DNA of 64,000 nucleotides from Desulfosoma sp. (GCA_037481835.1 JBBFKW010000006.1:152173-216172); one strand, 5' to 3'. Positions 1-64,000 are shown, counted from the stretch's first letter. Notes: generated from the letters alone by a model not told the origin. Numbers and translations are program-made.

Positions 1-635
1 AAGGCGAGAAGGCGCCGATCCTTGGTGATCACCAGGGGGTTGATTTCCACCAGGGAGGCGTCATAGTCCAGGCACAGCCGATACAGGGCGTGAACCATGG
101 GCAGGAACAACTTGACGATGTCGGCATCCAGGTTCAGCCCGTAGGCGAGTTTTCGGGCCATGAACGGCTGCAGCCCGACGAGCGGGTCCACGTAGACCTT
201 GACGATCTTTTCCGGCGTTTTGGCCGCCACTTCTTCGATGTCCATGCCGCCCGCCTCGCTCGCCATGAACACGATTTTCGCCGTGGATCGGTCCGGCAGG
301 AGGCTCAGGTAGAGCTCCTTTTCGATGTCCAGCCCCTCTTCCACAAGCACCTTGCGCACCAGCCGCCCTTCCGGCCCCGTCTGGTGGGTGACCAGGGTCA
401 TGCCGAGGATGCTTCCGGCGACGGAAGCCACCTCGTCGGCCGTCTTGGCCAGTTTTACGCCGCCGCCCTTGCCTCGGCCGCCCGCATGGATCTGGGCCTT
501 GATCACCACAGGCAGCGTGCCCAGATCCCGGGCCGCCGCTTGCGCTTCTTCCACCGTAAAGGCCACCCGGCCCCTGGGGATGGGGACACCGTACTTCTGA
601 AAGAGCTCCTTCGCTTGGTATTCGTGGATCTTCAT
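1..635 (-). CDS. sucC: Succinyl-CoA synthetase beta subunit (ADP-forming), truncated by the window start
   Basis: Manual translation from the ATG at 635: MKIHEYQAKELFQKYGVPIP...VIKAQIHAGGRGKGGGVK...EINPLV, hallmark SucC motifs. Absent from the ORF track because it runs off the window. Confidence 0.95.
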   Translation of the reverse strand, partial: MKIHEYQAKELFQKYGVPIPRGRVAFTVEEAQAAARDLGTLPVVIKAQIHAGGRGKGGGVKLAKTADEVASVAGSILGMTLVTHQTGPEGRLVRKVLVEEGLDIEKELYLSLLPDRSTAKIVFMASEAGGMDIEEVAAKTPEKIVKVYVDPLVGLQPFMARKLAYGLNLDADIVKLFLPMVHALYRLCLDYDASLVEINPLVITKDRRLLA

Positions 636-927
636 GGCCACCCTCTCTCGTTGATCATCCGTCGCACCACACGCCGTTTCCCAATGAAAAGTCGTTTGAA
701 GCGCCACGCGAAAAGCCCCGCCGGGCCCTTTCCGCTGCCCTCTTTCTAGATGAAAAGTTTCGCAAAGTCAAAAACCCATGCATCCCTTACGGCTTGACAT
801 TTTGGGGATCGCGATTCTGGATTCACGTTTGCCCTCATCGGTGTTAAAAGGAGCGGGTGTGAACCTGCCCGAATGGGGGGGGGGACGCTCCCGACCTGTG
901 CAACCGATTGTGCTGCGAGGCGCCGAC

Positions 928-2361
928 ATGGAATGGGAAACCGTCATCGGACTGGAAGTGCATGCGCAACTCCTTACGGAAAGCAAAATTTTCTGCGGCT
1001 GTTCCACCGCCTTCGGGGCCGCCCCCAACACGCACACGTGCCCCGTGTGCCTGGGCATGCCGGGGGTGCTGCCCGTCCTGAACCGCACCGTCGTCGAATA
1101 CGCCATGAAAATGGCTTTGGCCACCCACTGCCGCATTGCGTCCCGGTGCCGATTCGCCCGCAAGAATTACTTCTATCCGGACCTTCCGAAAAATTACCAG
1201 ATTTCCCAATACGAGGAACCGCTGGCTACGGGAGGCTGGATCGACATCGAAACGGACGCCGGAACACGCCGGATCGGCATCACCCGCATCCACATGGAAG
1301 AGGACGCGGGAAAGCTCATCCACGACGAGACCCAGCCGGTGAGCTACGTGGATTTCAATCGCACGGGCGTGCCGCTCATCGAAATCGTGAGCGAACCCGA
1401 CATCCGGACTCCGGAAGAAGCCGCCGCTTATCTCCGGACGCTGCGGGACATCCTGCGCTACCTGGGCGTCTGCGACGGCAACATGGAAGAAGGGAGTTTC
1501 CGCTGCGACGCCAACATCAGCCTTCGGCCTGTGGGCAGCACGGCTTTCGGCGTCAAGACGGAACTCAAGAACATGAATTCCTTCCGAAACGTGCAACGCG
1601 CCCTGGAATTCGAAGTGCGCCGCCAGCGCGCCCTGCTCGACAAAGGGGAAGCCGTCGTCCAGGAAACGCGCCTGTGGGATGCGGGCCGGGGAGTGACGGT
1701 GAGCATGCGGGGCAAGGAAGAAGCCCACGATTACCGCTATTTTCCCGACCCCGATCTGGTCCCGCTGGTCATCGATTCGGAATGGATCGAGTCCGTCCGC
1801 AGAAGCCTTCCCGAACTTCCCGACGCCAAGCGGGAACGCTTCATGGCCCAATACGAACTGCCGGCCTACGATGCGGCGGTGCTCACCGCATCCAAAGACG
1901 TGGCCGACTATTTTGAAGCGGTCCTGGCGGACTTTCCCCAGCCCAAGACGGTGAGCAACTGGATCATGAGCGAACTGATGCGGGAACTCAAACGGGACGA
2001 ACGCGATATCGACGCCTGCCCCGTGCCGCCCAAGCACCTGGCCGAACTGCTGCAGCTCATGGAAAAGAACGTCATCAGCGGAAAACTGGCCAAGTCGGTT
2101 TTCAAGGACATGTACGAAACGGGGGCGGCCCCGTCCCGGATCGTGGAAGAAAAGGGCCTCCGCCAGGTGACCGACGAAGGGGCTTTGGCGGCCGTGATCG
2201 ACCAGGTGCTTGAGGAAAACCCCAAGGAAGTGGACGCCTATCGACAGGGCAAAGAAAAATTGATGGGTTTTTTTGTCGGCCAGGTCATGCAGAAAACCCG
2301 GGGCAAGGCCAATCCCCAGCTTGTCAATCGCATCCTGAAAGAAAAGCTTTCCACATCTTAG
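928..2361 (+). CDS. gatB: Asp/Glu-tRNA amidotransferase subunit B
   Basis: [61 protein letters not shown]. Start placed at ATG 928, not 778. Confidence 0.97.
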
Positions 2362-2381
2362 TGAATTAAAGGAGCGCCCCC

Positions 2382-3443
2382 ATGTCCGGATCATCCCTTC
2401 GGCCCATATGGTGGGACGGCGACGCCGTCATGATCGTCGATCAGAGGTTGTTGCCGCACAAGCACAAGGTTCTGCGGTGCACCACTCCCGACGAAGTCAT
2501 CCGGGCCATCAAGACCATGGCCATCCGCGGCGCGCCCGCCGTGGGGATCGCCGGAGCCATGGCCGCGGCTCTGGGGGCTCGAACCGTCACGGCCGCCGAC
2601 GTGGCCACCTTCCGGCGAAAATTCACGCACCTGTGCGAACGCATCCGCTCCGCCCGCCCCACGGGGAACAATTTGAGCTGGGCCGTGGATGCGGTCTTCG
2701 CCGTGGTCATCGAAAACCCAGGAGCCGACGTGCCCGAGCTGCAGCGGCTCATCCGCCGAAAATCGGAAGAAATCCTCGCGGAAGACATCCGCACCAACGA
2801 GGCCATTGGGCGGTGGGGGGCGGAAATCGTGCCCAAAGGGGCGCGGATCCTGACCTACTGCAACGCGGGGGCTCTGGCCACCGGGGACTACGGAACCGCC
2901 TTGGGAGTGGTGCGCGCCGCTTTCGCCGCGGACCCGTCCATCCACGTGACCTGCTGTGAAACCCGCCCGTTCCTTCAAGGAAGCCGCCTGACGGCCTACG
3001 AACTCATGACGGAAAAGATCCCCTGCACCCTGATTACGGACAACGCCGCGGGAAGCCTCATGCAGCAGCGGAAAATCGACCTCGTGATCGTGGGAGCGGA
3101 CCGGATCGCCGCCAACGGGGATACGGCCAACAAAATCGGGACTTACACCCTGGCCGTGCTCGCCCAGGCCCACGGCATTCCTTTTTTCGTCGCGGCGCCC
3201 CGATCCACCATCGACCCCAGGCTCCCCAACGGAGCCGGCATCCCCATCGAACAGAGGGATCCCCGGGAAGTGACCCATTTTTACGGCCGGCTTGTGGCAC
3301 CCCGGGGCATGGCGGCCGCAAACCCGGCCTTCGACGTCACCCCTCACCGGCTTATCACGGGGATCGTCACTGAAGTCGGGGTCATCCGAAAGCCTTTCAC
3401 CCGAGGCATCCGAAGGGCCCTGGAGGCGCCGCCGCCGGCATGA
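2382..3443 (+). CDS. mtnA: Methylthioribose-1-phosphate isomerase
   Basis: DQRLLP, IRGAPAVG, CNAGALAT, ETRPFLQG, GADRIAANGDTANKIGTY, NPAFDVTP; AAGGAG RBS. Confidence 0.95.
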   Translation: MSGSSLRPIWWDGDAVMIVDQRLLPHKHKVLRCTTPDEVIRAIKTMAIRGAPAVGIAGAMAAALGARTVTAADVATFRRKFTHLCERIRSARPTGNNLSWAVDAVFAVVIENPGADVPELQRLIRRKSEEILAEDIRTNEAIGRWGAEIVPKGARILTYCNAGALATGDYGTALGVVRAAFAADPSIHVTCCETRPFLQGSRLTAYELMTEKIPCTLITDNAAGSLMQQRKIDLVIVGADRIAANGDTANKIGTYTLAVLAQAHGIPFFVAAPRSTIDPRLPNGAGIPIEQRDPREVTHFYGRLVAPRGMAAANPAFDVTPHRLITGIVTEVGVIRKPFTRGIRRALEAPPPA

Positions 3444-3461
3444 CGAAAAAGCCACGCACCC

Positions 3462-4826
3462 TTACCCGAACAGGCGTTTGACGGCTTCGGCGACTGAACG
3501 CACCCCGAGGCATACCCCTTGGGGATCGCAGGCGGCCAGCTGTTCCTGATTGCCGCGGGGACAAACCACGGTTCGAAACCCCAAGGAGACCGCCTCGGCG
3601 AGACGCCTCGCCGCGTGCCCCACGCCGCGCACTTCCCCCGACAGGCCCACTTCCCCCCAGGCCACGAGATCCTCGGGCAAGGGGGCATCCATGGCGGACC
3701 CGGCCACGGCCAGAACCACCGCAAGATCCGCGGCGGTTTCGGTGAGTTTCACACCGCCCGCCACGTTGACAAAGACGTCCTGCTGGAGAAAACTGAATCC
3801 CGCCTTTTTTTCCAGCACGGCCAGGAGCAAGGACACGCGGTTGGCATCCACGCCCATGAAGGTGCGTCGCGGCTGCGCCCAGCCGCTGGACGACACCAGA
3901 GCCTGCACTTCCACCAGAATGGGCCGCGTGCCTTCCATGGCGCAGACGACCACGGACCCGGAAACCCCTTTGGGCCGTTCGGCCAGGAGGAACCGGGACG
4001 GGTTGGGCACCTGCTCCAAACCCGTTTCCTTCATTTCGAAGACACCGATTTCGTTGGTGGATCCGAACCGGTTCTTGACCGCTCGAAGGAGCCGGAACGT
4101 GTGGCTGCGGTCCCCTTCCAGGTACAGGACCGCATCCACCAAGTGTTCCAGGACGCGCGGCCCGGCCACGATCCCCTCCTTGGTCACGTGGCCCACGAGG
4201 AAGACCCCGATGTTTTTCTCCTTGGCCAGACGCTGCAGCCACGCCGCCGATTCCCTCACCTGGGATACGGACCCCGGGGCGCTTTCCAAAAGATCCAGGC
4301 GCATGGTCTGGATGGAATCCACGGCCAGGACGGCCGGAGGCCGTTTCTGCACCAGGGACTCCAGGGCGTCCAGGTTCGTTTCGGCAAGCACCCAGAGATC
4401 GTCGGTGCGTTCCAGGCCCAGGCGCTGGGCGCGGAGCTTGATCTGGGCGAGGCTTTCTTCGCCGGAGACGTAGAGCACGGGGCCGAGCCGGGCCATGCGG
4501 CCCAGGGCCTGCAGGAGCAAGGTGGACTTGCCGATCCCGGGATCTCCGGCAAGGAGAATGAGGGATCCCGGCACCAGGCCTCCTCCCAAAACCCGGTCCC
4601 ATTCGTCCAGGCCTGATTTGAGGCGCATTTCGCCGGTCACGGGCATGTCGAAAAGGCGAACCGGTTCGGCGCATGGAGCACGACCCTTGGCGGAAGAACC
4701 CGCGGGGGCGGCTTTGACGGCTTCCTGGAGCGTGTTCCAGGCCTGGCAGCCGGGACAGCGCCCGAGCCACTTGGGAGTTTCGTAGCCGCATTCCACGCAT
4801 TGGAAAATCGTTTTATCTTTAACCAT
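3462..4826 (-). CDS. radA: DNA repair protein RadA/Sms
   Basis: N-terminal C4 zinc finger (CVECG...CPGC), Walker A GDPGIGKST, KNRFG motif. Confidence 0.97.
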   Translation of the reverse strand: MVKDKTIFQCVECGYETPKWLGRCPGCQAWNTLQEAVKAAPAGSSAKGRAPCAEPVRLFDMPVTGEMRLKSGLDEWDRVLGGGLVPGSLILLAGDPGIGKSTLLLQALGRMARLGPVLYVSGEESLAQIKLRAQRLGLERTDDLWVLAETNLDALESLVQKRPPAVLAVDSIQTMRLDLLESAPGSVSQVRESAAWLQRLAKEKNIGVFLVGHVTKEGIVAGPRVLEHLVDAVLYLEGDRSHTFRLLRAVKNRFGSTNEIGVFEMKETGLEQVPNPSRFLLAERPKGVSGSVVVCAMEGTRPILVEVQALVSSSGWAQPRRTFMGVDANRVSLLLAVLEKKAGFSFLQQDVFVNVAGGVKLTETAADLAVVLAVAGSAMDAPLPEDLVAWGEVGLSGEVRGVGHAARRLAEAVSLGFRTVVCPRGNQEQLAACDPQGVCLGVRSVAEAVKRLFG

Positions 4827-4989
4827 AACGAGAAACTCCCGTGACGCCGGCTGAGAAAAAACGGGCGAGCGGCCCCTTTCCGCTTAGGACTACTCCGGGA
4901 CGGCGGTGATTTTCAAGTGGACAAAGGGCGCCGAGGTCGCTAGGGTCACTTTGATAGGGAAGGCAATGGGGAGCCGGGCTTGGCTGACG

Positions 4990-5018
4990 TTGACAAAAAA
5001 AGCGGGGTGGTTTATAGT
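4990..5018 (+). promoter_or_regulatory. Sigma-70 promoter for trxA-trxB
   Basis: TTGACA (4990-4995), 17-bp spacer, TATAGT (5013-5018), ~90 bp upstream of trxA. Confidence 0.75.
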
Positions 5019-5110
5019 CCCCGCATTGTGAACGACGCGGCACAGTATGGAAAAAACCCGGAGACGGCCCCATCGGACCGCTGGCACAATTTCCAGGGAG
5101 GCGTGCACAC

Positions 5111-5443
5111 ATGGCTGGAAAGAACATCATTGAAATCAGCGACAACAGTTTCGAACAGGAAGTGCTCCAATCCAGCATTCCGGTTCTTGTGGATTTCTGG
5201 GCGCCGTGGTGCGGTCCGTGTCGCGCCATCGCTCCGGTCATCGATGAACTGTCCGTGGAATACGCGGGAAAGCTCAAAGTGGCCAAGTGCAACGTGGATG
5301 AAAATCCCAACACGCCCGCACGGTTCGGCATTCGGGCCATCCCGACCCTGATCATTTTCAAGAACGGCAACGTCACGGAACAGATCACGGGCGCCGTCGC
5401 CAAATCCCAGATCGCCGCCGCGGTGGACAAGGTGGTCGCCTAA
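5111..5443 (+). CDS. trxA: Thioredoxin
   Basis: WCGPC active site, 110 aa, GGAGG RBS. Confidence 0.97.
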   Translation: MAGKNIIEISDNSFEQEVLQSSIPVLVDFWAPWCGPCRAIAPVIDELSVEYAGKLKVAKCNVDENPNTPARFGIRAIPTLIIFKNGNVTEQITGAVAKSQIAAAVDKVVA

Positions 5444-5526
5444 TTCTCCCTCTTCCCACAACCCAGACCGCCATGGACCTTTTTCCCGGTCCATGAACGC
5501 TCTTCACGGATGCGTGCCCATTTCCC

Positions 5527-6468
5527 ATGACAACGCCTGAACCGTACGACATGGTGATCGTGGGCGGGGGGCCGGCCGGATTGACGGCCGCCCTATACGC
5601 CTGTCGCGCCCGTTACAAAACCCTCCTGGTGGAACGGATCGGCTTGGGCGGCCAGCTCCTCACCTACGAAAAGGTGGACAACTACCCGGGTTTCCCGGAA
5701 GGGATCACCACGTTCGAACTGACGGAACTCTTCAAAGCCCAGGCGGTGCGCTTCGGCATGGAACATCGCAGCGCCGAAGTCACGTCCATGGACGTCTCGG
5801 GCCCCGTCAAGGTCTTGCACACGGCCGACGGCCCGATCCGGGCCAAGGCGGTGGTCATCGCCACGGGCTGCGCGCCGAGAAAACTCCAGGTCAAGGGCGA
5901 AGCCGAATTCACCGGCCGGGGGGTTTCCTACTGCGCCGTGTGCGACGGGCCCTTTTACCGCAATGAATCCGTGGCCGTCGTGGGCGGAGGGGACACGGCG
6001 GTGGAAGAAGCCGTCTACCTCACCAAGTTCGCCTCCCAGGTCCACATCATCCACCGCCGGGACGCCCTGCGGGCCGTCAAAGTCATCCAGGAAGAAGCTT
6101 TCGCCAATCCCAAGATCACCGTCCACTGGAACCGGGTCGTCACCGAAATCCACGGCGGCCCCCAAGGCGTGACGGACTTGGCCCTCCAGGATACTCTGAC
6201 CGGCGACGTTTCCCGACTCGAAGTGTCCGGCGTTTTCATCTTCGTCGGCCTGATTCCCAACACCCATTGGCTTCCCGAAGCCGTCCGACGCGATCCCCTG
6301 GGATTTGTCATCACCGATGACGATATGGCCACGTCGGTTCCCGGGGTGTTCGCCGCAGGAGACGTGCGGGCCAAGACCCTCCGCCAGATCGTCACCGCCG
6401 TCGGCGACGGCGCCACGGCCGCCTTCAACGCCGGGCGTTACATCGAATCCCCGGCCCACCACGGATAA
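5527..6468 (+). CDS. trxB: Thioredoxin-disulfide reductase
   Basis: GGGPAG, CAVC redox motif, GGGDTA, GVFAAGD. Confidence 0.96.
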   Translation: MTTPEPYDMVIVGGGPAGLTAALYACRARYKTLLVERIGLGGQLLTYEKVDNYPGFPEGITTFELTELFKAQAVRFGMEHRSAEVTSMDVSGPVKVLHTADGPIRAKAVVIATGCAPRKLQVKGEAEFTGRGVSYCAVCDGPFYRNESVAVVGGGDTAVEEAVYLTKFASQVHIIHRRDALRAVKVIQEEAFANPKITVHWNRVVTEIHGGPQGVTDLALQDTLTGDVSRLEVSGVFIFVGLIPNTHWLPEAVRRDPLGFVITDDDMATSVPGVFAAGDVRAKTLRQIVTAVGDGATAAFNAGRYIESPAHHG

Positions 6469-6503
6469 GGGACCTTGGATCCATCGGTCATGGAGTCCCC
6501 CCC

Positions 6504-7271
6504 ATGAAAGAGACAGCGCAGACGTCACGACCAGAACGCATGGCGCGCTTCCTGGCGGCCCTTGCGCTCTGCACGGTGCTTCTCACCGGCTGCGGCACGA
6601 ACCTTCTCAACTATTACTTCGACGACCTGTTCGATTCCGGGGATTCCATCGAGCGCACCCCGGAACAGCTGGCGTGGGAAGGCATGGAAGCCATGCGCGC
6701 CAAGAAGTACGGCAAGGCCTTGGAATCGTTCCAGAAGCTCAAAGAACGCTACCCCTACAGCAAGTACGCCATCCTGGCGGAACTCAAGATCGGGGACGCC
6801 CATTTTTACAAGAAAAACTACGAGGAAGCCGCTCTGGCCTACGAGGAATTCGCGCGGCTTCACCCCCGCAACGAAGTCATCCCGTACGTGCTGTACCAGT
6901 TGGGCATGAGCCAGTATCTCATCTCGCCGTCCGTGGACCGGGACCAGGACCAGACCCGCAAGGCCATGGAAACCTTCCGGCGGCTTATGGAGCTCTACCC
7001 CGGCACGGAATACGCCTCCAAGGCCAAAGTCCAGATCCTGGAATGCGAAAAGCGCATTGCGGCCCATGAATTCCGCATCGCCCGCATGCATTACCGCATG
7101 GGCAAGTACCGGGCCGCGGAGCTGCGCCTGACGCGGCTTCAGGAAGACTACCCGCAGGCGGTGGAAAAACTGGGCTTTCAGAAGGACATCGAAAAGATGC
7201 TCGCCGACTGTCGTGAATGCCTCAACCGTCAAGGGGACGGCAAGAGCATTTGGACTCGGCTGGGATTCTAA
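6504..7271 (+). CDS. bamD: Outer membrane assembly lipoprotein BamD
   Basis: Lipobox LTGC, TPR-like helices, YPYSKYA, DRDQ motif. Start could be 6540. Confidence 0.85.
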   Translation: MKETAQTSRPERMARFLAALALCTVLLTGCGTNLLNYYFDDLFDSGDSIERTPEQLAWEGMEAMRAKKYGKALESFQKLKERYPYSKYAILAELKIGDAHFYKKNYEEAALAYEEFARLHPRNEVIPYVLYQLGMSQYLISPSVDRDQDQTRKAMETFRRLMELYPGTEYASKAKVQILECEKRIAAHEFRIARMHYRMGKYRAAELRLTRLQEDYPQAVEKLGFQKDIEKMLADCRECLNRQGDGKSIWTRLGF

Positions 7272-7294
7272 CGGCGGGATAAAGGGAAGGAGTC

Positions 7295-8611
7295 ATGATC
7301 GAAAACAACCACAACAACACGGCGAGCGCGGCAGCGAAGAAAGAAGTGCCCACCCACCGCGAAATGAACCTGGTGGAACTCAAGAGGCGCAACATCAAGG
7401 AACTGGTGGCTTTGGCGCGGGCCCTGCAAATCGAAGGGGCCACGTCCATGCGAAAGCAGGACCTGATCTTCGCCATCCTCCAGGCCCAGGCGGAAATGAG
7501 CGGCCTCATCTACGGCGAGGGCGTCCTGGAAATTCTTCCGGACGGCTTCGGATTCCTGCGCACCCAGGACTACAATTACCTGCCCGGGCCGGACGACATC
7601 TACGTGAGTCCGTCTCAGATCCGGCGGTTCAACCTGCGCACGGGCGATACCATTTCGGGCCAGATCCGTCCGCCCAAGGACAACGAACGCTACTTCGCCC
7701 TCCTCAAGGTCGAAGCGGTCAACTTCGAAGAACCCGAAGTGGCCAAGGACAAGATCCTCTTCGACAACCTCACGCCCATCTACCCCGATCGGCGCATTAA
7801 CCTGGAAACCACGCCGGACAACTATTCCACGCGGGTCATGGATCTGCTCACCCCCGTCGGCTTCGGCCAACGCGGCCTCATCGTGGCCCCGCCCCGCACC
7901 GGCAAGACCATGCTTTTGCAAAACATCGCCAACGCCATCGCCAAGAACCACCGGGACGCCTACCTCATCGTCCTCCTCATCGATGAGCGCCCGGAAGAAG
8001 TCACCGACATGGAACGCAACGTCCGGGCCGAAGTGGTCAGTTCCACCTTCGACGAACCGGCCCAGCGCCACGTGCAGGTGGCGGAAATGGTCATCGAAAA
8101 GGCCAAGCGCCTCGTGGAACACCGCCGCGACGTGGTGATCCTCCTGGACAGCATCACGCGCCTCGCCCGAGCCTACAACACGGTGGTGCCCCCCAGCGGC
8201 AAGATCCTCTCCGGAGGCTTGGATTCCAACGCGCTCCATCGCCCGAAACGCTTTTTCGGCGCGGCCCGAAACATCGAACAAGGCGGCAGCTTGACCATCA
8301 TCGCCACGGCCCTCATCGATACGGGAAGCCGCATGGATGAAGTGATTTTCGAAGAATTCAAGGGCACGGGCAACATGGAAATCCACCTGGATCGAAAGCT
8401 CGCCGATCGACGCATCTTCCCGGCCATCGACATCAACAAGTCCGGCACCCGAAAAGAAGAGCTGCTCCTGCCGCCCGAAGATCTAAATCGCATCTGGATC
8501 CTCAGAAAACTCCTCTCGCCTCTGAACCCCGTGGACGCCATGGAATTCCTCCTGGACAAGATGCAGGGAACCAAGGACAACGCCGACTTCCTGGCTTCCA
8601 TGAACCGCTAA
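7295..8611 (+). CDS. rho: Transcription termination factor Rho
   Basis: [37 protein letters not shown]. Confidence 0.98.
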
Positions 8612-8618
8612 AAAGGGC

Positions 8619-8646
8619 TTGAATCGCACCGCCTTGTGGGTATACT
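8619..8646 (+). promoter_or_regulatory. Sigma-70-like promoter for rpmE
   Basis: TTGAAT-N16-TATACT immediately upstream of the rpmE RBS (GGAGG). Confidence 0.55.
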
Positions 8647-8684
8647 TAGGGGCTCTTGAAAGAAGAACCCATACGGAGGCGACG

Positions 8685-8918
8685 ATGAAAAAGGACATTC
8701 ACCCGCAGTACTTCCAGACGGTCATCCGCTGCGCGTGCGGCAACGAAATCCAGACGGGTTCCACGAAAAAAGACATCCGCGTGGAAATCTGTTCCAAGTG
8801 CCATCCGTTCTTTACGGGAAAGCAAAAACTTGTGGACACCGGCGGGCGCATCGAACGGTTCATGAAAAAGTACGAGCAGTATCACAAGAACCAAGAAAAA
8901 GCCGAAGAAAACCGTTAG
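8685..8918 (+). CDS. rpmE: 50S ribosomal protein L31 (zinc-binding type)
   Basis: MKKDIHP...CACG...[13 protein letters not shown]...GRIERF; ATG 8685 after GGAGG. Confidence 0.97.
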
Positions 8919-9018
8919 ACCCCGTCGCCCGGATCCTCCCCCTTTGGGGTGCCGCACCCCAGGGAAATGCAAGAGTGTCCGGGTTTTTTGTGTCCTGTGA
9001 AAGGGACGAAGGACCGCC

Positions 9019-10086
9019 ATGTTTGAACGATTGGCCGGGCTGGAAGAGCGTTACGCCGAATTGGAAAAGCTTTTGAGCGACCCCGAGCTGCTGAGTCAGC
9101 CCAAGGAGTACCAGAAGGTCGCCAAGGAACATGCCGACTTGAGCCCCCTGGTGGAGACGCTGCGGCGTTACCGCAAGGCCCGGGAGGAGATGGAAGCCAA
9201 CCAGGACCTGCTGCGCAAGGAAGACGACCCGGAAATGCGCGAGCTCATCCGGGAAGACCTGAACCGGCTGCGCGAAGAACTGGAAAAGACCGAAGCCGAG
9301 CTGAAGCGCATGCTCGTGCCCAAGGATCCCAACGATGAACGAAACGTCATCCTGGAAATCCGAGCGGGCACGGGCGGTGAGGAAGCGGCCCTTTTCGCCG
9401 CCGATCTTTTCAGGATGTATTCGCGCTACGCCGAAAACCGCGGCTGGAAGGTGGAACTCCTGGACGTGCATCCCACAGGGATCGGCGGGTTCAAGGAAGT
9501 GATCGCCGCCATCAACGGCGCGGGGGCCTTCAGCCGGCTGAAATTCGAACGGGGAGTCCACCGGGTGCAGCGCGTGCCGGAAACGGAGAGCCAGGGACGC
9601 ATCCACACGTCGGCCGTAACCGTGGCCGTGCTCCCCGAAGCCGAAGAAGTGGACGTGGACATCGACCCCAACGATCTTCGCGTGGACGTCTTCCGCTCCT
9701 CGGGCCCTGGAGGCCAAAGCGTCAACACGACGGATTCGGCCGTGCGCATCACCCACATCCCCACAGGGCTTGTGGTCATCTGCCAGGACGAGAAATCCCA
9801 GCACAAGAACAAGGCCAAGGCCATGAAGGTGCTCCGGGCCCGGCTGCTGGACATGATGCGTTCGGAACAGGAAGCCAAGATCGCCCAGGAACGCAAGAGC
9901 CAGGTGGGATCGGGCGACCGCAGCGAACGGATCCGCACCTACAACTTCCCCCAAAACCGCGTCACCGACCACCGCATCAACCTCACGCTCTACAAGCTGG
10001 AAGAAGTCATGCAAGGGGCCCTGGACGATATCATCGACCCGCTCATCGCCGCCGCCCAGGCCGAAGCGTTGCAGGAAGGGACGTAA
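9019..10086 (+). CDS. prfA: Peptide chain release factor 1
   Basis: GGQ motif, PET (PxT) anticodon motif, [10 protein letters not shown]; rho-rpmE-prfA-prmC-murA synteny. Confidence 0.97.
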
Positions 10087-10147
10087 TTGCGTTATTTCGT
10101 AATTGCGTTATTGCGTAATTGGGTCATTAGGGCATTGGGGCATTGCG
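10084..10147. repeat. Octamer tandem repeat block 1 (8 degenerate units, TAATTGCG/TCATTAGG type)
   Basis: taattgcg ttatttcg taattgcg ttattgcg taattggg tcattagg gcattggg gcattgcg; the first unit contains the prfA stop codon. Confidence 0.85.
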
Positions 10148-10196
10148 TGATGGAGTCTTCGTTGGGAGACCGCGATGGGTGACCGCGTTCGTGATT

Positions 10197-10291
10197 TTGT
10201 CGGCACTCGCTGCGCTCACCCCAACCGACATCTCGCCGGCCCCCATCCTTGGAAAAACTCGTAGGTTGGGGTGAGCGAAGCGAACCCCAAC
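10197..10291. repeat. Inverted pair of GTAG-type REP-like palindromes
   Basis: GTAGGTTGGGGTGAGCGAAGCGAACCCCAAC at 10261-10291 (GTAG tag followed by a hairpin) and a degenerate opposite-strand copy at ~10197-10229. Confidence 0.7.
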
Positions 10292-10394
10292 GCCCATCGC
10301 GCTCGGCCAAGACAACGAACCACGGTGTCCGGCCTTGCCAGGCTCTCAACGCGACTTACGTGGGCAATGAGCCATTGTCGGACAAGCTCCCAAA

Positions 10395-10482
10395 CCATTG
10401 CGCAACTGCGTAATTGGGGCATTAAGTCATTAGGTCATTAGGTCATTAGGTCACTAGGTCACTAGGTCATTAGGTCATTAGG
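10395..10482. repeat. Octamer tandem repeat block 2 (11 units, TCATTAGG consensus)
   Basis: ccattgcg caactgcg taattggg gcattaag (tcattagg)3 (tcactagg)2 (tcattagg)2. Confidence 0.9.
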
Positions 10483-10601
10483 AGCGTGTCCGAGAATGGC
10501 ATATTCCTGGGAGCGCGGGCGTCTCGCCCGCCCTACAAGCGGCCCGGAGGCCCGCACTCCCAGGGAAAACATCGTCATTTTTCATTGTCGGACAAGCTCC
10601 T
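10480..10601. mobile_element. MITE-like element with 19-bp imperfect terminal inverted repeats and an internal palindrome
   Basis: AGGAGCGTGTCCGAGAATG vs the reverse complement of CATTGTCGGACAAGCTCCT (17/19); internal CCTGGGAGCGCGGGC...GCCCGCACTCCCAGG. A second identical right end lies at 10373-10390. Confidence 0.65.
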
Positions 10602-10722
10602 GGGGCATTTGGTCATTGGGCATGAGGTTACTGGGTTGTTGGGTCAGGGGGTTGGGCGGCTCGGGGACCCGCTGCTCGTTTCTCCCTCCGGCACCCTCGA
10701 ATCAGTCTTTCGGCTTTTATCC

Positions 10723-11598
10723 ATGGAAGAAACCTGGACCATCCTCAAGGTCCTGCAGTGGACCACCGACTACTTCCGGCGCAAGGGCCTGGATCAACCC
10801 CGCTCGGACGCCGAAGTCCTCCTCGCCCACGCCTTGAACCTTCGCCGTGTGGATTTGTACCTTCGCTACGATCAGCCGCTTCGGCCCGATGAACTCGCTC
10901 GCTACCGCGCCCTGATCCAGCGCCGGGCGGCGCGGGAACCCACTCAGTACATCACCGGCCGTCAGGAATTTTGGTCCCTGGAACTGGAGGTCTCCCCGGC
11001 GGTGCTCATCCCCCGGCCGGAAACGGAACGGCTCGTGGAACTGGCCCTGGAAGCCTTCTCCGACGAACCTCTGCGCGCCCTCGATCTGGGCACGGGATCG
11101 GGAGCCATCGCCGTCGCCCTGGCCACCGAACGCTCCCACTGGTCGATCATCGCATGTGATATCTCCTGGGACGCTTTGATGACGGCGCGGCGAAACGCCG
11201 TCCGCCACGGCGTGAACTCTCGCATCGCTTTCGTGCTTTCGGACCTCACCGCGGCCTTCCGGCCGGATCCGCCGCCCTTTTCGCTCATCTGCGCCAACCC
11301 CCCCTACATCGGCGATGCCCAATGGGCCGCGCTGGCACCGGAAGTGGCCCGATATGAGCCTTCGCACGCCCTTAGGGGCGGAGGTCCCGACGGCACGGCG
11401 ATTCCCATCCGGCTTCTTCGCCTGGCCTTCCCGCTCCTTCGACCCGGCGGGATCCTTTTCATGGAATTCGGCAAGGGCCAGGAACGGACCCTGCCAGCCG
11501 CGGCCCGTGAACTCCCCGGTGTGGACAGCGTGGAGGTCTTAAGGGATTATTCGGATATTCCCCGAATTCTTAAGGTCATTAGGTCATTGGGTCATTAG
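10723..11598 (+). CDS. prmC: Release factor glutamine methyltransferase PrmC/HemK
   Basis: MEETWTILKVLQWT start, VLIPRPETE, DLGTGSG, NPPY. The upstream ORF extension to 10486 is repeat-derived. Confidence 0.95.
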   Translation: MEETWTILKVLQWTTDYFRRKGLDQPRSDAEVLLAHALNLRRVDLYLRYDQPLRPDELARYRALIQRRAAREPTQYITGRQEFWSLELEVSPAVLIPRPETERLVELALEAFSDEPLRALDLGTGSGAIAVALATERSHWSIIACDISWDALMTARRNAVRHGVNSRIAFVLSDLTAAFRPDPPPFSLICANPPYIGDAQWAALAPEVARYEPSHALRGGGPDGTAIPIRLLRLAFPLLRPGGILFMEFGKGQERTLPAAARELPGVDSVEVLRDYSDIPRILKVIRSLGH

Positions 11599-11644
11599 GG
11601 CATTGGGGTGGGGTGGGAAGAATGACCTAATGACCTAATGACCC
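11568..11644. repeat. Octamer (TCATTAGG) repeats in inverted arrangement at the prmC 3' end
   Basis: AGGTCATTAGGTCATTGGGTCATT (11573-11596) pairs with AATGACCTAATGACCTAATGACCC (11621-11644); the prmC TAG lies inside the repeat. Confidence 0.85.
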
Positions 11645-11667
11645 AGCAACTGGAAAGGTAAACATTC

Positions 11668-12921
11668 ATGGACAAACTGGTCATTGAAGGGGGCGTTCCC
11701 CTGCACGGCGACATCCCCATCAGCGGGGCCAAGAATTCGGCCTTGCCCCTCATGGCCGCTTCGTTGCTCGCCCCGGGCCGCCACACCCTCACCAACGTTC
11801 CGCGCCTTCGCGATATCCGCACCATGGAACGCCTGCTCCAACACATGGGCGCCCGGACGGATCACCAAGATACGCTCATGCTCGACACGTCCCACATCAG
11901 CCGCCCTGAAGCCCCATATGATCTCGTCAAGACCATGCGCGCTTCGGTCCTGGTCCTCGGCCCGTTGGCCGCCCGTTACGGTCGCGCCCGCGTATCCCTT
12001 CCCGGAGGGTGCGCCATCGGAGCCCGCCCCATCAATCTGCATCTTCGCGGGCTGGAAGCCATGGGCGCGCGCATCGACCTTGAAGGCGGCTACGTGCACG
12101 TGCACTGCGACCGACTTCGAGGCACCGAGTTCACCTTTGACCAGGTGACGGTCACGGGGACGGAAAACCTCATGATGGCCGCCTGCCTCGCCGACGGGGA
12201 AACGGTTCTGGAAAACGCCGCCCGCGAACCGGAAGTGGTGGACCTGGCCGATTACCTTAAAGCCATGGGCGCCCGGATCGACGGCGTCGGCACGGCCATT
12301 GTCCGGATCCAGGGTGTGGAAAACCTTCGGCCGGGGTCGCACCGGGTCATTCCGGATCGCATCGAAACAGGCACGTACCTCGTCGCCGCGGGGATCACCG
12401 GAGGCCGCCTGCGCCTCACGGGGTGCCGTCCCGACCATGTGGATGCCGTCATTCGAAAACTGCGTGCGGCGGGAATGATCGTGACCGAAGACGGCGAAAC
12501 CCTCATGGCGGAAGCCCCCGACGGACCTCTTCGCAGCGTGGACGTCACCACATGGCCCTATCCCGGTTTTCCCACGGACATGCAGGCCCAGTTCATGGCC
12601 CTCATGACCCTCGGTGACGGGGTCAGTGTCATCAAGGAACAAATTTTCGAAAACCGCTTCATGCACGTGAGCGAATTGCGGCGGCTTGGGGCGGACATCG
12701 TCCTGGACGGCCGAAGCGCCGTGGTGCGGGGCGTGCCGTTTCTTTCCGGAGCCCCGGTCATGGCCACCGATCTTCGCGCGTCGGCTTCCTTGGTGCTGGC
12801 AGGCCTGGCCGCCCGGGGCCGAACGGATGTGAGCCGCATCTATCACTTGGAACGCGGCTATGAAAATTTGGACCGAAAACTGCAGGCCGTCGGCGCCCGC
12901 ATCCGGCGGGAAAAGGAATGA
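11668..12921 (+). CDS. murA: UDP-N-acetylglucosamine 1-carboxyvinyltransferase
   Basis: [20 protein letters not shown] (catalytic Cys), [16 protein letters not shown]. Confidence 0.98.
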
Positions 12922-13060
12922 CGGGAACCCCCGAAAGCCTTGTTCGGGCCCGGCCGCGGGCGGCGTTCCCGGGAGTCCGGGAAAAGAGCCGTCGCCGGGG
13001 AGACAATGCGAGGCCGGGGCACCCGCCGGCCCGGGAGGAAATCCGCCCCCGCCCCGGGCC

Positions 13061-16000
13061 GTGCTCGGGACCCGGCCGCTGCTCCCTCTCGCCCTAGGCT
13101 TTGCAGCGGGGATCGCCGGAGCCCGCCTTTGGGGCCTCACCCAGGAAACGCCGTGTCTTGTCGGCGCTTCGGCGGCCGTAGTCGCGGCGGCTCTCAGCCC
13201 TTTTTTTCGACCGGTATCCCCTCGGCTCTCAAAGATCGCCATTGCCGCTCTTCTCTGCACGGCGGCGGCCCTTTTCGGATCCTTTCTTCTCGTTCGCAGC
13301 GACAAAAAAGCCGTTCCCGACCCGTCTTTGGCGTCCCTCCTGGACGGATCGGAACGGCGCTACCGCGTGCTCATCCGACCGTATCCCGATTTTTATCCCG
13401 ACAAAACCGTCTTCCCTGTCACCCTCCTTGCCGTTTGGGACACTCCCGAAGACCCCGGCCCTCTCTCCCTTGAGGTGCCTTCTTTGTTCCCCGTCCCCCT
13501 TGAAGCGAATTCGTTGTCTTCTCTCCCCCTCGAAGCGAAATCTTTATCTCCTCTCAGTCTTGAGGGGGACTCTTTGTCTTCTCTCCCCGTTGAGGGGAAT
13601 TCTTTGTCTTCTCTCCCCCTCGAAGCGAAATCTTTATCTCCTCTCAGTCTTGAGGGGAACTCTTTGTCTCCTTTGCCCCTTGAAGGCAATTTTTTATCCC
13701 CTCTTCCCCTTCAGCGGGCCTCCTTACCTTCTCTTCCCCTTGAGGGGGATCATTCATCCCCTCTCCCCCTTCAGCGGGGTTCCGTGTCTCCTCTTCCCCT
13801 TGTCGGGGATCATTCATCCCCTCTCCCCCTTGAGGGGGAGAGGTCGGGTGAGGGGGTGTCCTTTCCCCGATCGACACCCTCACCCCAACCCTCTCCCTCA
13901 AGGGAGAGGGAGCCAATGAACAGCAAGGCGAGGGGGCCGGTGAATAGCAAGGAGAGGGAGCTCGTGAACGACAAGGAGTGGGAGCTCGTGAACGACAAGG
14001 AGTGGGAGCTCGTGAAGGGGAGCGAGAGGGAGGTAGTGAAGGACAAGGAGAGGGGACTTGTGAAGGACAGAAAGAGGGCGCTCGAGGAAGATCCCCTGGA
14101 ACGAAACGCGGATGGGACACCCGCTCCTCCAAAATCGCTTCCCAGGGAACCCGCGCGCTCATCCTCTGCAAGGGCCGATCTCCTTCCTCACCCGGTCAGA
14201 CAAAATCCCCCGGCTCCTCTTCCCCTTGAGGGGGATTCTTCTTCTCCTCTCCCCCTTGAGGGGGAGAGGTCGGGTGAGGGGGTGTCCTTTCCCCGATCGA
14301 CACCCTCACCCCAACCCTCTCCCTCAAGGGAGAGGGAGCCAATGAACAGCAAGGCGAGGGGGCCGGTGAATAGCAAGGAGAGGGAGCTCGTGAACGACAA
14401 GGAGAGGGAGCCGGTGAGTGACAAGGAGTGGGAGCTCGTGAAGGGGACTGAGAGGGAGGTGGTGAAGGACAAGGAGAGGGGACTTGTGAAGGACAGGAAG
14501 AGGGCGCTCGAGGAAGATCCCCTTGAGCGAAACGCGGATGGGACACCCGCTCGTCCAAAATCGCTTCCCAAGGGACCCGCGCGCTCATCCTCTGCAAGGG
14601 CCGATCTTCTTCCTCACCCGGTCAAACGAAATCCCCCGGCTCCTCCTCCCCTTGAGGGGGCTCCTTCATCCCCTCTCCCCTTTCAGGAAGCTCCCGTGTC
14701 TCCTCTTCCCCTCGAGGGGGATCATTCATCCCCTCTCCCCCTTCAGGGGGAGAGGTCGGGTGAGGGGGTGCCCTTTCCCCGATCGACACCCTCACCCCAG
14801 CCCTCTCCCTCAAGGGAGAGGGAGATGTTTAAGGACAAGGAGAGGGGGCCGAAGAGGAATCGTCTGACAAGCCTTCCAACCGGCGAGGGGGCCATGGGTG
14901 TGCGGGTCTCCGTCCGCACGGTCCTCGGATCCTGGAAGGCGGGAGACGTCGTCGACATGCCGCTCACCCTGCGCCCCCTCACCAACTTCGAAAATCCCGG
15001 CCGATACGACTACGTGGCGGACCAGGCAAGGCGAGGCCTCCATGCTCGAGCCTCCTCCAAAAGCGACATTTTCTGGGTCCATGCCTTTCCTCCCGGCGTC
15101 GGCTCCGCCGCCGTGGGAGCCATCCATCGTGGGATCGACGCCGTCCGCCAACATTTTCGCCGCCTGATTGAAGAAAACATCCACGGTCCGCCGGGCGCCG
15201 TCGCCCAAGCGCTCTTTCTCGGCTATCGAAACGCCGTGCCGCCTTCCATCCAAGACCGCTTCCAAAAAGCCGGCGTCATGCACCTTCTCGCCATATCCGG
15301 TCTTCACGTGGGCCTTGCCGCGTGGGCGGCTTTCCGGGTGGCCCAGATCCTCCTTCGGCTTCTGTGCCCCGGAGTGCTCCTTCGGATCCCGGACGTCCAC
15401 CTCGCCTGGTGGGCCGGCTGCGCCGCCGCCACCGCCTACGCCCTGATGGCAGGACTGGCCGTCCCCACGCAAAGAGCCCTCATTCTCCTCATTTCGGCCG
15501 CCGCCGCCTTGGTTCTCTACCGCAAGCCGGATCCCCTGAACCTTCTCGCCACCGCGGGGATCCTCATTCTCCTCCTGGATCCGAACAACCTCTTTCGCCC
15601 GTCCTTCCAGCTTTCCTTCGCTGCGTTCCTCGGGATCGTGCTGGCATATGCGCCGTGGAGCGCCTTCGCCCGAAAGAAAATCGGGAAGCTCCCCCGTCGG
15701 ATTCGCTGGGCGGCGACCCTGTTCGCCGACGCGTTCCTTCTTTCCGCGGCGGCGACCCTGACTGCGGCGCCTCTTACGGCCTACCATTTCCACAGCTTTT
15801 CCGCCGCAGGGCTTGCCGCCAACACGGTCATCGTACCCTTTCTCGCCCTTGCCGTGCTCCCGCCGGGCTTGGCAGCCCTGGCTCTGGGAGCGCTCGTCCC
15901 GCCCGCAGCCCCCGTGCTGCTTCTCCCCGTAGGCTGGACCTTGGAACTCCTCCTATGGCTCATTGAAGGATTTGCCGCCTTTCCCTTGGGCTTCGCCCAT

Positions 16001-17101
16001 GTGGGGCCCGTTCCCGTCTGGGGGCTCGTTGCGTTTTATACCGCCGCAGCCGTGAGCTTTCTTCCCGTCACACCGAAAAAAAAGATTCTGGGAATGGCGG
16101 TTGTCATGGCCTTCGTTGCGGGTTTCAGCCTCGTTCGCCATCTTCACGGTCTTTCCAAGGTCGAATCCCTGTTCCAAGTGACGGCGCTGGATGTGGGCCA
16201 GGGGTCTGCGACCGTCATCCGCTGTCCCGAAGGCGCTGCGATCCTCGTGGACGGCGGCGGCTTTTACGACGATTCCTTCGACGTGGGCCGCCACGTGGTG
16301 GCTCCAGCCCTTTGGGCCATGGGCATCCGCCGCCTGGATACGGTCGTCTTGAGCCACGATCATCCCGACCATCGAAACGGCCTGCGCTTCATTCTGGAAA
16401 CCTTTCCCGTCGGCCGATACGTGGAAACGGGCATCACTTCGCGCGGCCTTGAAGGATCCGCGCTTTCGGCCGTCGCCGCCCGACGCCGCATTCCCATCGT
16501 GCACACCCTTATGGATGCGCCGCAAGACGCCGACGGCACCGTGGATCTCGGACCCGTCGGACACTGCCGGATCCGATCCCTTCACCCGACCCCGGCTTTC
16601 ATCAAGAACGCCTGGGACGGAAAAGACCTCAACGAAGTGTCCTTGGTCCTGGAAGTGACCTGCGGAGACGCGGGAATCCTCCTTCCCGGCGATATCGGGC
16701 AAGAGACGGAACGGATCCTCTTGGAAAAAGCCTTCCCCAAGTCCCTCTCCTTTTCCCGGCGCTGGGTGCTCATCGCCCCCCATCACGGAAGCGCCGGATC
16801 CTGCAGCCGCGCGCTTTTGGAAACCCTTCGGCCCGACGCCGTCCTGATTTCCTGCGGCCCTTCCAATCCCTTCGGCTTTCCCGCCCCGGCCGTGCTGGAT
16901 CGGATCCAAGCCCTGGGCATTCCCGTTCTTCGCACCGATCTTCACGGCGCCGTCCACGCCGCCTGGGACGGATCCCGCTGGCGGTGGAGCACTATGATTG
17001 CCAAGCGACAACAGCTTTACACTCCCGCGTTGCTACCCGCGCCGAAGAGAGAATTCCCAGCAAAGAGGTCGGCTCCCCAAGGTCAGGATTGTCGTTCATA
17101 G
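13061..17101 (+). CDS. comEC: ComEC/Rec2 DNA uptake channel with a ~480-aa in-frame repetitive insert
   Basis: Competence domain HLLAISGLHVG, SFQLSF; metallo-beta-lactamase domain DVGQG, SHDHPDH, PHHGS. Start uncertain (GTG 13061 chosen; the ORF is open from 12860). Confidence 0.9.
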   Translation: MLGTRPLLPLALGFAAGIAGARLWGLTQETPCLVGASAAVVAAALSPFFRPVSPRLSKIAIAALLCTAAALFGSFLLVRSDKKAVPDPSLASLLDGSERRYRVLIRPYPDFYPDKTVFPVTLLAVWDTPEDPGPLSLEVPSLFPVPLEANSLSSLPLEAKSLSPLSLEGDSLSSLPVEGNSLSSLPLEAKSLSPLSLEGNSLSPLPLEGNFLSPLPLQRASLPSLPLEGDHSSPLPLQRGSVSPLPLVGDHSSPLPLEGERSGEGVSFPRSTPSPQPSPSREREPMNSKARGPVNSKERELVNDKEWELVNDKEWELVKGSEREVVKDKERGLVKDRKRALEEDPLERNADGTPAPPKSLPREPARSSSARADLLPHPVRQNPPAPLPLEGDSSSPLPLEGERSGEGVSFPRSTPSPQPSPSREREPMNSKARGPVNSKERELVNDKEREPVSDKEWELVKGTEREVVKDKERGLVKDRKRALEEDPLERNADGTPARPKSLPKGPARSSSARADLLPHPVKRNPPAPPPLEGAPSSPLPFQEAPVSPLPLEGDHSSPLPLQGERSGEGVPFPRSTPSPQPSPSREREMFKDKERGPKRNRLTSLPTGEGAMGVRVSVRTVLGSWKAGDVVDMPLTLRPLTNFENPGRYDYVADQARRGLHARASSKSDIFWVHAFPPGVGSAAVGAIHRGIDAVRQHFRRLIEENIHGPPGAVAQALFLGYRNAVPPSIQDRFQKAGVMHLLAISGLHVGLAAWAAFRVAQILLRLLCPGVLLRIPDVHLAWWAGCAAATAYALMAGLAVPTQRALILLISAAAALVLYRKPDPLNLLATAGILILLLDPNNLFRPSFQLSFAAFLGIVLAYAPWSAFARKKIGKLPRRIRWAATLFADAFLLSAAATLTAAPLTAYHFHSFSAAGLAANTVIVPFLALAVLPPGLAALALGALVPPAAPVLLLPVGWTLELLLWLIEGFAAFPLGFAHVGPVPVWGLVAFYTAAAVSFLPVTPKKKILGMAVVMAFVAGFSLVRHLHGLSKVESLFQVTALDVGQGSATVIRCPEGAAILVDGGGFYDDSFDVGRHVVAPALWAMGIRRLDTVVLSHDHPDHRNGLRFILETFPVGRYVETGITSRGLEGSALSAVAARRRIPIVHTLMDAPQDADGTVDLGPVGHCRIRSLHPTPAFIKNAWDGKDLNEVSLVLEVTCGDAGILLPGDIGQETERILLEKAFPKSLSFSRRWVLIAPHHGSAGSCSRALLETLRPDAVLISCGPSNPFGFPAPAVLDRIQALGIPVLRTDLHGAVHAAWDGSRWRWSTMIAKRQQLYTPALLPAPKREFPAKRSAPQGQDCRS
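13460..14890. repeat. Nested tandem-repeat array in comEC: 30-bp units, 24-bp units and BoxC-like palindromes in 426/486-bp super-units
   Basis: ~13 x 30 bp (SLSPLPLEGN-like). Core CTCTCCCCCTT(G/C)AGGGGGAGAGGTCGGGTGAGGGGG...CCCTCACCCCA(A/G)CCCTCTCCCTCAAGGGAGAGGG starts at 13821, 14247 and 14733. ~8 x 24 bp (KERELVND-like) follow the first two cores. Confidence 0.92.
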
Positions 17102-17328
17102 TGAAAGCCCAGCCTTTTTTGACAGAGAGGCCATAAACGCTTCGCACTCCCTCAGCAAAAATATGCAACCATTTAAAGATATTAGATGCTTTGACGTTGA
17201 CAAAGGAGGGGCGACCGGCTAATGGTTCAGTAAAATCAGATTGGTCAAATGGGTGATAGACATCCTACGCATCTGTGACATTACGCTGATGCGCTATTGA
17301 CCCATTGCGAGACGGGGGTTTTTCATTA

Positions 17329-17688
17329 ATGGCAAAAATCTTAGTGATCGAAGATGATGACGGGCTGAGGGAACTCTTAGGAACATTTCTTCGGGAGGTC
17401 GGCTATGCCGTCGTGCAGGCGTCGGACGGCTTGGAAGGCATGGAATGCATGGAGCGAGAGCCCTTTGACCTTATCATCGTCGACGTGATGCTGCCTTATG
17501 TGAGTGGGATCGGATTAGTAAAGCTCAGCAAGGAACGTTCTCCAGATATCCCTATTATTTGCATTACAGGCTACGGCAATTCGCCTGAAAAACTGGCCCA
17601 GCAAGAACACGCCGACCAAGTGCTCTCTAAACCTTTCGATCTGAAGGATCTGGCTGGAGCGGTGGAAGCCCTCTTGTCGCGTCAATAG
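17329..17688 (+). CDS. Stand-alone response regulator receiver (CheY-like)
   Basis: ILVIEDD, DLIIVDVMLP (phosphoacceptor Asp), ITG, KPF. Confidence 0.9.
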   Translation: MAKILVIEDDDGLRELLGTFLREVGYAVVQASDGLEGMECMEREPFDLIIVDVMLPYVSGIGLVKLSKERSPDIPIICITGYGNSPEKLAQQEHADQVLSKPFDLKDLAGAVEALLSRQ

Positions 17689-17775
17689 GAATGAAGCCGC
17701 AAACAAGGAGCCAGGTTTTCGGACGGGATCCCCCATGTCTTGTTCGACCCGCCGTAAAGAGGAAAAAAACGGGAC

Positions 17776-18807
17776 GTGACGGAACCGCAAATCATCGGCA
17801 TCAGCCCTTCCATCAATAAGATCCGCCAGTTGATCCGCCGCGTTGCGGACGTCGATCTGACGGTCCTTATCACTGGCGAAAGCGGGGTCGGCAAGGAACT
17901 CGTGGCCCGCTCTCTGCACTATTATTCCCGGCGTCGTCACGAGCCTTTCCTCAAGGTCAACTGCGCGGCCCTGCCGGGGGAACTCATTGAATCGGAACTG
18001 TTCGGGTATGAAAAAGGCGCCTTTACGGGAGCAGACCGTCAAAAGAAAGGCAAGTTTGAAGCAGCTGGAGAAGGATCCATATTTCTCGACGAAATCGGAG
18101 AAATTCCCCCGCCAATGCAGGCTAAGCTCTTGCAGGTCCTCCAAGACATGAAATATCCCCGCATCGGGGGAGTCCAAGAAATCCCAAGCAAAGCCAGGGT
18201 CATTGCGGCGACGAACATCAATTTGGAAAGCGAAATCCAGCGCGGCCGCTTCCGTGAAGATCTCTACTTTCGCATCAACACCATCAGCATTCCCGTGCCA
18301 CCCTTAAGGGAACGCAAGGAGGACCTGGAGCCTCTCATTCATTTCTTCATGAAGACTTTTAAGAAGGAGTTCGGCCTGGAACCGTACCCTGTTCCGGATC
18401 GTCTCATGAAACTTTTTCACTTTTATCACTGGCCGGGAAACGTGCGGGAGTTGGAAAACTACCTCAAGCGCCTTTGTGTTCTTGGGAATTCCAAGGAAAT
18501 CGAAGAAGAAATCCAGCGCAGCCTGGACGAAGGCCTTCCTCTGACCAACAGCAACAACGTCATGCGCCCAACCGAAGACTATGTTGTCATGAAAACCACG
18601 GAAGAGGTCTGCTCCCTCGCCGACAACCCCGAAAGCTTTCCTTCCTTAAAAGAAATCAGAGACCGCGCCGTGGAGCGGGTTGAAAGGGCCATTCTTGAGC
18701 ACGTGCTTAGGGAAGTGAACTGGAACCGCCGGGAAGCCGCCAAAATCCTCAGGATCAGCTACAGGACCCTCCTTTACAAGATCAAGGACCTGGACCTTCG
18801 CCCTTAG
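17776..18807 (+). CDS. Sigma-54 enhancer-binding protein (AAA+ and Fis-type HTH) with no N-terminal sensory domain
   Basis: GESGVGKE, ESELFGYEKGAFTGA, FLDEIG, WPGNVREL, NRREAAKILRISYRTL. Confidence 0.93.
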   Translation: MTEPQIIGISPSINKIRQLIRRVADVDLTVLITGESGVGKELVARSLHYYSRRRHEPFLKVNCAALPGELIESELFGYEKGAFTGADRQKKGKFEAAGEGSIFLDEIGEIPPPMQAKLLQVLQDMKYPRIGGVQEIPSKARVIAATNINLESEIQRGRFREDLYFRINTISIPVPPLRERKEDLEPLIHFFMKTFKKEFGLEPYPVPDRLMKLFHFYHWPGNVRELENYLKRLCVLGNSKEIEEEIQRSLDEGLPLTNSNNVMRPTEDYVVMKTTEEVCSLADNPESFPSLKEIRDRAVERVERAILEHVLREVNWNRREAAKILRISYRTLLYKIKDLDLRP

Positions 18808-18836
18808 CAGGAAGGCCGTTAGTGAGTGGGCTCTTT

Positions 18837-18883
18837 TGCAAATATATGCAAAACATTGCATGCCTCATATGCAAAATATTGCA
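18837..18883. promoter_or_regulatory. Putative enhancer (UAS) of tandem TGCA-N6-TGCA boxes
   Basis: ATATGCAAAACATTGCA (18844-18860) and ATATGCAAAATATTGCA (18867-18883), plus an overlapping TGCAAATATATGCA (18837-18850). Confidence 0.6.
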
Positions 18884-19036
18884 CATTGCATGGGTGTTCA
18901 TAAGGATTGGGATGGCAGTTTAGCCCTAAAGCCCGCACGCATTCAGGCGATGATCAAATGAGAAAATATGGTCGTTGAGAGGTCTTGCGTGGATTTTACC
19001 AAACCAAGACTTGATCGAATACCGCCCTCTCGTCCT

Positions 19037-19054
19037 CCGGTACACTTCTTGCAT
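19037..19054 (+). promoter_or_regulatory. Sigma-54 (-24/-12) promoter
   Basis: CCGGTACACTTCTTGCAT: GG at 19039-19040, exactly 10 nt, GC at 19051-19052; ~160-200 bp downstream of the putative UAS. Confidence 0.65.
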
Positions 19055-19226
19055 GAAAACTTCGTCAATTTCAGCTCGAGGCCGCGCAGTTTTGGCGAGC
19101 TCGAGCGGCGTGCTTCGAAGAAATGCCCATGCCCCAGGGCGATGGGATTTCTTGCGGCGGCGACAGGGACAAGAGAGATCACAAGGCTCAAAGGTTCTTC
19201 GGCGGTGCGGAAAAGATTGATGAAAC

Positions 19227-20423
19227 ATGGAGCAACTCATGAAAAGGCTCTCGGAGCGCATTGAACGTCGTCGGGACCGCCGGCTCCCGGTTTCCTTAGG
19301 CGCTGTGCTCAGGGCGCCCGATGGGCGATGGGCCCGCCATGCTCATGTAAAAGATCTCCACCGCTTCGGCGCCCGCGCTTGCGTTGAGGACATGGACATT
19401 CTGGCCGAAGACGACCCCGTTCTTGTCGAGTTTGACCTGGATTCCGAAAAGGGAGAAGCCCTCGGACGTGTGCGGTGGACACTTAGGGGCGAGGGCGACA
19501 GCCTCCACTGCGGCGTTACGTTCGACGAGCCTCTTTCAATTAAACTCCCATTGGACACCGTCCAGGCGGCTTTCGCGCGCCTCCAGGAAGAGGCGCCTGA
19601 GCATAAGCTAAATATGAACTACTCTTTGCTGGAAAAAATCACCCTGGCCATGCATGGAGAGACGTGGGCTGGAGGTCTTCTCAACTTGTTTGCAATTCCT
19701 GCGCAGCACGCCTTGAATGCCTTAGGCACACGCTTAGAATTGGATTCTCTGCGTCTTCAGAGGGCGTTATCGGAGACACATGCCCTTTCCGCCAAAGCCT
19801 CTTTGCACCCACTTTTATTAATTTTAACGGACGTTTTTCAAGACCTTCAAACCATATCGAAAAAAATCAAAGAATTCATCAGGCATCTCAACTCACTCCA
19901 TGGATCCTTGCTCCTTGAGCCGGATAATTACGTCCGCCAAGTAGATCCGGCGGAGCTGATGCGGCAATCAGTAACATTCATGGAGGCGCTTTGCGGTTTT
20001 CTCGGGGGCAAAATGGCATCGCTGCGTTTTAGAACAGCGGAGGGTGCACTCCCCTTATTGGGGGTCCGCCCGCTGGATTTACGGCGGAGCCTTGATGCGT
20101 GCCTTCTAGGGATGATGGAATCAGCCCTGTGCAGCCAGGGCACCACCATAACTGTTGGACCTATAGAAACGGAAAGCTGGGTCGGGGTACAATTCGGCCA
20201 TGACGGCTTTCGCATGATGCAAGCGCAAGCTTTACGTCTCCGCCTTGACGATGCCGGGTTCATCGGTGAAACGAGCAGCCGGGACGAACGGACTGCCCTC
20301 AGATTTTACCACGCCATTTTGCCCTTACGGGAATATGGCGTGTTTCTCAATATTTATCCCGAATCCGGACGCAACCGAGTACAGCTGCGGTTACCCTTAA
20401 CTACGCGAGCCAACAGCGCATAA
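19227..20423 (+). CDS. PilZ-domain protein with an uncharacterised C-terminal region
   Basis: ERRRDRR (RxxxR), DLHRFG, GRVRW...CGVTF in the first ~100 aa. Start could be 19239. Confidence 0.7.
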   Translation: MEQLMKRLSERIERRRDRRLPVSLGAVLRAPDGRWARHAHVKDLHRFGARACVEDMDILAEDDPVLVEFDLDSEKGEALGRVRWTLRGEGDSLHCGVTFDEPLSIKLPLDTVQAAFARLQEEAPEHKLNMNYSLLEKITLAMHGETWAGGLLNLFAIPAQHALNALGTRLELDSLRLQRALSETHALSAKASLHPLLLILTDVFQDLQTISKKIKEFIRHLNSLHGSLLLEPDNYVRQVDPAELMRQSVTFMEALCGFLGGKMASLRFRTAEGALPLLGVRPLDLRRSLDACLLGMMESALCSQGTTITVGPIETESWVGVQFGHDGFRMMQAQALRLRLDDAGFIGETSSRDERTALRFYHAILPLREYGVFLNIYPESGRNRVQLRLPLTTRANSA

Positions 20424-20711
20424 ATCCAGCACTCAGGGCGAGAAGCTCTCCAGGATGCCCTGAGCGCCGAACTCTCCCGCGACAATTCGAGTCACGCATG
20501 CTGGTGATTTTCGGAAAATTTCAGGGTAACAATTGAATATTGGGAAAGTCTGGTTAACTTTGGGGATGTCATTTCACCTTTTCCTACCCCTCATTTCGTT
20601 CTTTTTTCCCTTTTCCAGACAGTCTACGTGCACCATGGAGTCAGGATGTCGCCAGGAGAGGTGCAGGGACAAGACTCTACAAGCCTGGAGGGGCAAAAGG
20701 AAAAGTGAACG

Positions 20712-21086
20712 ATGGAAACAACAAGGGAAAGGCGCCTTCATGAGCGGTTTCGCCTCGCTGGCGATGTTTTCCTCGCTTTCCGACCCAGCTTCGAGAGGGT
20801 GGGAAGAATCCTTGACATCAGCGCCGGTGGGATTGCCGTGGAATACGCTTCAGACCTTGGCCCCCTCGAGCGGGGTGAAGTGCTGGTCGACATTTTTGTG
20901 AAGCATAAGAACACACGAATCCGCAGCCTTCCATGCCATGTTGTCTATGATGTCGAGGAGCCATCGGGTTTCGAATGGGGGGGAGTTGCACTGCGGCGTT
21001 GCGGCTTGAAGTTCTTGGCCCTGGCAGAGGAACACTTTTCGGAACTCAGAGGATTCTTCAGCGACTGCATAATGGCACCAGCATAA
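20712..21086 (+). CDS. Single-domain PilZ protein
   Basis: ERRLHER, DISAGG (DxSxxG), RCGLKF. Confidence 0.85.
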   Translation: METTRERRLHERFRLAGDVFLAFRPSFERVGRILDISAGGIAVEYASDLGPLERGEVLVDIFVKHKNTRIRSLPCHVVYDVEEPSGFEWGGVALRRCGLKFLALAEEHFSELRGFFSDCIMAPA

Positions 21087-21106
21087 GGCCTATCTTCTTT
21101 GGTTTC

Positions 21107-22024
21107 TTACTCCTTGAGGCCTTCTCGACAGGTTGCCAAGTAGCTTCGAAGGTCGGTCTTGGTGTCGGCCAAGTTCAACTTCCTCCGGATGTTTCTCCGG
21201 TGCGTTTTGACGGTGCTTAGCGAAACGTGAAGCTGTCGGGCTATTTCTTCCGTAGTCAGGCCACTCTTGATAAGCGTTGCAACCCGTAACTCTGTGAAGG
21301 ACAACGTGGAGACGATTCTGCCGCTCAAAGCATCCCCGGAGGTCAACTCGTCGATTATTTGTTGCATGGCCGCCTCCAGTTCGGCGGCTTTATCCGCGGT
21401 TCGGGCATTAAGGGCCAGTCGTCCCACTAAAGGCATAATAACCCCGCGTAGTTGAATAGCGATGCGCCTCTCTGTTTCTTCACGTTCCCTGGCGATGTTC
21501 TGAGCGAGAACGGCCATGGCTTTGTTGGTTTTGAGCAGCTGCTCGTTCAGAAATTCCAGTCGGCGGTTTTGCTCCGTAAGGAGCCTTTCGTTTTCGCGAA
21601 GCTCTTCCAGCAAAGCCCTGAGTCGGTCTTCTTTCCGTTTGGCGTCCAAGGCCCTCTCAATGGCATGCTTGAGAATCGAGTAATCAAAAGGCTTCTCAAT
21701 AAAGTCGAAGGCCCCAAGCTTGAGAGCCTGTATCGCTGTATTCTTGTCGGCGTATCCGGTGACCATGATGACCTTTACGGAGGGGAATCGCGTTTGAATC
21801 TGAGGCAGGAAGTCCAAACCGTTGCCGTCCTGGAAATGGACGTCGAGTAAAATGACATCATACTCGGGACGACTCTCTGAAACGCTGAGGACGTGGGAAG
21901 GATGCGGACAGGTGTCGGCCCTCATCTGCCACGATTCAAGGAGGCCCTGGAGGGTTTCACAGATCATGGGCTCGTCGTCGACGACGAGAACCTTGGGCAA
22001 TCCATCGTTCTCGGTGTATTTCAT
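21107..22024 (-). CDS. Response regulator with REC, coiled coil and LuxR-type HTH
   Basis: VLVVDDE, ILLDV, FIEKPF; LSFTELRVA...TVKTHRRNIRRKL. Confidence 0.9.
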   Translation of the reverse strand: MKYTENDGLPKVLVVDDEPMICETLQGLLESWQMRADTCPHPSHVLSVSESRPEYDVILLDVHFQDGNGLDFLPQIQTRFPSVKVIMVTGYADKNTAIQALKLGAFDFIEKPFDYSILKHAIERALDAKRKEDRLRALLEELRENERLLTEQNRRLEFLNEQLLKTNKAMAVLAQNIAREREETERRIAIQLRGVIMPLVGRLALNARTADKAAELEAAMQQIIDELTSGDALSGRIVSTLSFTELRVATLIKSGLTTEEIARQLHVSLSTVKTHRRNIRRKLNLADTKTDLRSYLATCREGLKE

Positions 22025-22153
22025 GGTTGTGCCCTTCTTTCAGGGGTCACTCACGACAAATATGGTTCGACCAAACAGTGGAGACCCTGCCGCACACGAG
22101 TCTTAAAGCTCATCGCATTGACACCCATTAATAGGGCAAAACGCCGGTAGGTT

Positions 22154-23143
22154 TCAAGGAATATCCGGATGGGGGGCTTCCAGTGACCGTTTTGAACGTC
22201 TGCGGCCGCTCAGGGAATTTTTCAGACTATAAATTCTTCCACGGATCCCCAGCTTTCTTCGGATGTTTTTCCTATGCGCTTGCAAGGTCGTGACACTTAC
22301 CCCCAAGTGTCGAGCCAGAATCTCACTGGGCACCCCCTGTTGGACCAGTATGGCGACTCTAAGTTCGGTGGGGCTTAACCTGGCGATCATCTCCGCATGA
22401 ATGCTGGTCGGGTCCGTGAGTCCTTGCAGGGCACACAGGATCATGCTTTTCAATTCCGCGCCCGCAATTGCCGTTTGAGGGTCTTCGGTCATTTTCATGA
22501 TGATGGGCAGGAGCCTGGCCGAAACTTTTTTTCTGACGGATTCCGCAGCCTCCTGCCGCTCCATTTCCATTCGTTCCATGAGAATGGAAAGGGCTTTGCG
22601 CGCCTCAGAAAGTCGCTGCAGAAGGACTTGAAGGCCCCGTTTTTGCCCCATCAGCCGATTTCTGCTTTCTTCCAATCGGGTCAGCTCTTCTTGGAAGCGT
22701 TGCGTCATCTCCAGATCACGGAGCACCATGAGGAAGCGATGTTCAATTACGGTGATGTCATAAGGCTTTTCCACCCAGGCATGAACACCGGGCGGAAGCG
22801 TCGGAACGTCTCCCCCGACTCCCACCGGTCTGCTTATGATGATTTGTGGAAAGGCGTCCCCGTCATGTTGCTTTGGAAGGCGTTTCTTCATGTCGGAATG
22901 GGCGAGGAGCTCCGCCGGCACCAAGACAATGTGGTAAGGCTTAAGCCCTTGGCGAGCTGAGATGTCCCTCGGATGTTGGACCCAATCGGCCTGCAATCCA
23001 TTGGCCTTGGCGCAGCGCAAAACCTCCACGCAGGAATCCCAATCGCTGTCAACAATGAGGACGCGGTATATGCGGCATTCGTCTGTCTGCGTCTTCTGCC
23101 GTCTTGTTCTCACACGGCAACCTCTACTTCCGGTCTCGAGCAA
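22154..23143 (-). CDS. LuxR-type regulator with a degenerate receiver domain
   Basis: C-terminal LSPTELRVA...TLQAHRKNIRRKLG; N-terminal VLIVDSD and EKPY, but HIVLVP where the phosphoacceptor Asp is expected. Start uncertain. Confidence 0.75.
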   Translation of the reverse strand: MLETGSRGCRVRTRRQKTQTDECRIYRVLIVDSDWDSCVEVLRCAKANGLQADWVQHPRDISARQGLKPYHIVLVPAELLAHSDMKKRLPKQHDGDAFPQIIISRPVGVGGDVPTLPPGVHAWVEKPYDITVIEHRFLMVLRDLEMTQRFQEELTRLEESRNRLMGQKRGLQVLLQRLSEARKALSILMERMEMERQEAAESVRKKVSARLLPIIMKMTEDPQTAIAGAELKSMILCALQGLTDPTSIHAEMIARLSPTELRVAILVQQGVPSEILARHLGVSVTTLQAHRKNIRRKLGIRGRIYSLKNSLSGRRRSKRSLEAPHPDIP

Positions 23144-24183
23144 CGGGAAGTGCCATCCGCCGGCATAATCCAGAGCCCTGGTGCCTTAATAGGCCTTTTC
23201 AGCGCGCCGCCGATTTCATGACATTCCGAAAGATATTCATGCCAGCGCACGACCTGGCTTTTTTTCGATCATTCGGTAAGTGCGGGCTCCACACTATCTT
23301 TTTCTTTACAGCGGAAATTTCGAGAATGAGATTTTTCGGGATCAAGCTTTCGTCCCTCCTATACGCTATGAAATTTTTCTCATTCCTTGTAGCCCTTTAG
23401 GTGACATTAATTTTTCCAAGATTTCGCGGCTTCCGGTGCTCCTGTGGCACAATCCCTTCCCCGCCCAAGAGCCATCACACCGGCAATGCCTGCTTGCGCC
23501 ACGCTACGGGAATCCACCAGGCACAAAGGGAAAGCCGTCATCATGCAAGCCCTTCGGCCAATTCAGCTAAGTCACCCCTCAATGTCATCAATCGGCTATT
23601 CATATGCGCTCTTGAGGAATTTTGCAGCTAAGATCCTGGGGCATCCTAGATGCCATCGGGCTGGCAAACACCGAGATCGACAGTCAAGGCTTTTGGATCT
23701 GGATCTGTCTCCAAAAACAAGACGTTTCGCAAAGCCGGGCCCAAGCCTTTAACATATTGTTCTCAAAAACGATTTGCATTGAATGGGTAAGATTTACCGC
23801 ATTGCCTACCACGGCATTTCGATCTGTTTCTCCTGGGGACAACTGAGCGATGGAAAAACCGTATCGAAAGAGGTCCCAGAGCCCGATGGGAAATCTCATG
23901 TCCTCCTGTTCATGGATTCACCGACAGGCCAATTCGATCCCGCAGAGGTTCCTGTAACCGAGTTGGCGAAGCTCTGCCGCAACATGCCCCCCAGACGGTT
24001 CGGCAAGCCGGCCACGCTCATTCGACCGCTTGGATTTCGGGATCGCCTGAGATGCATGAAAACCGCTCCCTTACTCAAACAAACATCAGGCCGGACATGA
24101 GCGTGCTGTGGGGCCTCACTCTGAGAAACTCTTAGATACCTTCAGGCGCCCAGAATTTCACATCACGAAAGGAGGCGAGACAT

Positions 24184-24351
24184 ATGGAACGGACAATTAA
24201 GAAAGCCCCTTATTCATCCCCGAAGCTCACAACATTTGGAAACCTCAAAACCATTACCTTGTTTGGAGGAGGCAGGAGGCATTTTCGAGACCGCTTCAAG
24301 CCGCATGATGAAAAACCCGGGGCGAACAGTCCCCAGCCTTTTACTTCCTAA
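24184..24351 (+). CDS. Lasso-type RiPP precursor peptide (55 aa)
   Basis: Manual translation: MERTIKKAPYSSPKLTTFGNLKTITL-FGGGRRHFRDRFKPHDEKPGANSPQPFTS*. Exact YxxPxLxxxGxxxxxTx leader; AAAGGAGG RBS 8 nt upstream; heads the kinase/ABC/NTase/B1/B2 genes. Below the ORF-track size cutoff. Confidence 0.88.
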   Translation: MERTIKKAPYSSPKLTTFGNLKTITLFGGGRRHFRDRFKPHDEKPGANSPQPFTS

Positions 24352-24497
24352 GCGTTTTGAATCGCCAGGCGATTGGCCAACACTTTTAGGAATCTTACCT
24401 CCTGATGCTTGGAAGGAAGCTGCCCGATCTTCCCGCGCCGCGAGCATTCCGCTCAGGAGCATGACCCTGCTCCAAGAGGCGACCGGAGCGACAGCTC

Positions 24498-25517
24498 ATG
24501 CACACAGAACATAATTATAAGACAATGGCATATGAAGCTTTCGGTTTAACTATAGGCTCTGACATGGTTATTCCGGAACTAGTGAAATCTGAAAGCAGCC
24601 GTTGGGATATTCATGTTCGCAGAGGGCCTGTTTTTTACAGACTCAAAGGGATTGAAGAAGACGGGTACAAGTGTGCCATGACGGCCAATGAAGCCTATTT
24701 GGAATGGAAGATTGTGGGACGCTTCGCCATTCTAAACGGCAAACACATCACCGTGGACCCGGCCCCGGGTGTGGACGAATCGGTCATTCGGGTTCCCTTG
24801 CTTGGCATGGTCATGGCCGTTGCCCTCATGCAGCGCGGGCTGCTGGTCCTTCACGGGAGCGTGCTGGGGATGGGAAAAACGGCCGTCGCTTTTCTCGGAG
24901 ACAAGGGTTTTGGGAAATCCACGTTGGCGGCGGCCCTCTATGCTCGGGGCCATCGGCTGATTTCCGATGACATCCTGGCCATCACGGCTTCATCGGCCAA
25001 ACGCCCCAGGGTTTGGCCGGCCTTTCCTCAATTCAAGCTGTGGCCCGAAGTGATCCCCTCGATTTTCGGCTTGAAGGCAGAAGAACTCCCCAGGGTCCAT
25101 CCGGAAGCGGAAAAGCGGATCCTAACGGTAGCGGAACGCTTTGAGAGACAAGTCCTGCCGCTCAGCCGCATCTACATCCTGGACGCCGGGCCGTGTGCTC
25201 GAATAGAATCTCTCCCGCCCCAGGAAGCCCTCATGGAGATTATCAAGAATTCCTACTTGGCCCGGTTTTCGGACCAGGCGGACCGAAGTGCAGAGGCTCT
25301 GCAACTGCGCGGCTGTTCGAATCTTCTCAAGTTCGCATCCGTCTTCCGATTGATTCACTGTTTCAGCCTTTCCAAGCTGGAAGAACTGGTGGAAATGGTG
25401 GAGGAGCACGCGGGAACAGCAACTCATTCAACCCGCGGCTTGCAACGGAGGGTCGTGGAGGAACCAGTCAGCGTGCCGGAAGCGGCGTCGTCTTCCGCCG
25501 GGAGCGCACAGCCTTGA
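24498..25517 (+). CDS. HPr-kinase-like peptide kinase (paeninodin PadeK type)
   Basis: YEAFGL, LVLHGS, P-loop GDKGFGKST, ISDD; lasso-cluster context. Confidence 0.85.
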   Translation: MHTEHNYKTMAYEAFGLTIGSDMVIPELVKSESSRWDIHVRRGPVFYRLKGIEEDGYKCAMTANEAYLEWKIVGRFAILNGKHITVDPAPGVDESVIRVPLLGMVMAVALMQRGLLVLHGSVLGMGKTAVAFLGDKGFGKSTLAAALYARGHRLISDDILAITASSAKRPRVWPAFPQFKLWPEVIPSIFGLKAEELPRVHPEAEKRILTVAERFERQVLPLSRIYILDAGPCARIESLPPQEALMEIIKNSYLARFSDQADRSAEALQLRGCSNLLKFASVFRLIHCFSLSKLEELVEMVEEHAGTATHSTRGLQRRVVEEPVSVPEAASSSAGSAQP

Positions 25518-27349
25518 TGAAGAAACCGTCAAACCGGACCGCTCTTTTTCATCTTCCGGAAACCCTCCGTCTCGTATGGGGGGCATCCCCGAAGTGCACA
25601 ATTCTATGGGGGACTTTGCTCGCCGTTCAAGGACTCCTTCCGGTCGTTCCCCTTTATCTGACCCGAAGACTGGTTGACGGATTGGTCGAAGCGGTCAACG
25701 CAAGCGGGGCCTGGCCTGTGATGAAGCCCTTGGCCGTGATGATCGGGCTCCTGGCGTTGACTATGCTGCTGATCGAACTGGTCCAATCGGTCTCGGAATC
25801 GGTGCGCGTGGCGCAATCCGAGCTGGTAAGAGATCACATTGCCGGCCTCATCCACGAAAAGTCGGCCGGCGTTGATCTGGCCTTTTATGAATCTTCTGAT
25901 TACTACGACCATCTGCATCGGGCCCGTGACGATGCCGACGGCCGATGTCTTGCCTTGATGGAAAGCGTCGGGAGTCTGGCACAAAACGGGATCACACTCG
26001 TGGCTATGGCTGCGGTCCTATTGCCTTACGGGTATTGGGTGCCGTTGGTTTTGCTCGCCGGGACGCTGCCTGCTTTTTTGGTCATCTTCTACTTCGACAG
26101 GGCCTACCACGACTGGTGGAAGCGCAGCACTCCTGATCGGCGTTGGGCGGATTACTATGATTTTATGCTCACCCACGCCACTACGGCCCCGGAAATTCGT
26201 TTGTTCGGCTTAGGAGACCCTTTCAGGCAATCCTATCAGAGACTTCGACGGAGCCTCCGTGCCGAACATATCAAGATCGTTCGCCATCGCAGCGCGGGTC
26301 GCTTCGCCGCAGGGGCCTTCGCTCTGTTGTCCACCGGCGCGGTGATGGGAATCATGGTCCTTAGGGTCACGAAGGGGCTTGCCACATTCGGCGACCTGGC
26401 CCTCTTTTACCAGGCCTTCACGCGCGGGCAGAATCTGATGCGTTCCCTGCTGAGCAATCTCGGCCGGATTTATACAAACGGCTTGTTTCTGAACAACCTT
26501 TTTGAGTTCTTCAATTTAAAGCCTCAAATCACCGACAGTTCCAAGCCGCTTGGGGCTCCCCGAAAACTGAAGCGCGGCATCCGGTTCCATCAGGTCACTT
26601 TCCGCTATCCCGGAAGCGACAGGAAGGCTCTGGACGGTTTCGACCTGTTCATCCCCGCCGGACAGACCGTGGCCATCGTCGGCGCCAACGGCGCGGGGAA
26701 AAGCACATTGGTGCGCCTTCTTTGCCGGTTTTACGACCCCGAGTCCGGAAGCATCGAATGGGATGGTGTGGATGTAAGGCAAATGCCCTTGCAGGACCTT
26801 CGCCGAATGGTGACGGTGCTGTTTCAAATACCGGTCCCCTACCATGCCACGGCTTCCAGGAATATCGCGTTGGGGGACATCGCCGCCGAAGGTGATCCGG
26901 CAGATGTGGAGATGGCGGCGCGATTTGCCGGAGCCCATGAAATCGTATCCCGCCTACCTCGCGGCTATCAGACCCTCTTGGGCAAATGGTTTGCCGACGG
27001 CACGGATCTTAGCGCCGGCGAATGGCAACGCATAGCCCTAGCCCGGGCATTTTACCGGAAAGCTCAGATCGTCGTCCTCGACGAGCCCACGAGCTTCATG
27101 GATTCATGGGCCGAAAAAGAATGGTACGACCGTTTTCAAACACTTGTACGAGGGCGTACGGCGGTTCTGATCACCCATCGATTCACTCTGGCCAGACGGG
27201 CTGACATCATCCATGTCATGAGCGACGGCCGGATCGTCGAATCCGGGACGCACGACCAGCTTTTGGCATGCAAAGGATTATACGCTGAAGCCTGGGGGGC
27301 CCAATGGGGCCATGACAAGCTTACCTCCTGCGCATTAGCCGAGGCGTGA
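25517..27349 (+). CDS. ABC exporter, fused permease and ATPase
   Basis: TM N-half; GANGAGKST, LSAGEWQRIALARA, LDEPT, ITHR; ATG overlaps the kinase TGA. Confidence 0.92.
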   Translation: MKKPSNRTALFHLPETLRLVWGASPKCTILWGTLLAVQGLLPVVPLYLTRRLVDGLVEAVNASGAWPVMKPLAVMIGLLALTMLLIELVQSVSESVRVAQSELVRDHIAGLIHEKSAGVDLAFYESSDYYDHLHRARDDADGRCLALMESVGSLAQNGITLVAMAAVLLPYGYWVPLVLLAGTLPAFLVIFYFDRAYHDWWKRSTPDRRWADYYDFMLTHATTAPEIRLFGLGDPFRQSYQRLRRSLRAEHIKIVRHRSAGRFAAGAFALLSTGAVMGIMVLRVTKGLATFGDLALFYQAFTRGQNLMRSLLSNLGRIYTNGLFLNNLFEFFNLKPQITDSSKPLGAPRKLKRGIRFHQVTFRYPGSDRKALDGFDLFIPAGQTVAIVGANGAGKSTLVRLLCRFYDPESGSIEWDGVDVRQMPLQDLRRMVTVLFQIPVPYHATASRNIALGDIAAEGDPADVEMAARFAGAHEIVSRLPRGYQTLLGKWFADGTDLSAGEWQRIALARAFYRKAQIVVLDEPTSFMDSWAEKEWYDRFQTLVRGRTAVLITHRFTLARRADIIHVMSDGRIVESGTHDQLLACKGLYAEAWGAQWGHDKLTSCALAEA

Positions 27350-28623
27350 CAATGAACCGAGACGACGACAGAGAAATTTTCTCCTCCGTGAGGCCTGAAA
27401 TGGAGTTGCTCGTCCGATGCGTCGGCCTCCATGCCCACGAGCGCTGCTCGCAACGCATCGAGGAACTCCTCAAGGCAGATCTGGATTTTGATTATCTGGT
27501 CCAGCTGGCCGTGCAGCATCGTGTTATTCCCTTGTTAGAACGCGGTCTCGCAAACGGCCACGCCCGCAACCTGCCTGCGTGGTTCCTCCAGGAACTCAGG
27601 GAACTGCGTTGGTACAACACGCTGCACTCCTTGGCCATGCTCGAGGAACTGCTTGCGGTTTTGCGGATCTTTCGCTCCCATCATATCCGCGCCATCTCCT
27701 ACAAGGGCCCTCTTCTTGCCGAATGCGCCTATGACGATCCCGCCCTGAGGCAGTTTTTCGACTTGGATCTCATTGTCCCGCTTCAAGACGTCCCGTCTGC
27801 AGTGGCTCTTCTTGAATCGCGGGGCTACTATGTGAAACGCGAATTAACGTCCCCTATCAGGACGCGCTCTCTGAAGAGCGACCTGCATCCCCATCATGAG
27901 TACGCGCTGAGCAACCCCACCACCGGCGTGACCGTAGAGTTGCACTGCCTTTCCGGCCCACGCGCTTACGCCTATCCGCTGAACCCCCAAACCGTCTGGA
28001 AACAGGTCGAAACCGTGCGGATTGGAGAAGACACCCTGGACACTCTGCGAGCCGAAGCGATGGCATTGATTTTGTGCATTCACGGGACGAAACACCGCTG
28101 GGCCTGCCTGCAGTGGCTTTGTGATGTCGCGGCCCTGATCCACTCTCACCCCGATTTGGACTGGGACTGGATTCTCAAGACAGCTTTCCTTTCCGGAAAC
28201 GAGCGAATTCTTCTCCACAGCCTGCTCTTGGCCCGGCAGTTGCTAGGAGTTCGGCTTCCGCCGGAGATTAATGCTCACATCCATGCGGATCCCCATGTAC
28301 GTAGACTGTCGGTCCAGGCTCGAAACCACCTCTTTCAGACCGGTGACGTTTCGTCGGAATTGGTGGCCTCGGCGCTTCGTTATCACTTCGAAACTCTCAC
28401 CTCAGGAAAACACAAGACCGCTTTTGTCCTCCACAAAATCCTCTATTCCTTCAATCAATCTTTAACGTTGCTGATGCCCACCGAAAAAGAAAGAAAATTA
28501 GCAGCGCTGCCGGAATTTCTGACCTTTCTTTACTTGCCCCTGCGTCTCGCTCGGCTAGCCGTCAAGTATTCCTCGATGGCCCTTCTTCGTCGATACCCAT
28601 CGAACACCGTCGAGGGCTTCTAA
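27346..28623 (+). CDS. Nucleotidyltransferase-family protein (NTP_transf_5 type)
   Basis: YKGP...Y...RQFFDLDL, VELH, LCIHG...WLCD motifs. Confidence 0.8.
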   Translation: MTMNRDDDREIFSSVRPEMELLVRCVGLHAHERCSQRIEELLKADLDFDYLVQLAVQHRVIPLLERGLANGHARNLPAWFLQELRELRWYNTLHSLAMLEELLAVLRIFRSHHIRAISYKGPLLAECAYDDPALRQFFDLDLIVPLQDVPSAVALLESRGYYVKRELTSPIRTRSLKSDLHPHHEYALSNPTTGVTVELHCLSGPRAYAYPLNPQTVWKQVETVRIGEDTLDTLRAEAMALILCIHGTKHRWACLQWLCDVAALIHSHPDLDWDWILKTAFLSGNERILLHSLLLARQLLGVRLPPEINAHIHADPHVRRLSVQARNHLFQTGDVSSELVASALRYHFETLTSGKHKTAFVLHKILYSFNQSLTLLMPTEKERKLAALPEFLTFLYLPLRLARLAVKYSSMALLRRYPSNTVEGF

Positions 28624-28652
28624 CCCGAGTAAATATCTCGCGCGAGGTTGCC

Positions 28653-28958
28653 ATGAGCAAGGAAAAGACCATCGGACCGGAAACGATTCTTCGAGCTTCT
28701 CAGAATCAGGTTTCCACGGATCTGCAAGGGGAAACGGTTATCTTGGATCTCAAGTCGGGGGTCTACTACGGGCTGGATGCCATCGGGACTGAGGTCTGGC
28801 GCATGATCCAGAAACCTCGGAGCGTAAAGAGCATCCTAGAAGCGCTCCTGAACAAGTACGAGGTCGCTCCCGATCGTTGTGAAATGGATCTAGTTTCCCT
28901 TCTTGAAGATTTGCACGCCAACAACCTGGTTGTGATTCATGATCAAGAAACTGCGTGA
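28653..28958 (+). CDS. PqqD-family RiPP recognition element (lasso B1)
   Basis: DLQGETVILDLKSGVYYGLDAIGTEVW...YEV...DL; 101 aa. Confidence 0.9.
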   Translation: MSKEKTIGPETILRASQNQVSTDLQGETVILDLKSGVYYGLDAIGTEVWRMIQKPRSVKSILEALLNKYEVAPDRCEMDLVSLLEDLHANNLVVIHDQETA

Positions 28959-29430
28959 TTTTCACGAACTGCCGCCTCGGGCGAAGAAATTCTGGCTGGC
29001 CGCCGCGTGGCTTGCTCTAGCGATGCGATTGCTCTTAACGATTGCCCCTTTCCCTGTACTTCGGGCTTTGGTCGCAAAGCTCCACAAGCTCCACGATGTG
29101 TCTCACAGGGTTGATGCGGATACACTCAATGAGATCGCCTGGGCCGTGAGGTCCGCGGCCCGATGGGTTCCCATTCGCGGGACGTGCCTCATTCAGGCTC
29201 TTGTCGGGCAGATTCTCTGCGCGTGCTGTGGGCAGCCTGTCACTTTGTGCATCGGCGTCACAAAGAGCAAGCAGGGGACTTTCGAGGCCCACGCCTGGCT
29301 TGTGACAAGCGAAGGAAAAACACTTATCGGGCAAGTGCCGAATCTGAAGTATTTCGTCCCCTTTGAGGGGGTGTGGGCGGAAAACGGCGCAAGGAGCCCC
29401 GCGAGACCGCCAACGTCTCTCGCGCATTGA
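28939..29430 (+). CDS. Lasso peptide B2 transglutaminase-like leader peptidase
   Basis: TCLIQAL (catalytic Cys), IGV, FEAHAW (catalytic His); overlaps B1. Confidence 0.88.
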   Translation: MIKKLRDFHELPPRAKKFWLAAAWLALAMRLLLTIAPFPVLRALVAKLHKLHDVSHRVDADTLNEIAWAVRSAARWVPIRGTCLIQALVGQILCACCGQPVTLCIGVTKSKQGTFEAHAWLVTSEGKTLIGQVPNLKYFVPFEGVWAENGARSPARPPTSLAH

Positions 29431-29458
29431 TGTTCGCCGCACCAAGGAGATTTATGTT

Positions 29459-30481
29459 ATGAAGACATCTAGATTTCGCCAGGCACAAGCGTTCAGTTTT
29501 TTACTGTTCCTCTCGTTTTTCCTCTTGACGCTTGCCGCGTGTGTGGGCACGGGTCCGGCACCGACGACGAGGCTTGAGGCGCTCGTCGCTCAGGATTCCG
29601 CGGACCGCAAACAAACCGAAGATCTCAATGCGCAAATTTTCGCAGCCGCCAACACGGACGCTGAGCCAGCAAATTACGTTGTGGCCGAAGGAGACCTTCT
29701 TCAAGTGACAGTCTTCGGTGAAGACGATCTCAGCAGCACAGTGCGGGTCAGCGACGACGGCACCATCACATTGCCGCTCATCGGCCTCATTGCCGCAAAG
29801 GGTCACTCCGTCCATGAATTGGAAAAGCGCATCGAACGGGCGTACGGAGAAAAATACCTTCAAGATCCCCATGTGAGCATCTTCGTCAAAGAGCAACAGG
29901 GGGGGAAGATCACGCTCCTGGGAGCCGTGATGAAGCCAGGCACCTACGATTACTTTTCGCGCCGGAGGTTGTTGTCCGTCTTGGCCATGGCCGGGGGACT
30001 GGCGAACAATGCGGGAAGCACGGTTCAGATCCGCCGGAAGACGGACGACGCGGCAAGACCCACCACCTACATTATCGACCTCGCCGATATGCTCAGAACT
30101 GGAGATGAGCAGCTCAATTTGGAAATCAATGCCAACGATGTGATCTTCGTGCCGGAAGCGGGAACGTTCTACGTCGACGGGGCCGTCAGAAAGCCCGGGG
30201 TATATCCCCTTAAGGCGGCAACAACCGTTCGGGAAGCCATCGCCATGGCCGGCGGTACCACATGGTATTCCAACGACGTGATCAAGCTTCTGAGGCGCTC
30301 CGGTGAAGGCAAAACGGACATTGTGGACATGAAGGCGAACAGCCTGGAAACCGCCAATGTGGCGCTTCGGGATCGGGATATCGTTTTTGTCGAGACGAAT
30401 CAGGTCAAGCAAGTGATTTATGGCCTGCGTCTCTCCATCGTCGGCACGGGGGTCTCTTTTACCCCTGTGGAACCGAGATAG
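29459..30481 (+). CDS. Polysaccharide export lipoprotein (Wza/OPX, SLBB domains)
   Basis: Lipobox LAAC, GDLLQVTVF, DGTITLPLIG, GAVMKPG and GAVRKPG SLBB repeats; AAGGAG RBS. Confidence 0.9.
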   Translation: MKTSRFRQAQAFSFLLFLSFFLLTLAACVGTGPAPTTRLEALVAQDSADRKQTEDLNAQIFAAANTDAEPANYVVAEGDLLQVTVFGEDDLSSTVRVSDDGTITLPLIGLIAAKGHSVHELEKRIERAYGEKYLQDPHVSIFVKEQQGGKITLLGAVMKPGTYDYFSRRRLLSVLAMAGGLANNAGSTVQIRRKTDDAARPTTYIIDLADMLRTGDEQLNLEINANDVIFVPEAGTFYVDGAVRKPGVYPLKAATTVREAIAMAGGTTWYSNDVIKLLRRSGEGKTDIVDMKANSLETANVALRDRDIVFVETNQVKQVIYGLRLSIVGTGVSFTPVEPR

Positions 30482-30581
30482 CTCTCTCAACGGATGACGA
30501 TATGGGCCTTGGGGAATCCCGCTCGCCAAGGGGTTGAATCCGCACTCCGGCACAGGATCCCCTCACTGGAAAGGTGACGAC

Positions 30582-32912
30582 ATGGACACACGGAACCACA
30601 AAGGAATGACGGACGCATCGCTGACCCTGGCCTCAGAAATACGGCCACCCGCTCCGGCATACCCGGAGACTGCCGTCGGTTATTACAATTTCTCCCCCGG
30701 TTTGGGCGATTTCTTGGATATCATCATCCGGCGCAAATGGATTGTCATCGCTTCCGTGCTGTTGGTCTTCATGCCGAGCCTTATTTACAACCTGACCGTC
30801 GATCCTATCTACCAGGCCACATGCCAGGTGGAACTCTCATCCTATCCGACCCGGGTAACCAAGTTTGAAGAGGTTGTGGATCCCTTCGGACGGGGCAAGA
30901 CCTTCATTGAAACCCAGATTGCCTTGCTACAGAGCCCGGCCCTGGCGGATCGCGTCGCCTCCAGGCTCAACCTCAAGGAACATCCCCTATTCAGCCCGCC
31001 GCCCATGCCCCAAGACGAAGCCCCAGGTCTCTTACAGCGCCTCAAAGCGGCCGTCCTGTTTGTGAAAAAACAAGTCCTCGCCGCCGTGAAGAGTTGGTTC
31101 ACGTCGAAAGAAAAAAACCCGGCCCCCAATCCGGAACTCAGAGAACTCAGCAAGCTGCTCATGATTCGAGGTTACCTGCTGCAGAACTTGAAGGTCACCC
31201 CCAACGGGGACGCCGACATTGTGACCATTACCTTCGATTCCGAAGATCCGTCACTGGCACGGGATGTGGCCAATGCGCTCGTCAATGAGTTCATGATTTG
31301 GCAAATGGACAGAAAAATCGAGGCCACCAAGACAGCCAAGATCCAGCTCGATCGCCAGATCGAAATCGCCCGCCGGGAACTTGAAAACACGGAAAGCAAA
31401 CTCAACGCCTTTGCCAAAGAAAGCGGCATCGTTTCGCTCGATACCCGGTTGAATCACGTCTATCAGGAATTGGAGCAGATCACCGCGGCCCTCGCCAAGG
31501 TGGAAGCGGACCGCATTGCCATAGAGCAGAGTTACGAGTTAGCGAGCAAGAGCGATCTGGACACATCGCCTCTCGTCCAGAAAAACGACATCATACATAA
31601 CTTGAGGGTCCAATATCTCGCCCTTCTATCTGAATACGAAAAGCTCAAGGTACGATACAAAGATGAGCATCCCGCAATGAAGACCCTCAAAGCAGCCATG
31701 CTGGAGGTGGGGTCACGCATTAATTCCGAACAGGAACGGATTCTGACCACCATTCGCAACGATTATCTGGCGACCGTGAACACCGAGAAAGCCCTTCGAG
31801 CCACGGCGGAAGAGAAAAAGGCTGCAGCGCTCCAACTGAACGATCTCGTCAGCCAGTATAAGAATCTGGAACGAGATGTGGAGGTCAACAAGCAAATCTA
31901 CCAAAGCCTGCTGGGACGTTCCAAGGAAATCGACGCCAACGTGGGAACCGATCTCACCAACATCAAGGTCGTCGATTTCGCAACGCTGCCCCTCAAGCCT
32001 TACCAGCCGAACGTTCCGCGAAACCTCTTTGTCGCCCTTGTTTTGGGACTCGTCTTGGGTGTCGGAACGGCTCTCGTCCGCGAACACATGGACAATTCCA
32101 TCAGACGGGTTGAAGAAATGCCCGGGCGCTTTTGGATTCCCGTGTTGGGCGTCGTCCCCGTGGCCTCAAAACAGGATAAGAACAACCTCCCCTCTCTCGT
32201 CCGGGACAACCCTTCATCGCCGTTTTCGGAAGCGATTCGCATGATCCGCGTGGCCATCCAGCACTCGGCGTCTTTGGACCACCTACATCGAAGAACACTG
32301 CTGCTGACCAGCAGTGTCAAGGGCGAAGGCAAGTCCACGCTTTCCTCCAATCTGGCTCTGTCTTTCGCCCTCGCCGGCGAAAAGACCCTCTTGGTCGAGG
32401 CCGACCTGCGGCGCCCCTCCCTGAGCCAGCACTTCGCCGGCAATGGGAAATCCAAGGGACTGGCTGATTTTCTAAAAGGTGTGGCCAAATACGAAGAGAT
32501 CGTTCAAAAGACTTCCCTCTCCAATCTCTACTTTATTCCCTCCGGGACGCCGGTCACAAACCCCACGGAATTGCTGGGCTCCACGGCCATGAGGGAACTG
32601 CTGCACACAGCCGCAGCCCACTTCGATCGGGTCATCTTCGACGGCCCTCCGTTCACCTCGGACGCCTTGACTCTTGGCAGCCTGGTAGACGGCGTCATTC
32701 TTGTCGCCACACTCGGCCGGACCCATCGGGATGCGCTCCGGGTGCTTCGAGAGGACCTGGCGGCGACCCAGGCCGACCTTGTGGGGAGTATCATTAACAT
32801 GCTTTCTGGATCACGCTTCAGTTCGACCGCTTTCTACCACAACTACTACAAAGGCTATGAAAACACTTACGGCCGCCCTCACCGCAATCTTCCTGCGCGG
32901 GTGGGGCGTTGA
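30582..32912 (+). CDS. Polysaccharide co-polymerase / BY-kinase (Wzc/GumC)
   Basis: Two TM segments with a periplasmic coiled coil, SSVKGEGKS, EADLRRP, DGPP, Tyr-rich tail FYHNYYKGYENTY. Confidence 0.92.
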   Translation: MDTRNHKGMTDASLTLASEIRPPAPAYPETAVGYYNFSPGLGDFLDIIIRRKWIVIASVLLVFMPSLIYNLTVDPIYQATCQVELSSYPTRVTKFEEVVDPFGRGKTFIETQIALLQSPALADRVASRLNLKEHPLFSPPPMPQDEAPGLLQRLKAAVLFVKKQVLAAVKSWFTSKEKNPAPNPELRELSKLLMIRGYLLQNLKVTPNGDADIVTITFDSEDPSLARDVANALVNEFMIWQMDRKIEATKTAKIQLDRQIEIARRELENTESKLNAFAKESGIVSLDTRLNHVYQELEQITAALAKVEADRIAIEQSYELASKSDLDTSPLVQKNDIIHNLRVQYLALLSEYEKLKVRYKDEHPAMKTLKAAMLEVGSRINSEQERILTTIRNDYLATVNTEKALRATAEEKKAAALQLNDLVSQYKNLERDVEVNKQIYQSLLGRSKEIDANVGTDLTNIKVVDFATLPLKPYQPNVPRNLFVALVLGLVLGVGTALVREHMDNSIRRVEEMPGRFWIPVLGVVPVASKQDKNNLPSLVRDNPSSPFSEAIRMIRVAIQHSASLDHLHRRTLLLTSSVKGEGKSTLSSNLALSFALAGEKTLLVEADLRRPSLSQHFAGNGKSKGLADFLKGVAKYEEIVQKTSLSNLYFIPSGTPVTNPTELLGSTAMRELLHTAAAHFDRVIFDGPPFTSDALTLGSLVDGVILVATLGRTHRDALRVLREDLAATQADLVGSIINMLSGSRFSSTAFYHNYYKGYENTYGRPHRNLPARVGR

Positions 32913-32982
32913 AACGGTATCCAGTGTGCTTTGAAATCCGCATGAAAGCTTAAGTTGGCGCTTTCATCAGGAGGATGCCGCC

Positions 32983-34401
32983 ATGTTGAAAAAGCATCAT
33001 CGTTTTTTTTCCACTGTCTTTAGACTGTTTGATCTTTTTCTTATCGCCCTGTCTTACGGATTCGCCTACCAGCTTGTTTACGGAATTTCCGTCTATCCCG
33101 GGCACGTGGACGCTATTCCCCATCTTTACGCTCCGGCAGTGAACAGCCTACTGTGGATTGTCCTGTCGAAGCAATACGGACTGTACACATCCAAGAGGCT
33201 CACGCACCTCGTCATGGAACTGCGCGATGTCATCCGTATCGTCTTCATGTGCTTGGCTCCCGCCGCCATCATGGTCGCTTTGATCGAGCAGAGCCCACCA
33301 GCCCATAGGTTCTTGGGTATGGTTCTCGCGGCACAGCTCTGCTTGTTCTTGGCCTTCAGAATATCGCTTCGCAAAACCCTTTCGTACCTGCGCGCCCGCG
33401 GTTTCAACTATCGCCAGGTGCTCATCGTGGGCAGTAACGGTCGGGCCCGCTCCGTAATCCGCGAACTGGAGGGCTCCAAGGCCTTCGGCATTCGGATCCT
33501 GGGGTTCATCGACGGCCTCAAGGGCAAGCCCCGCCCCGCAACGTCTTTGCAGGTCCCCTACTTGGGGTCGCTAGAGGATCTTCCCAGGATCCTGACGGAA
33601 CATGTCGTGGACGAAGTCTTCGTCACCCTTCCGATAAAGTCTTTTTACGAGGAAATCGACGGGATCATCAAGACGTGCGAGACCGTCGGCGTGGAGGTGA
33701 AGCTTTCCACGAACCTTTTCAATGTCCGCTGCTCCAAGTCCGCGATTTGTACCCACTACGACATCCCGTCCATCGACTTCTACACCAGCCCTCGCGACCC
33801 TCTGCAGCTTTTCATCAAGCGTCTGATCGACATCGTGGTTTCATTGTCCATGCTGCTCATATGGTCGCCGATTCTGTGCCTCGTGGCCTTAGCCATCAAG
33901 CTGGATTCCCGTGGTCCCATTCTTTTTCGCCAGGTTCGGGTCGGCTATAATGGGCGTTTTTTTACCATGTACAAGTTTCGGACCATGGTTGAAAACGCCG
34001 AACAACTGAAGCAAGAACTGATGGATTTAAACGAATTGACGGGACCTGTGTTCAAGATCCGCAATGATCCTAGAGTCACGCGGGTGGGGCGGTTTCTGCG
34101 GAAGACCAGCATCGACGAACTCCCTCAGCTCATCAACGTCCTCAAGGGCGAGATGAGCCTCGTGGGCCCGCGCCCTCCCATACCTTCCGAGGTGAGCCAA
34201 TACAACCTGGAGGACCGGCGGCGTTTGAGCATGAGGCCTGGGATCACGGGGATCTGGCAGGTCAGTGGCAGAAACGCCGTGTCCTTCGACCAATGGATGG
34301 CCATGGACAAGGAATACATCGACAATTGGTCCCTGTGGCTTGACCTCAAGCTTCTCATTAAGACCATCCCCGCCGTTTTGACGGGTGAAGGCGCCGCATG
34401 A
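32983..34401 (+). CDS. Priming polyprenyl-phosphate sugar phosphotransferase (WcaJ/WbaP family)
   Basis: KRLIDI, KFRTM, SIDELPQL, MSLVGPRP, PGITGIWQV. Confidence 0.95.
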   Translation: MLKKHHRFFSTVFRLFDLFLIALSYGFAYQLVYGISVYPGHVDAIPHLYAPAVNSLLWIVLSKQYGLYTSKRLTHLVMELRDVIRIVFMCLAPAAIMVALIEQSPPAHRFLGMVLAAQLCLFLAFRISLRKTLSYLRARGFNYRQVLIVGSNGRARSVIRELEGSKAFGIRILGFIDGLKGKPRPATSLQVPYLGSLEDLPRILTEHVVDEVFVTLPIKSFYEEIDGIIKTCETVGVEVKLSTNLFNVRCSKSAICTHYDIPSIDFYTSPRDPLQLFIKRLIDIVVSLSMLLIWSPILCLVALAIKLDSRGPILFRQVRVGYNGRFFTMYKFRTMVENAEQLKQELMDLNELTGPVFKIRNDPRVTRVGRFLRKTSIDELPQLINVLKGEMSLVGPRPPIPSEVSQYNLEDRRRLSMRPGITGIWQVSGRNAVSFDQWMAMDKEYIDNWSLWLDLKLLIKTIPAVLTGEGAA

Positions 34402-34438
34402 TGAGCCGCCCTGGGCGGTGACGCCGAAGGACAAGGTC

Positions 34439-35392
34439 ATGGGTGTGCATTTAAGCATCGTCATCCCCCTTTACAACGAAGAAGATTCCGTGCGCGAACT
34501 GGTCTCTTCCATTGTGGAATGCGCCAAAGATTTTCCCTTTTCCCACGAAATCCTTCTGGTGGATGACGGATCCACGGACGGGACCTGGCGGGTCATCGAG
34601 GAGCTCTCCACATCTGTGCCCACTCTGAGAGCCATCAAGTTCCGCCGCAACTACGGACAAACCAGCGCCATGGTCGCCGGGTTCGACCACGCCCGGGGTG
34701 AGATCATTGTCACCATGGACGGCGATTTGCAAAACGATCCCCGGGACATCCCCCGCCTGTTGGAAAAGCTCGAAGAAGGCTACGACATTGTGAGCGGCTG
34801 GCGGGTCCACCGCCGTGATCATTTTTCACGGGTGCTGCCATCCCGAATCGCCAACGCCATCATTTCCCTCACGACCGGCGTGCACCTCCATGACTACGGA
34901 TGCTCGCTCAAGGCCTATCGCGCCGAATGTATTCGAAGTATCAAGGCCTATGGGGAAATGCACCGCTTCTTCCCCGCCCTCGCCAGCATGACGGGAGCTC
35001 GTGTGGCAGAAATTCCGGTTCGGCATCATGAGAGAAAACATGGCACATCCAAGTATGGTTTCAGTCGCATTTTCAAGGTGCTTAGTGATATTTGGGCCAT
35101 CAATCTCATCATCAAGTTTTCCTCAAACCCCCTCAGAGGTTTTCTTTTTTGCGCCGTACCCTTTGTTCTCCTGAGTCTCTTTTTCTGGCTTCTTTGTGCT
35201 TTGGCCCTTTTTTACTCCTGGACCCAGGGCAAAGCCCAAGTGTTCATGTTCTCGGCTTTGCTCTCGGGCGCAGCCGCCGTGCACCTTGTGGTTCTCGGTT
35301 TCTTGGCGGAGCTGGTGGTGCATGTGAGTGATTTGTCCCACACGCATCTGTCTAAACTGACGAAGAGATGTATCAACGGAGAAACCCGATGA
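34439..35392 (+). CDS. GT2 polyprenol-phosphate glycosyltransferase (ArnC/GtrB-like)
   Basis: VIPLYNE, VDDGSTD, RNYGQ, MDGDLQNDP, two C-terminal TM helices. Confidence 0.9.
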   Translation: MGVHLSIVIPLYNEEDSVRELVSSIVECAKDFPFSHEILLVDDGSTDGTWRVIEELSTSVPTLRAIKFRRNYGQTSAMVAGFDHARGEIIVTMDGDLQNDPRDIPRLLEKLEEGYDIVSGWRVHRRDHFSRVLPSRIANAIISLTTGVHLHDYGCSLKAYRAECIRSIKAYGEMHRFFPALASMTGARVAEIPVRHHERKHGTSKYGFSRIFKVLSDIWAINLIIKFSSNPLRGFLFCAVPFVLLSLFFWLLCALALFYSWTQGKAQVFMFSALLSGAAAVHLVVLGFLAELVVHVSDLSHTHLSKLTKRCINGETR

Positions 35393-36339
35393 GCGAAGGG
35401 ACCGAACGGCACCCCCGCTATTCGGCCATCGTCTTGCTGGAAGACCAAGACAGCGATCTCATCCCGCTCGTCGACACTCTCCACCGTGTTTTCTCATCGA
35501 GACCGGCAGGGTACGAAATCATCATCGTGGCCAACGGGGTCGGAGGGTTCTTGCGACGCGCCTTGGCGAGCGTGGCCATGTGCAATGGAGCCCTCAAAGC
35601 GTACGAATTTCCCTCCAAGGTTTCCCAGTCCGTATGCTTGAAAGCGGGGTTCGAAGAAAGCAGCGGGGAAATCATCATTGTCTGCGGGTCGCACCGGCAG
35701 ATCACGGAATCGTCTTTGATGCGGTTGCTTGATTCCCTGGACGAACAGACCGACATCGTGAATTCGTGGCGCACAAAGAGGAACGATTCGACCTTCAACC
35801 AGCTCCAGTCCCGAGCCTTCAACGCCCTGGTGCGAAAGATCGCGCGCTGCCAAGTGCATGATCTCAGTTCAGCGGTCAAAGTTTACCGTCGAAGCGTTTT
35901 GGAGCAAACGGATTTCTACGGAAACATGCATCGCTTTCTTCCCATCATCGCCGAGGGAAAAGGCTTCAGGACGAAGGAAGTAGAGTGTGAACACTACCGA
36001 TGGACAGGGAAGACCGGACCGTGCCCTCCCTATGAATATATCGAAAGGGTGGCCGACCTTCTGACCCTTTACTTTCTCATTGGGTTTAAAAACAAGCCTC
36101 TGCGTTTTTTCAACGTCCTCGGTACTTTTTTCCTCCTACTGGGCTTCGGCTGCCTTTCCTATGTCTTTCTCGATAAGATGCTCCTTGGCCATCCCGTCGG
36201 CGGCCACCCCTTACTTCTATTGAGTCTTTTTTCGATGGTGTTGGGTGTTCAAGTCTCCAGCGTTGGACTTTTAGGAGAGATTATCGCGTTTACACACGGC
36301 CGCCACAAACGCCAGTACACTATTGAAAAGATACTCTAA
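35389..36339 (+). CDS. GT2-like protein with degenerate catalytic motifs
   Basis: Same layout as the upstream gene (YGNMHRFLP vs YGEMHRFFP), but VANG replaces VDDG and CGSHRQ replaces MDGDLQ. Confidence 0.75.
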   Translation: MSEGTERHPRYSAIVLLEDQDSDLIPLVDTLHRVFSSRPAGYEIIIVANGVGGFLRRALASVAMCNGALKAYEFPSKVSQSVCLKAGFEESSGEIIIVCGSHRQITESSLMRLLDSLDEQTDIVNSWRTKRNDSTFNQLQSRAFNALVRKIARCQVHDLSSAVKVYRRSVLEQTDFYGNMHRFLPIIAEGKGFRTKEVECEHYRWTGKTGPCPPYEYIERVADLLTLYFLIGFKNKPLRFFNVLGTFFLLLGFGCLSYVFLDKMLLGHPVGGHPLLLLSLFSMVLGVQVSSVGLLGEIIAFTHGRHKRQYTIEKIL

Positions 36340-36372
36340 GTCTTTCCTTGGGGTTAAAATAACAGTTTCTCC

Positions 36373-37212
36373 ATGATATTTGTTGACGCCCACGTCCACC
36401 TCCATAATATGTTTGATATTGGAGATTTTTTCAAGTGCGCCGCCGCCAATTTCCGTAAAGCTTCTTCGGAGGTGGGGGATGCAAACCCCCTTTACGTCAT
36501 TGCCCTCACGGAATCCTTCCCAACGGATCGGTTTCGGAATTTTTACGACTTGGCGGGCGGCAGGGTTTGTCCGAAGGGTGGATCGGCAGGATCGGTCACG
36601 GTGGCGAGAACGTTGGAGGACAGTTCCCTTCTGTGCACGTTGGACGGCGAGACTTCCCTTGTATTGATCGCCGGCCGCCAGATCGTTTCCGCGGAGGGAC
36701 TGGAAGTCTTGGCTTTGGGAACAAACCGGATGTTTCCGGATGGGCGGCCCCTGGCCCGTATCCTGTTGGAGGTGAGAGACTCGGGGGCCCTGCCGGTCAT
36801 TCCTTGGGGATTTGGCAAATGGTCCGGTGCCCGAGGGAGGCTGGTCAGAGAACTTCTTTTGACATATCGGCCGGAGGCACCGTTGTTCCTGGGGGACAAC
36901 GGCGGAAGACCCCGTCTGTTACCCGAGCCGCCCTTTTTCGAGTTGGCCCGGGGTCAAGGTGTTCCCATACTGCCTGGAAGCGATCCTTTCCCTTTGCCCC
37001 GCGAGGTCCGCCGGGTGGGAAGTTTTGGCTTCGCCTGCCCCTCCTCCCTGTCTTACGATCATCCAACCCGGGATCTTATCCTCCTTCTCACGGACCCCGC
37101 ACCGAGGCTGATTCCCTACGGCAGGCTCGAACATCCCCTGCATTTCATCGGCAAGCAAGTGGCGATTCAGTTGATCAAAAGAGGAATCCTGGAGCCGGGA
37201 GGACGGCGATGA
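36373..37212 (+). CDS. PHP-like metal-dependent phosphoesterase
   Basis: DAHVH at the N-terminus, GSD near the C-terminus. Confidence 0.55.
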   Translation: MIFVDAHVHLHNMFDIGDFFKCAAANFRKASSEVGDANPLYVIALTESFPTDRFRNFYDLAGGRVCPKGGSAGSVTVARTLEDSSLLCTLDGETSLVLIAGRQIVSAEGLEVLALGTNRMFPDGRPLARILLEVRDSGALPVIPWGFGKWSGARGRLVRELLLTYRPEAPLFLGDNGGRPRLLPEPPFFELARGQGVPILPGSDPFPLPREVRRVGSFGFACPSSLSYDHPTRDLILLLTDPAPRLIPYGRLEHPLHFIGKQVAIQLIKRGILEPGGRR

Positions 37213-38396
37213 GAGCCCTCGTGGTCGCGCCCCAACCATTTTTTACGCCGCGAGGCACCCCGTTCAGCGTCTATTACCGGACGCTCGTCGCCTCTGAGTT
37301 GGGCCTGAAAATCGACCTGCTGACCTACGGCGAAGGCATGGATGTGGACATTCCCGGAGTCCGGATCATCCGGATCCCACATCCGAGGATTTTGCGAAAC
37401 GTCAAGGTCGGACCGTCCTATTCAAAACTTCTTTTGGATATCCTGCTCTTTTTTCGAGCCGTCGCTCTCATGGCATCGGAAAAATACGACATTGTGCATG
37501 CCCATGAGGAGGCTGTCTTTTTCTGCGAGTTCCTGAAACCTTTTTTCGGTTACAAGTTGATTTACGACATGCACTCCAGCCTAAGCCAGCAATTGACCAA
37601 CTTTCAGTTCACCTCATCCCAAGTGTTGATCGGATTATTTTCCCTTCTGGAAAAGAGAGCCTTGCGGCATGCCGACGCGGTCATCACCATTTGCCCGGAT
37701 TTGGCCGAACAAGCATGCTCGGTAATGCGGAATTGCACCAAACATTTTCTGATCGAAAATTCCATCTTCGAACCGGTGCGTCTATCGTCCGCTTCTTCTC
37801 AAAAAGGAAAGCTCGCAGAGGACCAAGTCCCTGATCCGGAATCCCTGCCAGCGGGAAGAGCCTTGCTCGTTTATGCCGGCACCCTGGAGCCCTATCAGGG
37901 GCTGGACATCCTCATTCCGGCATTTCAAATCGTCCAGGCCGAGGAACCGCGAGCGCTGCTGCTGATCGTGGGGGGCACACCGCCACAGGTCGCTTACTAC
38001 CAGTCATTGGCTGAGCGATGCGGAATTTCGGAGCATGTGCTTTTTACAGGCCGCGTGTCCCCTGAACTCGCAAAACGCTACTGCGCCAAGGCGACGCTTC
38101 TGCTTTCCCCCAGGTCTGGCGGATCAAACACCCCTTTAAAAATCTACGAACAGCTGGCCAGCGGCATTCCCCTCGTGGCCACCCGAGTCCATTCCCATAC
38201 CCAGGTTCTCACCGATGAAGTCGCTTTCCTTGTGGATCCGGAGCCGGAAGACATGGCTCAAGGGATCTTGACGGCCCTGCGATCCCACGACTCGCGGAAG
38301 CGTATTGCAGAAAAAGCCCAATGCCTCTATCAGATGAAGTATTCCCGACCGGTTTACGTGGGCAAGCTGAAACGATTGTTGGAGTCTCTCCGATAA
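37209..38396 (+). CDS. Glycosyltransferase family 4
   Basis: YAGTLEPYQG, PLKIYEQLASGIPLVAT; ATGA overlap with the previous gene. Confidence 0.88.
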   Translation: MRALVVAPQPFFTPRGTPFSVYYRTLVASELGLKIDLLTYGEGMDVDIPGVRIIRIPHPRILRNVKVGPSYSKLLLDILLFFRAVALMASEKYDIVHAHEEAVFFCEFLKPFFGYKLIYDMHSSLSQQLTNFQFTSSQVLIGLFSLLEKRALRHADAVITICPDLAEQACSVMRNCTKHFLIENSIFEPVRLSSASSQKGKLAEDQVPDPESLPAGRALLVYAGTLEPYQGLDILIPAFQIVQAEEPRALLLIVGGTPPQVAYYQSLAERCGISEHVLFTGRVSPELAKRYCAKATLLLSPRSGGSNTPLKIYEQLASGIPLVATRVHSHTQVLTDEVAFLVDPEPEDMAQGILTALRSHDSRKRIAEKAQCLYQMKYSRPVYVGKLKRLLESLR

Positions 38397-38397
38397 C

Positions 38398-40287
38398 ATG
38401 TGCGGTATCGCCGGCGTGGCCGCTTTTAACGGCGGCCTCCCTCCCAATGAAGCGCAACTGAAATTTATGTGCAATACCCTCATGCACCGGGGGCCCGACG
38501 GCGAGGGAATGCACTTGTGTGACGGGGTGGCGCTGGGCATGCGCCGCTTGGCCATTATTGACTTGAAGGGGGGCAACCAGCCCATTTTCAATGAAGATCG
38601 CACCATCCTCACGGTTTTCAATGGAGAGATTTACAATTTCCGTGAATTACGGCGCACCCTCGAAGCGGCAGGCCACAGATTTCGAACCCAAAGCGACACG
38701 GAAGTGATCGTCCATGCCTACGAAGAATACGGCATGGATTTTCCCACGGTACTCAATGGCATGTTCGCCCTCGCCTTGTACGATTCGGCGCGAAAGGCAC
38801 TCTACCTGGTCAGGGATCACGTGGGAATCAAGCCTCTTTACTATTCGTGCAGCCAGTGCCACCTGGTTTGGGGATCGGAAATCAAGGCCGTTCTCGCTTC
38901 CGGTTTGGTGCGGCCCGAGTTGAATGTGGATGCTTTGGGGGAATTCTTGTGCTGGGAATATATCCCCGGGAAGAAAACCCTGTTTCAGTCCATCCATAAA
39001 CTGGAGCCCGGTCACGTCCTTCGCCTGGATGTCCCAAGCGGCAGCATATCCATCCATAAATTCTGGGATCTTCCCGCTGCCGAGGAGGTGGAGACCGCCG
39101 ACATGCGTTCCTGGGAAGATCGCATCGACCAAAAGATCAGGGAATGCGTGCGGAGGCAGTTGGTCAGCGATGTCCCCTTGGGAGCGTTCTTGTCGGGAGG
39201 CGTGGATTCCTCGATCATCGTGGCGGCCATGGGGCCTTCCAAGACTTTCAGCATCGGGTTTGACGACCCCACCTACAACGAGCTCCATTGGGCGAGGAAG
39301 GTGGCCCGTCACCTAGGGGTCGATCACAAGGACGACGTCATCCGCCCGCACCTCCTCTCCTTGTTTGAACACCTGATCGATTTTTTGGATGAGCCAATCG
39401 GAGATTTTTCCATCTTTCCGACGTACTTGGTATCGAAACACACGCGGGAGCACGTCACCGTAGCGCTCAGCGGCGATGGCGGGGACGAACTCTTCGGCGG
39501 TTACGAGACCTACGTCGCCCAGGAACTCTCCCGCATCTATGAACGGATTCCCCGGTTTCTCCGTGAACGGGTCGTGGAGCCTTGCGTCCGGGCTTTCCGT
39601 CCCACTCCCGCCAAAAAAGGGCTCATCAACAAGGCCAAGCGTTTCGTGGAGGGAGTCGAACACCCGAAGAGTCTGGCCCATGCACGATGGCGCCTCTTTC
39701 TTGGTGAGGCCCTCCGCGGAGAGCTTTTTACCGAAGAGTCTTCCCAGCTGCTGCAGACGCCGCCCGGGGGTCATATCACGGACCTTTTCCTGCGTTCGGG
39801 GATGCGTGACGACGTGGATCGATGTCTCTACGTGGATTTCAAAAGCTACCTTGTGGACAATTGCCTCCTCAAGGTGGACCGGATGTCCATGGCGGTTTCC
39901 CTAGAGGTTCGCGTCCCATACCTGGACAAGGATTTGGTGGAGCTGGTGTTCAGAATGCCTGGAAAATTCAAAGTCTCCGGAACCGAAACCAAGGTGCTTC
40001 TGAAGCGCATTGCAGCCCGCCATGTGCCTCGCGAATGTGTTTACAGGCCCAAGGAGGGCTTCAGCATTCCGATCAAGAACTGGTTAAAACAAGAACTTCG
40101 CCCCCTGATGGAAGACCTTTTATCCCCTCGGAAGCTGAACGCCGAGGGGATTTTTCGCGCTCACGTCGTCGAGCGTCTCAAACGGGAACACCTTGAAGGA
40201 CTCGCCAACCACAGCCACCTCCTGTGGTCTCTCATGGTCTATCAAGCGTGGTCCAACAAGTGGTTGAAAGGCGGCTCATATGCGTAA
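38398..40287 (+). CDS. asnB: Asparagine synthetase-like glutamine amidotransferase (polysaccharide-associated)
   Basis: MCGIAG (Ntn Cys), HRGPD, NGEIYN, LSGGVDSS, SGDGGDELFGGY, KVDRMSMA. Confidence 0.9.
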   Translation: MCGIAGVAAFNGGLPPNEAQLKFMCNTLMHRGPDGEGMHLCDGVALGMRRLAIIDLKGGNQPIFNEDRTILTVFNGEIYNFRELRRTLEAAGHRFRTQSDTEVIVHAYEEYGMDFPTVLNGMFALALYDSARKALYLVRDHVGIKPLYYSCSQCHLVWGSEIKAVLASGLVRPELNVDALGEFLCWEYIPGKKTLFQSIHKLEPGHVLRLDVPSGSISIHKFWDLPAAEEVETADMRSWEDRIDQKIRECVRRQLVSDVPLGAFLSGGVDSSIIVAAMGPSKTFSIGFDDPTYNELHWARKVARHLGVDHKDDVIRPHLLSLFEHLIDFLDEPIGDFSIFPTYLVSKHTREHVTVALSGDGGDELFGGYETYVAQELSRIYERIPRFLRERVVEPCVRAFRPTPAKKGLINKAKRFVEGVEHPKSLAHARWRLFLGEALRGELFTEESSQLLQTPPGGHITDLFLRSGMRDDVDRCLYVDFKSYLVDNCLLKVDRMSMAVSLEVRVPYLDKDLVELVFRMPGKFKVSGTETKVLLKRIAARHVPRECVYRPKEGFSIPIKNWLKQELRPLMEDLLSPRKLNAEGIFRAHVVERLKREHLEGLANHSHLLWSLMVYQAWSNKWLKGGSYA

Positions 40288-41263
40288 GGTAGTGGTCACA
40301 GGGGCAACCGGCTTCGCAGGGGGCATGCTGTGCCGAAGGCTGGTGGAAGGCGGGGCTCAGATCAGGGCCTTTGTCAGGTCGACGAGCCGCAAGGACACAC
40401 TGGAAGCGCTGGGCGTGGAATGCCGGGTGGTGGATATCACGAACCCTGAGGCGGTCATGGACCACTGCGCCGGGTGCACCTCCGTTTATCATATCGCCGC
40501 GGCATATCGAACCGAGTTGAGCGATCGGGCCGAGTTTTGGAGAGTGAACGTGGACGCCACCCGAAATCTGCTGGAAGCGGCGAAAAGACACAACGTAAAA
40601 CGCTTCGTGCACTGTTCCACCGCTGGCGTTCAAGGGGAAATCACGAACCCTCCCGCGAACGAAACCTACCGCTACCAGCCCACCGACCACTACCAGACAT
40701 CCAAGATGGAAGGGGAACTGTGCGCCTTGCGTTATTTCGCCGATGGGTTGCCCGGCGTTGTTGTCCGCCCGGTGGGCATCTACGGCCCCGGTGACACGCG
40801 GTTTCTTAAATTGTTCAAGCCGATCTCCAAAGGCTGGTTCGTGATGATCGGCTCGGGCGACGTGCTATACCACATGACCTATATCGACGATCTTATCGAC
40901 GGTTTCCTTCTCGCCGGCACTCGGGACAGCGCTCTGGGCCAAATCTTCACTCTCGCCGGGCCACAGTACACGACCGTCAGAGAACTGGTGGATCTGATCG
41001 CCGACGTCCTGCACGTTCCTCGACCCAGGTGGCGGGTTCCCTTGGCTCCGGTCTACGCCATGGCCTGGCTGTGCGAACGAGCCTGCCGGCCCCTGGGGAT
41101 CGCGCCGCCCCTTTATCCTCGACGCCTGGAATTTTTTAGACATCACAGGGCCTTCAACATTCAGAAGGCCAGGACCCTTTTGGGATACGAGCCCAAGGTC
41201 GGGCTGCGCGAAGGCCTTGAAAAGACGGCCCAATGGTATCGAGAGCAGGGGTTGATTTCGTGA
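40280..41263 (+). CDS. NAD-dependent epimerase/dehydratase
   Basis: TGATGFAG, YQTSK (YxxxK), IYGPG. Confidence 0.9.
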   Translation: MRKVVVTGATGFAGGMLCRRLVEGGAQIRAFVRSTSRKDTLEALGVECRVVDITNPEAVMDHCAGCTSVYHIAAAYRTELSDRAEFWRVNVDATRNLLEAAKRHNVKRFVHCSTAGVQGEITNPPANETYRYQPTDHYQTSKMEGELCALRYFADGLPGVVVRPVGIYGPGDTRFLKLFKPISKGWFVMIGSGDVLYHMTYIDDLIDGFLLAGTRDSALGQIFTLAGPQYTTVRELVDLIADVLHVPRPRWRVPLAPVYAMAWLCERACRPLGIAPPLYPRRLEFFRHHRAFNIQKARTLLGYEPKVGLREGLEKTAQWYREQGLIS

Positions 41264-42519
41264 GCGCCATCCTTCGGGATCCCGAAGCGGCGTCCCGGAA
41301 ATTCTATGACGTGATCGTCATCGGCGGCGGCATCTACGGCGCCTTTGTGCTCCTCGAGGCATCCCTGCGGGGACTCCAATCGCTTCTTGTGGAACGCCGT
41401 GACTTCGGCACCGGCACCAGCTTCAACAGCCTGCGTATTATCCATGGAGGGCTGCGGTATTTGCAGCAGCTGGATCTTCCTCGTTTCAGGGAATCAGTCT
41501 CCGAGCGCCGCTGGTTTTTGGAAAATTTTCCGGATCTGGTCCACCCCATGCCGTGCCTGATGCCCCTTTACGCAAACGGGCTCCACCGCCCCGAGATCCT
41601 GCGGGCGGCCCTCCTCGTCAACGACTTTCTCTCCAGGAACCGGAACCGGGGATTGCCGGCTCAACGAAGAATCCCGAACGGCAGGATCCTCGACCCCGTT
41701 CGGACCGAGGCCATCTTCCCAATGGTGGACAAAAACGGTTTGAAAGGAGGCGCCGTTTGGTACGACGCCTTCATGCCGGACTCGCCGCGACTGCTTCAGG
41801 AGGTCCTCAGGAGGGCATGTTCATGCGGCGGAACAGCCTTGAATTACGTCAGGGCCGTGGACATCTTGACGAGCGCCGGTTCTCGAAAGGTCGCCGGGAT
41901 TACGGCCGAGGATCTTCATACCGGTCGGAATTATGAGTTCCGAGGCCGGGTCGTGGTCAACGCCTGCGGCCCCAGGTGTCGGAGCCTGGCCGAGAGGTTC
42001 CATAGGGACATCCCCAAGCTCTTCAGACCCTCCCTTGCGTGGAATGTTCTTTTCGACAGGCCCGCCCTCTCGGACCATGCCCTTGCCGTCACGCCCCGAC
42101 GCCCAGGCGCCAGGACCTACTTTATCCTCCCATGGCAGGGGAAGATCTTCGCAGGAACCGGCCATGCGGTTTACCGAGGCCCCCTTGATGATCCTTGCCC
42201 CACCGAGGCCCAGTTAGAGGCTTTCATAGCGGACGTGAACACGGCGGTGCAAGGCGTTCATCTGTCGACGGCGGACATCGCCCGCGTTTTCTCAGGTCTG
42301 CTGCCGGCGAAGCGGGAAGGCGAAGAACGCTTGGCTGTCAGGGAGGTCATCATCGATCATGGGAAACTGGGAGGCCCCGACGGGCTTTACAGCATCTCCG
42401 GCGTGAAATTCACAACGGCCCGCCTCGTTGCCGAAAAGACTATTAAGCGAATCCTTAAGACACAGGGACTATTTCAGGGGATTCGAGAGAAGCTGCCGTG
42501 TCAGCTCCCCAGTTCATAA
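41260..42519 (+). CDS. FAD-dependent oxidoreductase (glycerol-3-phosphate dehydrogenase-like)
   Basis: IGGGIYG, GTSFNSLRIIHGGLRYL, VNACGP, GVKFTTAR. Confidence 0.82.
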   Translation: MSAILRDPEAASRKFYDVIVIGGGIYGAFVLLEASLRGLQSLLVERRDFGTGTSFNSLRIIHGGLRYLQQLDLPRFRESVSERRWFLENFPDLVHPMPCLMPLYANGLHRPEILRAALLVNDFLSRNRNRGLPAQRRIPNGRILDPVRTEAIFPMVDKNGLKGGAVWYDAFMPDSPRLLQEVLRRACSCGGTALNYVRAVDILTSAGSRKVAGITAEDLHTGRNYEFRGRVVVNACGPRCRSLAERFHRDIPKLFRPSLAWNVLFDRPALSDHALAVTPRRPGARTYFILPWQGKIFAGTGHAVYRGPLDDPCPTEAQLEAFIADVNTAVQGVHLSTADIARVFSGLLPAKREGEERLAVREVIIDHGKLGGPDGLYSISGVKFTTARLVAEKTIKRILKTQGLFQGIREKLPCQLPSS

Positions 42520-42633
42520 ACGAGCAGCCCAAGGCGGGTAATCAGCTCTCGATAAAGACTTGCTGATACCGAGACATTGCGCGAGGGAGACTCGCGGTGG
42601 TGCGAGGAATTTAGCCAGATCCCGCGGAGGCGG

Positions 42634-43824
42634 ATGCACATGAAGCGGATATGCGTCATTGGAAACTTTTCCGGCAGGAACGCAGGTGATGCCGCAATCC
42701 TCGAAGGGCTTCTCCATGATGTCCATGCCGTGAACTCCCGCGTACAATTTATCGTTCCCACAATCAACACGGGTTTCGTTCGGCAGGCCTATTCCCGCTA
42801 CCCCATCAAACCCGTTTCCCTTTTGCCCTGGCATCTCAGTGTCAAGATTTTTGGACTCCCCATCTTCTTTTCCGTGTTGTCATCCGATATTGTCTTGGTC
42901 ACTGACGCCATTCTCTTCGATCGACGGCTCTGGGATCCCCTTTACAACTACCTATCCACCATGGCGCTGGTTCTTCCGGCTGCGAAACGCAGGGGAATCC
43001 CTGTTTTCCTCTACAACGTCAGTCTCGGGCCCATAACCTGCGAGCTGGGCAGGGCTTGCACAAAACGTGTGCTTGAGAGCTCTGAGATGGTCATCGTCCG
43101 GGATACGGAATCCATCGACATGCTGAAAACATGGCGCTTATGGCATCCGCGCATCGTCCTTGGTGCGGACTGCGCTCTCAATGTGCCCCTGGTGGACCCG
43201 TCGAGGCTGGAACGCATCAAGGCGAAGGAAGGTATCTTTCGGGATTCACGCCGTTACATGAGTTTCAATGTCAGTTCTTATCTAGATGTTTTCGTCAAGG
43301 GAAGGAGGCAAGGCATCGACAAGGATTCTTTCACCGCAATCATTGCGGAGACCATGGAACGGATCCTAACTGAAATGGGTTTGGATATCATTTTTGTTAT
43401 CACGCAGCCCATGGACTTGCCCATCGCCGAAAGAGTCTTGGCTAAAATGCAATGTCCCGACCGGGTGACACTTCTTTCAAACAAAACGTACAGCCACAAC
43501 GAATTGGCGGCCATCCTTTCCCGGGTCGAAATGCATGTGGGCATGCGCACCCATTCGCTCATCCTGGCAACCGCCTCATGCACGCCCACCGTCGGCATCA
43601 TCGCAACGCCCAAGAACCGCGGCTACATGAAATCCATCGAGCAGGCCGAGCGGATGATCGAGTTTGGAAAAGGCTTTACCGCAGCAAATCTTTTTGACCT
43701 TATCCGCAAAACCTGGGAAGAGCGTTCCCAGGTGCGGACTCGGTTGCAGCCTATCATTGCCAGAGAAAAAGAAAAGGCGCGGCGCAGCGCCGAATACCTA
43801 TTGCCTTATCTTAGCGGCGAATGA
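42634..43824 (+). CDS. Polysaccharide pyruvyl transferase family protein
   Basis: GNFSGRNAGDAAIL, VRD, GMRTHSLI. Confidence 0.82.
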   Translation: MHMKRICVIGNFSGRNAGDAAILEGLLHDVHAVNSRVQFIVPTINTGFVRQAYSRYPIKPVSLLPWHLSVKIFGLPIFFSVLSSDIVLVTDAILFDRRLWDPLYNYLSTMALVLPAAKRRGIPVFLYNVSLGPITCELGRACTKRVLESSEMVIVRDTESIDMLKTWRLWHPRIVLGADCALNVPLVDPSRLERIKAKEGIFRDSRRYMSFNVSSYLDVFVKGRRQGIDKDSFTAIIAETMERILTEMGLDIIFVITQPMDLPIAERVLAKMQCPDRVTLLSNKTYSHNELAAILSRVEMHVGMRTHSLILATASCTPTVGIIATPKNRGYMKSIEQAERMIEFGKGFTAANLFDLIRKTWEERSQVRTRLQPIIAREKEKARRSAEYLLPYLSGE

Positions 43825-44795
43825 GCACAATGAAACATTTGATCTCTACATTGCGCGTTATTGTCGCATTCATTCTTATGTTTTTGCTCCTCTCACGCGT
43901 GCATGCCCGGGCGGTCATCGCATCACTCGCCGGTATCGACCCTCTATTTATTATCCCACTCCTGGGAATCTCTGCGGTGATGGTCGGTATCAGTTGCCTC
44001 AAATGGCAACTCTTTTTAAAGAGCAGGCAATTGACCGTTCCATTGTTGTCCTTGATTAATTACTACCTTATCGGCTACTTTTTTAATAATTTGTTACCCG
44101 GAAGTATCGGTGGTGATGTGTTAAGAGGGTACCTCCTGGGCAAGGACCGAACGGGACACTTGCAGTCTTTTACTTCGGTGTTTCTCGAGCGGCTAACGGG
44201 ACTGGTGGCTTTGCTCTGCATCGGTATCACGGCATTGATATTCAACATGAAACTCGTGGGAGAGCCGGGCATCGTGATATCGATCGGCCTGATGGCGTTG
44301 CTCTTCGCGGCCTTGATATCTTTTTTTGTCTTTCCTGGCAGCCGGACGGTGACACTCAAGATATTGGATCACTTGCCGCCTCGATGGGCGTCTTGGTCGG
44401 CGAAGCATTTTTCACGATTTTACGACTCTATCGCTTATTTCAAGAATCATCGCAAAATTTTGAGTTACTCCATGGTTTATTCCTTCGGTTTTCAGATCAT
44501 GGCGGTCGTCAACACTTTGGTTTGCTGCTGGGCGCTTGGCCTAAGGCCCAAGGTGGTTGACGTAGCCGTTGTGGTGCCTATCATCATGCTTGTTTCTATT
44601 GCGCCGATTTCCATAAGCTCTCTGGGTTTGTGGGAAGGAGCTTTTGCCTATTTTTTCGTCTCCATCGGCATCGCACCTCCCCATGCCGTTTCGGTGGCGT
44701 TGATCCTTCGAGCAAAAAATATTGTTTTGGGTATTTTTGGGGGTGTTCTTTTCGCTTTTCGTCGGAAAGCCTCTGCCGCGCCAAGGCACTTTTGA
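43821..44795 (+). CDS. Lysylphosphatidylglycerol synthase TM / flippase-like membrane protein
   Basis: FFNNLLPGSIGGDVLR, ERLTG, PISISSLGLWEG; multiple TM helices. Confidence 0.82.
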   Translation: MSTMKHLISTLRVIVAFILMFLLLSRVHARAVIASLAGIDPLFIIPLLGISAVMVGISCLKWQLFLKSRQLTVPLLSLINYYLIGYFFNNLLPGSIGGDVLRGYLLGKDRTGHLQSFTSVFLERLTGLVALLCIGITALIFNMKLVGEPGIVISIGLMALLFAALISFFVFPGSRTVTLKILDHLPPRWASWSAKHFSRFYDSIAYFKNHRKILSYSMVYSFGFQIMAVVNTLVCCWALGLRPKVVDVAVVVPIIMLVSIAPISISSLGLWEGAFAYFFVSIGIAPPHAVSVALILRAKNIVLGIFGGVLFAFRRKASAAPRHF

Positions 44796-44873
44796 GTCTG
44801 GGCCTACAGATCTTCGCACGCAAAGAGGCTTAGGTATCGATTAAGAAATTTTTGTTGATTTCTGGAAACTTCC

Positions 44874-46253
44874 ATGAAAGAGCTCCCACAGCCTGGAAAG
44901 AAGACGGATCGCCGGGTCCCCCCCAGAGTTCGTCTGCCTGTCAACGTCGTGAACGACGGTCTCTGTGTCCGCTGCGGTTTCTGCCTGGACATTTGCCCCT
45001 TCGGACTCGTGAGCCCCGACGAACGTTTTTTTCCTACGATGTCGCCCGATTGTCTTGAGAGGTGCACAGGTTGTGGGCTGTGCGTCAAAGGCTGTCCCGG
45101 AGACGTCGTCGATTTTGTCGCTCTTTATCAGAGGCTTTTCGGAAAAGTTCCCGAACCACGCGACATTAACGGGGTCATCGACACCGTGTATGTCGGCTAC
45201 TCCTTGAACCGGCAAGTGCGTTTACAAGGCAGCAGCGGAGGAGTCGTCACCGAGCTCCTTTGTCACCTGCTCCGGGAAGGATTCATTGATCAGGCGCTCG
45301 TCTGCGGGATGAACCCTGAAAAGCCGTGGGAACCTGATCCGGTGCTGGCCCGATCTGAGGAAGAGATTCTCGCCGCCACTCAATCCAAGTACACCATCGT
45401 CCCCCAGATGAGGCGCATCAGCAGGATCATCAAATCCAGAAAGAAGACTGCCATCGTGGGACTTCCCTGCCAGCTCCATGCTTTTCGTAAGTTCGAAGCC
45501 ACTTACAGCAGAATTTCGGAAAAGGTGCCGGTGCTGATCGGCCTCGTATGTCATTCCACCCTGGAAATCGAGGCGACCTCAAAACTTTTGCAACTAGCGG
45601 GCATCAAGCCGGAACACATTGCAAGGCTGGAATACCGCGGGGGTGAATGGCCGGGTGTCATGCGCGCTCATCTGAAAAACGGGGAAACCCGGTCTTTGCA
45701 CTCGTTAAACGCTATGACCGCCTTCAGACGGCTGAGTCTCCTTTACACTCCGGAGCGTTGCCTGACCTGTATCGATCACACAGCCGAATTTTCAGATCTC
45801 TCCATCATGGATCCTTGTATACGAGATGAAAAGGGGCGATACCCGTATACCCGAGGGTACTCTTTAGTCATTGCGCGCACTCAGAAAGCTGTGTATCTTT
45901 TGAATCACGCAATGGATCGAGGAAGCCTGTACCTCGAGGAAATATCTCCATCCATGCTAGCAAGCCAGCTTGGACCCATGATTCGAAAGAAAAAAATCAA
46001 CGCCCCCATTCGAATGGATAGGCTGAGAAAAAGAGGCCGCCCGTACCCCTCATACAATGTTTCATTCCCTCCCGCCACATTTCATGATAAATTGTTAGAA
46101 ATTTGGGACTGTTTAAAAAGAATTCCCGGTCGTCGGACCTGGACCCGCGATCTTGGGGCACGACTTCTTTTTTCAGAGTTCGGCGATTATTTGATGAAAG
46201 CGAAGGAAGCTCTAAAGCAGCGGAAACATGCGTTTCAAACACGAAGATCTTAA
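44874..46253 (+). CDS. FrhB/FdhB-family protein with an N-terminal 2x[4Fe-4S] ferredoxin
   Basis: CVRCGFCLDICP, CTGCGLCVKGCP, SSGGVVT, VGLPCQ, YRGGEWPG. Confidence 0.85.
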   Translation: MKELPQPGKKTDRRVPPRVRLPVNVVNDGLCVRCGFCLDICPFGLVSPDERFFPTMSPDCLERCTGCGLCVKGCPGDVVDFVALYQRLFGKVPEPRDINGVIDTVYVGYSLNRQVRLQGSSGGVVTELLCHLLREGFIDQALVCGMNPEKPWEPDPVLARSEEEILAATQSKYTIVPQMRRISRIIKSRKKTAIVGLPCQLHAFRKFEATYSRISEKVPVLIGLVCHSTLEIEATSKLLQLAGIKPEHIARLEYRGGEWPGVMRAHLKNGETRSLHSLNAMTAFRRLSLLYTPERCLTCIDHTAEFSDLSIMDPCIRDEKGRYPYTRGYSLVIARTQKAVYLLNHAMDRGSLYLEEISPSMLASQLGPMIRKKKINAPIRMDRLRKRGRPYPSYNVSFPPATFHDKLLEIWDCLKRIPGRRTWTRDLGARLLFSEFGDYLMKAKEALKQRKHAFQTRRS

Positions 46254-46290
46254 GCGTGCAAAACATTATCTGCATTTGAGTTGACATGAT

Positions 46291-47082
46291 ATGAGCAAGA
46301 ACGATGACTCATCGGGGGAAGCGGGACTGAGGAAGGATGGGAGCCTGGAGCCTTTTGGGTTTCATGCGTTTCAGCAGGACCGCCGAAGCTCGGCCCTCCG
46401 GAAATACCAAGATCTCTTTGTAGGAAATCGAAGCCTCTGGGATTTGTTAAAGTTTGAGCTCCTCACCGTGGGTCTCACGAACCTATCGGGCATGCTGGGA
46501 TTTTTTCTTCGCCAAAGACTTTACCGCTTTCTTTTCAAACACCTCGGAAAGGGAGTTGTCATCGGTCCCGGTGTCACCTTGCGCCAGCCGGGAAAGATCT
46601 CGATCGGCAATGGGTGCGTGATTGATGAGCAGACTCGCCTGAGCGTCCAAGGTTCGGGCCAGGCCGAAATCCGGCTGGGGCAGGGGGTGTTCGTCGGCCG
46701 CGGCAGTATTATCAACACCCGTGGCGGTACCGTGGACATTGCGGACCACACAACCATAGGGAGTTACTGTCGCATCTCCACCCTTGCCAGTGTGACCATC
46801 GGAAAATACGGGATGATCGCGGCTTATTGCTACATTGGGGGTGGGAATCATGGCAGCGATCGTACGGATGTCCCCATGGCGCTCCAAGAACCGATAAATC
46901 GCGGCGGCGTAAGGATCGGCGATGATGTGTGGATCGGTGCGCACACGACGGTCGCTGACGGCGTCACCATAGGAAGAGGGTCCATTATCGGGGCGATGTC
47001 TTTCGTCAACAAGGACGTTGCGGAGTATTCCATTGCTTTCGGCTGCCCTGCTAGGGTCTTCAGGAAAAGACTACCCGAGTAG
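46291..47082 (+). CDS. Hexapeptide-repeat acyltransferase
   Basis: IGDDVWIGAHTTVADGVTIGRGSIIGA and repeated [LIV]G hexapeptides. Confidence 0.9.
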   Translation: MSKNDDSSGEAGLRKDGSLEPFGFHAFQQDRRSSALRKYQDLFVGNRSLWDLLKFELLTVGLTNLSGMLGFFLRQRLYRFLFKHLGKGVVIGPGVTLRQPGKISIGNGCVIDEQTRLSVQGSGQAEIRLGQGVFVGRGSIINTRGGTVDIADHTTIGSYCRISTLASVTIGKYGMIAAYCYIGGGNHGSDRTDVPMALQEPINRGGVRIGDDVWIGAHTTVADGVTIGRGSIIGAMSFVNKDVAEYSIAFGCPARVFRKRLPE

Positions 47083-47096
47083 GCAAAGGAGAACCG

Positions 47097-50000
47097 ATGT
47101 GGCGCAAAATATTCCTGTGGTCTTTGAGCTTTTCGTTCATATGTTGTTTTGCTGAGGTGGCACCTTGCGCCGACCAGTCGGATGACTTTTCCATCAACAC
47201 CCTTTCGAGCTACACGGTCACGCAGACGTGGACCCAGGGGGGGACGGGGCGCCTTGTCTACGATGCCGTGGGCCAGCGGGCCCGCCTGCTCACCGGCAAC
47301 GATGTGGGCACCCAGTTCGCCCACGCCGTGCCGGCCTCGGATACGGGCTCCTTCAGCGTCGATTTTCTTCCCACGGCCAAGTACCCGAACGGGGGAGCCC
47401 TCTACGTGCGGCTTCGCCAAGATGCCGGAACCTACTACGAGATGAAAAACACGGACGGCTACGGTCCCGGGTATCTTCGAAAGATCGTCAACGGCAGGAT
47501 CGTTGCCGAGGCGGCCTTCCAGAGCCAATTCACGCAAAACACCCTCTATCCCATCGCAATTCAATTCAGCCCGGCGGCCGCCACCGTGGAAGCCTTCGGC
47601 CAAACCCTTCAGGTGAACGGGGACACCACCCCCATCGTCGTGCAATCCTTCGAGATCGAACTCAAGCAGCAGGACGCCTATTTCGACAACATCCTCTACT
47701 CGACCCAGGAAAACGATCCCGGTGACACCACAGCCCCCGTGTGGGACTCCACGGTGGGGATCTGCTCGGCCCGGGACACCCGGGCCGGCGGGTCGGTTAC
47801 CGTGGAGTTCGGCACGGCCACCGATGATACGGACGGCGCCAATGTGCGCTACAACCTCTATTACGCCCCCGCCGCCACGTGGGATGCCAACCACTGGGAA
47901 AACAACACCAAGCTCGCCAATGTGACCCCCACCGCCGGCACCACCTGCGCCCGCGCCTTCACCCTCACCGGCCTCACCGACGGCGTGCAGTATGTGTTCG
48001 GCGTCCGGGTCGCCGACCAAGCCGGAAACGAAGACACCAACTCCGCCACCGCCACCGCCGTCCCCACTCGCGCCGCCACCCCTGTGCCTCAATTCGCCGA
48101 TGACTTTTCCACCGACACCCTTTCGAGCTACACGGTCACGCAGACGTGGACCCAGGGGGGGACGGGGCGCCTTGTCTACGATGCCGTGGGCCAGCGGGCC
48201 CGCCTGCTCACCGGCAACGATGTGGGCACCCAGTTCGCCCACGCCGTGCCGGCCTCGGATACGGGCTCCTTCAGCGTCGATTTTCTTCCCACGGCCAAGT
48301 ACCCGAACGGGGGAGCCCTCTACGTGCGGCTTCGCCAAGATGCCGGAACCTACTACGAGATGAAAAACACGGACGGCTACGGTCCCGGGTATCTTCGAAA
48401 GATCGTCAACGGCAGGATCGTTGCCGAGGCGGCCTTCCAGAGCCAATTCACGCAAAACACCCTCTATCCCATCGCAATTCAATTCAGCCCGGCGGCCGCC
48501 ACCGTGGAAGCCTTCGGCCAAACCCTTCAGGTGAACGGGGACACCACCCCCATCGTCGTGCAATCCTTCGAGATCGAACTCAAGCAGCAGGACGCCTATT
48601 TCGACAACATCCTCTACTCGACCCAGGAAAACGATCCCGGTGACACCACAGCCCCCGTGTGGGACTCCACGGTGGGGATCTGCTCGGCCCGGGACACCCG
48701 GGCCGGCGGGTCGGTTACCGTGGAGTTCGGCACGGCCACCGATGATACGGACGGCGCCAATGTGCGCTACAACCTCTATTACGCCCCCGCCGCCACGTGG
48801 GATGCCAACCACTGGGAAAACAACACCAAGCTCGCCAATGTGACCCCCACCGCCGGCACCACCTGCGCCCGCGCCTTCACCCTCACCGGCCTCACCGACG
48901 GCGTGCAGTATGTGTTCGGCGTCCGGGTCGCCGACCAAGCCGGAAACGAAGACACCAACTCCGTCACCGCCACCGCTACCCCGGGGTTGTTTGAAAATTT
49001 TGAAAGCGGTGCAGCGCAAGGGTGGCTTGTTGTGGACAACTCCATAACCAAGGGGAATTGGTACGTCGCCGGCGGCTTGTTGATCCAGGATGTCTATGTG
49101 CCGGCCCAGACGGAAGACGGCTACGACATCGGCACCTACGCGTTTTGGACCGGCTCGGAGTATTTCGACGGAGAAATACGCGTTCGCCTTAAGTCCGAAG
49201 GTGTCGATTGCATCGGGGTCATGTTCCGATACCAGGATGATCTTAACTACTACCGTTTTTCCATGAGCAAGAGACAAAGCTACAGAAAGCTTGAAAAACG
49301 GGTTGGCGGGGTTTTCAAAGAACTGGCGTCGGACACCGGGGCCTACACACCAGGCGCGTGGTACGAAATTCGGATCGTCAACGTCGGGCAACGGATTCTG
49401 GTCTATGTGGACGGAGAGCCCATTCTCGCGGCGGTGGACGACAGTCTCACCCATGGCTCCGTCGCGCTCTACAACAGCCGAAACGACCGGTCGGAATACG
49501 ATTCGGTGAGCATTTCCCCGCCTCCTTCCGAAACGGCAGCCGTTATCATGAGGCCCACCGCGAATTCAATTACTTCCACCCAGACCATTGATGTTCGGGT
49601 GCTCACGAACAACATGCCTGACCATGGGGGGGTGGAGCTGGTTCTGGACGTGGGCACATCGGGCGAGATTTCCCTGAGGGGAGCCCCTTCTTTGGAGGCC
49701 CCCGGTATCTACACGGGAGTTTTTGACGGCGTTCCAATAGGCAATCACACCTTGGATGTGTACGTGGTTGACGAAGCGGGTCAGCGTCTCTCCAACCCCG
49801 AAGCCCACGATCGCAACGCGCAGGTAGGAACGGGAGGGACCTCTCTATGGGGCTTCGGCGACAGCATCACCAACGGGAAGGGAGACGACGATGCTTCCGA
49901 CGACTCCTCTCAGGACGGCCGGAACAACGGCGGCGGCTACGAACCGGTTCTCAATGATTTGCTCACCGTTCAGTTCTCACACCCCCATACGGTTATTGAT

Positions 50001-50480
50001 GAAGGAACCCCGGGCGACACCTCCCTTGAGGGTGTCCACAAGGTAGACACGGCCTTGTCCAGGAACCCCGATGGCCGCTATGTTCTCATTCTCTTCGGAA
50101 CCAACGACTCCGCCGGCTCCATGCCCGTCGACAAAGACACCTTCAAGAGCAACATGGAGGCCATCCTTGTGAAGGTTTTGAATGCGGGGCAGATTCCCTT
50201 GCTTGGGAAAGTTCCCATCGCCTTGGGCGCCTATAGCCATTCAGAGCCCTACGCCGACCCCTCGACGGCCCCGAGAAACGCGATCGTCATCGCAAGTTAC
50301 AACGAAGCCATCGACGAACTCGTAGCTCAGTACGGGCTCCCAATCCCTCCTGATTTCTATACTTACTTCGAAAACCATCAAGATGAATTCTCCGACAACC
50401 TCCACCCCAACGGTCAGGGCTACCGCTCCATGGCAACCCTTTGGTTTGAGTCTATTGTTTTCGGACAGGAGGCTGATTAA
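47097..50480 (+). CDS. Secreted multidomain protein: duplicated beta-rich/FN3-like module, lectin-like domain, C-terminal SGNH/GDSL hydrolase
   Basis: Signal peptide; DTTAP...YVFGVRVADQAGNE twice; FGDSIT, GTND and DNLHP SGNH blocks. Confidence 0.8.
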   Translation: MWRKIFLWSLSFSFICCFAEVAPCADQSDDFSINTLSSYTVTQTWTQGGTGRLVYDAVGQRARLLTGNDVGTQFAHAVPASDTGSFSVDFLPTAKYPNGGALYVRLRQDAGTYYEMKNTDGYGPGYLRKIVNGRIVAEAAFQSQFTQNTLYPIAIQFSPAAATVEAFGQTLQVNGDTTPIVVQSFEIELKQQDAYFDNILYSTQENDPGDTTAPVWDSTVGICSARDTRAGGSVTVEFGTATDDTDGANVRYNLYYAPAATWDANHWENNTKLANVTPTAGTTCARAFTLTGLTDGVQYVFGVRVADQAGNEDTNSATATAVPTRAATPVPQFADDFSTDTLSSYTVTQTWTQGGTGRLVYDAVGQRARLLTGNDVGTQFAHAVPASDTGSFSVDFLPTAKYPNGGALYVRLRQDAGTYYEMKNTDGYGPGYLRKIVNGRIVAEAAFQSQFTQNTLYPIAIQFSPAAATVEAFGQTLQVNGDTTPIVVQSFEIELKQQDAYFDNILYSTQENDPGDTTAPVWDSTVGICSARDTRAGGSVTVEFGTATDDTDGANVRYNLYYAPAATWDANHWENNTKLANVTPTAGTTCARAFTLTGLTDGVQYVFGVRVADQAGNEDTNSVTATATPGLFENFESGAAQGWLVVDNSITKGNWYVAGGLLIQDVYVPAQTEDGYDIGTYAFWTGSEYFDGEIRVRLKSEGVDCIGVMFRYQDDLNYYRFSMSKRQSYRKLEKRVGGVFKELASDTGAYTPGAWYEIRIVNVGQRILVYVDGEPILAAVDDSLTHGSVALYNSRNDRSEYDSVSISPPPSETAAVIMRPTANSITSTQTIDVRVLTNNMPDHGGVELVLDVGTSGEISLRGAPSLEAPGIYTGVFDGVPIGNHTLDVYVVDEAGQRLSNPEAHDRNAQVGTGGTSLWGFGDSITNGKGDDDASDDSSQDGRNNGGGYEPVLNDLLTVQFSHPHTVIDEGTPGDTSLEGVHKVDTALSRNPDGRYVLILFGTNDSAGSMPVDKDTFKSNMEAILVKVLNAGQIPLLGKVPIALGAYSHSEPYADPSTAPRNAIVIASYNEAIDELVAQYGLPIPPDFYTYFENHQDEFSDNLHPNGQGYRSMATLWFESIVFGQEAD
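47181..48977 (+). repeat. Near-perfect internal duplication of ~880 bp (period 918 bp)
   Basis: 47181-48059 and 48099-48977 are near-identical; even off-frame ORFs (47228/48146, 47722/48640) translate identically. Confidence 0.95.
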
Positions 50481-50887
50481 TGAAAACCTTACGGTTTGCC
50501 CTCTTGGTTGCGATGCTTTCCGGCATCTTTTCGTCCGCACAGCCCGGCACTGCATCCGCCGCCATGTACAGGGACCCGCTGGCTCTCGTCCAAGGCTATT
50601 TTTTCGCCTTGAAGACGGGAAACACCTTGGCCCTGTCCTCCATGATCAAGGGGAAGCTCAAGGAAAGCAGACACCAAGTCCTCCACGACCGTCCCGGCTA
50701 TGCTCGTTTTTTGAGAGACTATTACAAAGCCGCTGAACTTCAAGATGTGGACATTGAGTATATGAGCCCCAATGAAGCCAAGTGCACCCTGCACGTTCGG
50801 CAAGGCATGGACACGGTGAGGTTTCAGCTCTTGCTCGAATATTCCGAACAGGATGGCTGGAAAATCGTCGACGAACTGCTGGAGTGA
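50480..50887 (+). CDS. Small exported hypothetical protein
   Basis: Signal peptide ending in ASA; C-terminal GWKIVDE (NTF2-like ending); translationally coupled to the previous gene. Confidence 0.65.
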   Translation: MKTLRFALLVAMLSGIFSSAQPGTASAAMYRDPLALVQGYFFALKTGNTLALSSMIKGKLKESRHQVLHDRPGYARFLRDYYKAAELQDVDIEYMSPNEAKCTLHVRQGMDTVRFQLLLEYSEQDGWKIVDELLE

Positions 50888-50906
50888 GAGCAAGAGGACG
50901 GGTGCC

Positions 50907-51885
50907 GTGAGAAAGCATTCATGGGCCTTCAGTGCAGTGCTGTGCACGGCGTTGATTCTCGTCGCGTTTTCCCATTACAGACATGGCCTTCAAAAGGAGT
51001 GGAGAAAACTCGCCCACGTCGTTTCGGGGGGGGTCTCTTCTGGATCTTCGGCCGGCTGGCGGAGATCCTCAATCCATTTCTTTTTCATCCCAAGGGCTTA
51101 AGATCGCTGCAGACCTCTATGAAGCGGCACGCAATGGGCCATGCATCCTCTTGCTCCATGGGACTCACGAGTTGGGTAGAAAGCAACCCGTCATGTTGGC
51201 CCTTGCCGCAAACTTCCACAAGCTCGGCTATACTGTATTGGCCTTGGATTTTCGCGGCTACAACGATTCGGAAGATCCGCCCACCGTGTTATCGTTGAAA
51301 GACCTGGATTTTGCACAGGACGCAATCTCGGGGCTGGATTATCTGACGAGACATGCCTCTGTGAATCCATCGAAAATTTTCATCGTCGGGCATTCTTTCG
51401 GGGCTGGCGTGGCCTTGGAAGTCATCCAAAGGGATGCCAGGGCGGCAAAGCTGGTGTTGATCGGCCCTCCCCGGAGGGTCCAACAAAAAATCCTGGATCC
51501 CTCGGCTCCCACCCGGGATTATCTATTGACGCGCTTTGCGCGTCATATGCGGTTGGCCTCCATCCCCCCGGTCGCCCTTTGTGAGCAAAGCATTCGAAAG
51601 AGAGATATTTCGACCTATTTGGAAGACCTGAACGCCAGGCCCCATATTCCGATTTTACTGATCGACGGTTCTGAAGAAGAACCAGCCGATAGACTCTTTC
51701 TTGAAGACGTCTATCAAAATCTTTCTCCCCCGAAAACGTACTGGACCGTCCCTCACAGCGATCACTACCTGAATACGGACTCTATCTTCGGGCATGCTGT
51801 CTATTCCCGCCGCATCCTTGAGCCCGTTGTCTTGAATATCGATCTATGGCTGAAGGACGGCAATGACAGTTTTCATTTCAATTAG
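50907..51885 (+). pseudogene. Alpha/beta hydrolase, apparently frameshifted at a G8 tract (51026-51033)
   Basis: LLHG and GHSFG nucleophile motif in the 50983-51885 frame; a signal-anchor N-terminus from GTG 50907 in another frame; G7 would join the two. Confidence 0.6.
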
Positions 51886-51982
51886 AGACCGATAGGCCTT
51901 TTGCACCTTCCTAAGGTGTTTTCCTTAGGAAGACGGCCTCCAGTGGCCCGTGCCGCGGTCATTGTCCATTGGAAGACCCGTC

Positions 51983-52561
51983 ATGCCCTCTCCGGTGGCC
52001 CATGCAGCCGTCGGTTATTTCGTTTACAAGGCGGTCGCCGTGCGCCGGCAGCCTTCCGCGGCCGCCCGGGGGGGCCGCCCTTCGCCTCTGCTCATGCTCA
52101 CCGTCGGCATGTCCTTGTTTCCCGACGTGGACGTCCTTGCGGGGATCGCGGCGGGCGATATCCAAGCCTTTCACAATGCGGCCATGAGCAGCCTGGCGGC
52201 GGCGCTTATCGCCTCCCTGCTCGCGGCCGCGGCATTTCGGGTTATATATCGCGAGAAGCCTCTCTTTGCGTTCGCTGTGGCCTTTCTTTGTTACGGCGTC
52301 CACCTTCTCATGGACTTTTTCACTTCCGGTCGAGGTGTGATGCTCCTGTGGCCCTTTTTCTCCGATCGATTCGTTTCCCCCGTGAAGCTCTTCTACGGCC
52401 TTCATTATTCGGACGGCCTCCTGAGCGCACGGCACCTGTGGACGGCTCTCTCCGAACTCTTGTTCGTTCTTCTCCTTCTTGGTGCAATTCATCTCATGAA
52501 GACTCGCTTGGCGAATGGAACCTCTTGTGAGATCAACGAAAGCTTTGAAAAGAAGGCCTGA
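51983..52561 (+). CDS. Membrane-bound metal-dependent hydrolase (YdjM-like)
   Basis: MPSPVAHA, PDVD, HLLMD, LLWPF. Confidence 0.75.
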   Translation: MPSPVAHAAVGYFVYKAVAVRRQPSAAARGGRPSPLLMLTVGMSLFPDVDVLAGIAAGDIQAFHNAAMSSLAAALIASLLAAAAFRVIYREKPLFAFAVAFLCYGVHLLMDFFTSGRGVMLLWPFFSDRFVSPVKLFYGLHYSDGLLSARHLWTALSELLFVLLLLGAIHLMKTRLANGTSCEINESFEKKA

Positions 52562-52582
52562 ATTCCAACCTGGCCCGGAAAG

Positions 52583-54256
52583 GTGCTTCACGTGATGGGC
52601 ACGCCACTCCGCCGCTTCGTCAAGGGAAGCCTCCAGTCCAAGGGGCTGCTCCTCCTTATCATCGTCATCGGCATCTCTTTCAGGGTCGTGGATACGGCCG
52701 AGGTGGGACTGGGATTTAATGAACCGATGCATATCTACGCCGCCAAATCTCTGCTCGAGGGTCGGGGACCCGAACTCCCTTCCGGCTTGGTCTATAAGCG
52801 TGCCCTGCTTTTTACCTATACGGTTGCCGGCTCGTTTAAGATGTTCGGAGTCAATCTTCTTTCAGCACGCCTGCCGAGCATCGTCTTCGGCATGCTCTCC
52901 GTGTTGCTGATTTTCACCGTAGGAAAGCGTTTTTTCGGTGCCACCGCCGCAATGATCGCCGCGTTTCTGATGGCGGCCGTCCCTTTTGAGATTACCTGGG
53001 CCAGGGCATGCCGAATGTATGCCATGTACCAGTTCTTCTTCCTTCTAGGATTTTTCGCGTTCTACCACGGCTTTGAGACAACCGAGCTTGCCGATGAAAA
53101 GGCGCGCCGTTCATGGATCGAAAAGCCGGCGATGCGTTGGGGTTGGCTCTTGACCAGCGCTCTGTCCATGCTCGTCGCTTTCCACCTGCAGCCGCTGGCG
53201 GCGGTGCTCGGCGCGGGCATTCTCATTTATCTTCTTTCCATGTTCGTGTTTACCGGGTTCGGCCGGGGTTTCGCCATAGCAATGAGGTCCAAGTATTTTT
53301 GGTTTGCCTTAGTTCTGCTGCTTCCGTTGCCACTGGTTTTTGCCGTGCCCCAACTGTACGCCAAGCTGGATGCGGCTTATCGCTTCGCGCCGGAATGGGC
53401 TTCGAAAAAGGGGGTCTCCCCCCTTTACTATGCCCGTTTTCTTGTCGGGCCCACGTTGTTTCCCATCACGGTTTTCGCGGCAGTGGGAATTCTCCAAGGG
53501 GTTTCTCGATTGAATCGTGCAGCGTATTATACTGCCACAGTCTTCTGCATACCGCTTATATTCCATTCGCTCTTGGCCAAAGCTCAGTCATACAGGTATA
53601 TTTATGATGTTTTTCCTCTCTTGATTCTGCTGGCCGCCTATGGCATGGCCAATATACTGAATGCGGAACTGGAAACCCTCCAACAGCGCTTGACTGCAGG
53701 TTTGAGGACTAGCCGTAATTACGCGGCATTCCAGGCGGTCCTTGTCGTCATTCTTCTGGGAATCCTCTTTTCCCCCTTGGCCTTCGCCCTTAACGACGCC
53801 CTGCACATTTCCAAGGGGCGCATGGCGCCCCTTGGCGGCGAATTCAATGCCCAATGGGCAGCGGCCTGCCGTTACGTTAACAAGCACTGGAAAGACGGGG
53901 ACATTCTCGTGGCCAGCATTCCCCTGGCCGCAGAATTTCACGGCTGCAAGCGGGTGCACTACAGTCTGGACAATGGAGAAATCGACCAATTTCGAAAGAT
54001 CGAGGGGCAACGTTTTCAACTTCACCCATTTGCCGATGCGAAAACGATTATCGACTTGCAGGACCTGTACACGGTCCTTGAACTTCACCCTCGAGGATGG
54101 ATGGTGCTGGACAAGGGGCGCTTCCTTTCAGGAAACACCCCCGAGGATGTGAGGGAATACCTTTTGACGCACCTTGAAGAACAAAAAACCACGGCGTCCG
54201 ATACGATCCTGGTGTTTCATTGGGATAAGAATCACGCCATGCACCAGGTCAAGTAG
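52583..54256 (+). CDS. GT-C (ArnT/PMT family) membrane glycosyltransferase
   Basis: NEPMH, ARLPSIVFG, RMYA, many TM helices. Confidence 0.8.
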   Translation: MLHVMGTPLRRFVKGSLQSKGLLLLIIVIGISFRVVDTAEVGLGFNEPMHIYAAKSLLEGRGPELPSGLVYKRALLFTYTVAGSFKMFGVNLLSARLPSIVFGMLSVLLIFTVGKRFFGATAAMIAAFLMAAVPFEITWARACRMYAMYQFFFLLGFFAFYHGFETTELADEKARRSWIEKPAMRWGWLLTSALSMLVAFHLQPLAAVLGAGILIYLLSMFVFTGFGRGFAIAMRSKYFWFALVLLLPLPLVFAVPQLYAKLDAAYRFAPEWASKKGVSPLYYARFLVGPTLFPITVFAAVGILQGVSRLNRAAYYTATVFCIPLIFHSLLAKAQSYRYIYDVFPLLILLAAYGMANILNAELETLQQRLTAGLRTSRNYAAFQAVLVVILLGILFSPLAFALNDALHISKGRMAPLGGEFNAQWAAACRYVNKHWKDGDILVASIPLAAEFHGCKRVHYSLDNGEIDQFRKIEGQRFQLHPFADAKTIIDLQDLYTVLELHPRGWMVLDKGRFLSGNTPEDVREYLLTHLEEQKTTASDTILVFHWDKNHAMHQVK

Positions 54257-54284
54257 AAGACAGATCCCCATCGTGCCGCACAGT

Positions 54285-55820
54285 ATGCCAGCCGTTGCGA
54301 AAGCGCAGACAACATCCATCGGGCGGCAGACCGCCTCCCAAGGTGAATCGGATATCGCCCGAAAGATCATTTCCGGGGCGTCCTGGCTTTTTGCCCTCAA
54401 ATTGTCGACCCGCGGGATCGGTTTTGTGTCCACCCTCATCTTGGCAAGGTTTCTGACGCCTGCGGACTTTGGGGTTCTCGGGATCGCCATGTTGAGCATT
54501 TCCCTGCTCCAGACGCTTTCCCAAACGGGCTTCGAAGGGGCTCTGATCCATAAGAAGGGGGATATCTCGGAATTTTTGGATTCAGCGTGGGTCATTTCCG
54601 TCGTCCGCGGTTTGGTTCTGACGTCGATTTTGTTCTTCTCGGCGCCTTTTGTGGCCTCTTTCTTTGGCAGTCCCCAAGCCGGGGCCATCCTGAAAGTTCT
54701 GGCGTTCGTACCCTTTTTGGAGGGCTTGAACAATGTGGGCCTTGTTTTTTTTAAAAAAGAAATGGACTTTAAAAAGCTTTTCATTTTCGAACTGTGCGGC
54801 CAAGTGGTGCATGTCCTCGTAGCGGTTCCCCTGGCCCTTGTGTACCCCAACGTCTGGGCCCTGGTTGTCGCCATGATTGCAAGCAGGGCCGCTATGCTTT
54901 TCATCTCCTACAAAATGCATCCTTATCGGCCTTCGATAAGAATCAATTGGAAAATGGCCAATGAACTATTCGCTTTTGGAAAATGGCTGCTGGGCAGCCA
55001 GATCGTTCTTTACTTCATCAACCAAGGAGACAATCTTTTCGTCGGCAAGATCCTCGGGACGGTGGCTTTGGGATTTTACGCCATGGCCTATAAAATCTCC
55101 TTCTTGGCAGTTACCGAAGTGACTTTCGTGATCTCCAAGGTGATGTTTCCCGCTTACTCACAGCTTCAGGACAACCGGAATGGGTTGCAGAAAGCTTACC
55201 TGGGAATGCTCACCGTGCTGGCCTTCGTGTCCATGCCGCTGAGCGGCATGATCTTCCTGTTGGCCGAGGACTTTGTGAGCATCGTCCTCGGGGCGAAATG
55301 GCTTCCCATCTATCCGATCATCCAAGTCTTCGCTTTTTCCGCCATGCTGCGGTCGGTCAGCTCCACCACGGGGGCCCTTTTCCAGGGAATCGGACGGCCC
55401 GACATTACGGCAAAGCTTGTCAGCATTCGACTGGCCATCATCGCCCTGTTGATCTATCCCTTGACCGTGCTTTGGGGGATGGTGGGAACCGCTCTGGCGA
55501 TTCTGGTCAGCAGCGCTGTGGTCGATCCTGTCGCCTTGACGCTCGGAAGCCGATTGATCGCCTTGGACATGAAGGCTTTCTTGTCGGCCCTGCTGTTGCC
55601 CCTGGGAAACACTTTGGTCTGCCTGGTCCTTTCAATGGCCGTCAAAGCCCTTTTTGTGCACCTCCAGGGCATATGGATTGCGGCCGTCATGCTGGTCGTT
55701 TTCGGATGCGCCTACGTCTGCATCTCCTATATCCTCCAACACTTCTGGGAATACCAAGCCCCTAGTTTTATGAGAAAAGTCGCTTCCCACATTATCGCAG
55801 CCAAAGCGCGGCCCGCTTAA
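54285..55820 (+). CDS. Wzx-type polysaccharide flippase
   Basis: LARFLTPADFG, DNLFVGKILG...LGFYAMAY, VMFPAYS. Start uncertain. Confidence 0.9.
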   Translation: MPAVAKAQTTSIGRQTASQGESDIARKIISGASWLFALKLSTRGIGFVSTLILARFLTPADFGVLGIAMLSISLLQTLSQTGFEGALIHKKGDISEFLDSAWVISVVRGLVLTSILFFSAPFVASFFGSPQAGAILKVLAFVPFLEGLNNVGLVFFKKEMDFKKLFIFELCGQVVHVLVAVPLALVYPNVWALVVAMIASRAAMLFISYKMHPYRPSIRINWKMANELFAFGKWLLGSQIVLYFINQGDNLFVGKILGTVALGFYAMAYKISFLAVTEVTFVISKVMFPAYSQLQDNRNGLQKAYLGMLTVLAFVSMPLSGMIFLLAEDFVSIVLGAKWLPIYPIIQVFAFSAMLRSVSSTTGALFQGIGRPDITAKLVSIRLAIIALLIYPLTVLWGMVGTALAILVSSAVVDPVALTLGSRLIALDMKAFLSALLLPLGNTLVCLVLSMAVKALFVHLQGIWIAAVMLVVFGCAYVCISYILQHFWEYQAPSFMRKVASHIIAAKARPA

Positions 55821-55855
55821 CCTCGAAACACACCACCACTATGGGAATGTGAGTC

Positions 55856-57058
55856 ATGAAGAACATTCTTTTCGTATCCGATTATCCCTTTCCCCTTGAC
55901 AAGGGGTCATTCCAACACGCGTATGTTTACCTCAAAACGCTTGCGGCCCGCTTCAACGTCTACGGCGTCTTCTTTTTGCCGACAGATACGCCGCAGCCAC
56001 CCCGGGAGGAAGCTCTCCGTTTTCTAGGGGAAATGGGCGTACGCCGCTATGAATTTTGCCGCTATGCGGACAGCGCATACCGGGGTCGCTTCTTCGGCGC
56101 CCTGGAGGAACTGACAGCGTTTCCCTATCTCTACATGAAAAAGGCCACCCATGCGGAAGGCGCTAATATCATCAATAAGTTCATCCACAAGTATTCTATT
56201 GATATCGTCCACTTTGAATCTCTCCACTACACCGGATACGCTTTTTGCACGCCGCGGCACGTAAGAAAAGTGCTCGTCTACCATGATCTACACCACCTCG
56301 TTGATCTCCACCATATTCGCTTTGAAAGGAGTTACTTTAATCGTTTCGTTTTGCTTCCCTTCTCAGCTCTGAAAAAATATATATACCAACTCATGCTCGA
56401 AGATAAAGTGGATTTGAAGATCTTTTTAAACGGAGAGGAAATGAGTCGACTTCCGAGAAACTCCGTTCACGTGCCCCACGTGGTGAACCCTCAGATACGC
56501 TACCGAGAACCTAAAGACAAAACGTCGCTGAACGTTCTTTTTGTCGGTGGATACTGCCATCCCCCAAACCGTGTTTCCTTTCGCTTTCTTTTGGACGAAA
56601 TCCTTCCGGAGCTGATGAAAAAAACACGGCGCTTTACTCTCCAGATCGTCGGAAATGGTACGGAAAGGTTCGCTCCTCATGTTCTTGCCAAGAAACTCAA
56701 TGGTTTCGTTCGCATCAAGGGCTTCGTACCGGACATCAATGATGTTTTCTCTGAAGCGGACATCGCCCTATTTCCCATTTTGTACGGCGGAGGGATCAAG
56801 ACGAAAGTCATTGAGGCCATGGCGGCCGGAATCCCGGTGGTCACAACCCCTCAGGGCGTCTACGGTCTGAAAGACTTACCTCCCGGCACGATTGGAATAG
56901 GCCGATCCCGTAATGAACTCATCGATCAATTGATCCTTCTGATGGATGACCCCTCCCTGCGGGTCGAGCGATCCAGGAAAGGGAAAGAGTACATCGAGAG
57001 AAATCATTCGATGGAGCGGCTGGAAGAAAAACTCGTGCCCATCTATGCCGGGCTGTGA
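55856..57058 (+). CDS. Glycosyltransferase family 4
   Basis: FVGGYCHPPN, GGIKTKVIEAMAAGIPVVTT. Confidence 0.88.
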   Translation: MKNILFVSDYPFPLDKGSFQHAYVYLKTLAARFNVYGVFFLPTDTPQPPREEALRFLGEMGVRRYEFCRYADSAYRGRFFGALEELTAFPYLYMKKATHAEGANIINKFIHKYSIDIVHFESLHYTGYAFCTPRHVRKVLVYHDLHHLVDLHHIRFERSYFNRFVLLPFSALKKYIYQLMLEDKVDLKIFLNGEEMSRLPRNSVHVPHVVNPQIRYREPKDKTSLNVLFVGGYCHPPNRVSFRFLLDEILPELMKKTRRFTLQIVGNGTERFAPHVLAKKLNGFVRIKGFVPDINDVFSEADIALFPILYGGGIKTKVIEAMAAGIPVVTTPQGVYGLKDLPPGTIGIGRSRNELIDQLILLMDDPSLRVERSRKGKEYIERNHSMERLEEKLVPIYAGL

Positions 57059-57147
57059 CCTTTAAGGCGGCCCAATCATTTGGCTCACTCGGATGCAAGG
57101 CGTCGCTTGAGCACCCGCGGGAAACGTGCCGCCAGAAGAGGCGTTCC

Positions 57148-58326
57148 ATGAACATTCTTGTTTTTTCCACCAATTCCCATTATCGGAAACAGCCGATCGG
57201 AGGGGCGGAAACCTCCTTGAGGTTCATTGCTGAAAAGCTCGCGCGCGTGGGCGAAAAGGTTGTTTACGTGACGGGTTCCGATCGGAAGCTTCCAGGCCTT
57301 AAAGTTCAGGAGATCAACGGCGTGAAGGTCTACTTCATCTCGCCCCTGAAATGGCCTTCGTGGAAGAAGGGAACCGTATCCCCGATGAAGTTGCGCTTCA
57401 CTCGGTTTCAGTTGCGGTTGGCGCTCGGACTCATTTTGAAAAAAGAACAATCCCAACTCGTCCATACATACAGTGAATCGGACACCTATGAAGTCTTGAG
57501 AGTAAGGAAACGGTATCGAATCCCAGTGAAGGTTGTCATTCGGCAGGCGGGACTTTGGTTCCGTTACGCGTGTGCCGCGGACCCGGTCCAGAGGAAACGA
57601 ACAGAGGAAGTGTACAACGAGGTTGACCAAATCGCTTTTATTTCGCCGGGCCTGAAGGACATGTTTTTTGCGGAAATCGACAAACTGGGAATGAAGGTCC
57701 AGAACAAGAACATCACGGTTCTAGACATCGGGTTTAATAACAATGTTTTCCGTGGAAAGTGGATCTATCCCAAGGCTCCTCCCTTTCGGCTTGTCATGGT
57801 GGCACGATTGACCTTTACCGACAAGCGACAGGATCTCTTGATCCAGGCGCTAAGCCTGTTGGGTGATGCAAACGTGGAACTCCACCTCGTCGGGGACGGC
57901 CCCAATCGACATCGCCTTGTCGACTTGGCCGAAGAGCTGAAAGTGCGCGATCGAACCTTTTTTCATGGCTTCATCGATCAGGAAAAAGTCCAAGACATTT
58001 TACTCAACTCGCATCTTTTTTGCATTTCAACCAACAACGAAGGTCTCTGCAAGAGCGTTATTGAAGCCATGTCCATCGGATTGCCCGTGGTGGCCTCCGA
58101 TGTGGGCTCGCTGAACACCTTCATACAAGATGGGAAGAATGGCTTTCTTACGCCCAACGATACGGAATCATGGGCGAAGACCATTAGAGCGGCACTGAGT
58201 GACCGGCAACGATTGGAAAGCATTTCACAAAGCGAGATAGATTTTGTCAGATCTCACTACGATCCGGACGCCAATGTCTTAAAATACAGAGAGATATTTC
58301 AATATGTGTTATCTCGACACCCTTGA
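57148..58326 (+). CDS. Glycosyltransferase family 4
   Basis: GGAE, VGDGP, EGLCKSVIEAMSIGLPVVASDVG. Confidence 0.88.
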   Translation: MNILVFSTNSHYRKQPIGGAETSLRFIAEKLARVGEKVVYVTGSDRKLPGLKVQEINGVKVYFISPLKWPSWKKGTVSPMKLRFTRFQLRLALGLILKKEQSQLVHTYSESDTYEVLRVRKRYRIPVKVVIRQAGLWFRYACAADPVQRKRTEEVYNEVDQIAFISPGLKDMFFAEIDKLGMKVQNKNITVLDIGFNNNVFRGKWIYPKAPPFRLVMVARLTFTDKRQDLLIQALSLLGDANVELHLVGDGPNRHRLVDLAEELKVRDRTFFHGFIDQEKVQDILLNSHLFCISTNNEGLCKSVIEAMSIGLPVVASDVGSLNTFIQDGKNGFLTPNDTESWAKTIRAALSDRQRLESISQSEIDFVRSHYDPDANVLKYREIFQYVLSRHP

Positions 58327-58338
58327 TGGCAATTAGAC

Positions 58339-59127
58339 ATGAACCCTGAACCAATAAGCACTTGGAAGGAGTTCGCCCGACGGGTGCGTTCGCGCGGTTG
58401 CAGTCTTCTCGCCCGGCTGGACGATTTTCCCCGCTCCGTCTTGGTCGCCGGCTGCCAGCGTTCCGGCACGACCATGCTTTCGCGGATCATTACGGGCAGC
58501 GACGGCATGGTCAACTACTGGTTCGGGCCCGACGATGAGCTTGATGCGGCTCTGATTCTTTCGGGCTGGGTGCCCCACGAACCTCGGGGCCGTTATTGCT
58601 TTCAAACCACCTATCTCAACGAGTGTTACGGAGAATACTTCCAGTACCGAAACGGCCATAAGCTCATATGGGTCCTCCGGAACCCGTACTCGGTGGTCTA
58701 CTCGCTTCTGCACAACTGGACCCGGTTCGCCCTCAATGAGTTGTTCCGAGCCTGTGGCGCCCCATACCTGGAAGGGAGACAGCAGCGGTTTTACCGATGG
58801 TTCGGGACGTTGGGGGTGAGCCGCCTGCACCGTGCAGTGCTGGCCTACAACGGGAAGGTTTCCCAGGTTTTCGAGTTGCACGAGGGGCTGGGGCCGGAAC
58901 GTGTTCTCGTCGTGGACTACGACGACTTGGTGCGGCATCGAGAGACGATACTCCCGCAAATCTACGCCTTCATCGATCTTGCCTATCGCGAGGATTACGC
59001 CCGGGCCATCCATACCAAGAGCTTGGGAAAAGCCAATCGGCTGAGCGGCCGCGAACGCTGGCTAATCCAACGCTATTGTGTTCCCGTCTATGAAAAGGCC
59101 CGAAAGCTGGTCTCCATATCCCCGTGA
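58339..59127 (+). CDS. Sulfotransferase-family protein
   Basis: 5'-PSB loop GCQRSGTT, 3'-PB-like RNPYSVVYS, YDDLV. Confidence 0.75.
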   Translation: MNPEPISTWKEFARRVRSRGCSLLARLDDFPRSVLVAGCQRSGTTMLSRIITGSDGMVNYWFGPDDELDAALILSGWVPHEPRGRYCFQTTYLNECYGEYFQYRNGHKLIWVLRNPYSVVYSLLHNWTRFALNELFRACGAPYLEGRQQRFYRWFGTLGVSRLHRAVLAYNGKVSQVFELHEGLGPERVLVVDYDDLVRHRETILPQIYAFIDLAYREDYARAIHTKSLGKANRLSGRERWLIQRYCVPVYEKARKLVSISP

Positions 59128-59148
59128 CTCCGCACAAGGGGCCGGTGT

Positions 59149-60531
59149 ATGCAGGAACAAAAACAAGGAGCTCGCCCGACGAGCGACGACGTGGAGAGGA
59201 TGGCAAGGTTCAGGCGCTCTTTAAGGTTCCTGTTTCTTTGTGAAGACAAGTTCCCGCCCTTTCGAGTGGATCTGTCCGTTCTTTTCGGGCAGGAAATGGT
59301 GCGCCGCGGGCATCGCATCGACTGGATACTGCAGTCCGAAGCCCCATGCCGGAAGTCGTATCGAACTTCAAGGTGCAACTGCACGGTGTGGGTTGGCAAA
59401 ACGGACAACGGAACTTCACGTTGGGCGCGATTGAAGAAAAATGTTTTGCACCTCATCCATTCTTTTCTCGTCTTCCCCCTGGCCCATCGGAACGATTACG
59501 ATTTCATTCAAGTCAAGGATCCCTTCCTGGTCGCGACCGTGGCCATGGTAGCTGCAAAGGCGACCCGCAAGAAGTTTTTTTATTGGATGTCTTTCCCCAT
59601 CGCCGAAAGCTACCTCCACGCCGCCAGGGACGGATCCGCTCGTTATCCGATGATTTACCGGCTGCGCGGCGCCGCTTCCCGCTGGCTTCTTTATCGCGTC
59701 ATCATGCCTCGGGCGGATCACGTTTTTGTGCAGAGCGAGCAAATGAAGCGTGACGTGATGGGGGAAGGCATCCCGCCGTGGAAGCTCACGCCGGTTCCCA
59801 CGGGTGTTTCCATCCATATGGTTAACGCCGGCACCACGAATTTTAAACAAGACCGGGCTGTCCTCCCCGCGCCCCCCTCGATCGTCTATCTGGGGACCTT
59901 GGTGCGGGTGAGGAAACTGGACTTCCTGTTGCGCGTATTTTCGATGGTGTTGGAGGAATTTCCTGAAGTACGATTATATCTTGTCGGCGACGGGGAAGAT
60001 CCCGAAGACGCTCGATTCCTTCAGCGGGAAGCCCGCAAGCTCGGCATTTCGGATGCCGTTGTGTTCACCGGTTTTCTACCACGGGACCAAGCGCTGCGCC
60101 TGGTGGCGAAGGCAGACGTTGCCGTCATTCCTTTTTACCCCACGCCCATACTCAACTCCACATCCCCAAACAAGCTCATTGAATACATGGCCTTGGGAAA
60201 GCCCGTGGTGGCCAACGACCACCCGGAACAGCGCCTGATCATCGAAGAAAGCGGCGGCGGGATTTGTGTTCCATACGAAGAGGGTGCTTTCGCGCGAGCG
60301 ATTCTCGAGCTCATGCGGGACCCGACAAAAGCTGCCGAGATGGGCCAAAAAGGCCGTGCTTACGTCCTCAAGCACCGCACCTACCCGAGAATCGCGCAAG
60401 AGTTGGAACACGAGTACTTCCGCCACTCTTGCCATGTGCCGCAGGAGCATTTCTGTTTCGCAGATTCTTGGCCTCAACTTGAACCACACAGTTCAACAAA
60501 TAAGTATTGCCCGACCAAGAAGGCTAACTAA
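59149..60531 (+). CDS. Glycosyltransferase family 4
   Basis: YLGTL, SPNKLIEYMALGKPVVA. Start uncertain. Confidence 0.87.
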   Translation: MQEQKQGARPTSDDVERMARFRRSLRFLFLCEDKFPPFRVDLSVLFGQEMVRRGHRIDWILQSEAPCRKSYRTSRCNCTVWVGKTDNGTSRWARLKKNVLHLIHSFLVFPLAHRNDYDFIQVKDPFLVATVAMVAAKATRKKFFYWMSFPIAESYLHAARDGSARYPMIYRLRGAASRWLLYRVIMPRADHVFVQSEQMKRDVMGEGIPPWKLTPVPTGVSIHMVNAGTTNFKQDRAVLPAPPSIVYLGTLVRVRKLDFLLRVFSMVLEEFPEVRLYLVGDGEDPEDARFLQREARKLGISDAVVFTGFLPRDQALRLVAKADVAVIPFYPTPILNSTSPNKLIEYMALGKPVVANDHPEQRLIIEESGGGICVPYEEGAFARAILELMRDPTKAAEMGQKGRAYVLKHRTYPRIAQELEHEYFRHSCHVPQEHFCFADSWPQLEPHSSTNKYCPTKKAN

Positions 60532-61649
60532 TGCTGATACTGGTGACCGGTCTACGGGGCTTTCCCGGTATTGAGGGCGGAGTGGAAACGCACGCCGAAC
60601 AACTCTACCCGCGTCTGAAGCTTTATGGATGCGACATCGAGGTGACGGTGCGCTCGCCTCACTTTCCTAAGGAAAAGGAGCTTCAGTGGCAGGGTGTCCG
60701 CTTCAAAAGGCTTTGGGCTCCTGGCGGGCACATCAAAGGGTTGGAGTCCTTTGTTCATACCTTCTTAAGCGTTCTTTACGCGGGTATTCGGAAAGCGGAT
60801 CTCGTGCATATTCATGCCGTGGGACCGGCCGTCATGGCCCCGCTGGCCCGGTTGTTCGGACTCAAGGTAGTGGTGACGCACCACGGCCCGGATTACGAAC
60901 GTGAGAAATGGGGGGGACTGGCACGGAGGATCTTGAAGGCGGGGGAAAGCTTGGGTATGCGTTTCGCCCATGAGCGCATTGTCATCTCGAGCGTCATCCA
61001 GGCGCTCGTGGCCGAGAAGTATGGACGCCAATCGGTGTTGATCCCGAACGGCGTGACCCTGCCTGACATACCAAGCACGACCGAGGCCCTGGAACGTTTC
61101 GGGCTGCGCCGGGGAAGATATTTTCTTCAGGTGAGCCGCTTTGTGCCGGAAAAAAGGCAGCTGGACCTGATCGAAGCCTTCCGGCGCATCAACCTGGCGG
61201 GGTGGAAAATCGCCCTCGTGGGGAGATTGGAACCCTCGGACGATTATGGCAAGAAAATTCAGGCCGCCGTGGCGGGCGACGAATCCATCGTCCTTACCGG
61301 GTTTCAAAGCGGCGTCGCCTTGAAAGAACTCTATGCCCACGCCGCCGCCTTCGTGCTCCCGTCGTCTCATGAGGGACTGCCCATCGTCCTGCTCGAGGCC
61401 CTGAGTTTTGGGCTTCCCGTCATCGCCAGTGACATCCCTGCCAACCGCGAACTGGGGCTTCCGGACGGAGATTATTTTCCGCTGGGAGACGTAACGAAAC
61501 TTGCCGCCAAATTAAAGACGGCCGCCCTGACCCCGCGGGATGAACGAAGCTGTGGGGAACGTCGCGAGTGGGTACGCCGCCGGTACGACTGGCAAGAAAT
61601 CGCCGAAAAGACCTACGCTGTCTATAGGCGCGCGATGAACGGGCGCTGA
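60531..61649 (+). CDS. Glycosyltransferase family 4
   Basis: GGVETH, RFVPEK, EGLPIVLLEALSFGLPVIASDI. Confidence 0.9.
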   Translation: MLILVTGLRGFPGIEGGVETHAEQLYPRLKLYGCDIEVTVRSPHFPKEKELQWQGVRFKRLWAPGGHIKGLESFVHTFLSVLYAGIRKADLVHIHAVGPAVMAPLARLFGLKVVVTHHGPDYEREKWGGLARRILKAGESLGMRFAHERIVISSVIQALVAEKYGRQSVLIPNGVTLPDIPSTTEALERFGLRRGRYFLQVSRFVPEKRQLDLIEAFRRINLAGWKIALVGRLEPSDDYGKKIQAAVAGDESIVLTGFQSGVALKELYAHAAAFVLPSSHEGLPIVLLEALSFGLPVIASDIPANRELGLPDGDYFPLGDVTKLAAKLKTAALTPRDERSCGERREWVRRRYDWQEIAEKTYAVYRRAMNGR

Positions 61650-61666
61650 AGGCACGGGGGGACATC

Positions 61667-62920
61667 GTGAAGGTGCTACTCGTCAATAAATTCTTCTTCA
61701 TGAACGGAGGATCGGAAACGGTTTTCTTTCAGGAGAGGGACTTCCTCCGGTCTCAGGGCCACACGGTTGTGGATTTTTCCATGGATCACCCGAGAAACGT
61801 GCCTTCGCCCTACGCGGGCTATTTTGTGCCCCACGTGGATTACCGGGATAACGGCCGGCATGGCGAAGCATCGGGCGTCCTGGGTAAACTTCGAACGGCC
61901 GCCGCCCTGATTCACAACCCAGAGGCTATCCGGAATCTCCATGAGTTGATCCGCAGGGAAAAGCCGCAGATCGCCCATCTTCATAACATCTATCACCAAC
62001 TGACCCCGGCCATCATCCCTTTACTCAAGAAGGCGCGCGTTAGGATCATTATGACGCTTCACGACTACAAACTCATCTGCCCGACATACCTCATGATCCA
62101 CGGCGGCCGCGTGTGCGAGAAATGCGCGGCGGGCCGTTTCGAATGGGCCTTTTTTCGACGATGCCGTGGGGGGGCTTCGATGCAGAGTGCGCTTCTGAGC
62201 ATGGAGGCTTACTGGCACAAGTGGATGAAGACTTATGAGTCCGTGGATCTCTTCTTGTCCCCCAGCAGGTTTCTTGCGCAGCGAATCGCAGCCCACCGAA
62301 TCGATTCCTCTAAGATCCGCGTTCTCCGGAACGGCATCGACACCCGCATTTATCAGCCATCCCGAGAAGACAAGGGTTACATTCTTTATTTCGGCCGCGT
62401 TTCCCGGGAAAAGGGTGTGGAAGTTCTTCTCCAAGCCTATCGTGCGCTGCTTGCCGAATGCGATGGTGCACGGATGATCCTTCCAGGGCTGAAAATTGTG
62501 GGCGATGGCCCCCTTGCCGAAAGATTGGCCCGTGAATATCCTGAAGCTCACTTTACGGGCTACCGGGCGGGCGACGAGTTGCGGCAGCTTGTCTGCGAAT
62601 GCGCTTTCGTCGTCGTACCGTCCCAATGGTATGAGAACTGCTCGATGACCGTGCTGGAGTCCATGGCCATGGGCAAACCGGTCATCGCATCACGGATCGG
62701 CGGGCTCCCGGAACAGGTGGATCACGGTACGACGGGGTTTCTATTCGATTCGGGCGATGCGCACGAATTGAAAAAATACATGCAGTTTCTTGTGGGTTCC
62801 GCCGATCTGAGAAACACAATGGGAAAAGCGGCCAGGGCCAAGGTGGAACGAGAGTATTCCCTGGAAAGCCATTGCGCGCATTTGCTTGAGATTTACGAGG
62901 AACTGCTCGCCCGTGCTTGA
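61667..62920 (+). CDS. Glycosyltransferase family 4
   Basis: TLHDYKLICP, GRVSREKG, ENCSMTVLESMAMGKPVIASRIGG. Confidence 0.9.
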   Translation: MKVLLVNKFFFMNGGSETVFFQERDFLRSQGHTVVDFSMDHPRNVPSPYAGYFVPHVDYRDNGRHGEASGVLGKLRTAAALIHNPEAIRNLHELIRREKPQIAHLHNIYHQLTPAIIPLLKKARVRIIMTLHDYKLICPTYLMIHGGRVCEKCAAGRFEWAFFRRCRGGASMQSALLSMEAYWHKWMKTYESVDLFLSPSRFLAQRIAAHRIDSSKIRVLRNGIDTRIYQPSREDKGYILYFGRVSREKGVEVLLQAYRALLAECDGARMILPGLKIVGDGPLAERLAREYPEAHFTGYRAGDELRQLVCECAFVVVPSQWYENCSMTVLESMAMGKPVIASRIGGLPEQVDHGTTGFLFDSGDAHELKKYMQFLVGSADLRNTMGKAARAKVEREYSLESHCAHLLEIYEELLARA

Positions 62921-62971
62921 GCGCGAGCGGGAACTTTCGAGGATCCGTTCAAATTAAAGCGTGAGGTTGCC

Positions 62972-63964
62972 GTGGAAGCCTGTTTGATCGTCACCTACCG
63001 ATGCAACGCCCGATGCTACATGTGCAACACATGGCAGCATCCGACCCGAAAAAGCGAGGAATTCCCGCCGAGGCTTCTGGAAAAGATCCCTAACAATTTG
63101 TCGTTTGTGAATATCACCGGGGGAGAACCTTTCTTGAGGGAGGATCTGGACGAGATTATCGAAACGGTTCTTCCCAAAACACGGCGACTGGTAATCAGCA
63201 CCAACGGGTATTTCACCCATCGCATGGTGAAGACGGCGGAAAGGTTCGGGAACCGCATCGGGTTTCGAATCTCCATTGAAGGACTGCCGGCGGCCAATGA
63301 CGAACTGAGGGGACTCAAGAACGGGTTCGATCACGGCCTTCGCTCCCTGTTGCAGCTCCATCACATGGGCATCAAGGACCTTGGATTCGGCATCACGGTC
63401 TCCGATCGAAACGCCAAGGACATGATGGAGCTCTGGCATCTTGCCAACGCCATCAACGTGGAGTTCGCCACGGCCACAACCCATAATTCGTACTATTTTC
63501 ATAAGCACGACAACAGCTACAAGAACCGTGAGTTGGTAGCCACGGAATTCGAGCGGATCGCCCTGGAACTCCTGCGAACCCGCAGACCCAAGAACTGGTT
63601 TCGAGCCTATTTCAACATGGGCCTGGCCAACAAGGTGCGGGGGGGCAAGAGACCGTTGCCGTGCGAAGTGGGCACCGACGTCTTTTTCCTGGACCCCTGG
63701 GGAAACGTGATGCCGTGCAACGGTTCCGATGAGCCCATGGTCATGGGGAACCTTCACGAGTCCGACTTCGGGGCAATCTGGCACGGCGAAAAGGCTGCCG
63801 AGATCCGCAGGAGAGTAAAGGGTTGCACCAAGGAATGCTGGATGATCGGTTCGGCTGCTCCGGCCATGAAAAAGAGACTGTGGATCCCTTTAAAATGGAT
63901 TGCCCGGAGCAAACTGGCGTTGATCTTCTCGGGAGCGGAGTGGTCCCCAATGCTGTTGACTTAA
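62972..63964 (+). CDS. Radical SAM protein with a SPASM/twitch-like C-terminus
   Basis: CNARCYMC (CxxxCxxC), TGGEPF, C...GNVMPC...GNL...C. Confidence 0.88.
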   Translation: MEACLIVTYRCNARCYMCNTWQHPTRKSEEFPPRLLEKIPNNLSFVNITGGEPFLREDLDEIIETVLPKTRRLVISTNGYFTHRMVKTAERFGNRIGFRISIEGLPAANDELRGLKNGFDHGLRSLLQLHHMGIKDLGFGITVSDRNAKDMMELWHLANAINVEFATATTHNSYYFHKHDNSYKNRELVATEFERIALELLRTRRPKNWFRAYFNMGLANKVRGGKRPLPCEVGTDVFFLDPWGNVMPCNGSDEPMVMGNLHESDFGAIWHGEKAAEIRRRVKGCTKECWMIGSAAPAMKKRLWIPLKWIARSKLALIFSGAEWSPMLLT

Positions 63965-64000
63965 GAGCGAACAACATGGGGGTGCATTTCGCAAGATGCC

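Follow-up and report, generated by a model that had tools for sequence, protein, structure and literature searches.

On balance, the six-gene peptide module at the head of an exopolysaccharide (EPS) locus in Desulfosoma sp. appears from sequence comparisons to be still functional and to derive, by secondary loss of the cyclase, from a Bsf/paeninodin-type cluster for phosphorylated lasso peptides; it would make a linear exported phosphopeptide. By analogy, it is best read as a Gram-negative, B2-dependent equivalent of the Linear Polyphosphorylated Peptides (LPP) of Bacillota. The module lies in a stretch of 64,000 nucleotides (GCA_037481835.1, JBBFKW010000006.1:152173-216172), hereafter called the window, whose ORFs between 17.5 and 64 kb were assigned by Pfam and NCBIfam scans. 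All six genes that the sequence-only reading had described as tightly spaced and partly overlapping were found in their places (Table 1). The kinase and ABC exporter genes overlap by 1-4 nt, the ABC exporter and NTP_transf_5 genes by 4 nt, and B1 and B2 by 20 nt; the gaps are 146 bp between precursor and kinase, 29 bp between NTP_transf_5 and B1, and 28 bp between B2 and wza. A ribosome site (AAGGAGG) is located 8 nt 5' of the precursor start. The top NCBIfam model for the ABC exporter is MsbA_lipidA (262.9 bits, below cut-off), and the kinase scores 39.3 bits against TIGR04352 (HprK-related kinase A), the cut-off of which is 200. NTP_transf_5, B1 and B2 are each present in a single copy in the genome. 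Both invariant Asp residues of the nucleotidyltransferase (D137 and D139) are present, kinase residues H119, G139, K140, S141, D157 and D158 fall into columns conserved in 53-60 of 60 homologs, and B2 has C83 and H118, which are invariant in 41/41 homologs. The Glu of the HAWxE motif, carried by 38 of the 41 B2 homologs, is missing in register from the B2 proteins of the window and of an orthologous locus, L113, described below, which counts against the above reading.

Table 1. Coordinates, strands and family assignments of the module, the EPS locus and the upstream flank, in positions of the window.
Feature	Position	Strand	Evidence
Precursor peptide (A)	24184-24351	+	55 aa ORF; NF033528 lasso_cyano 25.3 bits (cut-off 33, sub-threshold)
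HPr-kinase-like peptide kinase (K)	24498-25517	+	PF07475 Hpr_kinase_C 32.2 bits (cut-off 33.3, just under)
MsbA-like ABC exporter (D), permease and ATPase	25514/25517-27349	+	ABC_tran 99.5 bits; ABC_membrane
NTP_transf_5 nucleotidyltransferase (N)	27346-28623	+	PF14907 175.2 bits
PqqD-type RiPP recognition element (B1)	28653-28958	+	PF05402 66.7 bits; NF033536 75.1 bits (cut-off 80)
Lasso-type leader peptidase (B2), transglutaminase-like Cys protease	28939-29430	+	NF033537 85.7 bits (cut-off 33); PF13471 82.1 bits
Wza-type polysaccharide export protein	29459-30481	+	Poly_export and SLBB domains; AAGGAG site
Wzc-type chain-length regulator/tyrosine autokinase	30534-32912	+	Wzz, GNVR, AAA_31; TIGR01007 142.3 bits (cut-off 108)
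Co-directional EPS genes	32983-63964	+	NCBIfam and Pfam scans
Priming glycosylphosphotransferase	32983-34401	+	Own primer enzyme of the EPS locus
AsnB-family glutamine-dependent amidotransferase, 629 aa	38398-40287	+	Starts MCGIAG; TIGR01536 465.9 bits (cut-off 267)
Regulators: sigma-54 activator, two PilZ-domain proteins and two LuxR-type regulators on the minus strand	17776-23143	.	Pfam scan

Neither the surroundings of the module nor the rest of the source genome, a 38-contig draft that is 99.37% complete, yielded a lasso cyclase. The source organism belongs to the Thermodesulfobacteriota and is related to the Syntrophobacteria. The region from 23144 to 24497 contains no ORF of at least 150 aa, in line with the earlier statement that no gap within the module could hold a cyclase gene and that the upstream 1 kb has no such ORF. 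A genome-wide search, proposed in the same reading as a check, had the same outcome: PF00733 recovered three AsnB paralogs and GuaA, and none of the three paralogs reaches the lasso-cyclase cut-off of NF033535. All three start with Met-Cys and group with true AsnB (SH-aLRT 100), apart from 21 cluster-linked cyclases, none of which has a Met-Cys start and 17 of which carry [M/V]SGI. When 22 AsnB/cyclase queries were run against the genome by tblastn, the matches were confined to the three paralogs and a single weak GATase site, and no cyclase remnant was detected. Finally, the ORFs scanned at 17.5-64 kb include no ATP-grasp or alternative ring-forming enzyme.

One of the three AsnB paralogs, missed by the sequence-only reading, is encoded within the EPS gene run (Table 1). 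Since lasso cyclases belong to the same family, this gene had to be tested and excluded. The module could still produce a true lasso peptide if the macrolactam were closed in trans, by an AsnB paralog, most likely this one, or by an unrecognised enzyme. The gene has the orientation of the module and is located 9 kb downstream of it, and it is island-specific in that the AsnB homologs of same-genus and same-family genomes are only ~40% identical to it; moreover, the core of the precursor has retained an acidic residue (Asp/Glu) at position 9 or 10. However, the Met-Cys nucleophile and the grouping with true AsnB set all three paralogs apart from the cyclases, and the in-locus protein has TIGR03108 as its top model (594.7 bits), whereas NF033535 gives just 202.7 bits against a cut-off of 525. 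In a phylum search, its four nearest orthologs (58-59% identity) were found in a GT4-AsnB-oxidoreductase-epimerase-acetyltransferase cassette with no lasso genes within ~10 kb, and no kinase match was obtained in these four genomes. In addition, the cyclase is inside the cluster in all 22 of 80 surveyed N-anchored loci that contain one. Genomes of the same genus (three) and the same family (five) could not reveal an empty site or show whether the AsnB gene is independent of the module, because the module is absent from all eight and the homologs are distant; independence was settled by the phylum search, since the orthologs there lie in a cassette without lasso genes. The MCGIAG start, the tree position, the low NF033535 score and the orthologs without lasso genes led us to reject the protein as the missing cyclase; by these assignments, it is a sugar-modifying/EPS-pathway amidotransferase. 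We thus consider ring closure in trans unlikely.

We then asked where the module comes from. In a tree of the kinases, those of the window and of L113 are nested in a clade in which 23 of the 25 other leaves are cyclase-linked, and the window kinase is placed apart from a cyclase-less HprK-like group of Acidobacteriota. This nesting indicates that the cyclase was lost secondarily, and the tree thus traces the descent of the module to cyclase-bearing lasso clusters. The nearest relatives of its kinase, B1 and B2 are found in cyclase-linked loci such as L028, L086, L089, L026 and L030, which have the order B1-B2-C-A-K-D-N and leaders homologous to that of the window. The phmmer E-values against cyclase-linked relatives are 1e-52 to 1e-63 for the kinase, 1e-20 to 1e-27 for B1 and 1e-10 to 1e-20 for B2. 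Whereas relatives of the L028 type have retained a Ser-type AsnB cyclase, encoded between B2 and the precursor, the order in the window is A-K-D-N-B1-B2, with wza where the cyclase gene would follow.

The same arrangement is found in L113, a metagenome contig that is ~70% identical to the window and of which 21.3 kb were compared; its organism may carry a cyclase outside this stretch. Its gene order, A-K-D-N-B1-B2-wza-wzc-pgt-GT2-GT2-GT4, is that of the window, at 58-80% identity (ABC exporter 80%, B1 74%, wza 75%, wzc 77%). Synteny begins exactly at the precursor and includes the first four EPS genes after wzc, as far as the L113 locus extends. In the intergenic region 5' of the precursor only the last ~60 nt and the ribosome site are conserved, and the spacer between precursor and kinase is poorly conserved. 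Between window and L113, dS is >1, and dN/dS is 0.30 for the precursor, 0.18 for the kinase, 0.09 for the ABC exporter, 0.19 for NTP_transf_5, 0.105 for B1 and 0.154 for B2; the neighbouring EPS genes show dN/dS values of 0.10-0.15. Because all six genes have dN/dS of 0.09-0.30, the module is functional rather than decaying: by these ratios, its genes are intact and under purifying selection. Thus, the cyclase-less order and its connection to wza-wzc, first read from the window, are held under purifying selection in a second organism, and the conserved synteny shows that the block has been inherited joined to the Wza/Wzc EPS locus. A decaying or hitch-hiking remnant, which lost its cyclase on joining the EPS island, would be in line with the existence of truncated relatives, such as L062, in which a DDE transposase is followed by B2-K-N without B1, ABC exporter or cyclase. 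It would also be in line with the absence of the module from the eight same-genus and same-family genomes, as expected for accessory DNA. However, all six genes have stayed intact in both lineages, which are dS >1 apart, their dN/dS is no worse than that of the EPS genes, and catalytic residues, translational coupling and ribosome sites have been retained, which makes a remnant very improbable.

The precursor fits a lasso-type ancestry. Its leader carries YSSPKL (YxxPxL; Y10, P13, L15), with Tyr at -17 as in the Bsf register and Thr (T25) at -2 in the canonical register, and the core of ~29 aa is cationic and has Ser at its C-terminus. It is the sole small ORF with a YxxPxL...G pattern in the 20-32 kb region. 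In comparison with its L113 ortholog, the leader is better conserved (19/26 identical residues) than the core (12/27), and both peptides end in Ser; at core position 3 the window has Gly and L113 has Ala. Lasso rings use an Asp or Glu at core position 7-9 as the acceptor. The first acidic core residue, Asp or Glu in both orthologs, occupies position 10 if the leader is cut in the canonical register and position 9 if it is cut one residue later, and in the same register 3 of 14 cyclase-linked precursors have it at position 10. Since the acidic residue is conserved and these cyclase-linked relatives are alike, the core looks as though it could still close into a lasso ring, which speaks against the reading as a linear phosphopeptide. 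Among the features of phosphorylated split-B lasso clusters, the window has the YxxPxL leader with Thr at -2 and the RRE with B2, and it lacks the macrolactam cyclase.

For a linear phosphopeptide, the pathway may be envisaged as follows. B1 would bind the YxxPxL leader, and the kinase would phosphorylate the conserved C-terminal Ser, possibly repeatedly. The Ser phosphate may in turn be extended by NTP_transf_5, for instance with a hexose. Together with B1, B2 is predicted to cut after Leu26, and the ABC exporter would then release the linear cationic core of ~29 residues. Co-expression with the polysaccharide is probable, and the peptide would act in the matrix or on the cell surface.

A linear, leader-cleaved phosphopeptide has a published precedent in the LPP family (lppA-K-B-S-D-N; Popov et al., Nat Commun 2026; PMC13381572), whose clusters lack a cyclase and whose product is linear, leader-cleaved and polyphosphorylated. 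In LPP, leader cleavage is gated by phosphorylation. LPP clusters are embedded in capsule loci, with which paeninodin clusters co-localise likewise (PMC13381572). The linear, cyclase-less pathway proposed in the sequence-only reading gains support from this precedent but is also less novel than that reading implied. [quoted passage not shown] However, LPP uses an SpI-like (SipW-type) leader peptidase, whereas the window has B2, and no ORF scanned at 17.5-64 kb matches a signal-peptidase family. From the LPP leader motif, given as YxxPxVLxHQxIxFETxxS, only the YxxPxL part is present in the window, which also lacks the Ser3 phosphosite and instead has a leader in lasso register, with Thr at -2, and a core that ends in Ser. 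Moreover, LPP is reported to be restricted to Bacillota and forms a separate monophyletic group in the published RRE tree (PMC13381572), in contrast to the window, whose kinase nests in the lasso clade and whose host belongs to the Thermodesulfobacteriota. According to the same article, deletion of the LPP NTP transferase changed nothing detectable, and any role of NTP_transf_5 in the window is for this reason a guess. No function is known for LPP, and the authors end on the unexplained co-localisation with capsule loci.

The Bsf cluster of Bradymonas sediminis (bsfA, K, B1, B2, N, C, D; Duan et al., 2023; PMC10368454), which makes a phosphorylated lasso peptide, has the same Gram-negative set of A, K, B1, B2, N and D and a YxxPxL leader with Tyr at -17. 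BsfB1 assists both the kinase and B2, and leader removal was assayed with TF-BsfB2 and BsfB1, in an assay description that does not mention the cyclase (PMC10368454). In contrast to the window, Bsf has a cyclase, BsfC, its kinase BsfK phosphorylates core Ser3, the penultimate leader residue is Ile instead of Thr, and the account in PMC10368454 describes no EPS linkage. The paeninodin and pseudomycoidin clusters share with the window the split B1/B2, the ABC exporter, the HPr-kinase homolog and the nucleotidyltransferase, but they are found in Bacillota, contain a cyclase and yield threaded products (PMC8498205). The HPr-kinase homolog of the paeninodin type acts on the linear precursor, whose C-terminal Ser it phosphorylates, and the nucleotidyltransferase of pseudomycoidin is linked to hexose addition on the Ser phosphate, as reviewed in PMC8498205, with which the statements of the sequence-only reading on both systems agree. 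Trp is the preferred residue in the RRE motif of their leaders, as noted in the discussion of PMC13381572. These three articles were the only relevant ones recovered from the open literature on cyclase-less B2-type lasso clusters or a link to EPS; B2-containing clusters without a cyclase may be listed in subscription journals or in the supplementary co-occurrence tables of PMC13381572.

The second part of the earlier proposal concerned the polysaccharide itself. As described there, wza directly follows B2 and is succeeded by a long co-directional EPS run: wzc comes next, and the run reaches the end of both the window and the contig, >30 kb past wzc. Besides the priming glycosylphosphotransferase and the AsnB-type amidotransferase, the run encodes GT2 and GT4 transferases, an epimerase, an FAD oxidoreductase, pyruvyl- and acetyl-transferases, a Wzx flippase, a PMT_2-like GT-C, a sulfotransferase and a terminal radical SAM/SPASM protein. 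Contigs from two other metagenome runs span the B2-wza junction without differences (27208-30091 and 29175-29478), and since these independent contigs bridge it identically, the junction is not an assembly artefact. The 28-bp gap has no terminator-like site on the plus strand, in scans of 23000-33100 that were at chance level (5 promoter-like sites versus 4.4 expected, 15 terminator-like sites versus 11.8 expected).

The peptide might accordingly be a covalent component of the EPS pathway, serving as a phospho- or phosphoglycosyl-Ser primer, anchor or decoration. The inheritance of the block as a unit from the precursor onwards and the terminator-free gap are consistent with this. EPS export genes lie within 10 kb of 5 of the 80 N-anchored and 1 of the 17 kinase-anchored loci (L144), compared to ~1.7% expected from three wza loci per 3.6 Mb (rough binomial p ~0.006, the loci not being independent), and in L011, L058 and L090 NTP_transf_5 is found with PqqD and/or a kinase-like gene inside glycan loci. 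Moreover, the pseudomycoidin enzyme adds hexoses to phosphate (PMC8498205), and LPP and paeninodin clusters occur with capsule loci (PMC13381572). However, the EPS locus has its own priming glycosylphosphotransferase, so that no peptide primer is needed, the dedicated ABC exporter suggests a free product, 91 of the 97 related loci have no EPS export gene nearby, and no candidate enzyme for linking the peptide to the polymer was identified. A covalent role is therefore improbable in our view. The evidence for a link consists of co-inheritance, a terminator-free gap and an enrichment of EPS export genes near relatives that is modest and uncontrolled, and the claim that the peptide primes, anchors or decorates EPS is unsupported speculation.

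A broader idea is that kinase/nucleotidyltransferase peptide modules have been repeatedly recruited to polysaccharide loci across phyla and that their product is a working component of a matrix pathway. Besides the capsule loci of Bacilli in the literature, the related loci with EPS export or glycan genes span Thermodesulfobacteriota, Nitrospirota, Burkholderiales, Acidobacteriota and Cyanobacteriota, and we regard the idea as doubtful. If it were true, a peptide with a Ser-phosphate, possibly glycosylated, may be joined to the exported polymer or organise it; in the lineage of the window the lasso fold would have become dispensable and the cyclase been discarded, whereas the peptide with its phosphorylation and export would have been retained, and the phospho-Ser tail rather than the knot would be the functional part. 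LPP are the sole cyclase-less relatives of phosphorylated lasso peptides described so far, and they use another leader peptidase. The locus in the window reaches the same outcome as LPP by another route, in that a Gram-negative B1/B2 lasso cluster simply lost its cyclase. With six genes, one precursor and a defined junction, the module is a compact system in which it can be tested whether B1 and B2 work without a cyclase, what NTP_transf_5 adds and whether the peptide has a role in EPS.

Two further observations concern the locus and its flank. An assignment as an XrtA/PEP-CTERM exopolysaccharide locus is not supported, since its export, chain-length and amidotransferase proteins all score below the family cut-offs (TIGR03027 122.7 versus 180, TIGR03007 123.9 versus 279 and TIGR03108 594.7 versus 817). 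The upstream regulators (Table 1) are not syntenic in L113 and have only distant homologs in the same-genus and same-family genomes; they lie outside the conserved block and may control the locus.

All six genes of the lasso-type module that the sequence-only reading had set at the head of an exopolysaccharide (EPS) locus were found where it had put them, and its overall observation, a cyclase-less module heading such a locus, is confirmed. Three of the module junctions are overlaps, and the remaining gaps measure 146, 29 and 28 bp, the last of them lying between B2 and wza. Downstream of wza the EPS genes continue in the same direction, with wzc, a priming glycosylphosphotransferase and over 25 others, up to the end of the window, which is also the end of the contig. 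The B2-wza junction is real, since contigs of two other metagenome runs span it with 0 differences. The G+C content falls at about 17 kb, past the ComEC-like gene, from 0.60-0.64 (positions 1-17100) to 0.51-0.60 (17500-64000). The low-GC part contains, in this order, a sigma-54 activator, two PilZ proteins, two LuxR-type regulators, the peptide module and the EPS genes. Moreover, the module was not found in the three same-genus and five same-family genomes searched, which, together with the fall in G+C, suggests that the low-GC part with its regulators, peptide module and EPS genes is a regulated accessory island.

Features of the peptide module and its surroundings, in window positions
Feature	Position	Strand	Remarks
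ComEC-like gene	12860-17101		G+C falls after it
Precursor (A), 55-aa ORF	24184-24351	+	AAGGAGG site upstream; sub-threshold match to NF033528 (cyanobacterial lasso-precursor model), 25.3 bits, cut-off 33
HPr-kinase-like protein (K)	24498-25517	+
MsbA-like ABC exporter (D)	25514/25517-27349	+
NTP_transf_5 protein (N)	27346-28623	+	175 bits
PqqD-type RRE (B1)	28653-28958	+
Lasso B2 peptidase	28939-29430	+	NF033537, 85.7 bits, cut-off 33
B2 residues 118-126	29290-29316		Glu of HAWxE motif missing
wza	start 29459	+	own AAGGAG site
Asparagine-synthase-family (AsnB) gene, 629 aa	38398-40287	+	within EPS run
PMT_2-like GT-C protein, 557 aa	52583-54256		within EPS run; ArnT / protein-mannosyltransferase family
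Sulfotransferase	58339-59127		within EPS run
Radical SAM/SPASM gene	62972-63964		within EPS run; peptide-maturase kind; at extreme contig end (contig stops at 64000)

The sequence-only reading had also claimed that no lasso cyclase lies beside the module, and had overlooked the AsnB gene in the EPS run. A whole-genome search (99.37% complete, 38 contigs) with the Pfam Asn_synthase model recovered, besides this gene and GMP synthase, two paralogs that lie on different contigs. None of the three AsnB paralogs reached the cut-off of 525 bits of the lasso-cyclase model (150-203 bits in protein scans, 149-174 bits in the genome search). All three, however, passed the model for glutamine-hydrolysing asparagine synthase and start with Met-Cys, the nucleophile of class-II amidotransferases. 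This start is found in 0/21 AsnB-like genes inside related lasso clusters, 17/21 of which begin with [M/V]SGI, and the cluster-linked AsnB-like genes of the phylum sample show the same pattern. A quick maximum-likelihood tree places the three paralogs with an unlinked true AsnB (SH-aLRT 100), separate from the cluster-linked cyclases, and tblastn with 22 AsnB/cyclase sequences detected no additional site and no remnant in the genome. Four other genomes of the phylum encode orthologs of the in-locus gene (58-59% identity) in a GT4-AsnB-FAD oxidoreductase-epimerase-acetyltransferase sub-cassette, as in the window. No kinase, NTP_transf_5, B1, B2 or precursor gene was found within about 10 kb of these orthologs, and in the phylum search none of their genomes yielded a match to the kinase. 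The in-locus gene is ruled out as the missing lasso cyclase by its scores, its Met-Cys start, its grouping with AsnB and the lasso-free cassettes of its orthologs. From this evidence and the tblastn result we conclude that it is an amidotransferase of a sugar pathway and that no lasso cyclase is encoded in the genome. Ring closure in trans is unlikely, in view of the starts and the grouping of all three paralogs.

To place the module among related loci we surveyed 80 loci anchored on NTP_transf_5 homologs, sorted with profiles built in this analysis. A cyclase-type AsnB gene is present in 22 of them; 20 have kinase, B1 and B2 without a cyclase (chiefly Pyrinomonadaceae), 13 kinase and B1 only, five a kinase without B1, and 20 no other module gene in the available DNA, many contigs being short and the absences in these counts being minimum statements. 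The commonest order in cyclase-containing loci is B1-B2-C-A-K-D-N (C, cyclase), and it is such loci (e.g., L026, L028, L030, L086 and L089) that are closest to the kinase, B1 and B2 of the window. A FastTree of 61 kinases nests the kinase of the window and its ortholog on L113, a metagenome contig carrying the window's ortholog block, in a clade in which 23 of the 25 other members are cyclase-linked, the two exceptions being cut by a transposase (L062) or a contig end (L023). Moreover, the window order A-K-D-N-B1-B2 is a rotation of the canonical one, with wza where C would follow. Given this nesting and the rotated order, the loss of the cyclase was secondary. L062, from a Desulfobacteraceae MAG, is an example of cluster truncation: a DDE transposase lies immediately upstream of B2-K-N, and B1, ABC exporter and cyclase are missing.

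The gene run on L113 is A-K-D-N-B1-B2-wza-wzc-priming transferase-GT2-GT2-GT4, with 58-80% protein identity to the window and no cyclase-like sequence in its 21.3 kb. Upstream of the precursor no genes are shared and similarity is limited to about 60 nt; the conserved unit therefore starts at the precursor and extends into the EPS genes, and module and EPS block were inherited as one unit. Between the two, dN/dS rises from 0.09 (ABC exporter) and 0.105 (B1) through 0.154 (B2), 0.18 (kinase) and 0.19 (NTP_transf_5) to 0.30 (precursor), compared to 0.10-0.15 for the adjoining EPS genes, dS being saturated (1.07-1.55). The Cys and His of B2 that are invariant in 41/41 homologs are present in the window, and the kinase retains its conserved His, P-loop and Asp-Asp. 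With these ratios and residues, we regard an inert remnant as very improbable. The Glu of the B2 HAWxE motif, beside the catalytic His, is missing in register both from the window's B2 and from the L113 ortholog; it is present in 38/41 homologs, and the two other exceptions are L050 and the cyclase-less L059.

The precursor register was set by Tyr10 at -17, as described for BsfA of the phosphorylated lasso cluster Bsf of Bradymonas sediminis (PMC10368454), which puts Thr25 at -2 and starts the core at Phe27. Window and L113 precursors share 19/26 leader and 12/27 core residues; a leader more conserved than the core is the usual RiPP pattern. Both keep the C-terminal Ser, the residue that paeninodin-type kinases are described to modify, acting on the linear precursor (PMC8498205). 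Core position 3, in contrast, which is the phosphosite in Bsf and in the Linear Polyphosphorylated Peptides (LPP), is Gly or Ala in the two orthologs. The single acidic residue conserved across them is D or E at core position 10. Known lasso rings comprise 7-9 residues. Since the first acidic residue is likewise at position 10 in 3/14 cyclase-linked precursors in the same register, it would speak neither for nor against ring formation.

We lean towards the view that the module derives from a lasso cluster, lost its cyclase secondarily, is functional and was co-inherited with the EPS locus, and that its precursor would be converted to a linear, C-terminally phosphorylated peptide, with no ring closure, and then exported. 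It offers a clean system for asking how phosphorylated lasso-type peptides relate to polysaccharide loci. The closest parallel is LPP, whose clusters, as described by Popov et al. (2026; PMC13381572), sit within capsule loci of Bacilli. They lack a cyclase; besides the precursor they encode an HprK-like kinase and an NTP transferase, a discrete RRE, a pump resembling MsbA and a signal peptidase resembling SipW. The product shown is a linear peptide, freed of its leader and polyphosphorylated at Ser3, and the authors describe LPP and paeninodins as confined to Bacillota and their roles as unknown. The module would work like an LPP cluster but is not one, since the defining peptidase, leader motif and phosphosite are absent and its kinase falls within the lasso clade. 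It is no lasso cluster either, for it fails on the cyclase. The literature searched, the supplements of the LPP paper lying outside it, describes neither a B2-dependent cyclase-less cluster nor a fusion of such a cluster to a Wza/Wzc locus.

Wza/Wzc homologs lie within 10 kb of 5/80 NTP_transf_5-anchored loci (L020, L045, L058, L086, L090) and of 1/17 kinase-anchored loci of the phylum (L144). With three wza loci in the 3.6 Mb of this genome the chance expectation is about 1.7%, and the excess of EPS export genes (rough p ~0.006, for loci that are related and without a matched control) is suggestive only. Several observations speak for a link between the peptide and the polysaccharide: the block from precursor to EPS genes is co-inherited, no terminator-like site interrupts the B2-wza gap, and Wza/Wzc homologs or other glycan genes recur near related loci, including L011, L058 and L090. 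Against a covalent role of the peptide in EPS synthesis, which we consider improbable, the EPS locus has its own priming transferase and the module its own exporter. L144 (G153:C4) has the window's neighbourhood, but with a cyclase: its cluster is complete, with K, N, ABC exporter, B1, B2, C and two candidate precursors, and 2.4 kb past it come wza-wzc, the gene of a CpsB-like phosphatase and that of a large membrane protein. The NTP_transf_5 relative that comes closest among species genomes is L011, a Desulforhabdus MAG contig. Its N-PqqD-cyclase run (Ser-type AsnB) directly follows three GT2 genes, one GH39 gene and one GT4 gene, placing a cyclase-type gene in a glycan locus; B2 and kinase were not detected on this 10.7-kb contig. 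The glycan loci L058 and L090 hold N and a kinase-like gene, L058 also a PqqD gene.

Other cyclase-less or variant loci were of several kinds. Three loci of one Thermodesulfobacteriota genus (L142, L143 and L148 in G286, G470 and G424) have the order B1-B2-precursor(s)-kinase and a common KKPYQKPEL leader. They show no cyclase in about 20 kb and no cyclase, N or ABC gene within about 10 kb, and each genome encodes a single AsnB, of the Met-Cys type. They form a second B2 system that has no cyclase, and an independent one. L059, a compact locus with the order B1-x-K-B2-D-N, also lacks a cyclase. In Solibacteraceae and Acidobacteriales MAGs (L054, L061, L083), small ORFs whose leader-like motif reads WxxPRL lie near kinase, N and PqqD genes, and B2 and cyclase were not detected; three such ORFs (L054, L061) have Cys-rich tails and a terminal Ser, with an ABC exporter nearby. 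A large, mostly Pyrinomonadaceae group (L012, L021, L022, L025, L031, L041, L043, L044, L049, L052, L053, L066, L071-L074, L085, L087) combines N and a distant HprK-like kinase with up to three PqqD genes (at least one) and, on the opposite strand, a B2-like protease, but has no cyclase. Its kinases form a separate deep clade in the FastTree, and it looks like an undescribed RiPP-like family. L053, the one locus of this group scanned in detail, additionally has a radical SAM and a sulfotransferase-like gene between kinase and PqqD genes, the same two enzyme types as found in the EPS run of the window. PMT_2-like GT-C enzymes, one of which is encoded in the same run, take sugars from polyprenyl carriers and attach them to acceptors in the periplasm, among which there can be proteins.
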